Assembly: GCA_973895155.1 (NCBI GenBank)
Contig: OZ316894.1
Coordinates: 8,518,234 to 8,582,233 of the forward strand
Reading direction: 5' to 3'
Source: Marsupella aquatica
Lineage: Eukaryota; Plantae; Marchantiophyta
Length of the DNA: 64,000 nt
Under the pieces are notes generated by a model, which worked only from the letters and a program-made list of their open reading frames with translations, searched no databases and was not told where the DNA came from. Shown one piece after another: positions 1-64,000 of this stretch; positions within the stretch are counted from its first letter, which is position 1, and every line of letters starts with the position of its first letter. The position numbers were made by a program, and so were the translations under genes.

Positions 1-184
1 CCCTTGCCTAAGATTAATGTGACATGTATTTGATAATAGCCTTATTACTAATATTGTGATGAATGTATATACATGGATGTTGCCTACTTTAAAAAATATT
101 ATAAAAATTAGTTTGCATTACATTAAAAATACCCTTGCGTTGTTCGCACGTCCTCCCTGCATTAGTAACGCTGAGGGCCCAGGG
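1..184. mobile_element. Right end of a CCCTGGGCCC-TIR non-autonomous DNA transposon (left end outside window)
   Basis: Ends in ...GTTCGCACGTCCTCCCTGCATTAGTAACGCTGAGGGCCCAGGG. This matches the termini of the copies at 12130-12176 and, reverse-complemented, 39336-39420. Confidence 0.7.
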
Positions 185-928
185 ATCAGCTGTTTCAAGA
201 GCTACATGCAAAATGTCTATTCTTCTTTGTCCACGTGAAGGAGGTGCAAGAAGTCAATATAGGCGAGATAATCTGTCGAAGCAATGAGGGCCAGTGTCAG
301 AAGGGTTCTAATCCATCTCCAATAGCAAGTAACAGGGCTCAAGAAGGGCAATTAATGAATTTCGATGTCAAAGCAATAAATCCTAACTCTTAAGAGACAA
401 ATCGTCAACGCTGATACACATATACATACCGATTGCAAGCAATGATAGGTGAATAAATTTTAGCCTGTTTGACTCTCATAGGAAAGTTCCGGAGAGAGCA
501 GTTTGAGACAGCTTACCTGCAGGGCAAGTCCAACATGAACGTACCACAGACAAAAGAGCTACAGCACAATTTTACGGTTTCTTGATATGTTTTACTAGCA
601 CAATCATGTAGGCAGGTCGCAAGGTCAAGGCGAATGGTCCACACACGAATGGTCCACATACGGACACTCCACATAGACTAGGAAACTGCTGAATAGAGCC
701 AAGTAGCAATATGACTGTCCCTGAGTGGTACTTGCTAGGGTACCACCGGGTACCCACCTTTGCCCTCAGTACGACTGTCAGCTTTTTGTGGAATAGTGGA
801 AAGCTGAGTCGTACCTTAAACAATATGGCTGTCAGCTCTTTGCGGGATGTGATTTACTAGGTACCCTTAAACCTTGGTTGTAGTGAATGACATTTGTTGT
901 AGAGAATCGCATTGCGGTTGTATTGCAG

Positions 929-2455
<1,527 letters not shown>

Positions 2456-2786
2456 TGTAAGTTTCTGATATATTGATACGAGAATGACTGCCGAGGGGAA
2501 GAGAGGGGCCCCACATAAATACATGTCAGTGAGACATACGGATCAAGAATGATCGATGGTCACAAGAGAAAGGCAGATCAATCTACGATAGAAAAGGCAA
2601 AGTACAACCAACGATCAATGTGATCACTAAATACAATAGCGGATAATGCGCCGGGATAACTGGTGTAGTGGAGCTAGGACAAACTGAGTAGTGGAGCTGA
2701 TCCGAGTGGGATCTCCAAATGATGCTTTGGCACTTGGGAGCGTAGATCCAAGTAACTTCCTATGAAAGACTAAGTTACTGTCAACA
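2456..2786 (-). repeat. Copia 3' LTR (331 bp)
   Basis: TGTAAG...TCAACA. By-eye comparison gives 7 substitutions, all transitions, relative to 27795-28125. PPT AGCGAGGGAGGG (minus) is adjacent at 2787-2798. Confidence 0.95.
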
Positions 2787-2897
2787 CCCTCCCTCGCTCT
2801 AAGGGCTAAAGCGTTCCTAATCAGATAGGAAAAGACAGGGTATATGATGGCGTAGATACAGATCAGAATGTCGTGGACCTGATGGATATATATAGGT

Positions 2898-3365
2898 ATG
2901 TGGCTGATGTTGTCGTGCTTGCAAAAGGTGGTTTCTTTAGTGGATTTAAAGCTGGAACATCTGCAGCGGAGACTAGCTGAGAAGACAAGTCATGGGATAG
3001 ATGTGGATGATGGTAAGCAAATGCTTAAACCCGTGTCAGACAGCGTAGTGAAACGTTACATTCTCACAAAATTGAGGAAGCAGGTTGGGCCGTCTGAGCT
3101 GATGTCCTATAGATGTATAAATAGAGCGTGGCAGGATGCGTTGAAAAATACAGAAGAGTGGACAGCCTTTGAATGGATGAAACATGAAGTGTCAAGAAAA
3201 GAAAAGTCTCGTCAGGAACAGATTCAGAGGTATTGGTTCAATCTTCATGATTTACGAGAAGAGATCAGGAATCAAGAAAAGTCCATGGAGGAAAGTATAA
3301 ACGATTTCAGGATGGCAGCATTGCAGCAGAAATGTGTGTGCGATGAGATGATACGGTCTTCATGA
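2898..3365 (+). CDS. Antisense accessory ORF inside the copia 3' region: F-box-like motif plus coiled coil
   Basis: 155-aa open ORF between RNase H and the PPT. LKPVSDSVVKRYILTKL...LMSYRCINRAWQDAL...W resembles the F-box consensus LPD(D)(I/V)xxxIL..L....L..R.V(C/N)(K/R)xW. Confidence 0.5.
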   Translation: MWLMLSCLQKVVSLVDLKLEHLQRRLAEKTSHGIDVDDGKQMLKPVSDSVVKRYILTKLRKQVGPSELMSYRCINRAWQDALKNTEEWTAFEWMKHEVSRKEKSRQEQIQRYWFNLHDLREEIRNQEKSMEESINDFRMAALQQKCVCDEMIRSS

Positions 3366-3399
3366 GATTAGAAAGATCCAGCACTCCAATGGCTGTTCG

Positions 3400-4057
3400 A
3401 TGTCGTTCAAAATGTGGTCGGGACAAGGCCTTGGTAAGTACATCAGCGGGTTGCTGATTGGTTGGAATGTACTTTAGACTGATCCCCCCTCAAGGACGCG
3501 TTCCCGAACAAAATGATGGTGAACTTCAATGTGCTTCGTGCGCGCATGAAAAATGGGATTACGGGCAAGCTTGATGGCGCCTTCATTGTCGCAGTGAAGA
3601 ATTGTGTTTGAAGATGGTAGAGCAGCAAGAATGTGAGAATCTTTACATTGCAGTGAAACTTCAAGATCCGGAATGAGTTGAAGTTCGAGAAGTAGACGTC
3701 GTAGGTAGACAGCTTCTTGAGCTCCAGACGATAATGCCATGTACTCAGATTCAGTAGAAGATTTGCTGGTAGTAGCTTGGCGCTTGCTGTGCCAAGAAAC
3801 TGGGCTGGGACCAAGTGTTAAAATGTAGGCCCCAACAGAGTGGCGAGTCGTAGGGCAGGTAGCCCAATCTGCATCAGTGTAAGCAGAGAGGGTGAGGGGA
3901 GTGTTGCGCTGATAAAAAATACCATAGTGAGTAGTGTGCCGGAGGTAGCGAAATATGTGCTTCGTTGCCTGCATGTGATCCTCCCGAGGATCTTGCATGA
4001 ATCGGCTCACAAGACCAACTGCAAAGGATAAGTCTGGGCGGGAGTTGGTAAGGTAAA
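3400..4057 (-). pseudogene. Copia pol C-terminus (end of RT plus RNase H)
   Basis: YLTNSRPDLSFAVGLVSRFMQ, YTDADWA, SSTESEY, CDNEGAIKLARNPIFHARTKHIEVHHHFVRE. There is a frameshift near 3480. Confidence 0.93.
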
Positions 4058-4399
4058 CACTAGTGGAAAATAGTGTCCTTAATGACTAGAATGAGGACTG
4101 AAAAACGAGTCATATGTACCAATATATGACTAGAGCTTTTCTGTCATACCTGCCTCGTCTTTTAGGACAGTCAATTAAGACAAATGACTAAAACTCTCAC
4201 CAGTCATTTATGGTAGTCCTAAATGACACAATATTTTTGAAATGACATATTGTTCTAAATGACTGAATGAATGGCCGTTAGTCATTTAGGTATATCTTTA
4301 ATGACACATATTTAAACAAATCATATTACAACACGTGGCAACTACGCATGGTTGTCATTATATGTCATTTTAGACATATCATAAATGACACAATAATAA

Positions 4400-4612
4400 A
4401 TCATTTAAGGTGTCATTTAGTGTGTCATTGAAGGTGTCGTACATGGTGTCATTAAAAATGTCATACAAGGTGTCATTGAGGGTGTCATATAGGGTGTCAT
4501 TGAGAGTGTCATTGAAGGTGTCATTGAGAGTGTCATACATGGTGTCATTGAGGGTGTCATACATGGTGTCATTGAGGGTATCATTGAGGGTGTCATATAG
4601 GGTGTTTTTAAG
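4400..4612. repeat. 12-bp tandem array (GTGTCATTGAGG-like), CACTA subterminal repeats
   Basis: About 17 degenerate 12-bp units containing TGTCAT. They generate the spurious NDTL and VSLR repeat ORFs. Confidence 0.9.
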
Positions 4613-4710
4613 TAATGTCATTTGGGATGTATTTAAGAGCTCATAGTTATATTCAAAATCACATACAATGAATCCACTTAAACCCTAAACAAAGACATCA
4701 CTTTGCGCAT

Positions 4711-4855
4711 CATCATTGTATTCAAAAATTCACACTCCAACATTCACAAGCTCTAATATAGAATAATTGAAAAAACAGAAGTCATCATTGTATTCATAAA
4801 TTCACATTCCAACATTCACAAGCTCTAGTATAGAACAATTGAAAAAACAGAAGTC
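4711..4855. repeat. ~72-bp tandem duplication
   Basis: CATCATTGTATTCA...AAAAAACAGAAGTC occurs twice in tandem. Confidence 0.85.
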
Positions 4856-4960
4856 TTTATGATGAAGTGATAGAAAGTACACATTTTTCACTCGCATGAG
4901 TGAAACAATGGTAACCAAAATATTCAAAAATTCTCTGTTCTATATGATCAGAGAAAATGT

Positions 4961-7956
4961 TCAACACTTCCGAAGAAACCTAGCATTCCACAATGTATTC
5001 ATTCCTAACACATTCCGTAAGCAGAGTTGTTTCTCTTCTTTGTTGGATATTGACAATGCTGCATCACCACAATACACTGCCTTAACTGATACTCGCACCC
5101 AAGGACTCTCAATCATGACACAATGAAATTTATCCTCTCCTGGTAACCCTGTCACTTCACCTCTAGCAACAACTGTAGAGCGATCCACAACGCTTCGTAC
5201 TTCTACAGCATCTCCTTTTGAAAACTGCCACACAAAATTGTTAGGACAAAATATTGTCTTGTAGTACTGATTTGGGCATATCATCAATTTAAGAACATAA
5301 ACCAACTGAAAATAAATTCACCTTTGTTGCTGGATTTGGGAAGAGAACTGGTCCTCGTTCACTAGGTGAGATAGTGATAGGGGTTAATTTCTTGAATCTC
5401 TTTGAAGGCCTACGTGGTGTAGCCTCTTGTTCTTGAATTGCATTTGACACTATCTGTTCATCTGTGACAGCAATCTCATCACTCTCACCATTACCAATGC
5501 TGCTTTGTACAATGCAAGGTTCCTGTAGTGCTCCCAAATTTTCTTCTCCCATACTTGGCTTTGGCTTCTGCCTTGTTAAAGTATCTGATTTCTCTCGCTG
5601 TGATACAGGATTCTCCCCTGAAGAAGCTACCACAAAACCAAACAATGAATGCTTATCTAGAAAACTTCATTCTAAATTGAAAAATAAATTATTGCATATG
5701 TAACATGTTTAGAGTATAAGTTTGTATGTTCTTACCATCACCATTACCTGAGAAAGTAAGAGAATGTTTCCTGCTACTACCTTTAGGCTCAACCACCACC
5801 TTAGTAGCAATTGCATTTGATAATTGCATATGGAACTCATTCTGTTGATTTTGTGCAATGAAAGAAGTCATCATAGATGTCAAATTGTCCACTTTGAATT
5901 CAAGTTTGGTTAAATTCTCCATAGACTGTTCAAGCTTGAGTAATCGAGCTGGTTCCTCAATTGTAGTTTCCCTGGACAGTGGAGTCTACATACACAAACA
6001 CACCATACAATGTCAATCATCAATGATAATTTGAACATCATGAATAACTGATAATCAAAATTGAATATATATACACAGATTTTCATTACATACCGCTGAT
6101 CCATGTGCAGATCCAATTCCAACAAAACTACTGCCTCGATGTTCACCACTGCCCATAGATGGACTAATCTGCACTAGGGGATTGGACTACTAGACACAAG
6201 TTTTGATGTAACAGGGCTCGTCATTCCTTTTGCTTTCTGGAAACACATAATCACATTCAAAGCAATTGGAATATTAATGAGAACTCATCATGTCATTATT
6301 TATTCCTATACTAGATAAACACTTCAATTCAAATGACAGTCTAGACCTGCAATGAGATGGACCATCTGAATATTCTTACCAATCTTTTTTTTGCTCCAGC
6401 AGCCCCTCCTCTTCCAAAATGCTCTTTGTTCACCACTTCTGCCCTCCTTGCTTTCATCATAGCACTCCTTGCAAGCAAAGTAGGACTATCAAAATGATCC
6501 ACCAGTCGTGCTCATTTCAATGGGTCAACATATTGAGGTCCTGGTTTGGAGCGATCACGTTTACATACATCCTTCCAATAAGTATTTAGTTTGTGACGTT
6601 CTCTTTTCAATAACGTCCGACAGTGACTAATAAATTTCTTGTCAAACACTGGCTGCTTATCTGGATACTCCCAATCTGCCTTCATCAATTTTTGCACATC
6701 CTCAATTATGTTTGGATCTTGTTTGTTCCAATCAGGTTCTGATACATCAAAAAGCCTCAAGACATTGGCACGTAGCTCCTCCATCCAATATGGTTTATTA
6801 GGATGAGAATCATCAATATCATTGTCATGAATCTGAAAAAAACACCACAAATGATAGTCATCAACATTGGGAATGAAACAAACACCCAATTACTTCTGAG
6901 TACACAAATGTGAAATGTGCAATGAAAATCTTACCGTTATCAATTTTCCCTTCTTATTGTCAGCCCTTCTTGCACTACCGGTTCTCTGGAATTGTTTTTT
7001 GGCTTGCCTAGATTCCCTGCGTTGCTCTATTGCAGTCTTTCTTCCCTCTACATACACAATGAGCATCCAATATTGATCATCCACAATTGCAAAATGAGGG
7101 ACAAGAAATATTACAATATAATAGGAGGACGCTTCATTGAATTTGACTTACCTGAACCCTGACTGGATGTCACTACTGCAGAGTGTCCAGATTTCCCAAT
7201 CGATGTTGATGGAACCACCACTATACACATGCAAACCACTGGAGTTATGAATCCAACATTCATATAGATCAACATTGAAAAATACATTAAAAATCTTTGA
7301 AATTACTTACATTCAAATAGCTGGCCAGTCATAGGGTCTTTGTAACATTGCACCATGCCACTCATGGAAGGTCCAACCTTTGTAGGGGTTTCTTTTGCAT
7401 CTGCCAAGCTCTTAGATGGAGGTTGCAGATGTTCCTGTCTAGATCAAGTTAAAACAAATGTTTTTAAACAGAATCATTACCAATGTCTATAGTTTCCTCA
7501 TAATGTTGGTGAAATGTAATAGGAATCTCACCTTGGATGAACTTTCTGGTTTCTCATCTTCACTGTACTCAGCATCAGTGTCATAATCTGATTCAGAGCC
7601 CTCATCACCAGACTCTGCCATACTCACTGAGGCAATTCTTGATAGTTTGGAACTCTGTCTCCTCTGTGTGGTAACCTCACTTCTAGGAGTTCGATGTGCA
7701 CTTGTTTCCTTCTTGCGCCCTACAGTCTGTGTTGTGCATTCAGTCTACATCAGAGAATATCAATGAATGAATGACAAGTATCAAAAACAAACTCATTGCT
7801 GATGAGCAATATTAACACATCTTTGCACATTAAAAACAACATGCAAGATTATACTCACATGAAATTGAAATTTTCTCCAAATATCTCCTTGAATTTTCTA
7901 TTGTTGTCTGTTACCTTCTTATTTCGTTCCTCCTCATATGGAGGTATTCGCTGCAT
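4961..7956 (-). CDS. CACTA second gene (TnpA/ORF2-like), multi-exon; exon boundaries approximate
   Basis: First exon MQRIPPYEEERNKKVTDNNRKF carries the YE..R...N motif typical of CACTA ORF2 N-termini. Many GT-AG introns on the minus strand. Includes exon ORFs 6512-6832, 5289-5986 and 4961-5250 (VVARGEV...FH...WVRVSV...DAAL...LW). Confidence 0.65.
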
Positions 7957-8040
7957 TCACTGCTAGACTATGGCATGCCATGTTAGTATGATCCCACTCC
8001 CAACTAAATGAAACTGGACTATACAGTATCTTCAAACCAT

Positions 8041-11000
8041 TCATTTCCTTTTATACTTTCTTTTTCCTTTGTCTGTAGTACTTGGTCCAGGCTCCTGTCT
8101 AGTTGTACAGGCTTCTGCCAACTCTATGTGAAACTTAGCATTGTCATCCATAGTATCATGGAAATCAACTTCCATGTAATCACCCAACACCCTTGTAGAC
8201 CTGGATTCCTTGTGGAGGATTGCCCTCCATGCAATCTCCTTATCATTTGGGTAAAAAAACACCTATTCTATCTGTCGTGGCAGTACATAGTCCATTTTCT
8301 TGGAAGCACCCAGCTCCTTCTGAAAATTTACTTGCCACAATCCAGACGCATCATATCTCATACTTGCAGTGGCTTTGGGAGTCCAAGATGGGTTTGCCCA
8401 CCTTCCTTTGAAAAGGACCACTTCCTTTATCAGAGGCCCATAGTTCAACACTAAGATGTCTGTCAACACCCCCACATATTGTACAGATTCATCTACTATT
8501 GCCCCTGACCTAATGACCCACTTCTCAGTGAATGTACAAGCCATCCCAGAATCAAAAGTCTTGAACCCAGATGAGTCACAATCAATCAAGGAACCTAGTG
8601 ATGGAATGGTCCTCCAATGGTGCCCATAGGCTCTACAGGCCCTGTACCGTAGTGCCTTCAGACTAGGTGGTACACTATACTCTGCCAACACCATTCGTTC
8701 AAACTCATTCTCAAAATTATGCCTTCTAATTGTCACTTCAAACCATTCTCTAAAAGGAGGCAACTCATCCAAATCAGAGGGATAAGGCACAGGATTCCTC
8801 CGATTTCCTGGATTCTTCATCCATTCTTTCCGGAAATCTGCTCTGTGCTTGGTAACTGCCTCCTTTTGATCATCATAAACCCTGCATGGCAAGAATGATA
8901 GTCAGCTCCTAGGCCCACACAATTTCTGCTCAAAACTCAATTTTGTTTAATAATAAACAACAGAGAATTTAACAATATAAATTAACCATGCTCATACCTA
9001 TACCATGGTTCCACCAGCTCTTCATTCTCCAGTATGTAATGATGCATAGTTATCATATCATTCCACTCCAAGGTGATTTGTTTTCCAGCTCCTTCCAAGA
9101 CAATGCTTGCAACACGAGGATTCTCCTCCAAGTCCCATGTTCTCATTCCTGTCCCCTTAACATCGATCATGTATTCAGAAAGGAATCCTAAAGATTCATC
9201 CAGAAGGTAGCCTTCAGCCATAGAAGCCTCTGGACGTGCCTTGTTTCGAACATAACCCTTCAAGGTCTTTAGATATCTTTCTATTGGGTACATCCATCTA
9301 ATGTTCACTGGACCACAGATGTCTAGTTCCTGAACCAGATGAATCAACAGATGGGTCATGACATCAAAGAAGCTTGGTGGGAAATGAATTTCCATAAGGC
9401 AGAGTGTGAATGCAACATCCATCATCACAGAGTCGTACTGTGAGGGATCCCAAACCTTGGCACAGATGGTACGCCACACATTGCTCACTCTGGCTATGGC
9501 CAACCGAACACCTTCATCAAGTAATCCCATTGTTGCCAATGGAAGGATTTGTTGCATGAGGTGATGGAAATCGTGAGATTTCAGCCCTGATAACTTCTTC
9601 TTAACTGTGACACATTTAGCCAGAGAACTGCTGAAACCAGTGGGCCCTTTAAAGGTCAACAATACCTCTAAGAACTTAGTCTTCTCTGTCTTACTGAGGC
9701 AGTATGGGGCTGGCGGCATGATCTTTGAATCTTTTTTTGGATCTGGATTTGGAACCAGCCACAGGTGTTCCCGCACGTCCATGACTTTCATGTCTTCTCG
9801 AACAGAAGGAGTATCCTTTGTCCCCAAAATAGTGTGCATAATGTTGTGTGCAAGATTCTTCTCACAGTGCATGGGATCCAAACAATGGTTGATGAGAAGT
9901 TTCTGCATTGGACGCACAGTTCAGTACAAACTAAGTTAGAATAAGAAATGTTACTCTTTGCTACTTAACATTAATACACACTGAGGGATTCAGTATGGGA
10001 AACCAGATACTTACACTCTAGTACGACAGCTTGTATAATCCAGTAACCCTCTTCACTCCATTCTTCTTTACTGGAGAGTTTTCATCATCCAGCGCATTCC
10101 CTGGTTTCTTCTCCACATATTTAGCGACCTTTTCTCCCCAACGTTTCCTATCAGAGCTGGACACTCTACACGGTGCAGCTCGTGCCTCTAGCTCACCATT
10201 AAAGTATTTTGCCATTTCCTTTGTGCAAAAATAGTGTCTCTGTGGTAACCAGCGATGATGGCCAGCAAAGAGTAACTTGCCTAACTGTTTTGAACCATGT
10301 GCCACACAATTTGGCCCACAAACCACACATCCTTTGTACCCTGCATGTTGTTGGCCAGAGACTAATCCATATGCAGGATAATCATTGATTGTCCACAATA
10401 CTGAAGCCCTTAGCTTGAACTCTTGTTGCAATCCTAGCCTTGGTAGAACATCAAAACAATCCACTCCTTCTGACCATAATGTCTCAAGATCATCCACAAG
10501 TGGAGCCATGTATACATCAAATTGTTCCTCGCTTACAGACACAGGACCTGGAATTAGAAGAGCCAGCATGACAAAGAACTTCTTTGTGGAAAGCCAAGGA
10601 GGGATATTATAATTCAACAGTAGGATTGGCCATGTAGACCAGGCAGTAGAATTATTTCCAAATGGATTTACCCCATCAAGTGCCAATCCCATTCGCACAT
10701 TCCTTGGCTCAGCAGTAAAAGCAAGGTCGATCTCTGTGTCCACATGTTTCCATGCCTTTGAATCTGCTGGATGTCGGACCATGTTGTCCTTGCTCTTGTT
10801 CTCATGATGCCAAGTCATTAGCTTAGATGTACCCTTAGTGGCATACAATCTCTTCAATCGAGGGATTATAGGGAAATATCTCAAGACCTTCACAGGCTGT
10901 AAAGAATTCCCCACTAACTTCATCTTTGGTTGATTACACTTGGAACAATTGTCCAACTCTGCAGTCTCATTTCTAAATAACATACATCCATTCTCACAGA

Positions 11001-12507
11001 CTGGGATTCTCTCATAGTCTAAACCCAATTTTCTCAGTAATTGTTTTGCAGCATATAGGTTTTTAGGGAGAGTGTGCTCTGTTGGCATTCCATGCTCAGT
11101 CAACAAAGACAACATGGCATTCACTCCCGTGTTCGAGAACCTATTGTTGTGACAGATGTTTAAAAATAACAACATGAAGGAAACTACATCTGTCTTACTG
11201 CCTGGAAATAAGGGTTTCATGGCTTCTTCTAAAGACCCTTGTAGAGGGACAGGATTTACAAGATGCCCTGCTGTAGGTGTGTCCTCAGCCCTGGTCTCAG
11301 CAGAGGGTGGATCTCCCTCATTCTCATCATTTTGAAACATTGAATCTATATCAAAAGGAGGATCATTATCCACATATTCGTCATACTCTTCAGAAGCTCT
11401 TGCCAATGTCTCCTGAAGTAAAACTTTGACCTGCTCTTCAACATCTATTGATGGCTGGCCTGAGTGGAATGCCTCTCGAGACATTCTTGCCCTCAGTGCC
11501 TCTGGACCAGAGCCCTGGGCCCCCAGCCTTTGTAAACTAAAGAGGTATATGTGCGTACACCCCCCTCCCTAGTACCCCTTATTATTTTTGGAAGCCTATA
11601 AAATTTCTCTTGTTATTCTTAAAAACTTAATTTTGGAGAATAAATATGCCCCTTTGAGATATTATAATTTCACATTTTACACCATTTATGAAAGCCTTGA
11701 AAAGTTATAAATTCATCATGTGCAAACGGTTCTAAAACTGACGGGAGTGTTTTGGAAGGGTTTTGGGTACATACATTTTTGTGTTCGTGACCCTTTAACC
11801 CCAAACTTCAACTTTGGGGCATTTCTGAACCACAGGGCAGGGTAGTCAGGGTTCAAAAGCTCCAAAGTCCTAAACTACTCTGAATCATAGATGTTGCAAG
11901 CATAATTATATGTCATATACACATGTTCCAATAAAGGGTGGCCACAAGGACCAATCCTATTGTGATGCGTGTCACATCCATATTACATTAACTCTTGAAG
12001 CATATTAACTTGGGCAATATTTATATAAGCCTATATTAGTTAGAAAGGGTTCTTTGAATAAAACCATCCCTTGATATTTCTAAGCCAATTATAAAAATTA
12101 ATCTCAAATCAGATTTTTTGCACCCTTCATCCGTTCGCACGTCCAGCCCATTATTAATAATGCTGGGGGCCCAGGGGACCAGAGTTATGGATGTAATTGG
12201 ATCTCCACTCCTCATCAGAAGAGTCTTCATCCTCTCCTACCCACACTTGACAGGCAGGGTAGCGGCCATATTTAAGAAGATGTTGTCGACTGGTCTTTCG
12301 AGTAGTCTTAACAATCCCTTTGCATTCCATGCAAGAGCAATACATTCTATGATCAGCACTACCAGAGCAAGCTGTCTGTTCCCGAGCCCATAAGTTATCA
12401 TCACGACGCTGTATTCGACGTGGATGGGAAAGAGGTAAACTTCTCAGGTTGTCTGCCTCTGTTGTATATGCAGTGTTATGTGACCCAACCTGGCTAGAAG
12501 AAGCCAT
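8041..12507 (-). pseudogene. CACTA Tnp2 transposase (transposase-associated domain, Transposase_21, DUF4218, DUF4216), disabled
   Basis: Motifs MYCSCMECK..HLLKYG, RHPADSKAW, LALDGVNPFG, INDYPAYG, LDPMHCEKN, GLKSHDFH, RWMYPIERYLK. Introns at 9903-10014 and 8882-8997. Nonsense codons at 10018-10020 (Y-TAG, expected W) and 8263-8265 (E-TAG-VFF, expected Q). MITE inserted at 11513-12176. Confidence 0.93.
11513..12176. mobile_element. 664-bp MITE with 15-bp TIRs and an 8-bp TSD
   Basis: CCCTGGGCCCCCAGC ... GCTGGGGGCCCAGGG flanked by GACCAGAG on both sides. Removal restores the transposase frame HNSGP-EALRARMSREAF. Confidence 0.95.
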
Positions 12508-13488
12508 GATTGCAGCACTACCTAATCAAAAACACAGTTGCACATCTTTCTTCTTTGACATCTTGCAGAGCATATGAATTGTTCTAGACAACTCCAAAAT
12601 CCTTCCATACCATCTTCTAGAGCGTCATCTGAAGCAAATGTGTGCACAAGTGAAGAATTAGACATACATTTGAGGTACTGGACTCCAACTGAAGTAAAGG
12701 CAGCTCCCACTTTAGCCCCGTTTGCCAATAGAATAGTTCATGCATGCCAACAACAGGTAAACAGATGACATATTAGCAACTTGATCAGAAATTATTTACT
12801 TGGGTACGTTACCTAATCTCATTTCATATTGTAAGTGGCATTGGGTATTTGAAGGAGATCTGAATTGTACAAATCAAAATGACAAAAGTTTACAAAACCA
12901 AATAAAAGCCTACCTCAACCAGATTTAGGGCAAGGGTGTTCACAGTAGTCAGCAATCTCGGACCCTTCAAAACAGTGAGTACAATAACAAACATTAATCA
13001 TAATGTCCAACAATCCCCTCCTTCATTCTTTGTCTTTTGAATTCATTTGTTGAAATGATCCTCTTCATCAAGGCAGTTTGTTGTGGGCAGGTACTAGAAT
13101 AGATTCCAGAAGGGTTTCATGTAATGTACATATTTAATTAAACATATAGTGTTTTTGTGCAGTAGTAAGAATGGAATACACACTCAGTCTTCAAAATCCT
13201 CAAAAATGAGAAAGTTTGAGAAAGTTTGAGAAAGTTCAGAGACCCGGGTTGAGAGCGTTCTTAAGGCTGTGGGTTTAGAAAGGCAATACTACAATACTTG
13301 AAAGACATTAAGTGAAGTTTGCCTTCTTATGGCCAGATCCCTGAAAAGGGACAACAAAACTTTTAAGACCTTGGGTGGATTTTAGGTCTTGTTCAGGTCA
13401 GTGTGATGTTTTTTAGTTTTTTTGTTATGTATCTCCATTCAGGCTCTTCACATGTTTGCCACTGACACTCTTAACAGTCATCATACAA

Positions 13489-13935
13489 TCAGAATTGATA
13501 CTGGTCTTTCTCCAGTAAGTGTTGCTCTACTCTAGGGCAAACAGTCTCAACCCCTGGTCCCAAGACTGGCTCATCATGGTGGAACATTATACAGGCACAC
13601 CTCCTCTGCAGCCTATTGTATCCATCCCGCCTATATATATCCCTTGGGCGCACTCGACATTTTGGGCAAAAATCCTCACAACTGTGGATATAGGCAGAGT
13701 AGCATATCTGCTCTGGTTGTACCACTCCATTATCAACTGCCACAATACAAAAACCTATGGGTAAGGGTGGAGCATCCAGAGTAATGGGCCGACTGTACGT
13801 GTCTCTATGTATAGGCGAAAACTCCCATTGCACAACAGAACTGGCAAGGACCAACCTCATTCCACTCAGCTTCAGGCGTAGCCTCTCAGCTCTGCCTTCA
13901 AGGTCAGCTCCCAAGCTGCTACGCGTCCTTGGCAT
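13489..13935 (-). CDS. Orphan Cys/His-rich ORF inside CACTA (~148 aa from ATG)
   Basis: ATG lies just after a splice-acceptor-like TTGTTACAG. Open frame contains HSCEDFCPKC...RRCACIMFHH. Family not recognised. Confidence 0.45.
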   Translation of the reverse strand: MPRTRSSLGADLEGRAERLRLKLSGMRLVLASSVVQWEFSPIHRDTYSRPITLDAPPLPIGFCIVAVDNGVVQPEQICYSAYIHSCEDFCPKCRVRPRDIYRRDGYNRLQRRCACIMFHHDEPVLGPGVETVCPRVEQHLLEKDQYQF

Positions 13936-14353
13936 CACTGTAACAAATACAAGAAGCAATAGCTTATCCAACCCAAACGCTTCAATGAATTTCATGCAAC
14001 AATTTAGCATTCAACTATTTCATACAATCACACAGTTTAGTCCATTTGAGTTTAGTACATTAGATAGTGTAGTCCACTTCATACAATCAGACAATTTAGT
14101 CCTTTTCATACAATCAAACAGTTTAGTCCATTTAATACAATCATCCTACTTTAGTCCAATTCAGCTTAATCCATTGAATCCAACTTGACATAGTACTCCA
14201 TTTTCATCCAACCAAAAACTCAGGTGCTCCATTGTACCCCTTTAGTCCATTTTTTTATGTCCAGTATACTTCCATAAGTCCTTAGCCCATTTTAAGTTCA
14301 GTATACTTTGTACTATGCAGTGTTTTCTACACAACTGAAGGCTTAATTATGAT

Positions 14354-15052
14354 CTATTTGAAATCATGTGGTGGCACCTCAGAACCCTCTGGAATGACAT
14401 GGCGATTGCAGTACACCATACGCCATGGTCCAATATCCCACGTTTCTCTACCCTTCACCCCTCTCTTGAGGTGTTTGTCTGCCTCTGGTCCCTCATCCCT
14501 GCACCACGCACGAGGGCACCTACGACAATCGATAAATTCCCAGATGCCATCCCGATACTCTTTGCAAACATCACAATAATGCCTTGGGCATATCAGAGCA
14601 GCGGGATGTGCATCTAAGTTCTCTGCATATCCCAAGAGAGGCAACTCCCTTGCCCTCAGTATGGTCCGCAGACAACCCACGTGATAGAAAGAAAAGCAAT
14701 CATCTTGTGCACATTGAACCACAAGGGGCTCATCTGTAGTGGGCTTTAGGGTTCGGCCAAGTAGTCCACAAGCAAAGCAACGACCTCGGTTCTGCTGGCA
14801 GAGTTCACAGAGCCACTCCTTGGCCCAATCATGCCCTCTAGAAATGGCAATGCGTGTGCACTCAGACCCATGGCCATCAGGCTCCTCGGGATCTTGCCCA
14901 GCAACTAAGTAATGGAAATGACGACTGCAAGGCCCATCGCAAAACAAAACAGTACCTCCCTCATCACATTCAAAACAACAAGGGGGATCCATGCAAAGGT
15001 GCTCTTTATGGGCAAACTTTGGATCCAGCCAGGCAGCAGCAGCTCGTGCCAT
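14354..15052 (-). CDS. EDM2-like composite PHD-finger protein encoded by the CACTA element
   Basis: Intact 232-aa ORF: CFECDEGGTVLFCDGPCSRHFH...C...WLCELC...CFACGLLG...VVQC..DCFSFYHVGC...ICPRHYCDVC...CRRCPRAW...W...MVYCNRH. Colinear with the EDM2/NSD-type PHD cluster. Upstream GT-AG intron at ~15055-15156. Confidence 0.8.
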   Translation of the reverse strand: MARAAAAWLDPKFAHKEHLCMDPPCCFECDEGGTVLFCDGPCSRHFHYLVAGQDPEEPDGHGSECTRIAISRGHDWAKEWLCELCQQNRGRCFACGLLGRTLKPTTDEPLVVQCAQDDCFSFYHVGCLRTILRARELPLLGYAENLDAHPAALICPRHYCDVCKEYRDGIWEFIDCRRCPRAWCRDEGPEADKHLKRGVKGRETWDIGPWRMVYCNRHVIPEGSEVPPHDFK

Positions 15053-17289
15053 GCCTGATGTGATGTGTGGATCTGCACAATTACCTTAAATATTACAAGA
15101 AGTCTAAGGAGAAGGGCAACAAACAAGTACAAAGATGGTATGCGTAGTGTACTTACCGTAATCTGATGTTTAAGTACACGTCAGAAGATGTCCTGCCCAA
15201 CTCAGTCTCACGGAGTAGAAGCAATGTCAAAAATAACTTGGCTCTGGTTTATGTGTTCTGCGCAGAGAGCAACAAGTTAAGCATACTTGGTAAATGTAGT
15301 GATCAATCAAGGAATTACCAATGCTGCCTCTAAATTCCTATGTACTCAATTTCTATTAGAGGTGTTGAGAAACAAACAAAATACGAGAGATTGAGTAGAA
15401 GAGCAAACATGGCTCAATGCAGTGGCTTAGGTAGAACCTCAGCAACAACTCTTACTTTGGTTCATTTAACTCCACGCAGAGCCGGGCTTTTTTCAATGAT
15501 GGATCAACAAAGACATATTATATTCGATGGGATCAACAGACAGACAACGTAATTTTGAATAGCAAAACTTAATCCGAAAAAGTTTTCAATTCAAACACAT
15601 CCTACAAATCACTCCCAACATCTCTTCTAAAGACAATGGGGGTTTCTCAGATAATCTCAACAACAAACCAATAACGATAGTAGACACACGACAATAATGC
15701 AAGCAAAATTGGAGCACGCCCACCTCCACTGGACCCTTGTTAGGTAGCACCACTACCAATCAGAGGTCCAATCTTCCTTAGAATCCTCAAAATTGATGCA
15801 AGCGGAAATGCAGGCAGGAATGCAGCTCCAATCGCACCTTGGCAACAACTAGTCTCTGCAAATATGTAGGTCCAATGTGGTTCCAACACAGGTAAGATTT
15901 GGGAAGAGTCAAAACTATCATGGATCTCCTCATAGCGAGCAAACCTTAGCAGTCACACAGTATTTAGTGGCTACTTTGAAAAAACATTAAAAAAAGTCAA
16001 TGCTCGCAGGTGAAGGAGTAGGATAGAAGGCAAATATATCAATTCTTTCCCTAAGCTTGAGCAAGCAATCCGTCGGAAAAGCAACAGAGACCTACCGCTA
16101 CATAGGAAATTAGATGTTGTCAAACAGAGCTTGGTCTTCAATTCAAAAGAGACCTGGGATAGACAGGACCGCAACTTTTTGTGAGGGAGGGGGGCGCTGA
16201 CTACAACGGATCAAGATTAGCACAACTGACCTTGTAGGCTATTGCAACTCCAATGTCCACCTCCAATTGGCTCAATGTTCAATTCGCAGGAAACAAGTAT
16301 ACTGCACGACATTGCATAGTAAGCACAGTATACCAAAAGGACCATGGCCAGACAATGACAGAAACAAATCAGTGAATATTATACAGGGACTGTGAATCCC
16401 AAGCCAACAAAGCAACAACCCCAACCCTGTACAGAGATCAATAACATTCCAGCAGCTCAAATCTGGTACAAAATGCTGGTATCTTTGTTTTTCATGATTG
16501 AAGAGCAAATTCCAGCAGACAAGGACTCGGAAATGAGAGATAGCAAAGTACCTAATAGCAAGGTACCCGAGGTAGAACATTTAGGCAGGGGTCGGAAATA
16601 GGGACATGCTTACACAAGCTCGATGTACATAACTGAATGACAAATGAGGTTGGGACTAATACTAGGCGCATTGGAAAGGGAGAACTTCAATTTACGATTG
16701 TAAGGGGCAGCATCCAGCAAAGGGGAAGCAAAAGCGCAAAATTTGCAGCATGGCAAAGGGGACAGGAAGCATGAAATCAAAGCATGACCGGCAGGGGGAA
16801 GAAGCACAGTAGGTGGACAGAGAATGCACAACTATCCAAGATACCTCAAAGATGCGCTGTATTTGACGTGGATGAAATGGTAGCAGGTAGCGGCAGTGGT
16901 GTTGCAGCAACTCCCTCCGTAGCTCTAGCCAAAGGCGTAGAGCAGTCTAACTCTCGTTCACGTTGCAGCTCCAACATGCAGGACGGTTAGCATTGCCCAA
17001 GTGCGCACAGCTTGAGCTCCCTTTCACCTGGTTTTTCCCTAATGACAACCCGCGGCCAAAGCTAGTCCCAAACTCAAAAGCCTCCCTATTCACAGTGCAC
17101 AACTTCAAATCAATCCCACCGTCCTCACCGATCAGTCCCACCTCGCGAATGGCTTGCGGATGGAATGCAGAGACTAAGCGCAAGAGACCGGGCCACACTC
17201 CATCCACACTGAAAAGATGGGGAGCAACATGCACGACCTTCAAGAAACATAGGCGCAGCGGACCTCAACTCCTTCGCCCTAAAACGTAA

Positions 17290-17500
17290 TAGCGACCTCA
17301 CAACGACCTCACAACAGCGACCTCGTAGCAGCGACCTCACAGCAGTGCCCTTGCACCTCAACTCACTGCTCAGCACCGAGCTTGCGCGTAGCAGCGACCT
17401 CGCACTTCAACTCACCGCTCAGCCCCGATCTTCAGTAGCAACCTTGCACCTCAACTCGCAGCAGTGACCTGACTCGCACCTCCACTCGCTACTCAACTTC
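17290..17500. repeat. Short degenerate tandem repeats (GCGACCTCACAA / GCACCTCAACTC) in the CACTA leader
   Basis: Repeated 12-14-bp motifs visible directly in the sequence. Confidence 0.7.
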
Positions 17501-18179
17501 ACGAGAATACCTAACTCCCAACGTGAACTTGTGACTTGTGTGACCGGTGTGACTGAACGGGTGACCCTAAACCCAGGTCTGAATTTCTTATGGGAAAATG
17601 GGATCCAAGGAAGATAGGGCCAGGGCATGACAGGATGACACATGGTTGGCAAATAAGGCTTTGGGACACCAACAGGAATTTTACTGGGATGTTGAGGGTA
17701 GTAATGGAGTCAATCTCCAGGTTCCATAATACCCCTCTAACATTATTATCCCCTCGCCAATCAATTTTAGGAGATGGAGGAAGTTTGGGGCGAAATGCTT
17801 TTTTGATGACACAAATACTTGTCACAAGTATGTATTACCATTTACAATAACCAATGACTCAAAAACTTAATGTACTGGTGGCCTTTGAAACCCATTGATG
17901 TGGAAACCTAGGTGCCAAAATTCCCAAATAGTATATGCATGTAACACAAAACAAATTACAAACATATGCATAGGTTTAGGATGTACATCCTCATTGACAC
18001 GTCACAATTACCTAAGTGAGGAAGTCATTTGGTGGACATTCTCATAAAATTAGTCACTCACATATTAAATCACTAATCTCATAGTCCCCAGTCCTAGGGT
18101 TGACAACATAAATGACTTGTTTTGATGTCATTGCCCAAAACTTAAACTCACGGCACTCCATAATAGCCAAATCCAATAC

Positions 18180-19330
18180 ATTCTTTGTGGGTAGCATCCT
18201 TAATGGTGGGCTCCTATCACCAATCTGACCAATCCCGCATCCAAGCCCCCAAAGAGTCATATTGTCCATGGCATGCGTGACTGCCGCATTGCCATCAACA
18301 ATGACTCATTTTCATGTCAAATGCATAAATGACATATTAGAGGACTGCACAAATCACCAAAAAGTGCACTCACTCGCAAAATGACTCGGAATCCCTTGGG
18401 TATAACCAAATGGGAGTGATATGGACCACTTTAGGTAAACGACTCCAAAGTCATACAACTTGGGAGTGTTTTGCCCAAAGTTGGGTGACTCCCTTCCAAG
18501 GTGCAAAAATTTTGCTACAAAAAACCTTTAGGAGGCAAAGTGGCATAACTAGTGGCGTAAGGTTTGAGAGTACCCTATCCCGCACCATGTGGAGTGAATA
18601 GCATCCCTAATGGCCGGCTACGATCACAAATATTGCCAATCAGCCCCCGACGGCCCAAACAAGTCATATTACCCATGGCATGCATGACTTCAACATTGAC
18701 ATCATGAATGACTGCGTTTTGTGTCATTTGCATGAATGACGTCTCTCGGCACTCCCAAAATGACAAAACCCTTAGTCACGTGCACAAATGACTCTAATTC
18801 CTTTCCAAATGACCAAGCAATAGTGGTTTGCACCCCTTCAAGAAAATGACTCCAAAGTCATACAACTTGGGAGTGTTTTGCCCAAAGTTGGGTGATGCTC
18901 TTCCAAGGTGCAAAATGTGTGTTTTGAAGGTGCAAAAGACTGCATAAATGACAAAAATATTCATTCACACGCACAAATGACCCAAAATCCTTTACAAATG
19001 ACAAAATGAGTGTGGTTTGCAACTGTTTGGGCAAATGACTCCAAAGTCATACAACTTGCAAGTGTTTTGCCAAAAGTTGGGTGATGCCCTTTCAAGGTGC
19101 AAAAGTTGGGTCATAAAAACTATAGCGAGGCCAAATCCCGATAACTAGTGGCCCAGAGTTTATGCCTTCTACATCCCGCACCATGTGGAGTGGGTAGCAT
19201 CCCTAATGGTTGGCCCCTATCATCATTATGGCCAATCAGACACCGGAGGCCCTTAGGAGTCATATTGTGCATGACATACATGATCACAACATTGACATCC
19301 CAAATGATTTATTTTCATGTCATTTAGTGG
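18180..19330. repeat. Complex internal direct repeats of the CACTA right arm
   Basis: GACTCCAAAGTCATACAACTTGGGAGTGTTTTGCCCAAAGTTGGGTGA at ~18441, ~18849 and ~19038. A TAGCATCCCTAATGG block occurs at ~18193, ~18599 and ~19195. Confidence 0.85.
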
Positions 19331-21571
19331 CACTTGCCAAATGACTAGAAAGTTGAGTGAAAGCATAAATGACTTACAATTCTTTGCAAATAACAGTCCG
19401 CGTAATTGGAAAAATGACAATAGCAAATACAGGCATCTAGCACCTAAACCCTAAACCTACACCAGATAATGTTATCTGTTAAGTCTAAATATATTTAAAA
19501 TATAATTTGTGTGTGCCCCTAGTCTTTATAGTACCATGCGTGTTGGATAGCTAATATATAATATCCTACAAAGTTAAATCATATACTAAAACCCTAGACC
19601 TCAAAATAGTCATATATGTTGTGGGAGAAATGAGACAAAGAGTTGGTTCCATCTTTACTCTTGGTAGAATATGTACATGTGGCTACGGCCTAAGTAGTTA
19701 GGGTAGTTACATAGGTAGTTATCCCAAAGGTAGACTTAACTCAAGTATGAGTTACAACACTCCCCCTTTGTAACATTGGGGTTGAAATGTTACAATCAAG
19801 AGTCTACTTTGGGTATATTCAGTGGTATACAATAGGTTTTGTTTATGTCTAGCCTATTTTATAAATGGTGTAGCCATCTCAAGTCTACTATAAATGAATG
19901 TCAAGCTTCTCCTAATAGATGTCTTATAATTCATGTTGCATGGTAGAGTGTAAGTGGGGGATGTAACCTCATTAAAACCTCCCCTACTTTCTTTGTGGGA
20001 GGAAAGAGTATTACCATCCCCATGGGTGAAACATAATTGGGTTTAAGCATATAGTGTATGTGTAATTTCTACAAAGTCTCTTAAGGTGCTTGTCAGTACT
20101 ATAGGCTGGTTGAGGATCTTCCTTAGTTGATTGTTTCTCGTGTCTCCTTCCAATCGGGAAATGGATACTCCTTGATGGTCACCGATTACATGCCATGACA
20201 AAGTAAAGTATTAGTACAAAATGAAGATGATATGGTGTAATCCATGGCCTTGGAATTGGATTGGGTGTCTAACCCTAGATTTGGTGTGGGCATAACCTAT
20301 TTGCACCACATCACGTACCATATCCACAACATAGGGTTATCATATTGGGGTATGGCGCACCATCTCTTATGGTGCCTTACCATGCCATGTCTCACCTTAT
20401 GGTACCTTATGACCTGGTATTGTACCTCATATTATCATATGGTACTTTAATATCCAGTATACCTCATCAAGTATTGGTAAGTGATTGTGTTAACACCATG
20501 TTCAATCATTTATAAAAATTCCTTAGATTTCATGATTTGCCATATGCATGGAATAGAGTTCCATTTTTAGGTATTCATTGGTGCGAAAGGCACTTGTGCA
20601 ATAGGCACATCCCATGGGTTACATTGCTTGATGTCAAGTCTTACTTGAGGTCTCCCCCTCAATTTGTCATTTATTTTTCCTTTCTGGCTGGGTGTGCAGT
20701 AGGCACCCATTTGCTTCCATGTGCAGTAGGCACGTTGGGAAAAACAATTCTCCCCCTGAATTTATGAAATTAATTGGTGGAAGTAATCATCATTTGTCGC
20801 CATGTAGGTTCTGTAATTTAGTTTCTTTCTTTATACTTCATGCCTTGTTGTTTGGTTTTTCTTGCCTTTTGAAGAGAAAGTCTCTTTGTTCTTTAGTTCT
20901 CCATTACTTAGTGTAAAATGGTCTTCTTAGAAGAAAATGTGGAGGACTTTCCTTTGGTTTGATGGCTTCTCTTTGTTTGCCTCCTTTGCCCGGCGTCTCG
21001 TCTGTAGCCTGTACCACGATCTCCGTCTGCATTGGACGTCCTTCTCTCTCCTGGCGTTCCTCACGTTCTCTCTTTGGTTTTTCGGGTTTGTGCTTCTTTC
21101 AATGTTCTTGGATTTATCCTCCTTGCCTTTGGTGCTTATTGTTTCTCCTCTGTCTCGCATTCTTTCCTTCAAAGTTTTCTCCCTTCGCGTTTGATCATGG
21201 TCTGTCTTTATATGTTCGCGATGCTGCCTGCCTTGCTCACGATCTGCGTTCGATTTCTGTAGTGTCTTCTCTCCTCTTATCTTTTCAATTGGGAATTAGG
21301 CGTAACTATGGGTGTTCCTTATGAATCAAGCTTCCGTATGGGGTCGCCTTCACGGACTGGAAGTAGGAGGTCTGATGACTCATTCCAAAACTTGTTCCAA
21401 AATGCAGATGCGTTAGTATAACCACGTATCATCTCGGCAAACGCCCAGTGTGCCTCACTTGGCCCCCGAAACCAAAACATTTTGCGCCTGTCGAGAGAGC
21501 TTCACAAATATGATTGACGGAAACTTCCCTACATGTCGTCGATCTTGAATGACGGAGCATGCTTCATCTTG

Positions 21572-22317
21572 TTATCGAATTGTAACGTAACGGTTAGTTC
21601 CATGCTTTGCCCAGTGCTCCTTCAAATCGACAGGATAATTTACATTTATCCCTTCGGAGCCGAGTTGTTCCAAAAAGTTCATGGAGATCATAGTAGTGCA
21701 ACGCGAGGACTGCCAGCCCCCGTTACCCCATCTGTAACACTGCTGTCTCACACCTATACAGGAGCAGTGGGGAATAGGGTATCGCACATTATCAACGTCG
21801 TGAACATCATCGTTCGGGCCCTTCAGGTAATCGGCCTTGTCGCTATCTCCAAGCTCCAAACGATGCTCCTGGGGAGAACGACATGATCTTTTCGAACGCA
21901 CTGTGCGATCGAGCGTAGATTTCACTATTAGCTTCCTCTTCCTAGGAAACCCACAAACTGACTCTTTTGGCGTCGCCGATCTTGCCAAGGTCACTTTGCT
22001 CTTGAACAACAACACTGTACCGTGTGGAAGACAAGGGAGCCTAATGAAAAACTCCTACAATAGTACAATTCTTTTCATACTCAGCGGATGGAAGAGCTTT
22101 GAATCTTTCACCAATGGCCTCTTTTGGACAAGGGTGTTTTGTTCGCTGAAATATCAAGAGCTGTAACAGCAGCATCGCGTTCCTCCATGGCGGAATCTCG
22201 ATCAACGTAAGCTACATCACATAGCAGAAGAGCAGCGTCTCTCTCCTCATATGCAGCTATTCTCTCCGTGATAGCCAAATTTTGCTCCAAGATAGTTGCA
22301 TCCCGTGCGGCTATCAT
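21572..22317 (-). pseudogene. BPC: Captured class II BBR/BPC (BASIC PENTACYSTEINE, GAGA-binding) gene, degenerate
   Basis: Alanine zipper IAARDATILEQNLAITERIAAYEERDAALL...RDSAMEERDAAVTAL. C-terminal PIPHCSCIGVRQQCYRWGNGGWQSSRCTTMISM...VDLKEHWAKHGTNRYVTIR*. The middle has frameshifts or stops, and there is an internal deletion. Confidence 0.9.
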
Positions 22318-23444
22318 TGGCTATCGAGCGAGGCCTGCCCCTATGAGGTCGCGATGTCCTAATCGAATTCTTCTTTCTGCTTTTTGATTGTCTTCTCTCT
22401 ATTGCTGTCGTCTTGCTCTTCTTATCCTTTTCACCCTGGAGGGGGATGCTGCTTTTCAGGATCGGTTACTCTCGAAGGGCGAAGGACTCATCAATGACTG
22501 ACGAAGAATGTAATCTTGTGATCCTCGGTTGGGGATAGACTTCCGTTCTGTTCTACATTCTTCTTGAGTTCTCTTTGAATCTTCTAAGAAAAATTTCCTT
22601 ATCTCCTGCTATCCTTACGAGTTCCTTATGGAATTGAGGCTGTGATCTGTGCCTTGGATCGGTTTGCTTGTGTGATGATCTCGCTGCCTGAAGTGGAGGT
22701 CGCTACTTTCTATGGTCTGCAAGTCGCGACTTTCTTCACTTGCCTCTTTTCGCACTTCTTACGCGATTGCTCCAAATCCTTCTTTCGTTTTCCAGTGATG
22801 CGACCAACGGGTTTAATTTCCCATGTTTGTCCTGCTTTTCTGTCAGCATAGTGTCGGGAAAGCGTAGTGTCGGGAAAGAAATCACAACATCCTGTTACTG
22901 CTTCATCCATTTCGAATGCCTCCAGCGGTAGACTCGAGTAGAACTGGAAGCAAACACAGGAAACAGAGTAGATTGTCGTACTCCAATCTGTTGTGCGCTC
23001 ACGACCAGCCGTCAGTGAGCTGGTGTTCGCTAGAAATGTTATCAATCAAAGATGTAGTTGGTGTGAGGGTCTTGCTCGCCAGGGAATGAGAAAACACCTT
23101 GGCCACCAACTTCCGACTCCTCAAAATGGCTGGAGTTCCAATCGCTGGCTCATTTCCAGATTCGTGAGCGCGTCAACAACACTGGCTCTGACTGACTGTT
23201 GCTGTTGCCTTACTGCTGTACCGACTTGAAAAGCGTGCACCGAATAAGATGGCGCCTTGATATTCAATTCACCATAGCCGGGATCAATTCTTCCTTGGCC
23301 TTACTCCCAAAGAAAAATTGCTCGCGCAGCGCTTCAAGCAGCTCTCGCAAAAAAAACTTTGGCACATTCGAATCACATCTTTTCCTTCTTTCTTCGTCTT
23401 AGAGTGAATCAGTCATGGCCTAAAAAATTCAGCCAATCTTAGGC

Positions 23445-23458
23445 TCGTGCTGATAACG
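23445..23458 (-). promoter_or_regulatory. Primer-binding site complementary to the anticodon arm of tRNA-Ile (half-tRNA priming)
   Basis: Plus-strand TCGTGCTGATAACG versus the plant tRNA-Ile(AAU) arm TCGTGCTAATAACG, recalled from memory. It sits directly against the 5' LTR. Confidence 0.75.
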
Positions 23459-24000
23459 TGTTGTGGGAGAAATGAGACAAAGAGTTGGTTCCATCTTTAC
23501 TCTTGGTAGAATATGTACATGTGGCTACGGCCTAAGTAGTTAGGGTAGTTACATAGGTAGTTATCCCAAAGGTAGACTTAACTCAAGTATGAGTTACAAC
23601 AATATATTGTTTATCATGTCATTTATCACTTTAGGTTTAAATGACTACTAAAATTTTTAAACATTGATATTTCCATATTTGTTTTAGTAGTCATTAGTCA
23701 CCGTCGTCCTAAATGACTTCCCAAATGTCAAACATTGATATGACAAGGTTATTGTCATTTGTGTCATTGACAAAGATTGTCCAAAATGACTACAACTCAT
23801 TGGTGTTGTCATTATAGTAGTCACGGTCATTTGGCTCATTGGTTTAAATGACCCTATTGCAATTATTAGTCATTTTTTTCACCCTGTCATTATAGACAGT
23901 CATTTATGTGTCATTCATGTCCTGTCATTAAAATATATTGTCATTTGGGCACAACGGTCATATGTGTCATAGTCATAAAAGGCCCCATTTTCTACTAGTG

Positions 24001-27000
24001 AAATGATTTTACCAACCATCCGGCAATAAAGATGAGCATCGACAGGAGGAGCAGACGAGTCAGTAGAGAGCACGGTGCCAGTTGGTAAGGGAGTAAGGGC
24101 AGGAGTGCAAGAATCCATGTTGAACTCTTGTAGAATTTCTTTGCAATAACTATGTTGATGAATTGTAATGCCAACGTCGGATGTATCAAATTCAATACCT
24201 AAGTATTTCTGAATCGGGCCAAGGTCCTTCATGCTAAAATGTTGACGTAGCTCAGCTTGGTGTGAAGCAGTGACAGCGTCATTACTGCCAGTGATATAAA
24301 AATCATCAACATGAGTAAGAAGTATAGTGAGATCAGTCCCAACATGAATGTAGTAAAGATTGTTATCAAGCATGCTACGTGACCAACCAAGCTTGGTTAG
24401 GAGGGCATGTAACGTGTCGTACCAAGCCTTCGAAGATTGTCAAAGACCATAGAGAGAGTTATTCAGGAGACAAACCAAATGTTCTTTACCCCGAAGACGA
24501 TGACCAGGAGGTTGTCGCATATAAATCTTTTCATGAACTTTGCTGTTGAGAAATGATGTATCAACGTCCATGTGAATTATAGTCCAGCCATGAGAAGCCG
24601 CAATGGCAGTGATGGTGCGAAGAGTAGCCCATTTAACCACGGGAGCAAAAGTCTCAAAATAATCAATGCCATGTTGTTGATAATTGCCTTTAGCAACAAG
24701 ACGAGCTTTGAGGCGAGCATGTGTAGCTGAGATGGGCTTGCGTTTGTAAACCCACATAGACGGAATGGCCACTTTGCCGGGAGGTAATTCAACCAAGGAC
24801 CAAGTATTAGTTTTGTGGATGGAATCAAGTTCTTCGCCCAAAGCTGCAGACCAGCCTGGATGTAATAGGGCCTGTTTGAGAGAAATATTGTCACTGACAG
24901 TCGGATCATCAGTTTCGATAGCACAAGCCAAAAGTTCGAGTGGAGGTGGTTGAGCATGGAACCCAAGAAGTCGAGAGCTGTGGGAACGGAGCCTGCCAGA
25001 ACATCTTGGTCCAAAAGAAATTGAAGCATCTGCGGTTGGAATCGCAACAGTCAGAATCAATAACCAAGTCATCAGGTGGTTGATCTGGAGGACAGTCGTC
25101 CACATCTGGACCTGAAGCAGGAACGTCGAGGGTTTCAGCAGCTGGAGTAGAGTGATCAAATGACGATAGGTCCCCAAAATCAAGAGAAGTCGGGATCGGT
25201 CCAGTAACAACAGAAATTCCAAGTTCAGTTTCATCAAAATGAACATCTCTACTAATGAGGATTTTACATCTAAGAGGTGAATAACAACGATAACCCTTGG
25301 TGTTGGAATCATAGCCAACAAATATGGCCTTAATTGACTTGGGTTCGAGTTTGGACCGAAGGTGAGCAGGAACATGTAAGTAAGCAGAACAGCCAATGAT
25401 ACGTAGGTGACTAACATCGGGTTTAACACCAAGAAGCTGCTCATAAGGGGTGGTCTTATACAGAGCACGAGTAGAGCAACGATTGATGATGTATGTAGCA
25501 GATAGAACCATTTCTTCCCAAAGGGTAGCTGGAAGGTGTGCACCAAAACAAAGGCTACGAGCTGCTTCTAATAAAGTATGATTTTTTTGTTCTGATAAAC
25601 CATTCTGGTGTGGGGTGTAAGCCACAGTGAGTTGACAGAATATGCCTTTTTCACAACAAAATTGCTGGAAATCAGAGGAAAGATACTTGCCACCCCGGTC
25701 TGTACGCAAACAGCCAATCTGGGAGCAAAACTGATTCTCAACAGAAGCATTAAATTGCTTAAAAGAAGCAAGAACCTCTGATTTGAAACGGAGAAAGAAA
25801 GTCCAAGTATATCTTGTGAAATCATCAGTGAACATGAGAACATAGCGAGACCTAGTGAGAGACGGAACGCGAGCTGGTCCCCAAACATCTGAGTGGACAA
25901 GCTCAAATGGTCTGGTGGTTTGAGTTTTGGTATGTTTAAGAACTCGTTCACGAGTTTGCTTAGCTTCCATGTAGGTACAACAAATAGTCATTACGGGTGA
26001 TAGAAGAGGTACCCCATCAACCAGTTTGCTAGAGCTCATGTGAGATAACTTTTGGTAGTGAATGTGTCCAAGACGACGATGCCAAAGCTCTGCATCAGAA
26101 GTTGGGGTAGTGACAATGTGACATTGCGGGTCCAAAAGATGATCTGGCTGCTTCGGTGGAGGTTTACGGACCAAGGTATATAGACGACTTATAGGGTCAC
26201 GTATGCCTTGCAAACAAATTTGACGATGTTGATTGAAGACACGACACTCTGAGGATGTAAAACATATAGTGTATCCTAGATCCGCCACATTGCCAACTGA
26301 GAGCAGACTACGCCTAGCACGCGGCACATACAAAACATTTGAAATTTTATTGTCATCAAAAATGAGGGTGCCCTTGCCCTTGATGTCCAAAGTGGTTCCT
26401 CCGGCAGTGGCAACAGAAGAACCGGAAGAAGATGGTACAAAGTTGGTGAGGCCAACTGAATCACCAGTGAGGTGAGTGTTGGCTCCGGAATCAAAGATCC
26501 ATTCTAGATTAGGAGGTGTTGCTAGAACTGACGTAAAATTGGCTTCAAGAACCTGATCAAGAACCTGGTCAGCAGTGATTCCAGTGTCAATCTCAGTAGC
26601 ATCAAAGTATTCTTCGGTAGCTATGTTGCGTTGTGCAACATCAAGATTTTTTTCAACGAGATTGGCAGTACGCCCAGGTCCAATATTGGCATTACCCATG
26701 CGAGCAGTAAGACGTTGGAGTTCAGATTCTAGACCATGAAAAGGGCAGGTGCGAGCAATGTGAGTTGGATCACCACAAGTGAAACAGACAACACCACCTC
26801 GGCCTCCTCCAATAGCATTGTTGTATGCTGGAAAACCTCGTCCCCCTGCCATAGTGTTGTTGTAAGCAGGAAGACGACCACGTCCTCCTCTACCACCACG
26901 TCCACCAAGGATGGGTCCTCGACGGTTGTAACCACGTCCACCTGCATTGTTGGGACGTGCAAATTGTGGCTGGAATGTACAAGCAAAAAATGCTTCCTCT

Positions 27001-27596
27001 CCATGAAAAGAACGTGCTCCATGCGGTCCTTCTTCTTCCCGGACAAGATTCTCAATCTGTGAGAAAGTTGGCATGTTCTCCCGTCCTGCAAGAACAGCAC
27101 CGAAAGTCTCCCAACTGGGAGGAAGAGCATCGATAATAACACCTTGTAACTCTTCATCAGTGAAATTGACATCCACAGCAGCAAGATCGTTAAGTAATTC
27201 ATTCACAGCACTAAAGTTAGTGGTCATGGAAGCAGATTCAGGAAATCTCAGACTGAAAAGCTTCCGCTTGAGCACAGCACGACGAGTGGTAGTGTTGCCG
27301 GCACATGCACGGCGAAGTTCACCCCACAATATTGTTGGATCATCAATGCGGACATATCGAGGTAGCATCTTGTCCTCTATTGCCTTAGTTAACATATACA
27401 AGGCCTTGTTTTGAGCTGTGCGACGCTCAGCAGAAGTAGGATTGAGAGGATCATTCAGATTGATGGCCACTCCTGGGAGATTCTCCCTCACCACGTACCA
27501 AATCCTCTCTTTGATAAAACTCTGCTTCATCTTATAAGACCATAATGGGTAATTATTCCCATTAAGCTTCTTGTCCTTGGACATGGAGAAGTTCAA
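24001..27596 (-). pseudogene. Copia gag-pol (gag, CCHC knuckle, protease, integrase, RT N-terminal part)
   Basis: KLNGNNYPLW, CFTCGDPTHIARTC, WIFDSGANTH, LWHRRLGH, LVHSDVWGP, LRTDRGGKY, KARLVAKG, GIDYFETFAPV, HVDD. Frameshift near 25050 and stop at 24440. Confidence 0.95.
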
Positions 27597-27782
27597 GTCC
27601 TAATTCATGGTGACCGACTAGTATAGGAAGATAGTGTGCAACAGCTATACAGGGAGCTCTCACCTGTGACGCAATACCTATAAAAATCTCCAAAGCTAAA
27701 GCCTAAATGAGCGGTATTTACCAGCTCAGACTAAGAAAGAAGACTAAAGAAAGGCACAACCCGCAGGTGTTGTCCTGGGGAG

Positions 27783-27794
27783 GCTCTGATACCA
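27783..27794 (-). promoter_or_regulatory. PBS for initiator tRNA-Met
   Basis: TGGTATCAGAGC on the minus strand, adjacent to the 5' LTR. Confidence 0.93.
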
Positions 27795-28125
27795 TGTAAG
27801 TTTCTGATATATTGATACGAGAATGACTGCCGAGGGGAAGAGAGGGGCCCCACATAAATACATGTCAGTGAGACATACGGATCAAGAATGATCGATGGTC
27901 ACAAGAGAAAGGCAGATCAATCTACGATAAAAAAGGCAAAGTACAACTAACGATCAATGTGATCACTAAATACAATAGTGGATAATGCGCCGGGATAACC
28001 GGCGTAATGGAGCTAGGACAAACTGAGTAGTGGAGCTGATCCGAGTGGGATCTCCAAATGATGCTTTGGCACTTGGGAGCGTAGATCCAAGTAACTTCCT
28101 ATGAAAGGCTAAGTTACTGTCAACA
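27795..28125 (-). repeat. Copia 5' LTR (331 bp)
   Basis: Near-identical to 2456-2786 and followed by TSD TACTG. Confidence 0.95.
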
Positions 28126-28130
28126 TACTG

Positions 28131-28973
28131 AAATTGGTTCCGCCCAACGAGTGGGCGTGAGGTTCTGGCCCTTCTCGAGGAACGGTACGGACTCACCAGC
28201 GGACCGTGGGGGGTTTGTGCTGCACTTGCTCGAGAATCTCAACAGGAGAGATATCCTTCACGTCAATATCATTGAGCCAAGAGCTGACGGGGGCAATGGC
28301 ATCGATCACTCAGCAGAGGTGCACACTCGTATCCTCCTGCTTTCAGTTGGTGAGATGTGTTCAAAAATGAAGTTCTGGTTTTCGGTGATGAATTTCTGGT
28401 TTGGTCGATGGATTTGTACCGTAAAATTGTTCTACCAACCAGAATTGAATAAGATAACACTTCCAGAATTGTGATAAGGGGTTTGCTTTAAACGGGCCGA
28501 CATATTCAATCGTCAGAATTACACTTGAAATCTCGTCAGGACAAAGGAAAAGGCAACGGGCCAAAGGTACGTAGTATGGACCAAGTGCTCAGGTAAGTAT
28601 CATGCAAGTACAATAATGAATGAACGAGAGAAATCAAGGCAACTTTCACAAACATGGTGAAAGTTTTCAAGTGTAAAAGACCGAGTGAATAACTCCAATG
28701 GAGGATGTGTGGCGGTGGTGCAGTTGAAGATTGTTCGAAGGCGCGTACTTGGGAGCTGGAGGTTACACTAAGGAGACAGGAAACATTGCCATAGCCGAAG
28801 GTACAGTAGATCTGGTTTCGTTTGGACATCTTTTCTTGGCCAACACGGACCTGCCCAGAGGTGTGCCTCTCAACAAGTACAACAGGAGCACATTCTACAT
28901 CCCTGGCCCTGTTATGGGGTAGTGTGGGGTACAACACCTACCCATTCTTAGAAGACTTGGAAGGCGCATGTTG
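28131..28973 (+). pseudogene. OPR: OPR pseudogene, 3' part
   Basis: Joins across the copia as VIT-EIGSAQRVGVRFWPF...IIEPR. Last exon reads FEGAYLGAGGYTKETGNIAIAEGTVDLVSFGHLFLANTDLP..PLNKYNRSTFYIPGPVMG*, then frameshifted YNTYPFLE. Confidence 0.88.
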
Positions 28974-30139
28974 AATTTATTGTCAAGGTCAGTCAAAAGA
29001 TGTTTCCCCGCCCACCATGCAAAGTGAAAGTAGGAGACGATGAATTAAGTTTCTTGTAAGCTAGCTAGTGTTCACGGCAAGTATTTTTCATCTGCCCAGC
29101 CGCCGAGCTTCTAGGTCTGGAGTGTGTTCATCTAGTTGGGTCAATCTGAAATGTGTATCTTGAGTGCCCTCCCATCCTCGAGTAATTTTTGCCGTGGGAC
29201 TGGGCCTTGAATCATGAAGTGACTCGAGAGCTTTACCTGGCCAATTTTTGGAAACATGTCATAAAATTTCTTTTTGCATCCTAAACGCACAATCCAGAGG
29301 TCTTTTTCAAGATTCAGAGTGGGCAAATGAGCTGATCAAATTCGTTTGGGTGTCAGAGAATCATTGTTAATCGGCTTGAGAACTTCTCTGATTAGCCCGA
29401 CTGAAAAACACACTCTGATCATTTGCTCTCATTCATGCTACGTGAAGGCTGAAAACCTTTTTCTGTATGGATCAAAATGAATATTCAACAACGTTACTGG
29501 CACGGCTTCTCTCGTCCTCTTACGCACAGCTCGAGCCTGAGTGAGGAAACGTATTTGGCAGTAGTCACAGCATATTACTAGTAGCGCTAGCTTAAATTCT
29601 CATTTTGGATTTTTGAAAAAGCTAAGACTGATTTGCAGACAAGAAAGTCATCTAGTAACTCTGGCATAGTCGGTCACATTTAGTTTTGTGAGGGACTCAA
29701 CAGTCATGCACATTGGAGGGCCACGTTAGTGCACGAATAAGCTTCTCCCGGGGCAGCTCCATTTAGTTTCGCGAGGGACTCAACATGCACATGGGAGGGC
29801 AGCTCCAATACGGAGCATTCTCAATTGTGGATGAGACTTTGCGACACCTCACCAATGGACCCAAAAAGTGGTTTCGTCAGTGCTCTTTGCCCCTAGCCTT
29901 TATGGAAACTCTAATATATCAACTACTTTACAAGTAATATATAGTACAGTCTCGCGCTTTATTACATCTAACAACACAGTTTGATGTTTACAGTCCAGTA
30001 AAAACTGGAAATGCAGACATAGCCGAAGGAGTAGAATGAAGTTATAGCCAAATTAAGACCTGTAAACGAAACTTCTCCACACTTCCAAGCTTGAAGAGTG
30101 TTGAGATCCCTTCCTTCCATAAATTTACAATTTCCAGGC

Positions 30140-30560
30140 TTACTTTATTTATCAGAGACCAACGAGAGAGGCCCCTTGGACAGGCCCTTACTAGCGAAAG
30201 AAGGGTGTAGTTAGAGCTTCAGTTGGTTTTGATTTAGTGGGCCCCTACTAGCCAAAGAAGGGTGTAGTTAGAGTTTGGCTTTGATTAACTAAAATTCACT
30301 TGACATATGACGTTGAGCTTTCGAGTCTTTCTATATTTATCAGAGACCAAGGCTCTAATTAGAGCTTGGTTGTAATTAACTCAAATGCACTTGACATATG
30401 ATGTTGAGCTATCCAGGCTTTCTTAGACTTCCTTTATTTATTAGAGACCACCGGGAGAGGCCCCTTGGGCAGGCCCTTACTAGCCAAAGAAGGTTGCAGT
30501 TTTGGCTTTGATTAACTAAATTTCACTTGACATATGATGTTTTGGTTTTCCAAGCTTCAA
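30140..30560. repeat. Degenerate local direct repeats
   Basis: AGAGACCA..GAGAGGCCCCTTGG.CAGGCCCTTACTAGC and TTCACTTGACATATGA blocks recur 2-3 times. Confidence 0.7.
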
Positions 30561-30833
30561 TTTGTATATGCACGTAGAATACCCCACATGGGACGTTTAG
30601 ACAGGGATAATATGCACTGTATTTGTGTCTATAATTTTATTCCCAACAGCAGGCTCCTTCTACTCATGTGGTAACGGCAGGGCTGCCACCGCTAGGATGC
30701 CCTGAGAGAGCATAAAGTACGGCTAGGATAACTGATTTGACATGCTTGTATTATAGTAGACGTCTTGTCTCGAGCAGCATAACCCAAATGCTAATGCACC
30801 TTTGTTTTATAGAATATCAGGAAGCTGGTCTAA

Positions 30834-30975
30834 TCATGAGGGTAGTCTGTTATTATGGTGTTGGACCCAAAGTTTTTATGAATTCCTTTTTTGCTACCCG
30901 GCCCATGAGGGTAGTCTGTTATTATGGTATTGGACCCCAAGTTTTTATGAATTCCTTTTCTGCTACCCAGCCCGA
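30834..30975. repeat. ~70-bp tandem duplication
   Basis: CATGAGGGTAGTCTGTTATTATGGT...TGCTACCC.GCCC occurs twice. Confidence 0.85.
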
Positions 30976-31048
30976 CCCAGCAATGTATGGGAACAAGCAA
31001 AGGGCAGAAAGAAAATAATATTGATCTTTTTGTTTTCGTCCAAAGGCC

Positions 31049-31700
31049 TCGTTTTTTTGTGATCACAGCATCAAATAGAGACTCTGATTTTTCTGCGGAA
31101 GCTGGCTTCAAATATTTCATTTTACGCGCTTTCTCCTAAGGAATATTATTGTTTGGTTGTTCCATGGGTTTACTGGAGTTACCAACTTTGAAGAATTATT
31201 TAGCTAAGAGCTAAGATTTTCATTGGATATGAAATCACTTTGTTTGGTGCTCAATCTAGTGGTATCTTTATGGGAATTTTATTTATTGCTGTAAATTTTT
31301 TATTCAAGATCACTGCAGTTCCTTTTTGGGCTACCGTTAGACAACCTATGGGTACCAGCAGATTGCAGCCAATCTCAAACTTTCAGGGCACCCTGTGCGC
31401 CGAGCGTGGAGAACTCATCACTACCTCGTGAGAGCATTGAGACCATAGCATGTCACAAAAATGAGGTTGAGAGCTAAATAGTTTTTTGCTACTCAATAGC
31501 ACCGCGTGAGCGCTAATAGTGTGATTCACACCAGATAAGCCCACCTGGCAAATCGAAGTTATCTTCTTGTCAACCGGCTACCCAGTTCACCCATCGAAGG
31601 GTAAACGCACAAACACATAATGGCAAGGGCAAGATGCGTAAGCCTCTACGGAGGTCGAGTTTTGTGATGGTTGCTCACAATTAACTCTAATCGGCGGTGG
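31049..31700 (+). pseudogene. nad2: NUMT: mitochondrial nad2 exon fragment plus start of group II intron (nad2i709 position)
   Basis: [35 protein letters not shown]...GYEITLFGAQSSGIFMGILFIAVNFLFKITAVPF. From 31328, GGGC... followed by intron-like CAGATTGCAGCCAATCT and AACTCATCACTACCTCGT. Contains stops and indels. Confidence 0.85.
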
Positions 31701-32074
31701 TGAGCAGACAGCAAGACCAAATACTCTTGTTCCATTCAAACCCAAGATTCATTCAACAAGTAGAGGGAGGACGTTCCACGCTAGAGGATAGATCTAAACT
31801 CAAAATATTATTGATAATCAGCTTTAGAATGAGGCACATTATGATACATACTTCATCGTGTACTGAACAATATTGCACTGCACACCAGTTCATGCAAAAC
31901 ACACAGTAGGGTAGTTCACAACGTCCTTGGGTCCAACAAAAGAAACATCACATTCACTGCATCCTGATCTGGAATTAGGGTAACACCACATTGGCCTCTG
32001 TATCCTTGATTTTCCTAGTTCATACCAGCTTCTGGACGGCTACAAGATAATAAACATCCAGCGCAATTCTTTAA

Positions 32075-32831
32075 ACCACGCATCGGGGTATATAAAGGAG
32101 CCTGGTACTGTACGACCATAAATGCTGGGCAGGGCTCAGGGAAGTCCAGGATCGGGCCGGAGGGATGGCTCAAACTTCCAAAATTCACTAATATTTTTTG
32201 TAAAAAATATTTACTCATTTTCATAACCGAAAACACCCAACTGTAGATCTCTTCGAGATCTTTCTTTTGCACCCTAGATCGCCTTCTAATGTGGACAGAC
32301 AAGATTTTAAGACGCAACAAACAATAAACAGCAGAGATTGCAAAATCAACGAATCGACGGCCAGGAGGGTTTAGATTTGTTTTATTTTTCATTTGAGAAA
32401 TATAAACCCATTTACAAAACGGAAAAAACTCATCCATAAATCTACTTGAGGTCTTTCTTTTGAGCCATAGATTGACCAATATGATGAACGGATGAGTTTT
32501 GTGGAGGCAAAGCAATCAGGCGGCTTAGATTGATCTTCCCCCCAAAATTCAAATTTTGAATCCAGCCAATCAGAGCCCACCATTCGTTTTTCCATCATTT
32601 CTCTTGAAATAATAAACCATTTTGCGTGAATTTTTTGGAGACATAGATCTCAATGAGACCTACGATTTGAGCCATAGATCGCATCCTATGGCTGAGGGTA
32701 GGCACAGCTACGAGTGTCGATCGGACGGTAGAGGAGAGGCGCTGCTGCATAGCCCGTCTTTGTGCTGGATGGATACAAATTCGTATGGGGACTCCGCATT
32801 ACGCGAAGCCTCTTATACCCAGATGCGTGGT
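32075..32831. mobile_element. 757-bp MITE with TIRs flanked by TTAA
   Basis: TTAA|ACCACGCATCGGGGTAT ... ATACCCAGATGCGTGGT|TTAA. A homologous partial copy lies at 53541-54010. Confidence 0.85.
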
Positions 32832-33505
32832 TTAACCAAAGGTGAAGATGGGAATGACAGATCAGCTTTCTGGTAAAAACATGTGTATCGACGGTCATAA
32901 GCTGATTAAATACCACACGCAATTCTTTAGACATTCGAGACACCGAAGGTGGCCAAAAATATCAAAACAACATTTTAGTACATCTGTATCGACCTACACA
33001 CAAGCAGTAAGGATAAACTCCAGTGTACAATCCTATGTTAAAATTTGGGTCTCTTCAAGTACAAGTAGCATCCAACGGTAAACAGCCCTTGATGACTGCT
33101 TCATTCAGAAAATTATGTTGTACAAGCGCTTCCAACCCCACATTCGTAGCTCATCACTCAGCCTATCTAACAGAAATGACGCAACAAAATTTGCTGCAGG
33201 CAATCTCAAACTTGATCCACATCTTAATCAGATAGGAAAGCACATTGGCAACAGCAGACAGTGTGAAGCTGCAGGAATATCCTGTACAGAGTCCCCTTCT
33301 GTAAGTGGGAAGAATCCTAACAATGTAACCAAAATACCTCATCAACAAAATGCATTGTTCCAAAGATGTATGCAGGCCATCTATTGAAGACCCGTGTCGC
33401 GAAAATAGGTGTTCTTTTGAGATTCTTGAGACAGCAAATTTGCGAAAGTGTCCTTCCACGTCAGCTCGAACTCCACCCAAGCATAATGCCGGCCTCCAGG
33501 AAGTC

Positions 33506-36500
33506 TCACAATATAGAGCAGCATTGATTAGTTTTCTTGGCTTGCTTGTAGAAAAGCTGCCATTCCACATTGAATTAGTGGGACGTTGTTCATACGAAAA
33601 ATTCGAAATAATACTGAAGTAACGAAAAACATTTGTGGAGATCTAAGGAAAGCTACAGATAGGATGTAGATAATAACGCTTAATGTCAAAACCAACGACA
33701 ATCGCACTAAGACTACAAAGTTCAAAAAAGTGACCTAAACTTCCTGCACGGGGAACAGCATCCTTATATTACAGCATACATACCTGAGACGCAGCACTAA
33801 GATCTGTGCTTTTATCCACCAAAGTGTCGAGTTTCTCTCCCCTCGCAAGTACACTGTCAATCGTCTTATGCTGCAGTCAAGACAAACTTCATAATAAGAA
33901 AACATTGGCAAGCAGGTACACAGATGAAAGCTGGAACCACAGAGTATGTTGCTACTCATCTACGGAGAAATGCCCGGAAGGAAAAGAGTCAACCCATGTA
34001 TCTGCCATGAGAAGAGGAAAGCCCTGTAGTTGAAACTTACCAAAATAATTTTTGTTTCATCGAGATCTTTCTGTATTTTCAGGAGCTTATCTGCCTCAGT
34101 TGGATTCTACGAACAGACAACGATAGTAAAAACAAAATCAGAGCCCGACAGAGACTGGAAAGTACAAAGTACTCGTGACAGGGAAAGGGTTGGCGATATA
34201 TGTGGCATTGGAATATCTTAGAAGCTATCTTTAATAAATCTCTGATTTCCTGCGATGGAAAAGTTTCATTCGGATTTACAAATATTCGGAAAGTACTCCT
34301 ACAGGAGGATACAGGCATCAGACCATTCAAAGTACAAACAGTCCAGAACAGATCCTCCTTGCGTTTAGAGTCATTTTTCCATACATTGATATGTTGAACT
34401 GATCAAACTTGAGTAAAGATACAACTTGAAATATTCTCGTCCTCAGAAATTCCGGGGTGCAACGCACCTGATATCTTTGAAGAGCCTCAACCAGATAAGG
34501 CCAAGGTTCAGCATTATCAGTCGTCTGCCGTTGCCAAGAATTGCCAAATTTTTGTGTGTACTCGTCCAAAACCTGCACATCCGAAATATCTTTCAGACTC
34601 AAAACAGAAACACGCAGTTAATCGATTACCAGATTGATAACATCATTACTAAATCATCCCTTTATCTCTGATTCAAATCATCCACTTACTGAAGTCTACC
34701 CATATCATTGAGATAGATTGAAGTAAGCCACAGTATGTAGCTCACATCTTTTCTTGAAACAATAGAGTAAAATTAAATAATATGTTGATGAATAGAAGTT
34801 AGCGAATGGAGGTGTAACCCTCGGGCAATACACTCCTTTCGAAATGAGCATAACACAGAAGCAACCCCCTCAAACGTGACGCAACATGCTCGACGATACA
34901 AAATAGTGTATAAAAGCATCTGATCATTCAGTAGGAACTTACTTTACAAAAAGTTAAATCCTCCCCATGCCCAATTTATTCACTGTTACAATTGCAAGTC
35001 TGTGTATTTGAAATTGTACTCCAAGTAACATATAGTCTCATAGCGGAAAGTGTAGTTCTCATTTGCAACTAAGTAGGTGCCGACAGAGAGGCATTTCACT
35101 CTCGAAGGCAAGAAGTAGACATTCCCATCTCTTTTTAGGTTGAAGCAAAGCTTTCTTCTTCGACAGGTTTTCAAATCTTAGACAGGTCGCAGAAAATCTC
35201 AGACAAAGTACCTTATTTATCACTGAGAAAGCACTCCGCATTGGGTAGTCTCTGTCCACAAAAGCAAGTCCGCATAGTCCATTCCTGTTATAGCAATGAA
35301 CCATATATTCTGCACAAACAATGACAACAGGTGTTCATACATTAGCAACGACTTGGTGCTCCCACACATCATCCATGACGTGCTATGATGGAAAGTAGCA
35401 CAACATCCACAAAATAGAATATTTGCTACCTCCAATGCACCGCAGAATCCTCAGATCAAACAACAAATGCAGAACGGTCTGCAACCAAATATGGAACGGG
35501 ACACTCTCCACTAGCGTATCAATTTGACATCATCATTCAAGCGTACTTTAATACTTAAGACCTGCAGTTTCAAAGTGGCATTAACCCTGTGATTTCAGAA
35601 CTTCGTAGTCTCAACCAAACCGCTAGTCCTTTCATGTGGAGGTGAAATGCGAGGGTTTGACCCGTACTGGAGGGGATTGAATAGGCTCATTCGGAAGAGT
35701 CACTCGGCTTCTGTATAACACTTTGGTAACATACATCGGAATAGTCACAACAAAGTCAATGTCATGGAGCGCCTCTTGCATTATTTGCTTCAAAGCAGTG
35801 AGCAGCCCCACAATGCCAACATGCATTTACGAATGCACTAACTCTGACGCCAAGACATGTTTCTATGAAGAAGCTGGTAGCAGGCTACTAAAGACATTTA
35901 AAATTGTTCAACGGAGGACCGCTGAGGTATGTTCTAGTGGCATCGTCGTCCGTTAATGAACGGAAAGAGCACACACTGATCTGCAGTCCGCAGACTTGAA
36001 AGGTTGACAGCAATTCGCAACTACTGGACAGAATCCATCCCAAACAGAGGCAAAAGAGGTAAATTCCCAGTAAAAAATAACCTGCCCGATCCGACAATCA
36101 AATGGGAGCGACAGATCAAATCCGAGCTGTCACTCTTGGTCAAGACCCCGCGAAGTTTCAATCCATGTGAAGGACAGAGACCAGGAACGATTAATAAAGA
36201 ATAATTCAACCAGATTGCGGGGCTAGAAGTCCCCCGCAGGGAGCGCAATTCAAGATAACAACCAAGGAGGCCTTCAGATCTCAGCGTCAGCAATTGCAAC
36301 CCTGCCATGCACAGTAGAGAATCCCCTAGAACCCAAACCTAGATTGATCGTGGAGCAGGATACAGCAGAGAGTAACGCGCTTCCTTACTAACCATCTTGC
36401 TCCACAGATTGCCGCCGGCCATTCGGAGTACGGCTCGCAATAGTGCGCGCAACAAAAAGAATGAACTCTTTGGCTGGACCCCGCTGAAAGAACCCGAACT

Positions 36501-36591
36501 GGCTCACATCCGACGCATTTGCCAGAACGACCGGATTCACTTTCTCTCCATCTGGAACAGCTCTCAACACAAGAATGGACGTCACCTTCAT
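33506..36591 (-). CDS. YKT6: YKT6-family longin R-SNARE (YKT61-like), 6 exons
   Basis: Exons 36591-36393, 35309-35212, 34572-34468, 34106-34041, 33870-33784 and 33556-33506, all GT-AG. Protein runs MKVTSILVL...[13 protein letters not shown]...[33 protein letters not shown]...[10 protein letters not shown] (CCAAX). Confidence 0.96.
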
Positions 36592-37389
36592 CTCTTTCCC
36601 TCTCCCTCTGCTCCCGTCTCTGCTCTCTCCAACTCAGTGCTCCCCTAATCTCCTTCGAAAGGCCCCACCGACAAAGTCCGATATCCCGCAATTCACAGAC
36701 CAGCCGATCGGTTCCGTTCCGTTTCCCTGTGCCCGTGCATCTACCGATTCCTTCCTCGCGCTCCTCGTCCCTCCTCCCCTCTCTTCCAAAATTTTCAAAA
36801 CCTATTTACTCTTGTTCCATACCCTGAAAGCTCTCGATCTTGCTTGCTTGCGTGCTTGCTTTGCTTGTTAGCTTCCTCGCTACGGTGCCGTAATTCGCAA
36901 ACCAAACGGAATTGTGATTCGATGAAGAAAAGACCAATGTGCCACCGCTCCGTCCAATAATGGAGGAGCAAATGGATCCCCGCCTGCCTGTCTTCTTTCT
37001 GCCTGTGAGCGATCAAGTGATCAAGTGCCTCAGCTTTCCTTTGCTCTGTGCCTTCCTTTGCTCTGTGCTTTCCTTTGCTTTCCTTTGCTTTCCGTGAGGG
37101 GAAAGGCTCGAAGGCATCGATGAAGGGGGAACGTGTAGACTGGACAGCCGTCGCGCTCTAAGTGCGCAGTCGATAAGTGCACCCTGGATAACTGCAAGAC
37201 GAGACTTCCAGTCCGTTTCTCTATAAGTGCACAATGTACCAGGTGATGATGATTGTGTATGTCCTTGGTGGGTGTACTAAATGATACTAAATGATTATGA
37301 GTACTTTGAAGCTAATCCAACGGAGCTCTTTGAGTTGTATTTTGTTATGTACTAGCCTCAGACTATCTATTCTTTGAAATTGAAATAGT

Positions 37390-37640
37390 TGGAGTACAAT
37401 AATAGTACAATAAAAATGTCCCCAAAATATATTAATGAATATATTAATGAAATGATAAAAACTTATGTCATCATTTTAATAATCATACATATCATATCAC
37501 CTTTTCTATGCACATCCCTTGTTATATGCACTCTTTTCTATGCACATCCCTTGTTATAACATGTATGCTATGGCAGGGCATAGAGCTCATGTCTTAATAT
37601 AAATTAAAAACATGCCAAAAACCATGTATGATTATCATTT
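37390..37640. repeat. AT-rich dispersed repeat, second copy at ~52960-53180
   Basis: Shared AGTACAATAAAA.TG..CAAAATATATT...CATTTTAATAATCATA...TATGCACATCC blocks. Confidence 0.65.
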
Positions 37641-37836
37641 GACATAAATCATAGTCATGAGTTTTCCCACCAGCATGATGAGTCATGGAGTTACGATCTA
37701 CAGGCTTCACTCTAGAACCCTAGGCCCCAAGTCTAGCTTGTAGTTGGCGCTTTAGTACATAACAAAATAATAATTCCCCCATACTTGGTGCCCCACTGAG
37801 TTTGCCACTTAATTTTTTCATAACTGACCAGACAGG

Positions 37837-38912
37837 TTGTTTAGGCAGCTCGCTAGGATGACAACATATTTGGTTTTCAATCTTGTGGAGCTTGTCCCCC
37901 CACACCCAGTGTTTCATAACAATTCGTATGTTGAGCAAGCACCAATAGTTCGCCAGTTGGCTATTTGCCTAGACATGCTTAGGCATGATCGATGGGAATG
38001 GAACATGCCTGAACCACATGATTCCTAGAGGGGGGTCAGCAATTATGGCAGACTAATTAATTTGAGCTCTGGAAAGTGTGCTAATTAAAAGGTTATATAC
38101 AATGGCCTACATCACAAGAATGTGTTGCATTGAGCAAGGAGTTTGCTCCTTGTGGATTCCCTGGTTGTGTCAGGCTTATAGATGGAATTTTGCTTCATTT
38201 GCCCATGGGGAATGCTACTATGACAGGAAGAGCACATACCCAGTTAAATGTACAGGTGGACTTTGATAATAGGAGGCGAATAATTTATATGTTCTCAAGT
38301 GATACAATGCAGCCATACTGTTATTTCCAGCTTTTTCAAATCTTGCACTCTGGTTGCTTTTCATTACATGTTTGCCTTTCCATTTGTTTCAGGAATGCCT
38401 GGCTCATGCTCAAACTTGACGAGCTGCTTAAGGAAATCATATATCTGGAAGTTTCGCACACATGTAAACAGTAACAACCTGTTTGATGATGGTCAGTACA
38501 TATTGGGTGACAGCGGGTACCAGGCTACACCTCATGTTTTTTGTGCTTCAAGAGAGCGAACATGCATGGTACATGATACGGAGTGGCCAATTGTCGTGTT
38601 ACCAATGAGCATTGCATTGATGTCCTCAAATCAAGGTGGCATTCTTTGAAAGAGGTAAGAACCCAGCTGAACAAGAATACAGACAATGTCTGGCTGGTTA
38701 CATGGGTTACTCTATGTGGGAAGTTACATAATTATGTTATTTCTCAGAATGATGAATGGACAGAAGAAGATGTGGCTCTAGGTTTACCAGATGTCCAAGG
38801 AGACAAAGATGTTTGGGGACAACGTGGTCTGGAAGGGTTTCTAGAGGGCATTGTGGTCACAGGTAATGCCTTGCTTGTGAGAATCATGGATCATGCCCTC
38901 ACATTCAATTAA
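37837..38912 (+). pseudogene. PIF/Harbinger DDE transposase remnant
   Basis: FRQLARM...HPVFHNNS..QAP...QLAI, GFPGCVRLIDG, LNVQV.FD, QYILGDSGY, RVTNEHCIDVLKSRWHSL, LHNY. Several frameshifts. Confidence 0.85.
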
Positions 38913-38929
38913 CGACCTAGATGCTTTGT

Positions 38930-40745
38930 ATACTCACCTGAGCAGTGACATGATGGTACTTGTAGTGAACCGCACACTTGATTGAGTGCTTCACTCTGGT
39001 CATTATTTTGGTTGACAATTTGACCACCCATCCACCACTTCTCTTCGAAGTGCAATCGATGCCAAAACCTAGTAGAAAAGAGAAGAATTCATGTTGTTAC
39101 ATTCACATTAGCGAGCATTGAGTCAGGCATTGATTTGGGCATTCTGAAATGGAGAAACCGAGATCCCCATTGTGGCTGATTGACAACAATGACTTTGTCA
39201 CTGATAATTTCTTCTTGGGTGTTAGGAATCACCCAAGCTGGCCAAAAACAGTTCGCAAGCCATTAATTCCAACAGTATTTTGGAGGTGTGAAGGGATTTC
39301 AGGAGACATGGCCATCGACACAAGTGCTGCTCATCGCCTGGGCTCTCAGTCTTAACTAATACGTGGAGGACGTGCGAATGCTCGAAGGGTAGTTTTAATT
39401 CATTTTGAACTAATAATTATAATTATTACCGGTAATAAGGGAACTTTTATTGGTAAAATGGAAATAACAAGGGGTAAACATGAAAAGGGCCCGATCGCAG
39501 GGGGTCCACTTCTTTTACATGGAGTGAGGGCCCAGGGTGCTCATCAAGTGGGATAATTTCTTCGCATTCGCAGAGGAAATATTGCTGCAAGACGAGAGTG
39601 ACAAAGAATGCAACATCGCAAGTACGATCACTTCCTTGATGTCAACAATTTCTCAGGAGACAGGTGGCTATCAGGGACTGTGGTAACATTCATAGCCATT
39701 CTTCCTAAATGATATTGGGCACCCTAAATGATAATGTGGCACACCCACTTTTGTACAAAAAATTCACTTGGGCAGCCCCAGGCAGACTAATGAAACCAAT
39801 CGTAACAAGGGTCTTTCTTTTACTTGTTTTTGTTTCTAATGGTTCTCCCCTTGGCCTTTTTGGATTGGGGGCAGAAAATCCACTTGTTGTCCCACGTTCC
39901 TTCCTTGCTCTTTTCCCTTCCATAACGACTGAATAAATCCTGAAACAAGGCACTCCATACACATCGGCACCCCTCATTTAACATCAAGCCCTCCACCTCA
40001 ATTAGACTGTGTGCAAATAGTGACAACAGTGCAGAAAAACATCAAGAGAAACATTAGAAAAAACTAACCTCAATCCCTGCACATCGACAGCTTCCCAAAG
40101 ATAGCGCTACCTCCAAGAACAGCAACCCAATCTGAGTGGCGGCAACATGTACCAAAGAAATGAAGCCCTAAAGGATGTCAAGGCCTAGGCTTTGTCCAAC
40201 TCACAGGAATATGGAATCCCAGGCTCCCGCCCAGGCTTCGTCCAACTCACACAAAAATGATTGGGGTAATGGCATTCCAGGCTCCCCCCAGGCTTTGTCC
40301 GACTCACGTCTAGGCTTCAATTCTTTCCCCCAATGTGCCCCCGCCCTTGTCAAAAAATCATTCAAATGGTTTCCCCCCAGGTTCCCCAATACAAACCTAA
40401 AACCCTCCCAAAACCCTTGTACCCTAAACCCTTCAACACCTCGGATTTTGGGGCCCAAAAAATGGTACACTAGCTTCTAATGTCTCTAAGCTTGGCCTAA
40501 ACACGTGTTCCAGTCGGCGTTCCAATGATATGAAGCCACATGGACCAATGATATTGTGACATGTGGCACACTGTATTATGTCCCTCTTGAAACAAATGTG
40601 TGTTGCATTAATTTGGGCATAGTTATAAAGGGGTAGCTGCATAAAAATGTCTCTTGTTTTTTAACTCTATTATAAAAATTAATCTGGAATTGGATTTATC
40701 GCACCCTTCCCGTTTGGCCCATTATTAATAACACTAGGGTCCTGG
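38930..40745 (-). mobile_element. Degenerate element of the CCCTGGGCCC-TIR family inserted in the Harbinger, with possible CxC1-like coding remnant
   Basis: 40550-40745 resembles the right end of the 11513-12176 MITE. Minus-strand remnant reads LQQYFLCECEEIIPLDEQHLC/MSPEIPSHLQNTVGINGL. Left boundary not found. Confidence 0.45.
39336..39537. mobile_element. 202-bp MITE, same TIR family, 8-bp TSD TGCTCATC
   Basis: GCCTGGGCTCTCAGT ... AGTGAGGGCCCAGGG, with TGCTCATC at 39328-39335 and 39538-39545. Confidence 0.9.
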
Positions 40746-40759
40746 ATCTACATAGTGCT

Positions 40760-41230
40760 AAGTGTGCCTTGGCAATCCGACAGATGTAGTGGAAGGGGGG
40801 AAACATTTGCTCTCTCACCATAGAGTGCATGCATTCTCTCAAAGTGTGGAAAATCTTGTCAAGCTTGTCCTCCAGCGTAAAAGTTACCTGCCCAAAGCTT
40901 TGGCAGTGTTAGACCAGGTCCAAAATCCTGTTTCATAGCCAAAGACTCATTATATTTCTTCACATAACATGCAAACTTTGTACCCGGCCAGGGTGTCTCT
41001 TGTGCTGACAAATTTAGGGAAGCGTTGGCTATGCAGCGCCACCAACAACATTCAAAAAACCATTTTCTTGAGAGGATGCCTTGTATCCACAGGCAGCCTA
41101 AGAGGATCCATTCAACATTGCAAAGTTGTTGGGATCTTCAAGCTAGTTGACGATCTTACTCAAGTGATCTGCTGTGAGCTTGGGATTGACATTGGGTGCT
41201 GAAACATGGTGATTATTCGAGGCCACCATG
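40760..41230 (-). pseudogene. Harbinger ORF2 (DNA-binding partner protein) remnant
   Basis: KIVN*LEDPNNFAMLNG...KFACYVKKYN...GPGLT...TLEDKLDK/HFERMHALYGERANVSPP. Convergent with the Harbinger transposase. Confidence 0.6.
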
Positions 41231-41492
41231 TTTGCTTGAATTTATGTCGCTGTGAATCAGGCACTACCACTACTGTGGAGAGCTCCAAACAATTCTGAGG
41301 ATGTAAGACGCACCCTTATCAAATTAGCCATCCGTCCTCTTCTACTCTCGCACTTCAACATGGAAAATTAGGACTGGTATGTCACAAGTGTTCTGAGAGG
41401 GAAGCTTGAATTTTGGAAAATCTCTTCCCCTGGGGAATCAAATAGTATAAAATTTGAAAAAATGAATTTAATTAAAAAAATTGTACCCTTTA

Positions 41493-42027
41493 CCCTGTGC
41501 GTGCCCTCAGATTATGAAATCGAGTATGAAATAACAAAACATATGTGCAAACGTCCGATGAGTATTTTAAATCATTTTTGGAATTAATATTATAATAGGG
41601 TTGGAACAGAGTGTGACACCATACATATGTTGCCTTTGTTAGAACTTTGATATGTAATCCTAGAATAAAATTAGATGTCTATTGAGGTTTATGTGCTAAA
41701 GCCCCAAAGGCTTGCACGCTTTGCCAAATAATATATGGCGATACGTTTAATGAGTATATTTGCCTACTGAATGGCACATGAAATATTAATATGCATGCAT
41801 TATAAAATCTCTTTGTAAACAATTTTTTTATAACAAATGAATCATATTTTCAATCCTTAAATATGAAAGATTAATATGATAACCTAGGGGTCTTTTATAT
41901 AGGACTGAAATTTTGTTTTAGAACAAACAAGATAAATTTTAATGTCCTGCCAAAATGTAACAAGGGGTACCTGGGGGCTTTGGTCACAGGTACATCTCAT
42001 TACATTTCCCTTAGTGAGGGGCCAGGG
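41493..42027. mobile_element. 535-bp MITE, same TIR family, 8-bp TSD ACCCTTTA
   Basis: CCCTG(TGCG)TGCCCTCAG ... AGTGAGGGGCCAGGG, with ACCCTTTA at 41485-41492 and 42028-42035. Confidence 0.8.
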
Positions 42028-44195
42028 ACCCTTTATTATACTACTTTTGACAATTTTTTAAATACCAGCTTGTTGAATATAAAAAATAATATTTTTACCA
42101 AAATTGGATTTTTAAATTCCTTTAGTATAAGTGTTTGATTATGATTATTAGCCTGAGAAGATTAATAAAAACTTTTATTTGTTCACACCCTATTCTAATA
42201 ATATAACGAGTGATTCCCAAGGGAGCTCTACATTAAACAAAAGAAACAAGGCTCTGTGTAGACCAAAGTTAGGGCAAGGGTTCAAACGTAAAGTGAGTGA
42301 AAATTCCTTAACCCATGCCAAACCCACAACCATGGAGTCTTACGGCCCGCGTCAAACTTTGCACCCCTTCTTTCTGTATGCTCAAAAAGCCGGTCACGGC
42401 CTTGGTTTTGGGTACACTTTTTGCCGGGCACGTGCCCAAAACTACAATGGGAAAAACCACTAAGGGCATTAAGATTATAATTTTAAGTCCTGTTCATAAG
42501 GCATTGTGGGCCATGATGCCCCCAAAAACAATAGTATGAGGAAAGTTTTGAGCTGTTATTGCCCATAATGCCCTTGTAAGTGCATTAATATAGTGAGGGT
42601 GGCTTTACAAAGACAGTGGGGGCACTTGTGAACTTTTTCACCAAAAAAGTAAATTGTCACTCTGTATTCTAAAGATAGACTCCATATTATTGTTGTTTTG
42701 AAATGAACTTCAGTACATGCAAATCCCTTGAATGAAGGAGCCAAGTTTGCAAATGTTTGGACCACCATTGGAGTTGGTCTAAACTTCTAGACAAAATAAA
42801 CACTCCACTTACTTGGGTCCTGTCCAATGCTTGCCATGTAGGATCAATACTAAATACGAGACCTGACTGGGCCCTCAAGTTATTGTGAAGCCAACTGCAG
42901 CAGTTTCACTCTATATATGGTCTAAATTAAATCTTGGAGGGAAAGAAAAGAAGACAATGTGCCCCAATGTCTTGTTAAACTACCCCTACAACCAACTTGC
43001 ATGTAGCAGCCCTTATTTTACCTGCCCTTAGCAATCACAAAATGATCAGCAAAATAGATTGCAATTGACAGGAGTATTTGTCGCCTGCAACCACATGTGA
43101 CTATTTTGCTTTTGTCTTTTTGAGAAATCAAAGGTCAGGACCTTGAAAAGAGTAAAGTTTCCAGCCCTTGCCCTTAGAAGTCCACATCTTGTACTGTCAG
43201 GCCTGGCAAAGGAGGGGGTCAGGCTTCCATCTCTTGCAAGCTTACATCTGTCATGTGCCAGGTTGAAAGGCCGGAAAACATAAGGCGGCTCACTTGTGAG
43301 TTGGCTTTCAAACTGCCACTGTTTCCAAAGCAAAACCTAGAGCTCCAAATTACCAAATAGACAATAATGTTGAAAGAAAGTTTCAAAGTGTATATTCTGT
43401 TCTCCCCAAACCTGGTGGTCAGTGGCAGTTGAAATGCCTAAGGAATTTTCTCATTTTCCTATCTTTAGTAAAAGTAGACTGGAAGCTTCACAATGCCCCC
43501 AATCCAAATCTGGCGTGTACCGTAAGAGCACCTAAAATATCAAAGAGAAGGTATTAGATAAGATTCCATGGTTTCACATGACAAAGAAAAAGGGCTAGGG
43601 ACAAATATATATTATTCCAGTGCCAAAGGACAAAAACGCCAAATCAAATTCAATCTAATTTTGAGCAACCCAATCGAAGAAGGGAATGGGGAAAACGAAA
43701 CACTGGTCAACTTTAGATCCGGATGATGTGCATGGGGTTTGGTATCAGCCAGTTTGGTAGCTCGCCCTGCCCCGGCATAATCATAGATGACATAATGAAT
43801 CTATCTACAGTGAAAGATTGGACTACTCCTCTCCGTCAGCCACGTCGCTTTGCCCTCCTCACTCTCCTTTTGCTGTACCCCTTTTGTACACATTCCGTTC
43901 CCACCGTCGAACTATTTATACCCAGAGCAGAGTAGAAGAGTCGCTTGGAGTGGTACAGAACTCTTAGTCGATTGGAGAGGTGGAGAAATTTTGGTCTTCC
44001 TGGGTTTTTTCCTTGTTTACTCCCCTTTGGTGGGTCCTGTGCCTTTGGGATCCTTTCTACCGGTTTGGCGTTTGGGCAGTGTGATATAGTGGTGGAGAAT
44101 TTTGAACCCCAATTTAACACCGACACTGCACGGATAGAGTGTGAAGTCGAGCTGAATCGAGTCGAGGTATCGACCATTCCATCGTCTGGATCACG

Positions 44196-46488
44196 ATGGG
44201 GGCTTCCTCTGTGAGCAGTGGAGTGGTGGTTTCTCTGGTAGTCTTGGCGGTGGGATTGGTTGTGTATCCGGACCCTGTGGCTGATTACGTGAAAGCACAG
44301 CAGCAGGATGCGAAGAACTCTTTCTGGACCGTTGCAAACCTGCTGCGAATCGTGCACGTGACGGGCTTTGCTACCACCTTTGGCATGCAGTTGTGGGTGA
44401 GCTTCGTCGGTGGTGTCATCATGTTCAAGTGAGTGCATCGCTTTGTGCATTGGAACGGTCAGTCCAGTTCTAGCAATCACTTCCTCAATCCTTCATACTT
44501 TGTTTTTCCTCCTGCAATTCTTCTTTGTGCTTCAGAAGTTGTTTCGTTTCCAGTTTTATCAATGGTGTTAATTTCACAATACTCTTTCTCTAATGAATTT
44601 CTGAAACTGCTGTGATGCTGTATAATTCAAATCAGCCTTCTATCTCCCTCATATCCGTCAATCAATTGTTAATCCCCCCCAGCATAAAACCCCAATAGTT
44701 ACTTATGAGCGTCTAATCCTCTTCTATTACTGGGTTCTTGCCTCTTTTACTCAGTTCTTGTCTCTCATGAACAATTTGAAAAGAAATGTTTGTGTGTGTC
44801 GTCCGAGTTGTGCCTGTCGATTTAGTTGCTTTAGGAAACAAGACAGGTTGTGGTACTTTTATCTCATCAGTAGGTTTCGCCTGTTTTTAATTATCCCACA
44901 ATGGCCCCTATTGAAGGAACACGACGAGAGTTTTGCTGCGGCAGAAAGTTCAATCCTTTCTGAAAACCTGTGAAAAAGCTCTGGTGGAATAAATTCAGAT
45001 TTCACACGGCGTGGAATACTTAGCTCTCTCAGTAGCAGTACTTCCCAAGTGAAAAGCCACAAATTTTGTTGGAAGAGCTGCACTCGCAATTGGAGTTTGC
45101 CCTCTGAGTTTGCCCTCTGGGCCGTGGAGAGAAATCAGATTGTGACCTTATGTGAAGTAGGGAAGCTGTGTTGAGCCTGTGAAGTTTCAGAAACTGAATA
45201 TTCTTTCATGTGACTGGTTTTCGTTATGGTAAACTAAAGGAGTTGATCCGTGATATTCATTGTTAACATGATCGCGAAGGGAAGTAAACATGACTGATAG
45301 GCATGCTGGTTTTCTCTCGTGCTGAACTTTAGCCTCTTCCTTGGGAGAGGAAAATTTTGTTGTTGCCAGTTTGACCACTTGATCAATGCCTCTTTCAATA
45401 TAAAGCCTTCGGTAATACCGTCCAGTGTTTTCGGCCTATTCACCCATTCCTGACGTCTGCAAAGCTTAATATTGAAGAAGAAACCCCTCTCAAATTTGCA
45501 TGAAGCACTTGACAGCAGATTATGTAGAGCGGGAAGGTATGCTGGCGTGGTGGTTGTACAAAGCCAAACAAGTAGAATGAGGGTTTTCTATCAGACCTTC
45601 CTCTGGGTTTCATGTAGTTTTCTGACGAGAACCACAGCAAAGAGTGACAAGGATTTAACGTGTTATCTCTTTCATTAACGTTTGTATCAAATGACGATGG
45701 TGGCTGACAGCAAGTTTTTAGTTGGTTTGCCCAGATATCTTTTGACGTCGTTAAGCACTAGAGAATGTCAGCGAGTTGTGCTTGTTCATGTGGCATGGCA
45801 GCTACTTTTACCGTGAGCAACATTTAGAGATGGTGTATTACTGTTGTTGTGCAGACACCTACCAAGACACCAGTTCGGTAACCTGCAATCGCATATGTTT
45901 CCCGTTTACTTCAAGCTGGCTGCAGTGTCTTTGGCTAGTAACATATCAATACTATCCGTACTGCGTCCAGTGGCAACCTCTACGCTGTGGGAGACGCTCC
46001 AAATTGGGGCCCTTGGGTTATCATTGTTGTTTACTCTTACCAACTTTCTGGTTCTGGAGCCTCTAACTACAAAGGTAAACATTTGCTCCTGTCACTAAAT
46101 GCTGCTTGATATGTAATGTTAATGACATTTATTTGGTGAACGCAAAAATATTTTGTTAGATTCCTGATTATTCTTTGCTTTGCTAAATTCACTTTCACTT
46201 GTATGTTCATGAGACAATGATCTCTCGATGACCTCCACTGCTGAACTCATCCTGATTTTCTCAAATTTTCAGCTGATGCGGGAAAGGCATAAAGCTGAAA
46301 AAGAGGATGGTATTTCGACGGAGCCAGGTGTGAATAGGAAGAAGGAAATTGAGAAAGCAGGTCCCAAGTTGAGGGCCATTAACAAGAAGTTTGGTGCACT
46401 TCATGGGATCTCGTCTCTCATCAACTTGTTTGCTTTTTGGGGTTTACTTGTACATGTTGCCTACCTTGCAAGTAGGCTTTCTCTGTAA
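44196..46488 (+). CDS. TMEM205: TMEM205/DUF4149-family membrane protein, 3 exons
   Basis: Exons 44196-44428, 45855-46074 and 46273-46488 (GT-AG). HVTGFATTFGMQLWVSFVGGVIMFKHLPRHQFGNLQSHMFPVYF...NKKFGALHGISSLINL. Confidence 0.92.
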
Positions 46489-47604
46489 TCTGGAGCTTCA
46501 CTCAGCTAAGCAAATTACACTGGCTTTTTTTGCGACCGACTCTTAGAGTGACATGGTGCCTCGGCAGGAAAGTATGTCCCCTCCTCGCGTGGAAACATTC
46601 ATTAAGAAATATTCAATAGGAAACATTGATTAAGACTGCGCTCATTTTCCATGCAATGTTGTAACCGAATTCATTTACCTGTCATGCATAGGAATGACAG
46701 TTAAACCTGTCAGTTGTGATAAGTGACCAATTATTTATACGATTAGACATGCTCTCTGTCCTATGGGCATAGTGGTCAAGAGGTCGACCTCATTCTCAAC
46801 TGTAAGCTGAAAGATGGGATAATATTCAACATTTGAGGGTTTAGTTTGCAGTTCTGAAGTGGTATACATGACTCTCAGTGGGCACATCATTGTTGGGTGG
46901 AGATCAACACTACACTTTCCAATCCCAGAGTGTCTGTTACTAACCTCAAACTCTAATTAGAGTTAAGACCATTCACAGTCGATGAAGTCGATGTGAAAGA
47001 GTGCTAAGGCTCACAGATGATACACACGTTATTATTAGAAGAGAGAGTTGTAGGTAACAGTTATCTGGAGTCTTACGGGACAAGGCTGCTTGGATGGTTC
47101 AAAGGGATGAGGCTGAGTGGGTTAAGTGGTGATCATTTTATTCGCTTATGTCTGTTGTTGTCCCATGAGATAAGGAGAGTTCGAAAGGGGAATTCTAGAA
47201 TGAAAGATCCATCGTTTGAGGAGCTTCTCAAATTCTCATCAAAATCCTAAACTGCGAAGACGAGCCCATGCCTGTGTCAACTATGGAAATTAAAATTAAG
47301 GTGCGAGTCGGTCTCAGATACCGAGCCCAAGTTATCCAAACCCACAAGGCCCCCACGGTTTCTCAGCTCATCATCAGTCAAGAGTGAAGAATTACGGACA
47401 GCACGGAAGTGAAGTGTGACTTTTGGTTTGCAGGATGAAGCGAAATTCAGGGCGCATAAATTGGAGAGGTTTCAGCTCCGCTAGTATTGCTCAACTTTGC
47501 AATATTCCCCTGCATTCAGATGCATATCGTAGTGAAGATGGTTTGAAGAGAGACTTTCTCGCGGCCACAAACGTTGAAATGTCTTATAAAATTCATCAAA
47601 TTTA

Positions 47605-48370
47605 TCGGCCTAGTGGCACATAATTTAAGGATATCCACAACGTCCCGACTTTTCCAAGTCAGATTTATATCTCAAAGGTCTTTCGAATTCATTCGAGGAT
47701 GATCGGAACAAGAATTTGCTCTTGGAGAGAATATCTGAACGGACCACCAGTTTCAGATATTCAGTCAGAGAACGAGATCGGATTTCTGGCTATATTTAAT
47801 ACTTGACACCGTCTAACATGATCAGATCTAACCTTTGGAGTCAATCCATAATCACGGACCCAGCAGATCGCATATATCATATATTTAGAGGATACCTACG
47901 GCGTGTGGCTTTTCCATTCAAATCTATCTCAAGGGCTTGCTGAGAATATCTGAAAGGACAACCATTTTCAGAAATTTCAGCCATAGAACGAGATCGAATT
48001 CCTGGTTATAATTTAATACTTGACACAGTCTAACAGAATCAGACCTCATCTTTGGAATCAATCCTCAAGCACAGATCGCATAGATCGTAGAAAGTAAATC
48101 AAACTTTCGGGCCTGGTGGCACATGATTTATTGATATCCACAACGTCTGACTTTTCCATTAAGATTTACATCTCAAAGTACTTTTAATTTCATTCCAAAT
48201 GATCACAACAAGAATTTTCTCCTGCAGAGAATACCAGAAGCGACAACCAATTTCAGAAATTTCACTCTTAGAACGAGAATTTATTTCTGCCTTTATTAAA
48301 TACTTGACACATAACAGTATAAGGTGTCTGTGGAATCAATCCATAGTCCCGGACCCAGCAGATCGCAGGC
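47605..48370. repeat. Three degenerate ~250-bp tandem units
   Basis: Recurring GATATCCACAACGTC...TTTTCCA...GAGAATATCTGAA...AGAACGAGATCG...AATACTTGACAC...CAGATCGCA blocks. Confidence 0.8.
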
Positions 48371-51300
48371 AAACTCGGACCCGGCTACACACACTGATCC
48401 AAGCACGATGCTACCTCTCACCACCCAGGGTGAAAAGTGAATCTCGAATACAGAGACCATCGCATGAAATTCAAGGGTTGGTTAGCTCGACAACAAAGGA
48501 ATCAACCTCATTAAAATAAACCTTAGGGTAGGAAGCATTTACATGGAACGTGACCGCGCCCCTAACACAAGACTCATGTGTTATCCTTTGCTACGCTGAG
48601 AACCATAATAAGCATGTTCCCCCACATTTCACGCGATATTAAAATTTCCATGCGGATATCATGTTTGTAGAGGAAGTCTTGGATGACTCGCTCTCCGTTA
48701 AAAGTATGACAAAGCCAAACCTTTCTCGTTGGGATCAAATTTGAAGGGTTTCCAGAATATTCCAGACTTACAATCTCCTCAAAGCCCTAATTGGTGAGAT
48801 CCTGCCATGTGGCAGCATCTCATGCAAGGTAAACCCTAACATGCAAATGCCGGAACCCACAGTGCCTCTGCTCAAACCGACCTGCCCAACCTGCTTGCCG
48901 CGGCTTCCGGGGAACAATTGGGTTGGACCCAAGAAATGCCCCTTCCCACACAGATCCTTTGTCCAGATAGTATGTAAATTCGGTGGAGAAGAAAGGTTAC
49001 CGGTGTGGAACCATTTTTGGAGGTATTTGCCATTTCCATAATCTCCTGCTCAGAAAGTCATGATAGCTAACTTTAATTTGGATTGTAATTTGGTACTGTA
49101 AGCATGGTCTAGGTTGGGGTATCTAAGCATGGTCTAGGTTGGGGTACGTTCTACTTAGAACTGTTACTAGAAGGCTCAGAGGAGCTTTATTAACTTTTTT
49201 TCACTTTCTCCCAGGGTCCTCATTTCTTTTCTTCCGACCGATCCCGTGCAAAGAAGTTAGGGGTTTTTTTAATTCAATTGGGCGGAATACTTAAAACAAA
49301 TTGTAGGAGATAAATATGGGCATTCTAATCCAATTTTGATAATTATAAAAATTATAGGGGTTTTTTATTCAAAATTTTGGAATATTCCATAAAGTTCAAT
49401 AGGGGTTAAAAATAGTGAAAATATACATTTTTGAAAGGTTCTAAAGTGTTTATTACTTGAAAACTTTGTACATGATATGGGACCCCCCGAGCACTTTCTG
49501 GTCACACTTTACTTTACAGCCTCGTAACCTTGTGCCCAGAAGTGTCATTATCAGTCGCAGAACTCGACTACCTTAACATTTAGCTCCGGCGTCGCTGACT
49601 TCGACGTCGAGCTCCCTTATGGTCCAGGCCCGGATAGGCCATCCGGGGAGGACTTAGCATGGGGAGACTTGTGAGCAATGAGACGTGCCACTAGCGAGGC
49701 AAGGGGCCAAGCTGGGGACACACACTAAAGATTTGGACTAGCCTATGGCTGGTTGGGTCAAGGGGAAATGGGCCGAGCTCAAGGATGGCCGTCCGAGCCG
49801 TCGGATGGGCTTTGAGTTCTGAGGGCTTGGGAGTGAGCTCCTCTTGGGCCCAAGGCCAATGGAGTGGACGCCATTGGCAACGGACGCTTGGGGCGCGAGT
49901 TGTGGCCCAATCCGGGTTGGGCCAGTCGGGGGCCCCGAGCGGCGATCAGACCTGAGGGCCTAGGCATGAGCACTGGGTCGGCCCGGTCACAACGGGCTCC
50001 GCTTGCGGATGCCTATCAAGAAAGTTATGGGCGTTGCCAGTTGGTGGCGCGCCCATTATGCGCGATGGGATCCGGGTTGGGGGCCAAATGTTTAGGGACC
50101 AAAGTTGGTCCGGGGGTGGCAGGTCTCCAGAAGCATATATGAGGGGAGTGGCGTCTCCCTGGGGGCTAAGGGCGAGCCGAAGTCGTGAGCCGCGGCGGTC
50201 ACGACACTAAGGGAAACCGCCAAACGGAAATGACGATATCTTCCCAATGGGAAATTCGTTGGAGGACTTCTTAGGTGCGTTGGAAAGCTCTTCTGGGTCT
50301 GGGGGTGCCATGGGTTCTCGTGGTTTGCGGGTGTTAGCTTGACCACTTGCCAAATCCTGCCAAACAGCAGCCAAGCCGCGTTCAGCCTCCCAAGGGAGCT
50401 TGCGTTGGGAGGCAAGACCAAGTAGGTATGGAGGCTGAGTCCCAAGGGCGCTCGGTCCCTAGACCATCAGTGGGGTAAACTGGGAACGGTTGTTAGAGTT
50501 GGGGCCGTTCTGGTCCCGGCGTGTTGAGACAAGCTTGGGACAAGCTTTAGGACAAGTTACGCTACTTGGGCCATGAGCATGTCCTGAGGTCAGGGCGGTC
50601 AATTGGTGATGGATAGGTACGAGGGGGAACCCGGGCCGCGCCCAAGGAAGGAGCTGTCCTGGACGGACAGTGGGCGTGGGTTCTGGTTCCGGCTTATGGC
50701 ATCGGGAGGACCTATCGCTGACCTATTTACCAACATCTGTTGAGTTTGAGTTAGGATGCTAGACTTGGTGAGTTCTAGATCCGGAGGGGTTACTTACCGA
50801 GGTGCTTGGTTGTTTGTGCAGACGGTGAGGACCGTTGAGTAGCAGTCGTGTAGGTGAGCAAGTGCGGCTTCGTATGGGAGTGGCCGCAGGTGGTGCTAGA
50901 GGCACTTGGATGCTTGCTCGAGGTATTCCGTGGAGGCGTTCGAGCACCAAGGGCACTTAGTCGCAAGTGCTGGGATTGGTGAGGGCGCTGGGTGGCGAGG
51001 TCCACCACTTTATCCTATACATCATGTCTCCCCACACAGATCCCCTATCACGAGGGCAAAAAATTTGTAATCCAAAAAGTAGATTTTGTATTTTAACAAG
51101 GTCAGTTAAGCCTATTAGGGGTCTCAAAACAGGGCCGTATGGAAAAGTTAGGGGATACCAGTTGTGCCCATAAAACACCTTATGACCAAAATTTACGGGC
51201 CATTGGTTGGAGGGGGATATGCAGTGATGAGTTGTGGGTTCTCCGGCTAAGGGTAAGTGCTTTTGTCCAGTTCCTGACAGACAAGCCAAGCGTATTACCT

Positions 51301-53540
51301 TGAGAATTGGTCATGATAGCATTCTAATAATACACATTGACTGGCATCATGTTTCTATCCCTGGATGACACAATGTTGTGATCGATGACCCAACTACAAA
51401 GTCCTTTGGGAATGTTGGGTAGACAAAAAGGCACACGAATTACACAATGTTCACACTCCATGTTACGACTCAGAGAAAGTTACGGCTTTTGGTCAGCAGC
51501 CGCAACAATTTCTTATGGAAACCAATTTTGGCCTCCTGCAAAAATGGCCATGCCCATAACTCAGTCCTTATGGCCAACTTGTAACTCGTTACAGCCGTGC
51601 TGTGAGACAGCCTATTGGGTCGACATAGACTTGGCCACGTACAGGCCATGTTTGTATACCATTATAGCTCACTAGACTGGTATAGTTTTGTACTTTCATG
51701 AGGGCAGATCAATGGCCCAAAACAGTTCGTCAACATAGAAACAAATTTGATCAAACGGGGCTTGATATAGTTTGCCTGTCTGGTGCAGGCCCCTTGTAGG
51801 GCTCAGACCCCAACTTACCTGGGGTCCAGCTATAGAGCTCTCCACTTGGTAACGTACTGTCATCACTTACTAGCTCCTCAAGATTACATCTGGATCTCAA
51901 GCTATGGTCCATTGCCCCCAGACAGTAATAAAGGCACAGCAAATGAGCCTGAGCCATAGAAATGGTTTGTTGGGACCAACCATCCCGGGGTGCAACTCAA
52001 GTTGGAAGTCAACCAATTTCCCCTAATTATGCTTGATGGTGCACTTTAAACCAACAGTGAGTGTTTTAAGGTAATAAGTATTATTTTCAGTTTCCTAATG
52101 CTGTTTTTATGGTCATCTGGTAATCACTTTGTTATCTCAAGTCTGTTTGAGCTGAGAATTTTGTTGTTGCTACCTAGTTTAGGAACTTACTAACTAAACA
52201 ATTTGAAGAAAAATAGATGTCCCAAACTTTCTCAAGACTTTCATGAAACCAATCAGATGAAAGAGATTGAAGGGAAACAAATTAAAGAGGAAAGAGTGAC
52301 TTAGGATTGGGGGACAAAGCAAGAAAGAAAACGGGAGGGAAGTCAAGGGTGGGCAAGGAGGGGAAAGGCCATTTAGATCACAAGTTTCCATTTAGTTGAG
52401 CTTTTGCTAGACTTCAATCCTAATTGGTAATTATTCACTTTTTAGTTGAGCTTTTGTTAAGCTTCAATCACTAATTATCCACTTTTGTTGAGTTTTAGGT
52501 TAGAGGTAGCCACTAAGTATTGAAATTTGGTATTTTCATAGCTTGATTGGATTGAAGTCTAGTAGTGAGGCAATCTAGCAGAGTTTATTTGCATGAAATG
52601 CATTAGGAAACCCAACAAGGAAGACAGCCAGCAGAAACCAAAAGGCAGGACCCATTCATTACGGACCCCATGATATATATTATTAAATTTATGGAAAGCC
52701 TTAGGGACAGCCATCAGATATTCAAAGATCTGGTGAACCAACTACACCCAATTGCAGATTTTGGAGAATTTTGTTAAATATATACCTGTTTTCCTTATTT
52801 TTCTTTGTATCATTTAACCAGGATCTAGAGAAGGGAAAGTTTTGGCACTATTTTTGCTATTTAAAAAATCACTGTCAACAACAGTTCCTACCGTAGTGTG
52901 TGTCATGCTGTCTTGTGGAAATAGTAGCCCCGACTACCCGTTCCTTGAACGTGAATAATGGAGAGTACAATAAAAGTGCTATCAAAATATATTTTCTATT
53001 CATATTTTTTGAAGGTTAACCAAATGACAAAAAACCCATCATTTTAATAATCATATATAATATATCCTCAGTCTTTGTATGCACATCCTTCTTTTTATGC
53101 ACATATGTTGTGGTTAGGCCATAGTGCCCATTTTTTGAATATAAATACTTTCAAATTATCACCAAAAATTGCATGTATAAGTGGAAGTTAAGTGTTAGGG
53201 TTTTAGTTATGGACCCCACTAGAGATCCCTTCCAAAATTCCTGGCACCACAGCCTGCCATGTCAACAACAACCGCAACAAACAAGACTCGTCGGTTTTGT
53301 GAATCAAACTTATAGTTTTCATTCGTGTTTGTGTCAATTTGGGTGTAAATTTTGGGACGCCGTGCCATAAAAAGAAAAGTAAAAACATTGAAAATGCAAA
53401 GAGCAAGACGGTTAAAACAGTCACTATGTAATCGTTTTAGCTACATTTCCAATTTTAAAACTTCAATTCAAAGATTTATAAAAAGTATTTTTCATATAAT
53501 AAATAATGACTAATAATTAACTTGATAACTTCCTTGTTAA

Positions 53541-54010
53541 ACCGCAACTCCGGGTATGTAAGGACCTCTCGTATTGTACGGCCATTAATGCTGGGAAGAG
53601 CACATAGAAACCCAGGATCGGGGAGGAGGAATGGCTGGAATCTTGAAAGTTCATCAAATTTTATGCTCAAAACTATTTACTCATTCTCAAAACAAAAAAA
53701 TACCCAGTCGTAGATCTCATTGAGATCTTTCTTTTGCACCCTAGATCGCCTTCTAACATGGATGAATAAGATTTCTAGAGGCATTACAAAATGGACGACA
53801 AAGATCGTAATATCAACAAAATCGACGGCTAGGAAGGCTTGGATTTGTTTAATTTTTCATTTGAAAAATATTAACCCATTTGCAAAACGGACAGAACCCA
53901 TCCATAGATCTATTTGAGATCTTTCTTTTGAGCCATAGATTGGTCATTATGATGGTCGAACGAGATTTCCGGAGATAAGAAATGGAGACGGCTCAGATCG
54001 ACTCTTCTCC
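53541..54010. mobile_element. Partial copy of the TTAA-flanked MITE family (left part)
   Basis: TTAA|ACCGCAACTCCGGGTAT, then long colinear similarity to 32075-32540 (e.g. GAGATCTTTCTTTTGCACCCTAGATCGCCTTCTAA). Confidence 0.8.
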
Positions 54011-54122
54011 CTGATTTTATTAGCCAAGGGGTCCAAGAACTAATTAAGTGTTAGTTTCCTTACAAAAATTAATTTTAATAAATATTTGAATGATCTCTTT
54101 TGACCTTGTTAGGGGGTGGCTA

Positions 54123-54598
54123 CACTGATTACCGTAATTAATCTCACACACAGTATTTGGGAACAAAGGTTTTTGAAAGCTGTCACCGTAATTAATGTGT
54201 GTGAGACTATATAAGAAGTGAGACTAAATACATGTTATTATAAATTAGAGTAAGTGAGATTATTTTTGGTGACACTCAAATAGTGTGTGATGAACACATA
54301 TTATGTATATAGCTTATGAAAAGTAAAATATTTCTAGTAGTAAGATATATTTGCGATGGCATATAAAATTAAAAATGAATGTCAATTGAAATTCAGATTT
54401 CATTAAAGTATGATGAAATGACAACCAGGTTATAAATACAATCAAAATCAAATTAGAACGGATGACAATAGACTGAACTCTCTACTTGTACTAATATTTA
54501 TATTTTTTCAGATTTGTAGTCACACCTTGATTAGTGTGTGTGATACTATTTATGCAGGGAGACTATATAAGTTATGATACTAATTACGGTAAACAGTG
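54123..54598. mobile_element. 476-bp MITE with 18-bp TIRs and TA TSD
   Basis: TA|CACTGATTACCGTAATTA ... TAATTACGGTAAACAGTG|TA. Confidence 0.88.
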
Positions 54599-55459
54599 TA
54601 GTTGTAACCCTTAACGTTGTTTTTTTAGGGGTGCAATAGTTATGTTCAAATCCACCGACAAGTGGGTGGGGTAAAGCACCCGTACGGTACATGTTTTGGT
54701 GTGCTGGAAACCTACTTTTGAATGATTCGTATGATCTCTCCTTGGGTTATTTTTTGTTCAGTAATAAAAAACCAATAACCATAACAAGTGGCCAGCATGA
54801 TAGAGACCACTCGTCAGCAGATAGACATGTATTTCATCCCTGGTTGGGGGCCCATCATCATCAAAAGTGCCCCACTGTGAAGTTTAAAAAACCAAACAAT
54901 TGTGTTTTGAAACAGCAACAGATACTGTAAACAAAACATTTCAGGAACAGACCCATACGACTGTAGCTGACCCTTGTTGGAATCGGGGTTGGAAATTTGG
55001 AATCATTGTAGCAGCAGATCCTTCCTCACCTCATTGGAGGAGCGAACCCATGTTCTACTACTTTGATCAATGGACTCATAAATGCTCGATGCCAGATGCT
55101 CGTGCCAAATGCTCAGGTTTTAGTAACAGGCCTAATATGATTGGCTAATTTTAGCTGATATCCCAGTCTCAGTTGATTTTAGCTCTGCTTCGACGTCCCC
55201 ATGCTGGCTTTTTTTTTTACATTTCAAGGTTCATTTCTTAGATGTGAAATCAAATGGCTGAAATTGAGACTCATCTACAGGGACCATTTTCATGGCAACA
55301 GTGGATACTCATTGCAACAGTGGTATGGGATTTCACGAGTGTGGTCCCCAATGCTAAAAATCAGGACCCTGAGCCAGAGTTTGAGCTAGTTTTACAACAA
55401 CAAAAACTGGTTCTGAATTTGTTCAATTCGCCAAGTATATGGACTGATTTATTTTATAT

Positions 55460-56800
55460 TTCTTGGGTCTCTCCCCACGAGCTTCTTGGGCGCGTGGGCG
55501 GCCGCCTTCTCATTGTTGGCAGATCGTTTCCTTACTGAGGATCGACCTTTTTTACTTTCATCTCTCATGGAGGTCGAGGAGGGTTCCCTCCCATTTCAGG
55601 TTCATTTGCGCACGGCTCGGTCATCATTACCCGATCCTGTTCGAGCTGCGTTACCTTCATTCCAGGAGTTTTTATCCTTGGACCCCGTCCGTCTTCAGGC
55701 AGACCTTGCTGGGCGTATGCACGCATTCACCCTCTCCAGCATCCTCACCGAGGCACCTGACACGGACCGAGCTCGGATTCTTTCTTCCGGAGGGAAGGGC
55801 GCAGGAGGCTGGCTTCAGGCCAATCCAGTCATTCCTCACCTGCGGATGTCTTCAGCGGAGTTTGCGACAGCCATGCGTCTTCGTATGGGCTTGCCCCACC
55901 CACTTCTTGCTGGTTTACCTCCTACTTGCACTTGTGGGAAGCCTTGTGATGCCACAGGTGTCCATCTTCTTCGATGCAGTTTGGGCGGCGAAACCATTTT
56001 TGTTCACGACGCTGTGAGAGATGCGACTGCTCAGGTTCTCTCTGGCTCTTTGGTCTGCGCGCGGCGGGAGGTGGTGCTCGAGTTACCTGGTCCTCCATCA
56101 CAGCGGTTACGGGTGGATCTTACCATGGTCCGTGACGGTCACCGTACTTTGGCAGATGTAGTGGTGGCAAACCCATTGCGCCAAGACATCATTGGGACAG
56201 CGGCAACAACGGCAGGGGCAGCAGCATCACGAGCAGCACAAACGAAGGAGGCCAAATATGCTGCACGAGCTTCATCTGATAGCTTCCTGCCCCTTGCTCT
56301 TGAGATATTTGGGCGTCTTCATCATCAGTTCGACGGGCTTCTTCGCCAAGCTGCTCGGGATGTTCACGGCCGGATGGGTCCCACCGGGCCCCCGCTATCT
56401 GTTTTGACCACGCACTTTCGCCAACGCATTTCAGTCACCTTACAGCGTGCTCAAGCTCGGGCCGTCTATCGTCGATCTCTGACAGTGGGTGCTAGTGTGA
56501 CTCCGCAGCGGCTAGCCCCCCTAGAGGACATTCCTGTCCCACTTGCCGATCTAGTTTCGACACTTGATGTAGACCACTAGCTTGTAGCCACATTTGCTAG
56601 GTATGATGAGGACCTCGGTCCATTTGCGGTAGTTTTAGTTACTCTTTCTTGGTTTTTAGGGGTTTCCTTTTGCTCACTTCTTTTAGTTCCTCTTTCTTGG
56701 TTTTTAGGGTTTCCTTTTGCTCACTTCTTTTGCGTTTGGTTTTGTCCACTTGGGACCTCTCTTGTTTATTCTTTTGTACTCTATTTGGCCTTTTTCTATA
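55460..56800 (+). mobile_element. 5'-truncated CRE-clade (RLE-type) non-LTR retrotransposon; open 364-aa C-terminal ORF at 55486-56580
   Basis: GAGGWLQANP...MRLRMG, zinc finger CTCGKPCDATGVHLLRC, HDAVRD, RVD..LADVVV, KEAKY, PLALEIFG, RISVTLQRAQA. T-rich 3' UTR with a 49-bp duplication. Confidence 0.82.
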
Positions 56801-59556
56801 TAAAGTATGTGTATATTCTCCTTTGGCATGTCTCCTGGTCACACGCTTTTTGTTCATTGGCAGCGTAAAAAATATGTAATATGAGCCAAGCTTGACTTCC
56901 ATTCCGAGATTGGCCCTCAATTCTTTTAAAACCTGATTGAATGATCAATCACCTGCTCTCTCCCGAATTCGCAGTCCCCTACCGGATCGAAAGGCTGCGT
57001 GTAAAGGTCCGAGTCTAACGGTAGATCCTGACCGTATATAATCTTTATAAATAAACGATAGCTATACAGTATGATTCGGCTCCAAGGTCTTCGTCTTCTT
57101 CCTAATGTGGCGCGGTCCGTCATTCCGCCTCCTTGACCGCGACAAAGGATCTTCATTTTAATTATTATTATTAGCCCCTGTGTCGTTGCGTCCTCTCTGA
57201 ATATCACGCAGTCAATTCTCGTTTGGTTACTGTCTGACACACATACGGCCAAGATCTATTTCTGGACAACTACCAAGTTCCAGCCGTCAGATTCGCACTA
57301 CTGTAAGGGGGCTAGACAGTCCGCGAGCTCGGTCCAAGTGGCGGTTCAGCGGGCTGATTGGCCCCTCCTCGTTCGGGTCGGTCCGGTCCTGTCCGTCAGT
57401 CCCCTATTGGCCATGAATAGAATAATGGCTGTTCGGTTTGACTCGTGCGCGCACTTTTGTTCTTTTGTATAACAGGCTGATAGTAAGGGACAGGTGTCTT
57501 CTGGCCAGGGTGTGAAGGAGCCACCTACAATCATCACTGGACCCTTCCACGGGGCAGTACCAGCTTCGGAACCGGTAAGACCGGTGGTATCCGAAGTCCT
57601 CCTCACCAAACTCGGAAAGAAAGCCGGTCTCACGGTCATCGGGATGCGTTCGGGCCTGGGAGAGGGGCGGGTTCCATGGCGGGAGTGTCAAGCCTTCTCC
57701 CGTCGGTGAACACGGAGGCCAGTGGCTCTGTTTGGAGTCCGTGAAAGATGCACATGCATTGATCCTTGTTAGATTGGTGGTGTGCTCCCCAGTAGAAATA
57801 GAGGTGTGCTTTATGCATATTGAGATGGCAATAGTCCAAGAACCCACCCAAACTGACCTCTTGTCTGGGAATGGTGTGTTTGTACCTTCAAATTTATTAT
57901 ACACATGGATTTGGATGTGTCTTTTTCCTGGTGTTGTTGAGAATTGAAGCCTAGATAGCTGGCTGGTTTGGTGACCACCTTTCTTGCTAAAACTGACACT
58001 CAAATAGTTTCTATTTGGGCGGTGACCTCTAATCAGATGAGCAGGAAATGGCTTCATGAGAATAAAGTTTGACACTCTCCTCATATCAGCACACCCTAGC
58101 AACTTTAGGAACTCTCCCATTCCCCCAGATCAGGTAATTGATCTTCAAAGTGAATAGCCCAACATCTTATTTTGCCTCAAAGATTCTAAATACCTTGAGT
58201 GATTTTATAAAGATGGCCTCAACTGTCCTCATATCAACACATTGTAAATTGGGCATGGGGACCAATTGGCTTTGGTCAATTGACTAGAGGATGAGCCTAG
58301 AACCGAGAGGTCCCAGTTCAATCTTCCCTCCGCACGCAAGGGGTGTGGAGGGTATGTGTGTGGGTGGGGTGTAGTGGTGGGAGTATTGATTATCCCCTCA
58401 GCTCTTGGCTGTCCGCTTTGGGGTTCTGGTTGAATCCTCTCTCTCCCTCCTGGTCTGGGTCCCTGTCGGATCCCGGGGTATTGTCCCCTTATGGCTACCC
58501 TACATAGAAATGCATACTCCAGAAAGAGATGTCTATACTTTGTTGGATGGGCCTGCTTTCTATTTTCAAGGCAAAAAAAAATTGGGGCATGGGACAAAGG
58601 TTACCCTATGCAGCCAGTTTTGGAAGTCCCTACTATTTCCATAATCTACTCTTGGAAAGTCATGGTCATTAGCTGATTCCATATTGAATTTACATATTAT
58701 AATGAAGCTCTGGACTAAGATTCTAGTGTGAACCTTGCTCCAGGAATGCTCCAAAAAACATTGTCGGCTACAACCGGTCAACTTTTTTGGTCACAGCATT
58801 CCAGCATAGTAACCCTCTGCCCAGACTCATTATCCTATACATAGCGGTTTAGAAACTCTAGCCAATCCCAGAGATTGGGCAACAGGTCTTTGAAGTGAAC
58901 GGCCGAGATCTTACTTCCCCTCCAAGATTCCCAAAAGCTTCCGAGTGATTCGGAAAGGATGGCTTGAAGAGAAGAACATTGCGGCCAGGAATGCCAGCCT
59001 TGCGGAGTGCCCCTTTTATAACGCGGGAGGACCTTGGGACCTGAGACTTGTGTCCGTCGCCCTCTTTTCTTTTATTTCCGTTCTTCGTCGTCTTCTGAAG
59101 AAGTCGGTCGGTCGCTGGGTCGCTCGGTCTTCTCCGCTCCATGCAGAAGGTCCGGTCCACCTGGACTGCTGGAGCGAGGGGAAGAAGAAAACCTTTGTGC
59201 AGTTCGGTCGCACCTCCAACACCGTCCTCGAGGGCCCCATGTGATTTGTGACTCGTATGTAACGGAGCTGGCATGTGCAATGCAGACTGTATGAGAGAAG
59301 CTTTCTGGGATTCCAGACGAGGAAGGTTGAACTATCTGCGATCGCTGGATTGGCTGGCTTTACCGGCAGGCGCCCGAGGAGGACGAAGGGAGAAATGAGT
59401 ACACAGCATAATAGTTGTGTGTGATCGATAACATTTATGAGAGCTATTCGTGGGGTGGGGGTGCTGCGGGGCGGCGAAGCTATTGATTTCTCTTTCGCTC
59501 TTTGGAGCAACAATTCAGGTTTTACTGATAGAAGGAGTCGGTTGGATTAGGAAGCG

Positions 59557-61038
59557 ATGGAGCACTCTGGTCCCGTCGTGCCGAGTCGGGCGAGTGATGG
59601 GAAGGTAGCGGGGTCGGATGTGATGGAAATCGACACGCAGCAGCAGTGCAGGCCGAGGAACATCGACGAATTGCTTCCGGAGGCAATGTTAATGGAGGTT
59701 CTGTCTCGGCTGCCGGACGCACGGGATTTGGCTCGGTGCGCTTTGGTAAACCACTTCTTTCGGTCCAGTTCTACGCAGGTGACGGCCGTGCGATTTACGT
59801 GTAGGCAGGCAAATATGGCTCCTCGGGAAGGAGGGATGGTGGTGACTCAGTTCAAGGATACTGTGACTAGTGTGCTAGGTCGGCTCAATGGCGTGGAGGA
59901 GCTGCGGCTGGAGATCGGGGAGAACATTCAGGGCAAGAAGTATAAGCAAGCTGAACTCGACAAGACCAGCCTTTGGCTAAGCGAGAGGTCATTCGTTTCG
60001 AAGTGGGTTCCGTTTGTAAGCAGGACATTACAGCATCTCTGTCTTGTCGATTACGGCCAGCAGGCCATCTTCAAACCCTCTCCACTTCTCCAGACCCTGA
60101 GCTCTCTGTGCCCAAACTTGCAGACTCTTGAAGTTCGCAATATGTACTTAGATTGCAGAGATTGCCAGATCATGCCGAAGATGAAGAGCGTGACACTGAG
60201 ATGTGTCAAATTGTCCGAGGCTGGATTGAAGGACATCGGCAAGTGTATGCCGAACTTGGTGTTTCTGACCCTGGTGACCGTGGTAGGACTCAAGGAGGCG
60301 GAGATCAAGTCGGACATATTGGAGGTGCTATGCTTGGGGTTAGCCACAAAGGTGAGCTCTGTGAAATTGGAGTCAAAGTCTCTGGTCAAGTTGCAGTTGA
60401 AGATGCAATGCCCAGAGAAGGTTAAGGTCGTTTCTCCCAACCTCAAGAGCCTAGCTCTGTGCATGGGGCAAAACAGGACGCTGAAATTTGAGAAGGTGTC
60501 TGAGTTGAAGGAACTTCTCATGGGTGCATCTGAGTTTTCCACTTTGGCGGGGCTGACTGAAACGAACGCTTCCTTAGGGAAGGTGTTTCTGGATATCCCT
60601 TGTATGTCATTTGAAGAAGGTGGCAAGTGGAAAGGGGTGCTGCATCAAGTACCCCTGACTGTGCCCAACATGGAAGCCATTCGGATATCTTGTCCCAGGT
60701 TGGAGACCATGAGTCTCGGTCCTGGACTATGGTATTCTTTTGAGCAGAGCATGACCAACAGAGATTCGAACGGATATCTGGTTTTACCAAAGTGGCCGAC
60801 CCTCAAGCGGCTCATTCTCCACGTTATAGTGACAAACGTGGACACAAGTTTAGGTCTGCTTCGAGCGTTGATAAAGGCGATGCCCACACTCACAGTGGTT
60901 GAGGTGTATGTTCATGAAAGCAGTAGAGTCGATGCTGGAGAGTTCTGCCAACATCTGAAGCCGTTTTGCTCTCCAATGCCTGAGCTGAAATTTGACGGTT
61001 GGAAGAAGGGCTTGAAGTTTGGCTGCTTCAGCTTCTAG
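59557..61038 (+). CDS. F-box/LRR protein (At4g29420-like), single coding exon
   Basis: 493-aa ORF. N-terminal F-box IDELLPEAMLMEVLSRLPDARDLARCALVNHFF followed by LRR-like repeats (CPNLQTLEVRN, MPNLVFLTLVTVVGLKE). Confidence 0.92.
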   Translation: MEHSGPVVPSRASDGKVAGSDVMEIDTQQQCRPRNIDELLPEAMLMEVLSRLPDARDLARCALVNHFFRSSSTQVTAVRFTCRQANMAPREGGMVVTQFKDTVTSVLGRLNGVEELRLEIGENIQGKKYKQAELDKTSLWLSERSFVSKWVPFVSRTLQHLCLVDYGQQAIFKPSPLLQTLSSLCPNLQTLEVRNMYLDCRDCQIMPKMKSVTLRCVKLSEAGLKDIGKCMPNLVFLTLVTVVGLKEAEIKSDILEVLCLGLATKVSSVKLESKSLVKLQLKMQCPEKVKVVSPNLKSLALCMGQNRTLKFEKVSELKELLMGASEFSTLAGLTETNASLGKVFLDIPCMSFEEGGKWKGVLHQVPLTVPNMEAIRISCPRLETMSLGPGLWYSFEQSMTNRDSNGYLVLPKWPTLKRLILHVIVTNVDTSLGLLRALIKAMPTLTVVEVYVHESSRVDAGEFCQHLKPFCSPMPELKFDGWKKGLKFGCFSF

Positions 61039-64000
61039 TTCTCTCAGGAGATTACTCATCTTCTAGCTAATCCGGTAACAAACATTTCACCCGTGAAATT
61101 CTTTGGAGGCCTCGCAAGTTTTCTTGCTTGAACGTCAATTGGCCGGAAATGCCATCGGTTGAAGCTGCTCAAACAGACTCAGCGTCACTATACGGTGCCT
61201 TTAGCGTTACTTGTTGCTAGGGATGACCGTAATCTCGCAGAGTTGTAACATTCAAGGTATCGATTGTATGGCGCTTTGTCCCCGATGAGGCAAATTTGAG
61301 GCGGAACCTTGTTAGTTTATGTTTGAAGAAGAAAGGATGCCTCGTGCAAACAGGCGAAACCTTTCGATCCAGCTTTCGCTTAATTAAGAATGGATGCCCC
61401 TTGCACACAAGACCGGCTGAGTTAAGTTTGGGATCTGTTCTCATTTGCTGCACAGACAGCAGCAAGAAAACTTAAGTTAGCGATGGTGATCTTCAGCTCT
61501 GGAGGCCGACCTGATTTTTTGTCGTCTTCATCGCGGGAATTGGCTTTTCTATGAGAGGCGCCGATATGTCGATTGACATACGGCGGGGCTACGATTGCCG
61601 TCCGACAGGAGGACCTCCTGGGTGGGCAAGGCGGAAGGAACAGGAAGAACCCTGCTATCCGGCACCGGCACCAATACCGCTGGTTGCACTGAAGCTACGT
61701 GCTATGAGTTCTGCTTGACCTTGACCTTGACCTTGTTTAAGAAACGAATGGCCTAGACGCTCAAATATCTGAAAGAATCGAGAAACAGGTGGGTCCTACT
61801 ACTTACTAGAGATAGACCTTGAGTCGGTCGGATGGATTGGATGCTCATTGGAAGCGAAGATCCACTTGAAGTACACACGATGCTTTCCACCTTGGGCTTT
61901 ACCAGTACTAAAGCTTAGCTGTTCCTTTCTAGGTTGTACATCCCACGCACGAGCTCTGGTAGAGTGTAGAACAATTCGTGTATTTGACATAGATTCTCAT
62001 CGATTATTTCTTCCTTTCCAGCCATTCACGGAATGGGAAGGTTGCTTACTGTCTTCGCAACTGGAAAAATCTTTAAAGAAAGATCAAATTCTTCAAAAGT
62101 CCTTTCTCTTGCAACTCTGTCTACTCACTCTGCTACTGTTTCTGTGGATGTGCGTTTGGTAATCAATTTACTGTATGTCTTGTTCCTCCCGGGTTCTGAA
62201 CATGCGTTAACATTTTTAATTTATTAAGATGGGAATCTTGCATTTCAGTTCGGTCATCGCACTCACCTTGGAGAAAGTCTACAGTGCTGTTACACGTGTT
62301 TGGAATGGTCAAATTGCCGGCTGCGTTGTCAATGTTCCTGTGTCGTAGTATATGTACTTGTGCTGAGCTCCTTGTGTTGTTTGCGATGCAATTGCATGGT
62401 CTTTGGGCTCCCACATGGATCTGGATGTTCGCAGGGACTGAAATTCCATGATATTTGCTTGACACTCCTCACTACTGCCCGTAACAGGCCGGCTGGTGTG
62501 ATCACAAAAGGTCTCGTCCGGCCCCAGCCCCGTCCTATTCTGGATGACCCCATCGTTTCACAGTCGAAATTGTCGACTGGAAAAAGCCCTCGTGGCTAAT
62601 GGGTCGTTTCTGGGAAAGCTTGTAACTCCCCTTTACACCATGATCTTGTTCAACGCCGTTGAAAAAACTTACCAGCGCTTCTCTCTCGTTTGCGACGCAG
62701 GATTGACTTGGGAGCGAAGAATCCCCCTAGTCTTTCCGTTAGCTCTGTCGGTGAGCGGACACCGCCACACACCATTTGCAGAAGAGTCACGAATCTGAGG
62801 ACATGCCCAGAAGTGAAAACTGTACACTGACCACCCGAGTCACCGCCACGAATCCGCCCTATAATATTGTTGATCAGAACAGAGGGCGGAGTGACGTAAG
62901 AGCATCAGTAACGTGTCGCCGAAGAGCACCCGTCGTTCTCTATTGACGGGTGCATTTGTGGGTGAGTACGTTTGTGGGTGAGGGATTTGCTTGACTACCC
63001 GAAAATGAAATAATTATGTTGTTTGATAGGACCCCTGAGTGATACACACGGGTGATTGACCTTGAATCTAGGATCCCTGAGTGATCCACTGATCCACAGC
63101 ATTGATTGACCTTGAATTAAACCTTGAATTAAAGTAAGTAAAACTTCAGGGTCTCTTTCAAATAACACATGTCATTTTGGGGTCCCATCTAGCAAATCCC
63201 TCTTTGTGGGTGGGCAAAGTCAGTTCACCTCGTGCATTAAAAGAGCCCAAGGCTCTGGGCTCGAGCCCTCAGGTCTTATTAGTCCTCTGCGTTCTGCTTA
63301 GCCTTGACGAGTTCAGGAAGTAAGAAATTGAGAGAATTCACATTTAAATCAAGTGTTGGGCTCTTCTCTGCGCTGTCCTGTGGAGTACTTTGGAGATGAC
63401 CAATTTCCCTTTTCTTGTGTACAGATTAGTCAAAATCCGTCCCCCAATACTAATTTAATTCACTATCCTTGTGAGGACTTTGGAAGTAGCCACTTTCCAC
63501 TTTCGTGTCTCCAAATTAGTCAAAAACTGGGCCCCCCAAACTAATTTAATTATCTCTCCTTTGAGTACCTTGGAGGTAGGTAACTATCCTTCACTTTCTT
63601 GTCTCTAAAACAGTCAAAACCTGAGCAAACTAATTTAATTATTATGTTGCCACCATTTTATATGAGGGTTGGCTTCGGTTGGCCCCCATGTTGTATAGGA
63701 GTTGGCTTTGACGCCACTGTCCTGAATCTATGGAAGAACAAAATAGTCACTTTTTGCACTTTTTCACTTCGTTAAGAAAATGGAGGAGTCAGCACGTATT
63801 GCTTTAAGGACCGTGGGCAGTTTAACCAGACTAGACTAAGCTGACATATATTGGTCAGGGAACATGTGGAGGCTCATAATTTGTACAAACTAACCCTCTC
63901 GCTCGGGCCATAAAAGTGAGAGACATGGCTGGACCAGAACACGATAGTTTTTACTCATAGACAATAGTCAACAGCCACCTTCCAGTGAGTGTCAGATGGG

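Follow-up and report, generated by a model that had tools for sequence, protein, structure and literature searches.

Chromatin-related accessory genes of transposons

Chromatin accessory genes are already known from MULEs (VANC), Spm (TnpA), red-algal Plavaka elements (SET) and fungal EnSpm elements (TET/JBP). VANC, which is carried by VANDAL elements of the MULE group, probably stems from a host chromatin regulator (MAIN, PMC13547354) and is described as binding family-specific DNA motifs (PMC10398659). Within the CACTA superfamily, TnpA of Spm is reported as an accessory product that arises by alternative splicing or has a gene of its own (bioRxiv 10.64898/2026.08.24.746577). It is an HTH DNA binder that derives from the transposase. 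Separate chromatin-related genes are found in EnSpm/Plavaka elements of red algae (PAG2 SET and adenine methylase) and of fungi (TET/JBP), and are described as predicted writers or erasers. PHD domains occur in some other TE families.

The CACTA element described here lies in the window, by which we mean the whole 64,000-nt stretch of DNA that was analysed, and carries a gene for a stand-alone protein with three predicted EDM2-type PHD fingers. Like VANC, it is a transposon-borne accessory gene that probably goes back to a host chromatin regulator, but its predicted product is a PHD module with no detected DNA-binding domain, in a CACTA element. It differs from TnpA in being an additional gene of likely host origin, and from the EnSpm/Plavaka genes in that it occurs in a land plant and encodes a predicted reader devoid of catalytic domains. 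The full texts searched yielded no EDM2-type or stand-alone PHD gene in any CACTA element, and the term 'PHD' is absent from the main text of a 962-protein Spm survey, an Arabidopsis TE-protein atlas and a gene-capture review; a precedent may exist in subscription journals, Repbase entries or supplements. An earlier note on this DNA had stated that no CACTA with such a gene was described; this holds for EDM2-type readers in the literature searched but not for chromatin accessory genes of CACTA/EnSpm elements, which are already in print.

The CACTA element and its genes

The ends of the element, CACTAGTGGAAAAT (4058) and, on the reverse strand, CACTAGTAGAAAAT (24000), form 14-bp TIRs (13/14 identical), and the element displays a 3-bp AAA target duplication on both sides and TGAC-rich subterminal repeats at each end (Table 1). 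The short TIRs starting with CACTA, the 3-bp duplication and the TnpD-like Transposase_21 transposase, broken in this copy, place it in the CACTA/EnSpm superfamily. It has split a copia retrotransposon, the RT of which lies on one side and the RNase H-like part on the other, in agreement with the earlier note. From the 24000 end, the TIR and subterminal repeats are followed by a CpG-rich stretch, the PHD ORF, ORF2, the transposase and an exon-like region; the PHD ORF thus lies inside the TIRs, on the transposase strand and upstream of the transposase, as had been reported. We found neither internal TIRs nor a pair of direct repeats around the PHD gene that would mark it as a separate nested element. 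Scanning of 19 further minus-strand frames (12.5-18.3 kb) revealed no SET or other domain, and no second CACTA PHD copy was found within the 64-kb window.

Table 1 Features of the CACTA element and of its insertion site (positions in the window)
Feature	Position	Strand	Evidence and remarks
copia retrotransposon, insertion host of the CACTA element	2451..28089 (ends approximate)	-	LTR pair with 8/300 differences; gag, integrase and RT Pfam matches
CACTA/EnSpm DNA transposon	4058..24000	- (gene strand)	19.9 kb including two nested insertions; TIRs, AAA duplication, subterminal repeats
Multi-exon coding-like region in TnpA position	4961..7744	-	TGA stop at 6512-6514; TnpA identity putative
TnpD-like transposase gene, broken	8041..12507	-	Pfam Transposase_21 2.6e-67, DUF4218 3.8e-36, Transpos_assoc 7.1e-5
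MITE within transposase coding exon	11513..12176	.	664 bp; 8-bp target duplication
ORF2, second accessory ORF	13489..13935	-	148 aa; Cys/His motif; between PHD ORF and transposase
PHD ORF, single coding exon	14354..15052	-	232 aa; three tandem EDM2/NSD-type PHD fingers
Predicted 5'-UTR intron	15055..15156	-	GTAAGT donor; acceptor at 15055 or 15073
Candidate promoter/first exon	16900..17540	-	Inferred; GC- and CpG-rich with short tandem repeats; GC 0.55, CpG o/e 0.84
Small LTR element nested in CACTA subterminal region	19617..23601	.	Identical 143-nt LTRs; ATATA duplication

Among long proteins, the transposase is closest to one of Calypogeia fissa (59%), which makes a liverwort host likely. 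The transposase gene contains in-frame TAG stops at 10018-10020 and 8263-8265, so that the two nonsense codons and the MITE noticed earlier are both present. The earlier note had also pointed to the contrast between the open PHD ORF and the broken transposase, an argument that we rejected as uninformative because 232 codons stay open with P=0.68 at the transposase's stop rate. The putative TnpA region matches nothing in Pfam, and tblastn with 40 long CACTA proteins as queries gave no match to it. ORF2 has one homologue (P0161, 57% identical), the aligned start and end of which are the same, and a conserved HSCExFCPKC motif; it has no Pfam match, belongs to no known family and shows no relation to the PHD alignment, and its AlphaFold model is unusable (pLDDT 41). 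The ATG of ORF2 is located 2 nt downstream of a pyrimidine-rich AG, and all three start codons (PHD ORF, ORF2 and transposase) follow an AG acceptor at a distance of 2-14 nt. CpG o/e is 0.24-0.27 in the transposase against 0.84 in the candidate promoter stretch.

Several other features of the window are recorded here as side observations. The small LTR element, two frames of which were scanned and gave no retroelement Pfam match, contains a broken, CpG-rich piece of a GAGA-binding BBR/BPC gene (21575-22054, minus strand; PF06217, E=9.5e-34), which is a second captured chromatin-related gene within the CACTA element. The non-coding stretch 15678-16185, where depth is raised in the sequencing runs X3 and X4 (see below) and 11-bp insertions occur, may be a leader exon that has been conserved, or a regulatory element. 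Outside the CACTA element, the window holds an intact 495-codon F-box/LRR host-like ORF (59551-61038, plus strand), a 387-codon frame with no Pfam match that gives the impression of a retroelement end (55417-56580, plus), a broken DDE_Tnp_4-like mobile-element remnant with a weak match (38085-38912, plus) and two diverged copies of one repeat family (32071-32835 and 53537-54001), one of which has a 22-nt inverted repeat at its bounds.

The PHD ORF runs open from ATG to stop over 232 codons, and none of 300 shuffles of window positions 12501-19600 (7.1 kb) yielded a frame as long, which bears out the earlier description of the ORF as intact. In Pfam it matches PHD_NSD (PF22908, E=1.2e-8, passing the cut-off) and, more weakly, PHD, PHD-1st_NSD and PHDvar_NSD. 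The three tandem fingers (residues about 26-85, 92-158 and 160-218) have the ligand spacing of EDM2, and homology extends over the whole cluster (hhalign 99.7%, 193 columns); the profile searches suggested earlier therefore do recover PHD and EDM2. No catalytic or DNA-binding domain was detected in the protein. The sequence does contain the GT-AG intron that the earlier note placed upstream, and it offers an alternative acceptor; as both acceptor readings run into a stop just upstream, the predicted intron would belong to the 5'-UTR and be non-coding. In diverged copies, the donor motif and both AG acceptors are kept while adjacent letters are replaced.

Of the 24 zinc ligands, 22 are kept, comprising all 16 of fingers 1 and 2 and six of finger 3. 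Contrary to the earlier note, according to which finger 3 was devoid of its final H/C ligands, the final C215/H218 pair is retained, and it is ligands 5 and 6 that are altered: the family has C184 and E/D/K187 where 138/139 host rows have H and 136/139 have C, respectively. As judged from its ligands, finger 3 is remodelled, not truncated. H194, which is family-specific and conserved in all five family rows, may replace the lost ligand, although this is a guess. D22 and D30, which are common to 108 and 128 of 139 host rows, are kept in finger 1. Two stand-alone relatives of the same length (P0002 and P0003; 68% and 56% identical), which come from other data sets, possess all 22 retained ligands.

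The predicted model of the PHD protein has a mean pLDDT of 83. In structure it is matched best by the PHD-C5HCH tandem of NSD2 (Z 5.3, rmsd 2.5, 76 aligned), followed by the Ehd3 tandem PHD (Z 4.2, rmsd 4.2, 104 aligned); the comparison tool itself rates a Z of 4-5 as middling. Foldseek ranked PHD tandems first, none of them at E<=0.001, and a PDB sequence search gave weak PHD matches only. The Atlas placed the protein in Streptophyta PHD_NSD clusters (0.92). The NSD and Ehd3 tandems are the best fold matches to fingers 2-3, and the C5HCH fingers of NSD3 and NSD2 likewise have Cys at ligand 5; however, identity is low and the sixth-ligand His of NSD is not at that place in the CACTA protein.

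Conservation and descent of the PHD ORF

Copies of the PHD ORF were examined in contigs of four public runs (X1 to X4) from two studies, the runs representing relatives of the source (the best one shares 0.45 of sampled words). The numbers of contigs on the ORF were 138, 81, 374 and 90 per run, of which 21, 11, 34 and 14 were less than 90% alike; the ORF is therefore not restricted to this copy, a possibility that the earlier note had left open. Summed depth, which is a property of contigs and does not equal copy number, was 2,447-12,857 over the ORF and 0-1,799 over the flanks in X1, and 16,034-51,110 and 494-13,795, respectively, in X3. In three of the runs the summed depth is highest at the ORF; in X4, ORF and flank values overlap. 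The flanks (13.9-17.7 kb) are likewise multi-copy, but the coding part is found at >=80% in more sequence than the flanks are: the ORF is kept across subfamilies with diverged flanks. In X4, contigs of similar depth (855-952) span 14010 to 17122, which indicates that the ORF and the region upstream of it travel in one abundant subfamily. Among the contigs shown, none joins another PHD copy to a transposase or a TIR. As a side observation, P0004, a 128-aa truncated near-copy of P0002 on a contig of its own, may be a decayed copy, as expected of a TE family. Of two metagenome searches, a pattern scan gave 223 matches with no relative confirmed, and a motif scan gave no tblastn match for the PHD, ORF2 or transposase pieces among the at least 119 loci listed.

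The variation among copies points to purifying selection. The 40 of 82 variant sites that are listed comprise 24 synonymous and 16 non-synonymous changes and no stops; third positions hold 28 of the 40, and no indel rows are present. For these 40 of 82 sites omega is about 0.2 (0.18-0.26, p 1.7e-7 to 2.7e-5), far from the value near 1 that would have counted against the interpretation of the earlier note; as a bound, if the remaining 42 sites were all non-synonymous, omega would be 0.67-0.95 and not significant. When the sites were split at a share of 0.65, those segregating among other copies gave 19:9 synonymous to non-synonymous changes (omega 0.17, p 5e-6) and window-specific differences 5:7 (omega 0.5, p 0.19), again for 40 of 82 sites. 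The family is thus constrained, while the copy in the window may be relaxing or decaying.

The source of the gene was sought with a profile search of 1.84 billion representatives, which returned 227 matches at E<=0.001, two of them close. Those named among the 20 looked up are EDM2-like or PHD-type proteins of plants and algae, and the best named matches outside the family are liverwort proteins of Riccia, Marchantia and Calypogeia. Identity to the nearest host protein is <=33% in a search library that does not include the proteome of the source species itself, and none of the 1.84 billion representatives is a near-identical donor; the near-identity to host EDM2 considered in the earlier note was thus not observed among the host proteins found.

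From a set of 160 proteins, 16 with short matches were removed prior to alignment, and careful trees were computed for hand-picked sets of 40 and 27 of the remaining 144; several of their rows are unnamed, and the group labels are the analyst's own assignments. In the 27-row tree the family groups with six liverwort paralogues carrying a DPP motif at 100/99, and the corresponding group of the 40-row tree, with long-branch rows included, has 84/93. A grouping of the family with the long EDM2 proteins of liverworts is rejected only at the border of significance (p-AU 0.047). A FastTree of all 144 segments, which left the family on an unresolved long branch, was set aside. The stem branch of the family is about 3-4 substitutions per site long (about 4 in the 27-row tree), so its function may have changed.

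The family and the DPP paralogues share the DPP motif, the CRRCPxAW motif and a cluster at the C-terminal position. An RFD-like N-terminal part is present in 5/6 of these paralogues and a C-terminal EDM2 domain in 0/6, while profiles of both EDM2 ends have no match in the ORF or in the six frames of the element, which sets the CACTA protein apart from EDM2 proper. The alignment and the end profiles thus corroborate the earlier assignment to the PHD cluster of the EDM2 family with no other EDM2 domain; as to its phylogeny, the EDM2 family stands, but in the trees the protein falls, by a long branch, within the liverwort paralogue clade (100/99 with 27 rows) and not with canonical EDM2. The liverwort paralogues (Mp1g03210, Mp4g03050, Riccia R1sor_003797, Calypogeia CAM6087769.1) resemble the CACTA protein in the three-finger cluster, 22/24 ligands, the two motifs and the position of the cluster near the C-terminus. 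EDM2 and EDM2-like proteins are distinguished from it by the <=33% identity, by the RFD-like and C-terminal domains that it lacks, by its remodelled finger 3 and by its single coding exon within a transposon. Stand-alone EDM2-like proteins exist in hosts as well (Marchantia Mp4g03050, 280 aa; Brachypodium, 311 aa; Miscanthus, 287 aa), and the PHD-only architecture alone is therefore not unique. The likely donor of the gene is an EDM2-like paralogue of a liverwort, not EDM2 proper, and the capture was probably an ancient one. As a separate observation, P0007-P0011 and P0013 form a liverwort clade of EDM2-like paralogues that end at the PHD cluster, including PHD-only Mp4g03050, and our literature search found no paper on it.

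The gene is multi-copy and, for the 40 of 82 sites classified, under purifying selection, as an accessory gene would be; it shows neither the near-identity to a host gene (<=33%) nor the neutral decay (omega about 0.2) of a passive Pack-CACTA capture. Judged from this variation, the PHD ORF is a selection-maintained accessory gene and not a recent passive capture. That the element has a functional accessory gene stands on much firmer ground than any single mechanism.

Possible functions of the PHD protein

The earlier note had named H3K9me2 as the mark that EDM2 reads; for the PHD protein, this specificity is unsupported since the fold cannot tell the mark. According to a comparison of NSD proteins, the NSD2 tandem binds H3K4me0/H3K27me3, that of NSD3 prefers H3K9me3 and that of NSD1 binds a protein; H3K4me0 reading in NSD2 is marked by an acidic residue two places before the first Cys (PMC11724302). 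This position is Pro in the PHD protein, as it is in the DPP motif of the liverwort paralogues. Because the NSD1, NSD2 and NSD3 tandems differ in their ligand and many liverwort TEs are described as carrying H3K27me3, a specificity for H3K9me2 cannot be taken as given; in liverworts, the mark that is read may plausibly be H3K9me or H3K27me3.

We tentatively favor, at just short of an even chance, a reading in which the PHD protein binds H3 tails on the copies of its family and, with an element-encoded partner, supports their full-length expression. One promoter near 17.5 kb would give rise to a non-coding leader, which splicing would join to each of four coding parts (PHD ORF, ORF2, transposase and downstream gene); such a shared leader with alternative splicing or polyadenylation, as in Spm, is suggested by the ATGs that closely follow AG acceptors. 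For transposase to be made, transcription in heterochromatin would then have to continue beyond two poly(A) regions that lie upstream. The PHD protein would be an adaptor that works with the element's own proteins and keeps silenced copies expressed, a role suggested by the lack of a catalytic or detected DNA-binding domain. Finger 1 would read the H3 tail, and the remodelled finger 3 may constitute a new protein-contact surface which, via an element-encoded DNA binder, would supply the family specificity that a bare reader lacks. The reading of full-length expression is based on (i) a layout that would demand read-through, (ii) the report that Arabidopsis Spm elements, when activated, keep H3K9me (bioRxiv 10.64898/2026.08.24.746577) and (iii) the role of EDM2's complex, which does such a job for hosts by promoting distal polyadenylation through heterochromatin (PMC7472560). 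Recruitment of the host AAE complex itself is doubtful because the RFD-like and C-terminal EDM2 domains are absent. A more specific proposal, possible but rather doubtful, is that the EDM2-derived reader with its re-engineered finger 3 and the orphan Cys/His ORF2 make up a two-gene chromatin module that recognises the repressive mark on the element's own copies and uses it either as a go-ahead for full-length transcription or as a landing signal; this form of counter-silencing would work through a reader, unlike the DNA-motif-based VANC and TnpA.

Other explanations account for part of the same evidence. The PHD protein might instead bind the transposase and tether the transpososome to nucleosomes with a given mark, which would guide copies to repeats, where they cause little damage. 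The insertion of this copy in copia and a reader with no effector domain fit such a tether, and a Kelch-PHD partner gene has been proposed for the Transib ancestor of RAG1-RAG2 (PMC4411706), in the same wider transposase clade (PMC12730594); RAG2 is similar in having a PHD in a transposase partner gene but is unrelated outside the PHD class. The insertion is, however, a single one and thus an anecdote, which was already the basis of the insertion steering proposed in the earlier note, and a PHD occurs in 0/40 of the long CACTA transposases compared. We regard targeting as unlikely. Still less probable is a loss of histone reading altogether, with the fingers serving as a protein-binding scaffold or nucleic-acid binder in transposition or splicing: the very long stem branch, the remodelled finger 3 with its family-specific H194 and the equivalent tandem of NSD1, which is reported to bind a zinc-finger protein and not H3 (PMC11724302), would agree with it, but finger 1 has preserved the host-conserved D22 and D30, and fingers 1-2 all 16 of 16 ligands.

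That the gene is a passenger, i.e. a captured host fragment amplified along with a successful element, with a selection signal that comes from conserved host copies or display bias, is very unlikely. Pack-CACTA capture is well known (PMC13317346), stand-alone EDM2-like host proteins such as Mp4g03050 and those of Brachypodium and Miscanthus exist, and the selection counts cover 40 of 82 variant sites; against this, no near-identical donor is found in 1.84 billion representatives, the synonymous excess occurs among high-depth variants, the ORF is conserved where the flanks diverge, and splice motifs persist in diverged copies. The least probable reading is a decoy, in which the PHD-only protein would compete with host EDM2-like proteins for the mark or for partners and loosen silencing genome-wide. 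It would suit a reader with no other EDM2 domains, and EDM2 is reported to repress some DNA transposons, e.g. Mu1 (PMC3632883), but the same source has EDM2 promoting some TE transcripts, so that blocking it could backfire; identity to host proteins is <=33%, and global anti-silencing has been argued to be costly for transposons (PMC10398659).

The plant counter-silencing factors in the literature consulted, VANC and TnpA, recognise DNA motifs. A histone reader kept by a TE, in our favored reading of H3-tail binding in support of full-length expression, would, if true, represent a second route that uses the histone mark itself, with a module from the very family that lets hosts transcribe through heterochromatin. 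The arms race between TEs and hosts would then extend to liverworts, where H3K9me and H3K27me3 both cover TEs. The PHD protein is small, encoded by a single exon and predicted to fold well, and so lends itself to direct tests of mark specificity and trans-activity in Marchantia; the finding also draws attention to an unstudied clade of EDM2-like paralogues in liverworts.

Follow-up and report, generated by a model that had tools for sequence, protein, structure and literature searches.

A non-autonomous LTR retrotransposon in Marsupella aquatica that carries a broken BPCV coding sequence as probable passive cargo

Structure and position of the element

The window, meaning the whole stretch of 64,000 nucleotides of Marsupella aquatica DNA that was analysed, contains an LTR retrotransposon of 3985 bp, which lies in the subterminal region of a CACTA/EnSpm transposon that in turn interrupts a Ty1/copia element. 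It is oriented on the minus strand, as the primer binding site (PBS) adjoins the 5' LTR and the polypurine tract (PPT) adjoins the 3' LTR. The survey of relatives used public contigs of DNA that bear two species labels, X1 and X2 (organism A) and X3 and X4 (organism B). The features outside the captured gene are:

2456..28125, minus strand: outer Ty1/copia element into which the CACTA is inserted; LTRs of 331 bp with 7 differences, target site duplication (TSD) TACTG, tRNA-Met-type PBS
4058..24000, no strand assigned: host CACTA/EnSpm transposon; TIR CACTAG, TSD AAA, Tnp2 transposase
19612..19616, no strand assigned: left copy of TSD ATATA; contigs of X1 and X2 connect 19611 to 23602 with a single ATATA
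19617..19759, minus strand: 3' LTR, 143 bp
19760..19769, minus strand: PPT, AAAGGGGGAG, immediately upstream of the 3' LTR
19770..21571, minus strand: 3' interior without identifiable gene; its 3' end is the part present in the largest number of family members
22318..23444, minus strand: 5' interior without identifiable gene; family variants lack 22934-23038 or 23060-23241
23445..23458, minus strand: PBS, complementary at 14/14 positions, with A34 as inosine, to the tRNA-Ile(AAT) anticodon arm
23459..23601, minus strand: 5' LTR, 143 bp, TG...CA, same sequence as 19617-19759
23602..23606, no strand assigned: right copy of TSD ATATA, abutting the outer end of the 5' LTR

By sequence comparison the two LTRs are identical at 143/143 bases with TG...CA termini, and 0 differences over 143 bases can bound their divergence only to below 2.1%. 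The original prediction had described identical 143-bp LTRs, a TSD of ATATA, a PBS and a PPT with no gag or pol, and each of these was found again by sequence and Pfam checks. No gag or pol Pfam family was detected in any of the 15 open frames outside the BPC gene, nor in any of 15 read-through translations, and the polyprotein of the neighbouring Copia gave no tblastn match to the element below E 0.74. Gag and pol are not recognisable in the element, and a gag decayed past recognition may remain. When one frame in the 5' interior was compared with 1.84 billion proteins, all eight matches were spurious, being short motifs of protocadherin, FG-GAP and LRR repeat proteins, and the sequence was absent from the Atlas.

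The PBS, as read from its letters, is that of half-tRNA-Ile priming of the Bianca type, and it differs from the common tRNA-Met type seen in the neighbouring Copia. The reference for this match was the tRNA-Ile genes of viral contigs rather than the host's own tRNA; with one base of the motif changed, 4 of 115 viral-contig matches were tRNA-Ile(aat) genes (ARAGORN). The 64-kb window holds no tRNA gene, and a literature search with the PBS letters returned unrelated primers only. A PBS for an edited half tRNA-Ile is reported in PMC6317226 for Bianca of Ty1/copia only, together with a 5-bp TSD; the element described here is without RT, RH and INT, and the likeness rests on the PBS and the TSD. 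The papers listed on Bianca and copia in liverworts both concern flowering plants.

Because the element is nested in a CACTA within a Copia of 2.1% LTR divergence, and because the empty insertion site is joined in contigs of X1 and X2, it is considered to be young. An F-box protein encoded in the window is absent from the exact-match protein collection. The flanking CACTA is itself multi-copy, and the empty sites of X1 and X2 may be paralogues.

TRIM elements are under approximately 1 kb and LARD elements have kilobase-long LTRs, and both classes were ruled out by the length of 3985 bp and the 143-bp LTRs. With its LTRs and TSD, its PBS and PPT, no gag or pol and a cargo that has been amplified, this is a non-autonomous LTR retrotransposon with a captured gene, of the Bs1 type. 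As in maize Bs1 and further LTR retrotransposons that capture genes, a non-autonomous element has host coding sequence in its interior and the two are amplified together; and as in Veju, there are subfamilies with exchanged interiors and template switching (PMC13317346). Bs1 is described as an expressed chimeric ORF built from pieces of three genes (PMC13317346), whereas here there is one near-whole, broken transcription-factor coding sequence, known from DNA alone; the passenger here is a sex-chromosome gametolog, and the plant is haploid-dominant.

Identity and lesions of the captured gene

The captured gene and its lesions are located as follows:

21572..22317, minus strand: captured BPCV coding sequence, zipper Met to stop codon, pseudogenised; identity of 80-83% with leafy-liverwort BPCV and of 47-49% with BPCU
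21679..21680, minus strand: junction at which 75 nt (25 codons) of the DNA-binding domain are deleted; spanned ungapped by X1 record 2 and X3 record 10
21701..21703, minus strand: Cys>Arg in the pentacysteine motif; this copy only, among the contigs listed
21965..21965, minus strand: one-base frameshift common to family copies; ungapped in X1 record 3, X3 record 11 and X4 record 23
22041..22140, minus strand: stop at 22043-22041 and frameshifts at ~22071-22078 and ~22136-22140; in only part of the family
22108..22317, minus strand: alanine-zipper ORF, 69 codons, which ends through the first frameshift; 12-14/58 residues unlike orthologues P0003/P0004

Two frames match Pfam GAGA_bind, the C-terminal one at E 9.5e-34 and that of the zipper at E 3.9e-5, in agreement with the alanine zipper and sense-oriented C-terminal BPC domain that had been predicted. 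The best protein matches are liverwort BPCs. Both trees place the copy in the BPCV clade (support 100/99), with MpBPCV and apart from MpBPCU, and a six-row subclade with Calypogeia BPCV has support of 95/96; a grouping of the copy with BPCU was rejected (AU p=0.011). The cargo had been called a class II BPC gene, and of this description the BPC gene stood and the generic class II gave way to the placement in BPCV. A reading as an autosomal 'BPC2' was discarded, as MpBPC2 is MARPO_YB0017, a gene on the Y/V scaffold which has been renamed BPCV (PMC8699743). Among 58 metagenome loci there was no liverwort BPCV locus, the best whole-length matches being 47%.

In Marchantia, BPCV is reported as the male, V-linked gametolog of the Feminizer BPCU and as necessary for sexual reproduction; bpcV mutants form no sex organs, either sex depends on its own BPC gametolog for reproduction, and a single ancestral liverwort BPC locus split into the two genes approximately 430 million years ago (PMC8699743). 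BPCV is reported to be V-linked in Marchantia and Blasia and autosomal in Riccia, and in monoicous lineages it lies off the sex chromosome (PMC11923412, PMC12131699). Calypogeia fissa, the nearest named relative, has both BPCU-like and BPCV-like genes, among them extra ones derived from BPCV. The alanine zipper and the pentacysteine domain of the Marchantia genes are found in the copy, which differs from them in being transposon-borne and frameshifted and in its losses, which are ~16 codons at the start, 25 from the DNA-binding domain and one cysteine of the five.

Against the liverwort orthologues the lesions total three frameshifts, one stop, one Cys>Arg and 25 lost codons, and the frame of a working gene, from the zipper to the DNA-binding domain with its five cysteines, is broken in this copy. 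The damage originally described (mid-gene stops or frameshifts, a changed Cys in SSRCTT and a deletion of ~25 residues) was all located by orthologue alignment, and the zipper ORF at 22108-22317 is present with its 69 codons. Exactly 25 codons are absent between ISM and NFLEQL, and an intact gene of a related organism, in sample X5, continues at 21679..21680 with the missing YPLPMNPTKR codons. That these codons are natively missing in liverwort orthologues was ruled out by their presence in 13/13 aligned homologues, and the 71 near-length matches, compared by identity only (best 55%), brought out no protein that shares the deletion. At 21703, all listed depth in X1, X3, X4 and X5 has the Cys codon.

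Relatives of the element in other samples

The best-matching run contains 53% of the words, and the surveyed copies are relatives of this copy rather than a count for its own genome; two further samples outside the contig comparison have shares of 0.05 (X6) and 0.03 (X7, which bears the species label of X3). The samples listed as matching include no RNA sample, which counts neither for nor against transcription. Contigs of X1-X4 bear the interior, and alternative alleles and indels occur inside one and the same run, as in X3 records 12 and 13; the joints are at 21391, 22933 and 23059. Relative to two single-copy-like references, the rough depth ratio of the BPC domain is 3.4-5.4 in X1 and 4.4-6.7 in X3, and that of the 3' end of the element is 21-34, these being depths and not copy numbers; they suggest about 3-7 copies of the BPC domain in the family. 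A second subfamily, with loose ends at 22206 and 21491 in X1, X3 and X4, has 21492-22205 replaced and retains the first 37 codons of the zipper. The main X3 contigs are free of two frameshifts and the stop, and their zipper frame is likely to run to ~124 codons, with room for a peptide.

The predicted multi-copy amplification was thereby borne out, with several variants rather than a single copy in the related samples, and the variants in X1-X4 support a non-autonomous LTR element spreading a dead BPC copy. The further claim, that the damage is older than the latest retrotransposition, is borne out by two lesions that the family contigs have in common, the 75-nt deletion and the frameshift near 21965, but not by the Cys>Arg change, which is missing in every listed X1-X5 contig over 21703. 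This change could postdate the insertion, with a probability of ~0.1 that the LTRs would still be identical.

As judged from bin depths, a contig with a BPCU footprint is present at single-copy depth alongside the copies in X1 and X3. These two samples appear to hold BPCU together with element copies, which is a lead that V-derived sequence would have left the V chromosome. No intact BPCV contig was found among those of X1, X3 and X4, where contigs show presence and not absence, and one was found in X5; the depth in bins 21662-21739 (X1) and 21857-22012 (X3) is that of one element contig. It is a lead, at this stage, that the X1, X3 and X4 samples may be female.

Origin of the cargo and its possible effects

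In the coding part, 11 of the 15 listed differences between copies are non-synonymous compared with 67-77% expected without selection (p 0.76-0.79), the 15 being those among the rows listed, with 36 and 311 rows beyond the listing, and a small, non-random set; in the zipper part the count is 2/3 (three differences only). The end branch of the copy is 0.13-0.14, compared with 0.057-0.089 for the two nearest intact orthologues. The differences between copies look neutral, so passive amplification of a dead cargo is the most likely mode. We consider it probable (approximately 0.7) that this is a young non-autonomous LTR retrotransposon with a broken BPCV, likely captured once and copied as passive cargo. 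The coding sequence would have been acquired by template switching onto co-packaged mRNA, likely in a single event, and the donor would be a plant possessing BPCV. The deletion of 75 nt, together with the frameshift near 21965, would have disabled the gene early, ahead of the family radiation, and later copies would have moved and decayed neutrally, some swapping most of the cargo for other sequence. Amplification was likely by the enzymes of a putative autonomous Copia partner primed by half tRNA-Ile (Bianca-like); no such partner was found. Fresh insertions would be unconfined to V, with V-derived sequence likely on other chromosomes and passing through females, and the cargo is presumed to be without function.

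Acquisition could have been local and at the DNA level: an element in or beside BPCV would have gained it through read-through or the repair of a double-strand break, and its copies would still be linked to the donor, whether on V or, where the host is monoicous and BPCV has lost its sex linkage, on an autosome. A single exon seems to contain the captured part, as MpBPC2 models P0123 (MQLSM-) and P0006 (MFCR-) diverge only upstream and moss BPC loci are uninterrupted over residues 14-288, and because of this an intron-loss comparison is likely uninformative and capture from mRNA is not distinguishable from capture from DNA. The position of BPCV off the sex chromosome in monoicous lineages (PMC11923412, PMC12131699) and the presence of both kinds of gene in C. 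fissa are compatible with such a route, which is nonetheless quite unlikely, as the cargo begins at the zipper Met in sense with non-BPC element sequence on either side, which is the expectation from template switching, and the copies in X1 and X3 occur with the single-copy-depth BPCU contig. Also improbable, at a weight of about one in twenty, is the dominant-negative peptide of the original prediction, an LTR-driven zipper of 69 residues (likely ~124 in some copies) that would dimerise with BPCV/BPCU and block DNA binding. The conserved zipper Met is encoded by the ATG at 22317, the 22317-22108 ORF contains the dimerisation domain alone, dimerisation of AtBPC6 is reported to require the zipper (PMC3037368), the lesions common to all copies sit downstream of it, and the second subfamily retains solely its start. 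That subfamily, however, truncates the zipper at codon 37, and the ATG lies ~1.1 kb into the transcript after other ATGs. The zipper differs at 12-14/58 residues from its nearest orthologues, which differ mutually far less, two of its three listed changes are non-synonymous, and both peptides stop short of the basic RKRK stretch, likely a nuclear signal, which leaves the prediction unsupported.

An active cargo may instead act through siRNAs, hitting host BPCV in males and not BPCU in females, with reproductive induction of males lowered or the host made to relax its silencing of the element. Over 270 bases the copy is ~87% identical to an intact BPCV from a related organism (36 other letters in X5 record 28), and its identity to the true donor should be higher still, whereas a BPCU-like contig matches over just 41 bases (X5 record 27). 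Cross-talk from captured fragments onto donor genes is documented in maize (10.1101/777037), where a transposon family is likewise near-identical to an important host gene, and the bpcV mutant phenotype (PMC8699743) accords with an effect in males. The donor here is likely in one sex only, unlike in maize, so any epigenetic conflict would be sex-limited. This outcome is unlikely, as the element holds no inverted repeat of at least 20 bases and matches no Rfam family, and important donor genes in maize are reported to have retained expression (10.1101/777037).

The capture mechanism is already known from elements of the Bs1 type, and the BPCV cargo is the notable part; no transposon-borne BPCV was found among the listed titles and abstract openings on BPCU/BPCV, LTR capture and gametologs or retrocopies, and supplementary gene tables could contain one. 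Should the cargo be inert, which is the most likely case, the capture is an ordinary and well-documented one with an unusual passenger. In leafy liverworts, sex markers based on BPCV and the calling of gametologs can be misled by transposon copies of this kind, and the family is a natural case in which to test for siRNA cross-talk limited to one sex. It is very unlikely that the family has both exported the male gametolog to autosomes and females and, through silencing, sends siRNAs onto BPCV and not BPCU as a male-only brake on reproduction; if true, this could bias sex expression towards females, and would be a live example of the route of essential V genes to autosomes before a switch to monoicy. 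Published work invokes aneuploidy and translocation for the transfer of such genes to autosomes (PMC11923412, PMC12131699), and retrotransposon copying of a near-whole BPCV coding sequence, the product of which is dead here, would be a second possible route off the V chromosome.

Structure and setting of the element

The element is a real feature and belongs to a known kind, the Bs1-type capture. It is inserted subterminally in a CACTA transposon, which itself sits in the RT of a Copia element, giving three levels of nesting.

19617-23601, minus strand: LTR element, whole, 3985 bp
4058-24000: CACTA transposon, TSD AAA
2456-28125: outer Copia, TSD TACTG; 7 of 331 LTR bases differ (2.1%)
14357-15085, minus strand: CACTA ORF encoding a PHD zinc finger of NSD-like type (PF22908, E 1.4e-8)
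2883-3362, plus strand: 160-codon ORF, antisense to the outer Copia and placed between its RNase H and 3' LTR; no Pfam match
55417-56577, plus strand: 387-codon ORF; no Pfam match
59551-61035, plus strand: F-box/LRR gene without introns, the sole clear host gene in 61 ORFs scanned

From its sequence, the PHD ORF is a possible candidate for a chromatin-reader cargo or accessory gene. The 387-codon ORF presumably resembles the C-terminal polyprotein part of a non-LTR or tyrosine-recombinase retroelement.

All the predicted parts of the LTR element were recovered: two 143-bp LTRs without a difference (ends TG...CA), the TSD ATATA at either end, a PBS (CGTTATCAGCACGA) next to the 5' LTR and a purine tract adjoining the 3' LTR on its upstream side. 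Identity over 143 bases sets LTR divergence only at <2.1%. As also predicted, gag/pol was not found, either by Pfam on open frames and read-through translations, by tblastn with a Copia polyprotein or by protein search of one 5' frame. The PBS is unlike that of the neighbouring Copia (tRNA-Met-type) and matches the tRNA-Ile(AAT) anticodon arm once one base is taken as the edited anticodon position; in a PBS test on viral-contig matches, 4 of 115 were tRNA-Ile(AAT) genes. This resembles the half-tRNA-Ile priming of the Bianca lineage of Ty1/copia, the sole plant lineage for which it was reported (PMC6317226).

Identity of the captured gene

The best protein matches of the cargo were from liverworts, with Calypogeia fissa first and MpBPC2 (MARPO_YB0017, on a V scaffold) fourth; BPC1 and BPC2 were renamed BPCU and BPCV by Iwasaki et al. 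(PMC8699743). Translated straight through, with X at each break, the cargo shared 82% identity with a Logan protein and 80% with Calypogeia BPCV, against 62% with MpBPCV and 47-49% with BPCU proteins. It fell inside the BPCV clade (100/99) of a 32-row tree, in a subclade with Calypogeia (95/96), and a 16-row tree gave the BPCV clade again at 100/99 and rejected grouping with BPCU (AU p=0.011). By this placement the host is probably a leafy liverwort. The original prediction of a captured sense-orientation BPC stands, but not as a generic class II gene: judged on sequence, the cargo is BPCV, the V (male) gametolog.

BPCU is the Feminizer, BPCV is needed for sex-organ induction and is not sex-determining, and the pair is older than the split of living liverworts (PMC8699743); BPCV is also V-linked in Blasia (PMC13182070) and autosomal in Riccia (PMC11923412). 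Calypogeia fissa has further BPCV-derived genes that evolve fast and lie on other contigs (CAM6097314, CAM6097315 and CAM6128255), with intact DNA-binding domains and, in two, N-terminal fusion to unrelated sequence. BPCV duplication may be recurrent in leafy liverworts.

Lesions and family copies

The cargo starts at the zipper Met, with ~16 N-terminal codons missing. As two MpBPCV gene models differ only upstream of this Met and moss loci are uninterrupted across residues 14-288, the captured part likely lay in a single exon. Its lesions are three frameshifts, one stop, a Cys>Arg change and a deletion of 25 codons.

Six runs from four studies contained part of the element (53% of its words in the best run), and contigs were compared for five: X1 and X2 (organism A), X3 and X4 (organism B) and the related X5. 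The interior was covered in X1-X4, with alternative alleles and indels within one run. The 75-nt deletion was crossed gap-free by contigs X1 record 2 and X3 record 10, and the 21965 frameshift by X1 record 3, X3 record 11 and X4 record 23; both are therefore old and common to family copies. Amplification of a dead BPC copy, as predicted, thus agrees with the variants in X1-X4. That the damage preceded the latest retrotransposition holds for these two lesions; Cys>Arg, seen in none of the depth listed at 21703, may have arisen after insertion. Only X1 has the stop as well, and the remaining two frameshifts occur in only some copies. Six substitutions in 746 bases are unique to the window copy; had all arisen post-insertion, the LTRs would still be identical with P ~0.1. 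In X5, an intact BPCV-like gene aligns with 21680-21952, differing there at 36 letters, and runs on into the deleted codons.

Of the coding differences listed between the window and family copies, 11/15 are non-synonymous (67-77% expected without selection); this partial list fits absence of selection. The tree branch of the cargo is ~2x those of intact orthologues, and 12-14 of 58 zipper residues are unlike the nearest orthologues.

Fifteen bases over the deletion junction (21675-21689) reappear inverted ~280 bases downstream in other family copies, in a stretch absent from the window copy (in X3, compare the loose end that lies behind 21391); the deletion possibly reflects templated repair at the junction. 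Loose ends at 22206 and 21491 (X1, X3, X4) point to a subfamily with a replaced middle and the first 37 zipper codons retained. Single-record depth over two single-copy-like references, a rough ratio that does not equal copy number, agreed between X1 and X3: the BPC domain came to 3-7, the 5' interior to 9-13 and the 3' end to 21-34.

X1 and X2 have contigs that connect both flanks of the insertion, and in X2 and X3 contigs of the flank continue beyond it in non-LTR letters; a filled site was not seen among the contigs listed. Because the flank is multi-copy CACTA, these empty sites may be paralogues.

Origin and possible consequences

The reading we favour, at a probability of about 0.7, is that BPCV was captured once, probably through template switching onto mRNA (a mechanism of gene capture reviewed in PMC13317346), would have been inactivated early and then passively amplified by an autonomous Bianca-like partner, with decay and interior exchange presumably ongoing among copies. 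Acquisition locally or at the DNA level is improbable. Male-limited siRNA cross-talk from the cargo onto BPCV, for which there is precedent in maize (10.1101/777037), is considered unlikely; cargo-derived siRNAs would strike BPCV much more than BPCU. A putative dominant-negative microprotein from the zipper ORF (22317-22108, minus strand, 69 codons) is conceivable, since AtBPC6 dimerises via its zipper (PMC3037368) and the frame is likely open for ~124 codons in the main X3 contigs, but very doubtful; the peptide would be without the basic RKRK stretch.

One X5 contig aligns at 21588-21628 only and continues with codons for the BPCU-typical TEGVNVKCPI. Surplus depth in the same bins (14.5 and 14.9 in two bins of X1, 25.1 in one bin of X3) implies a contig with this footprint in both runs, so BPCU is likely present there together with transposon copies.

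No transposon-borne BPCV was reported among the titles and abstracts listed by the literature searches. The passenger is an unusual one, being the male gametolog at a sex-determining locus that ranks among the oldest known, and if the X1 and X3 samples are female, V-derived sequence would no longer be confined to the V.
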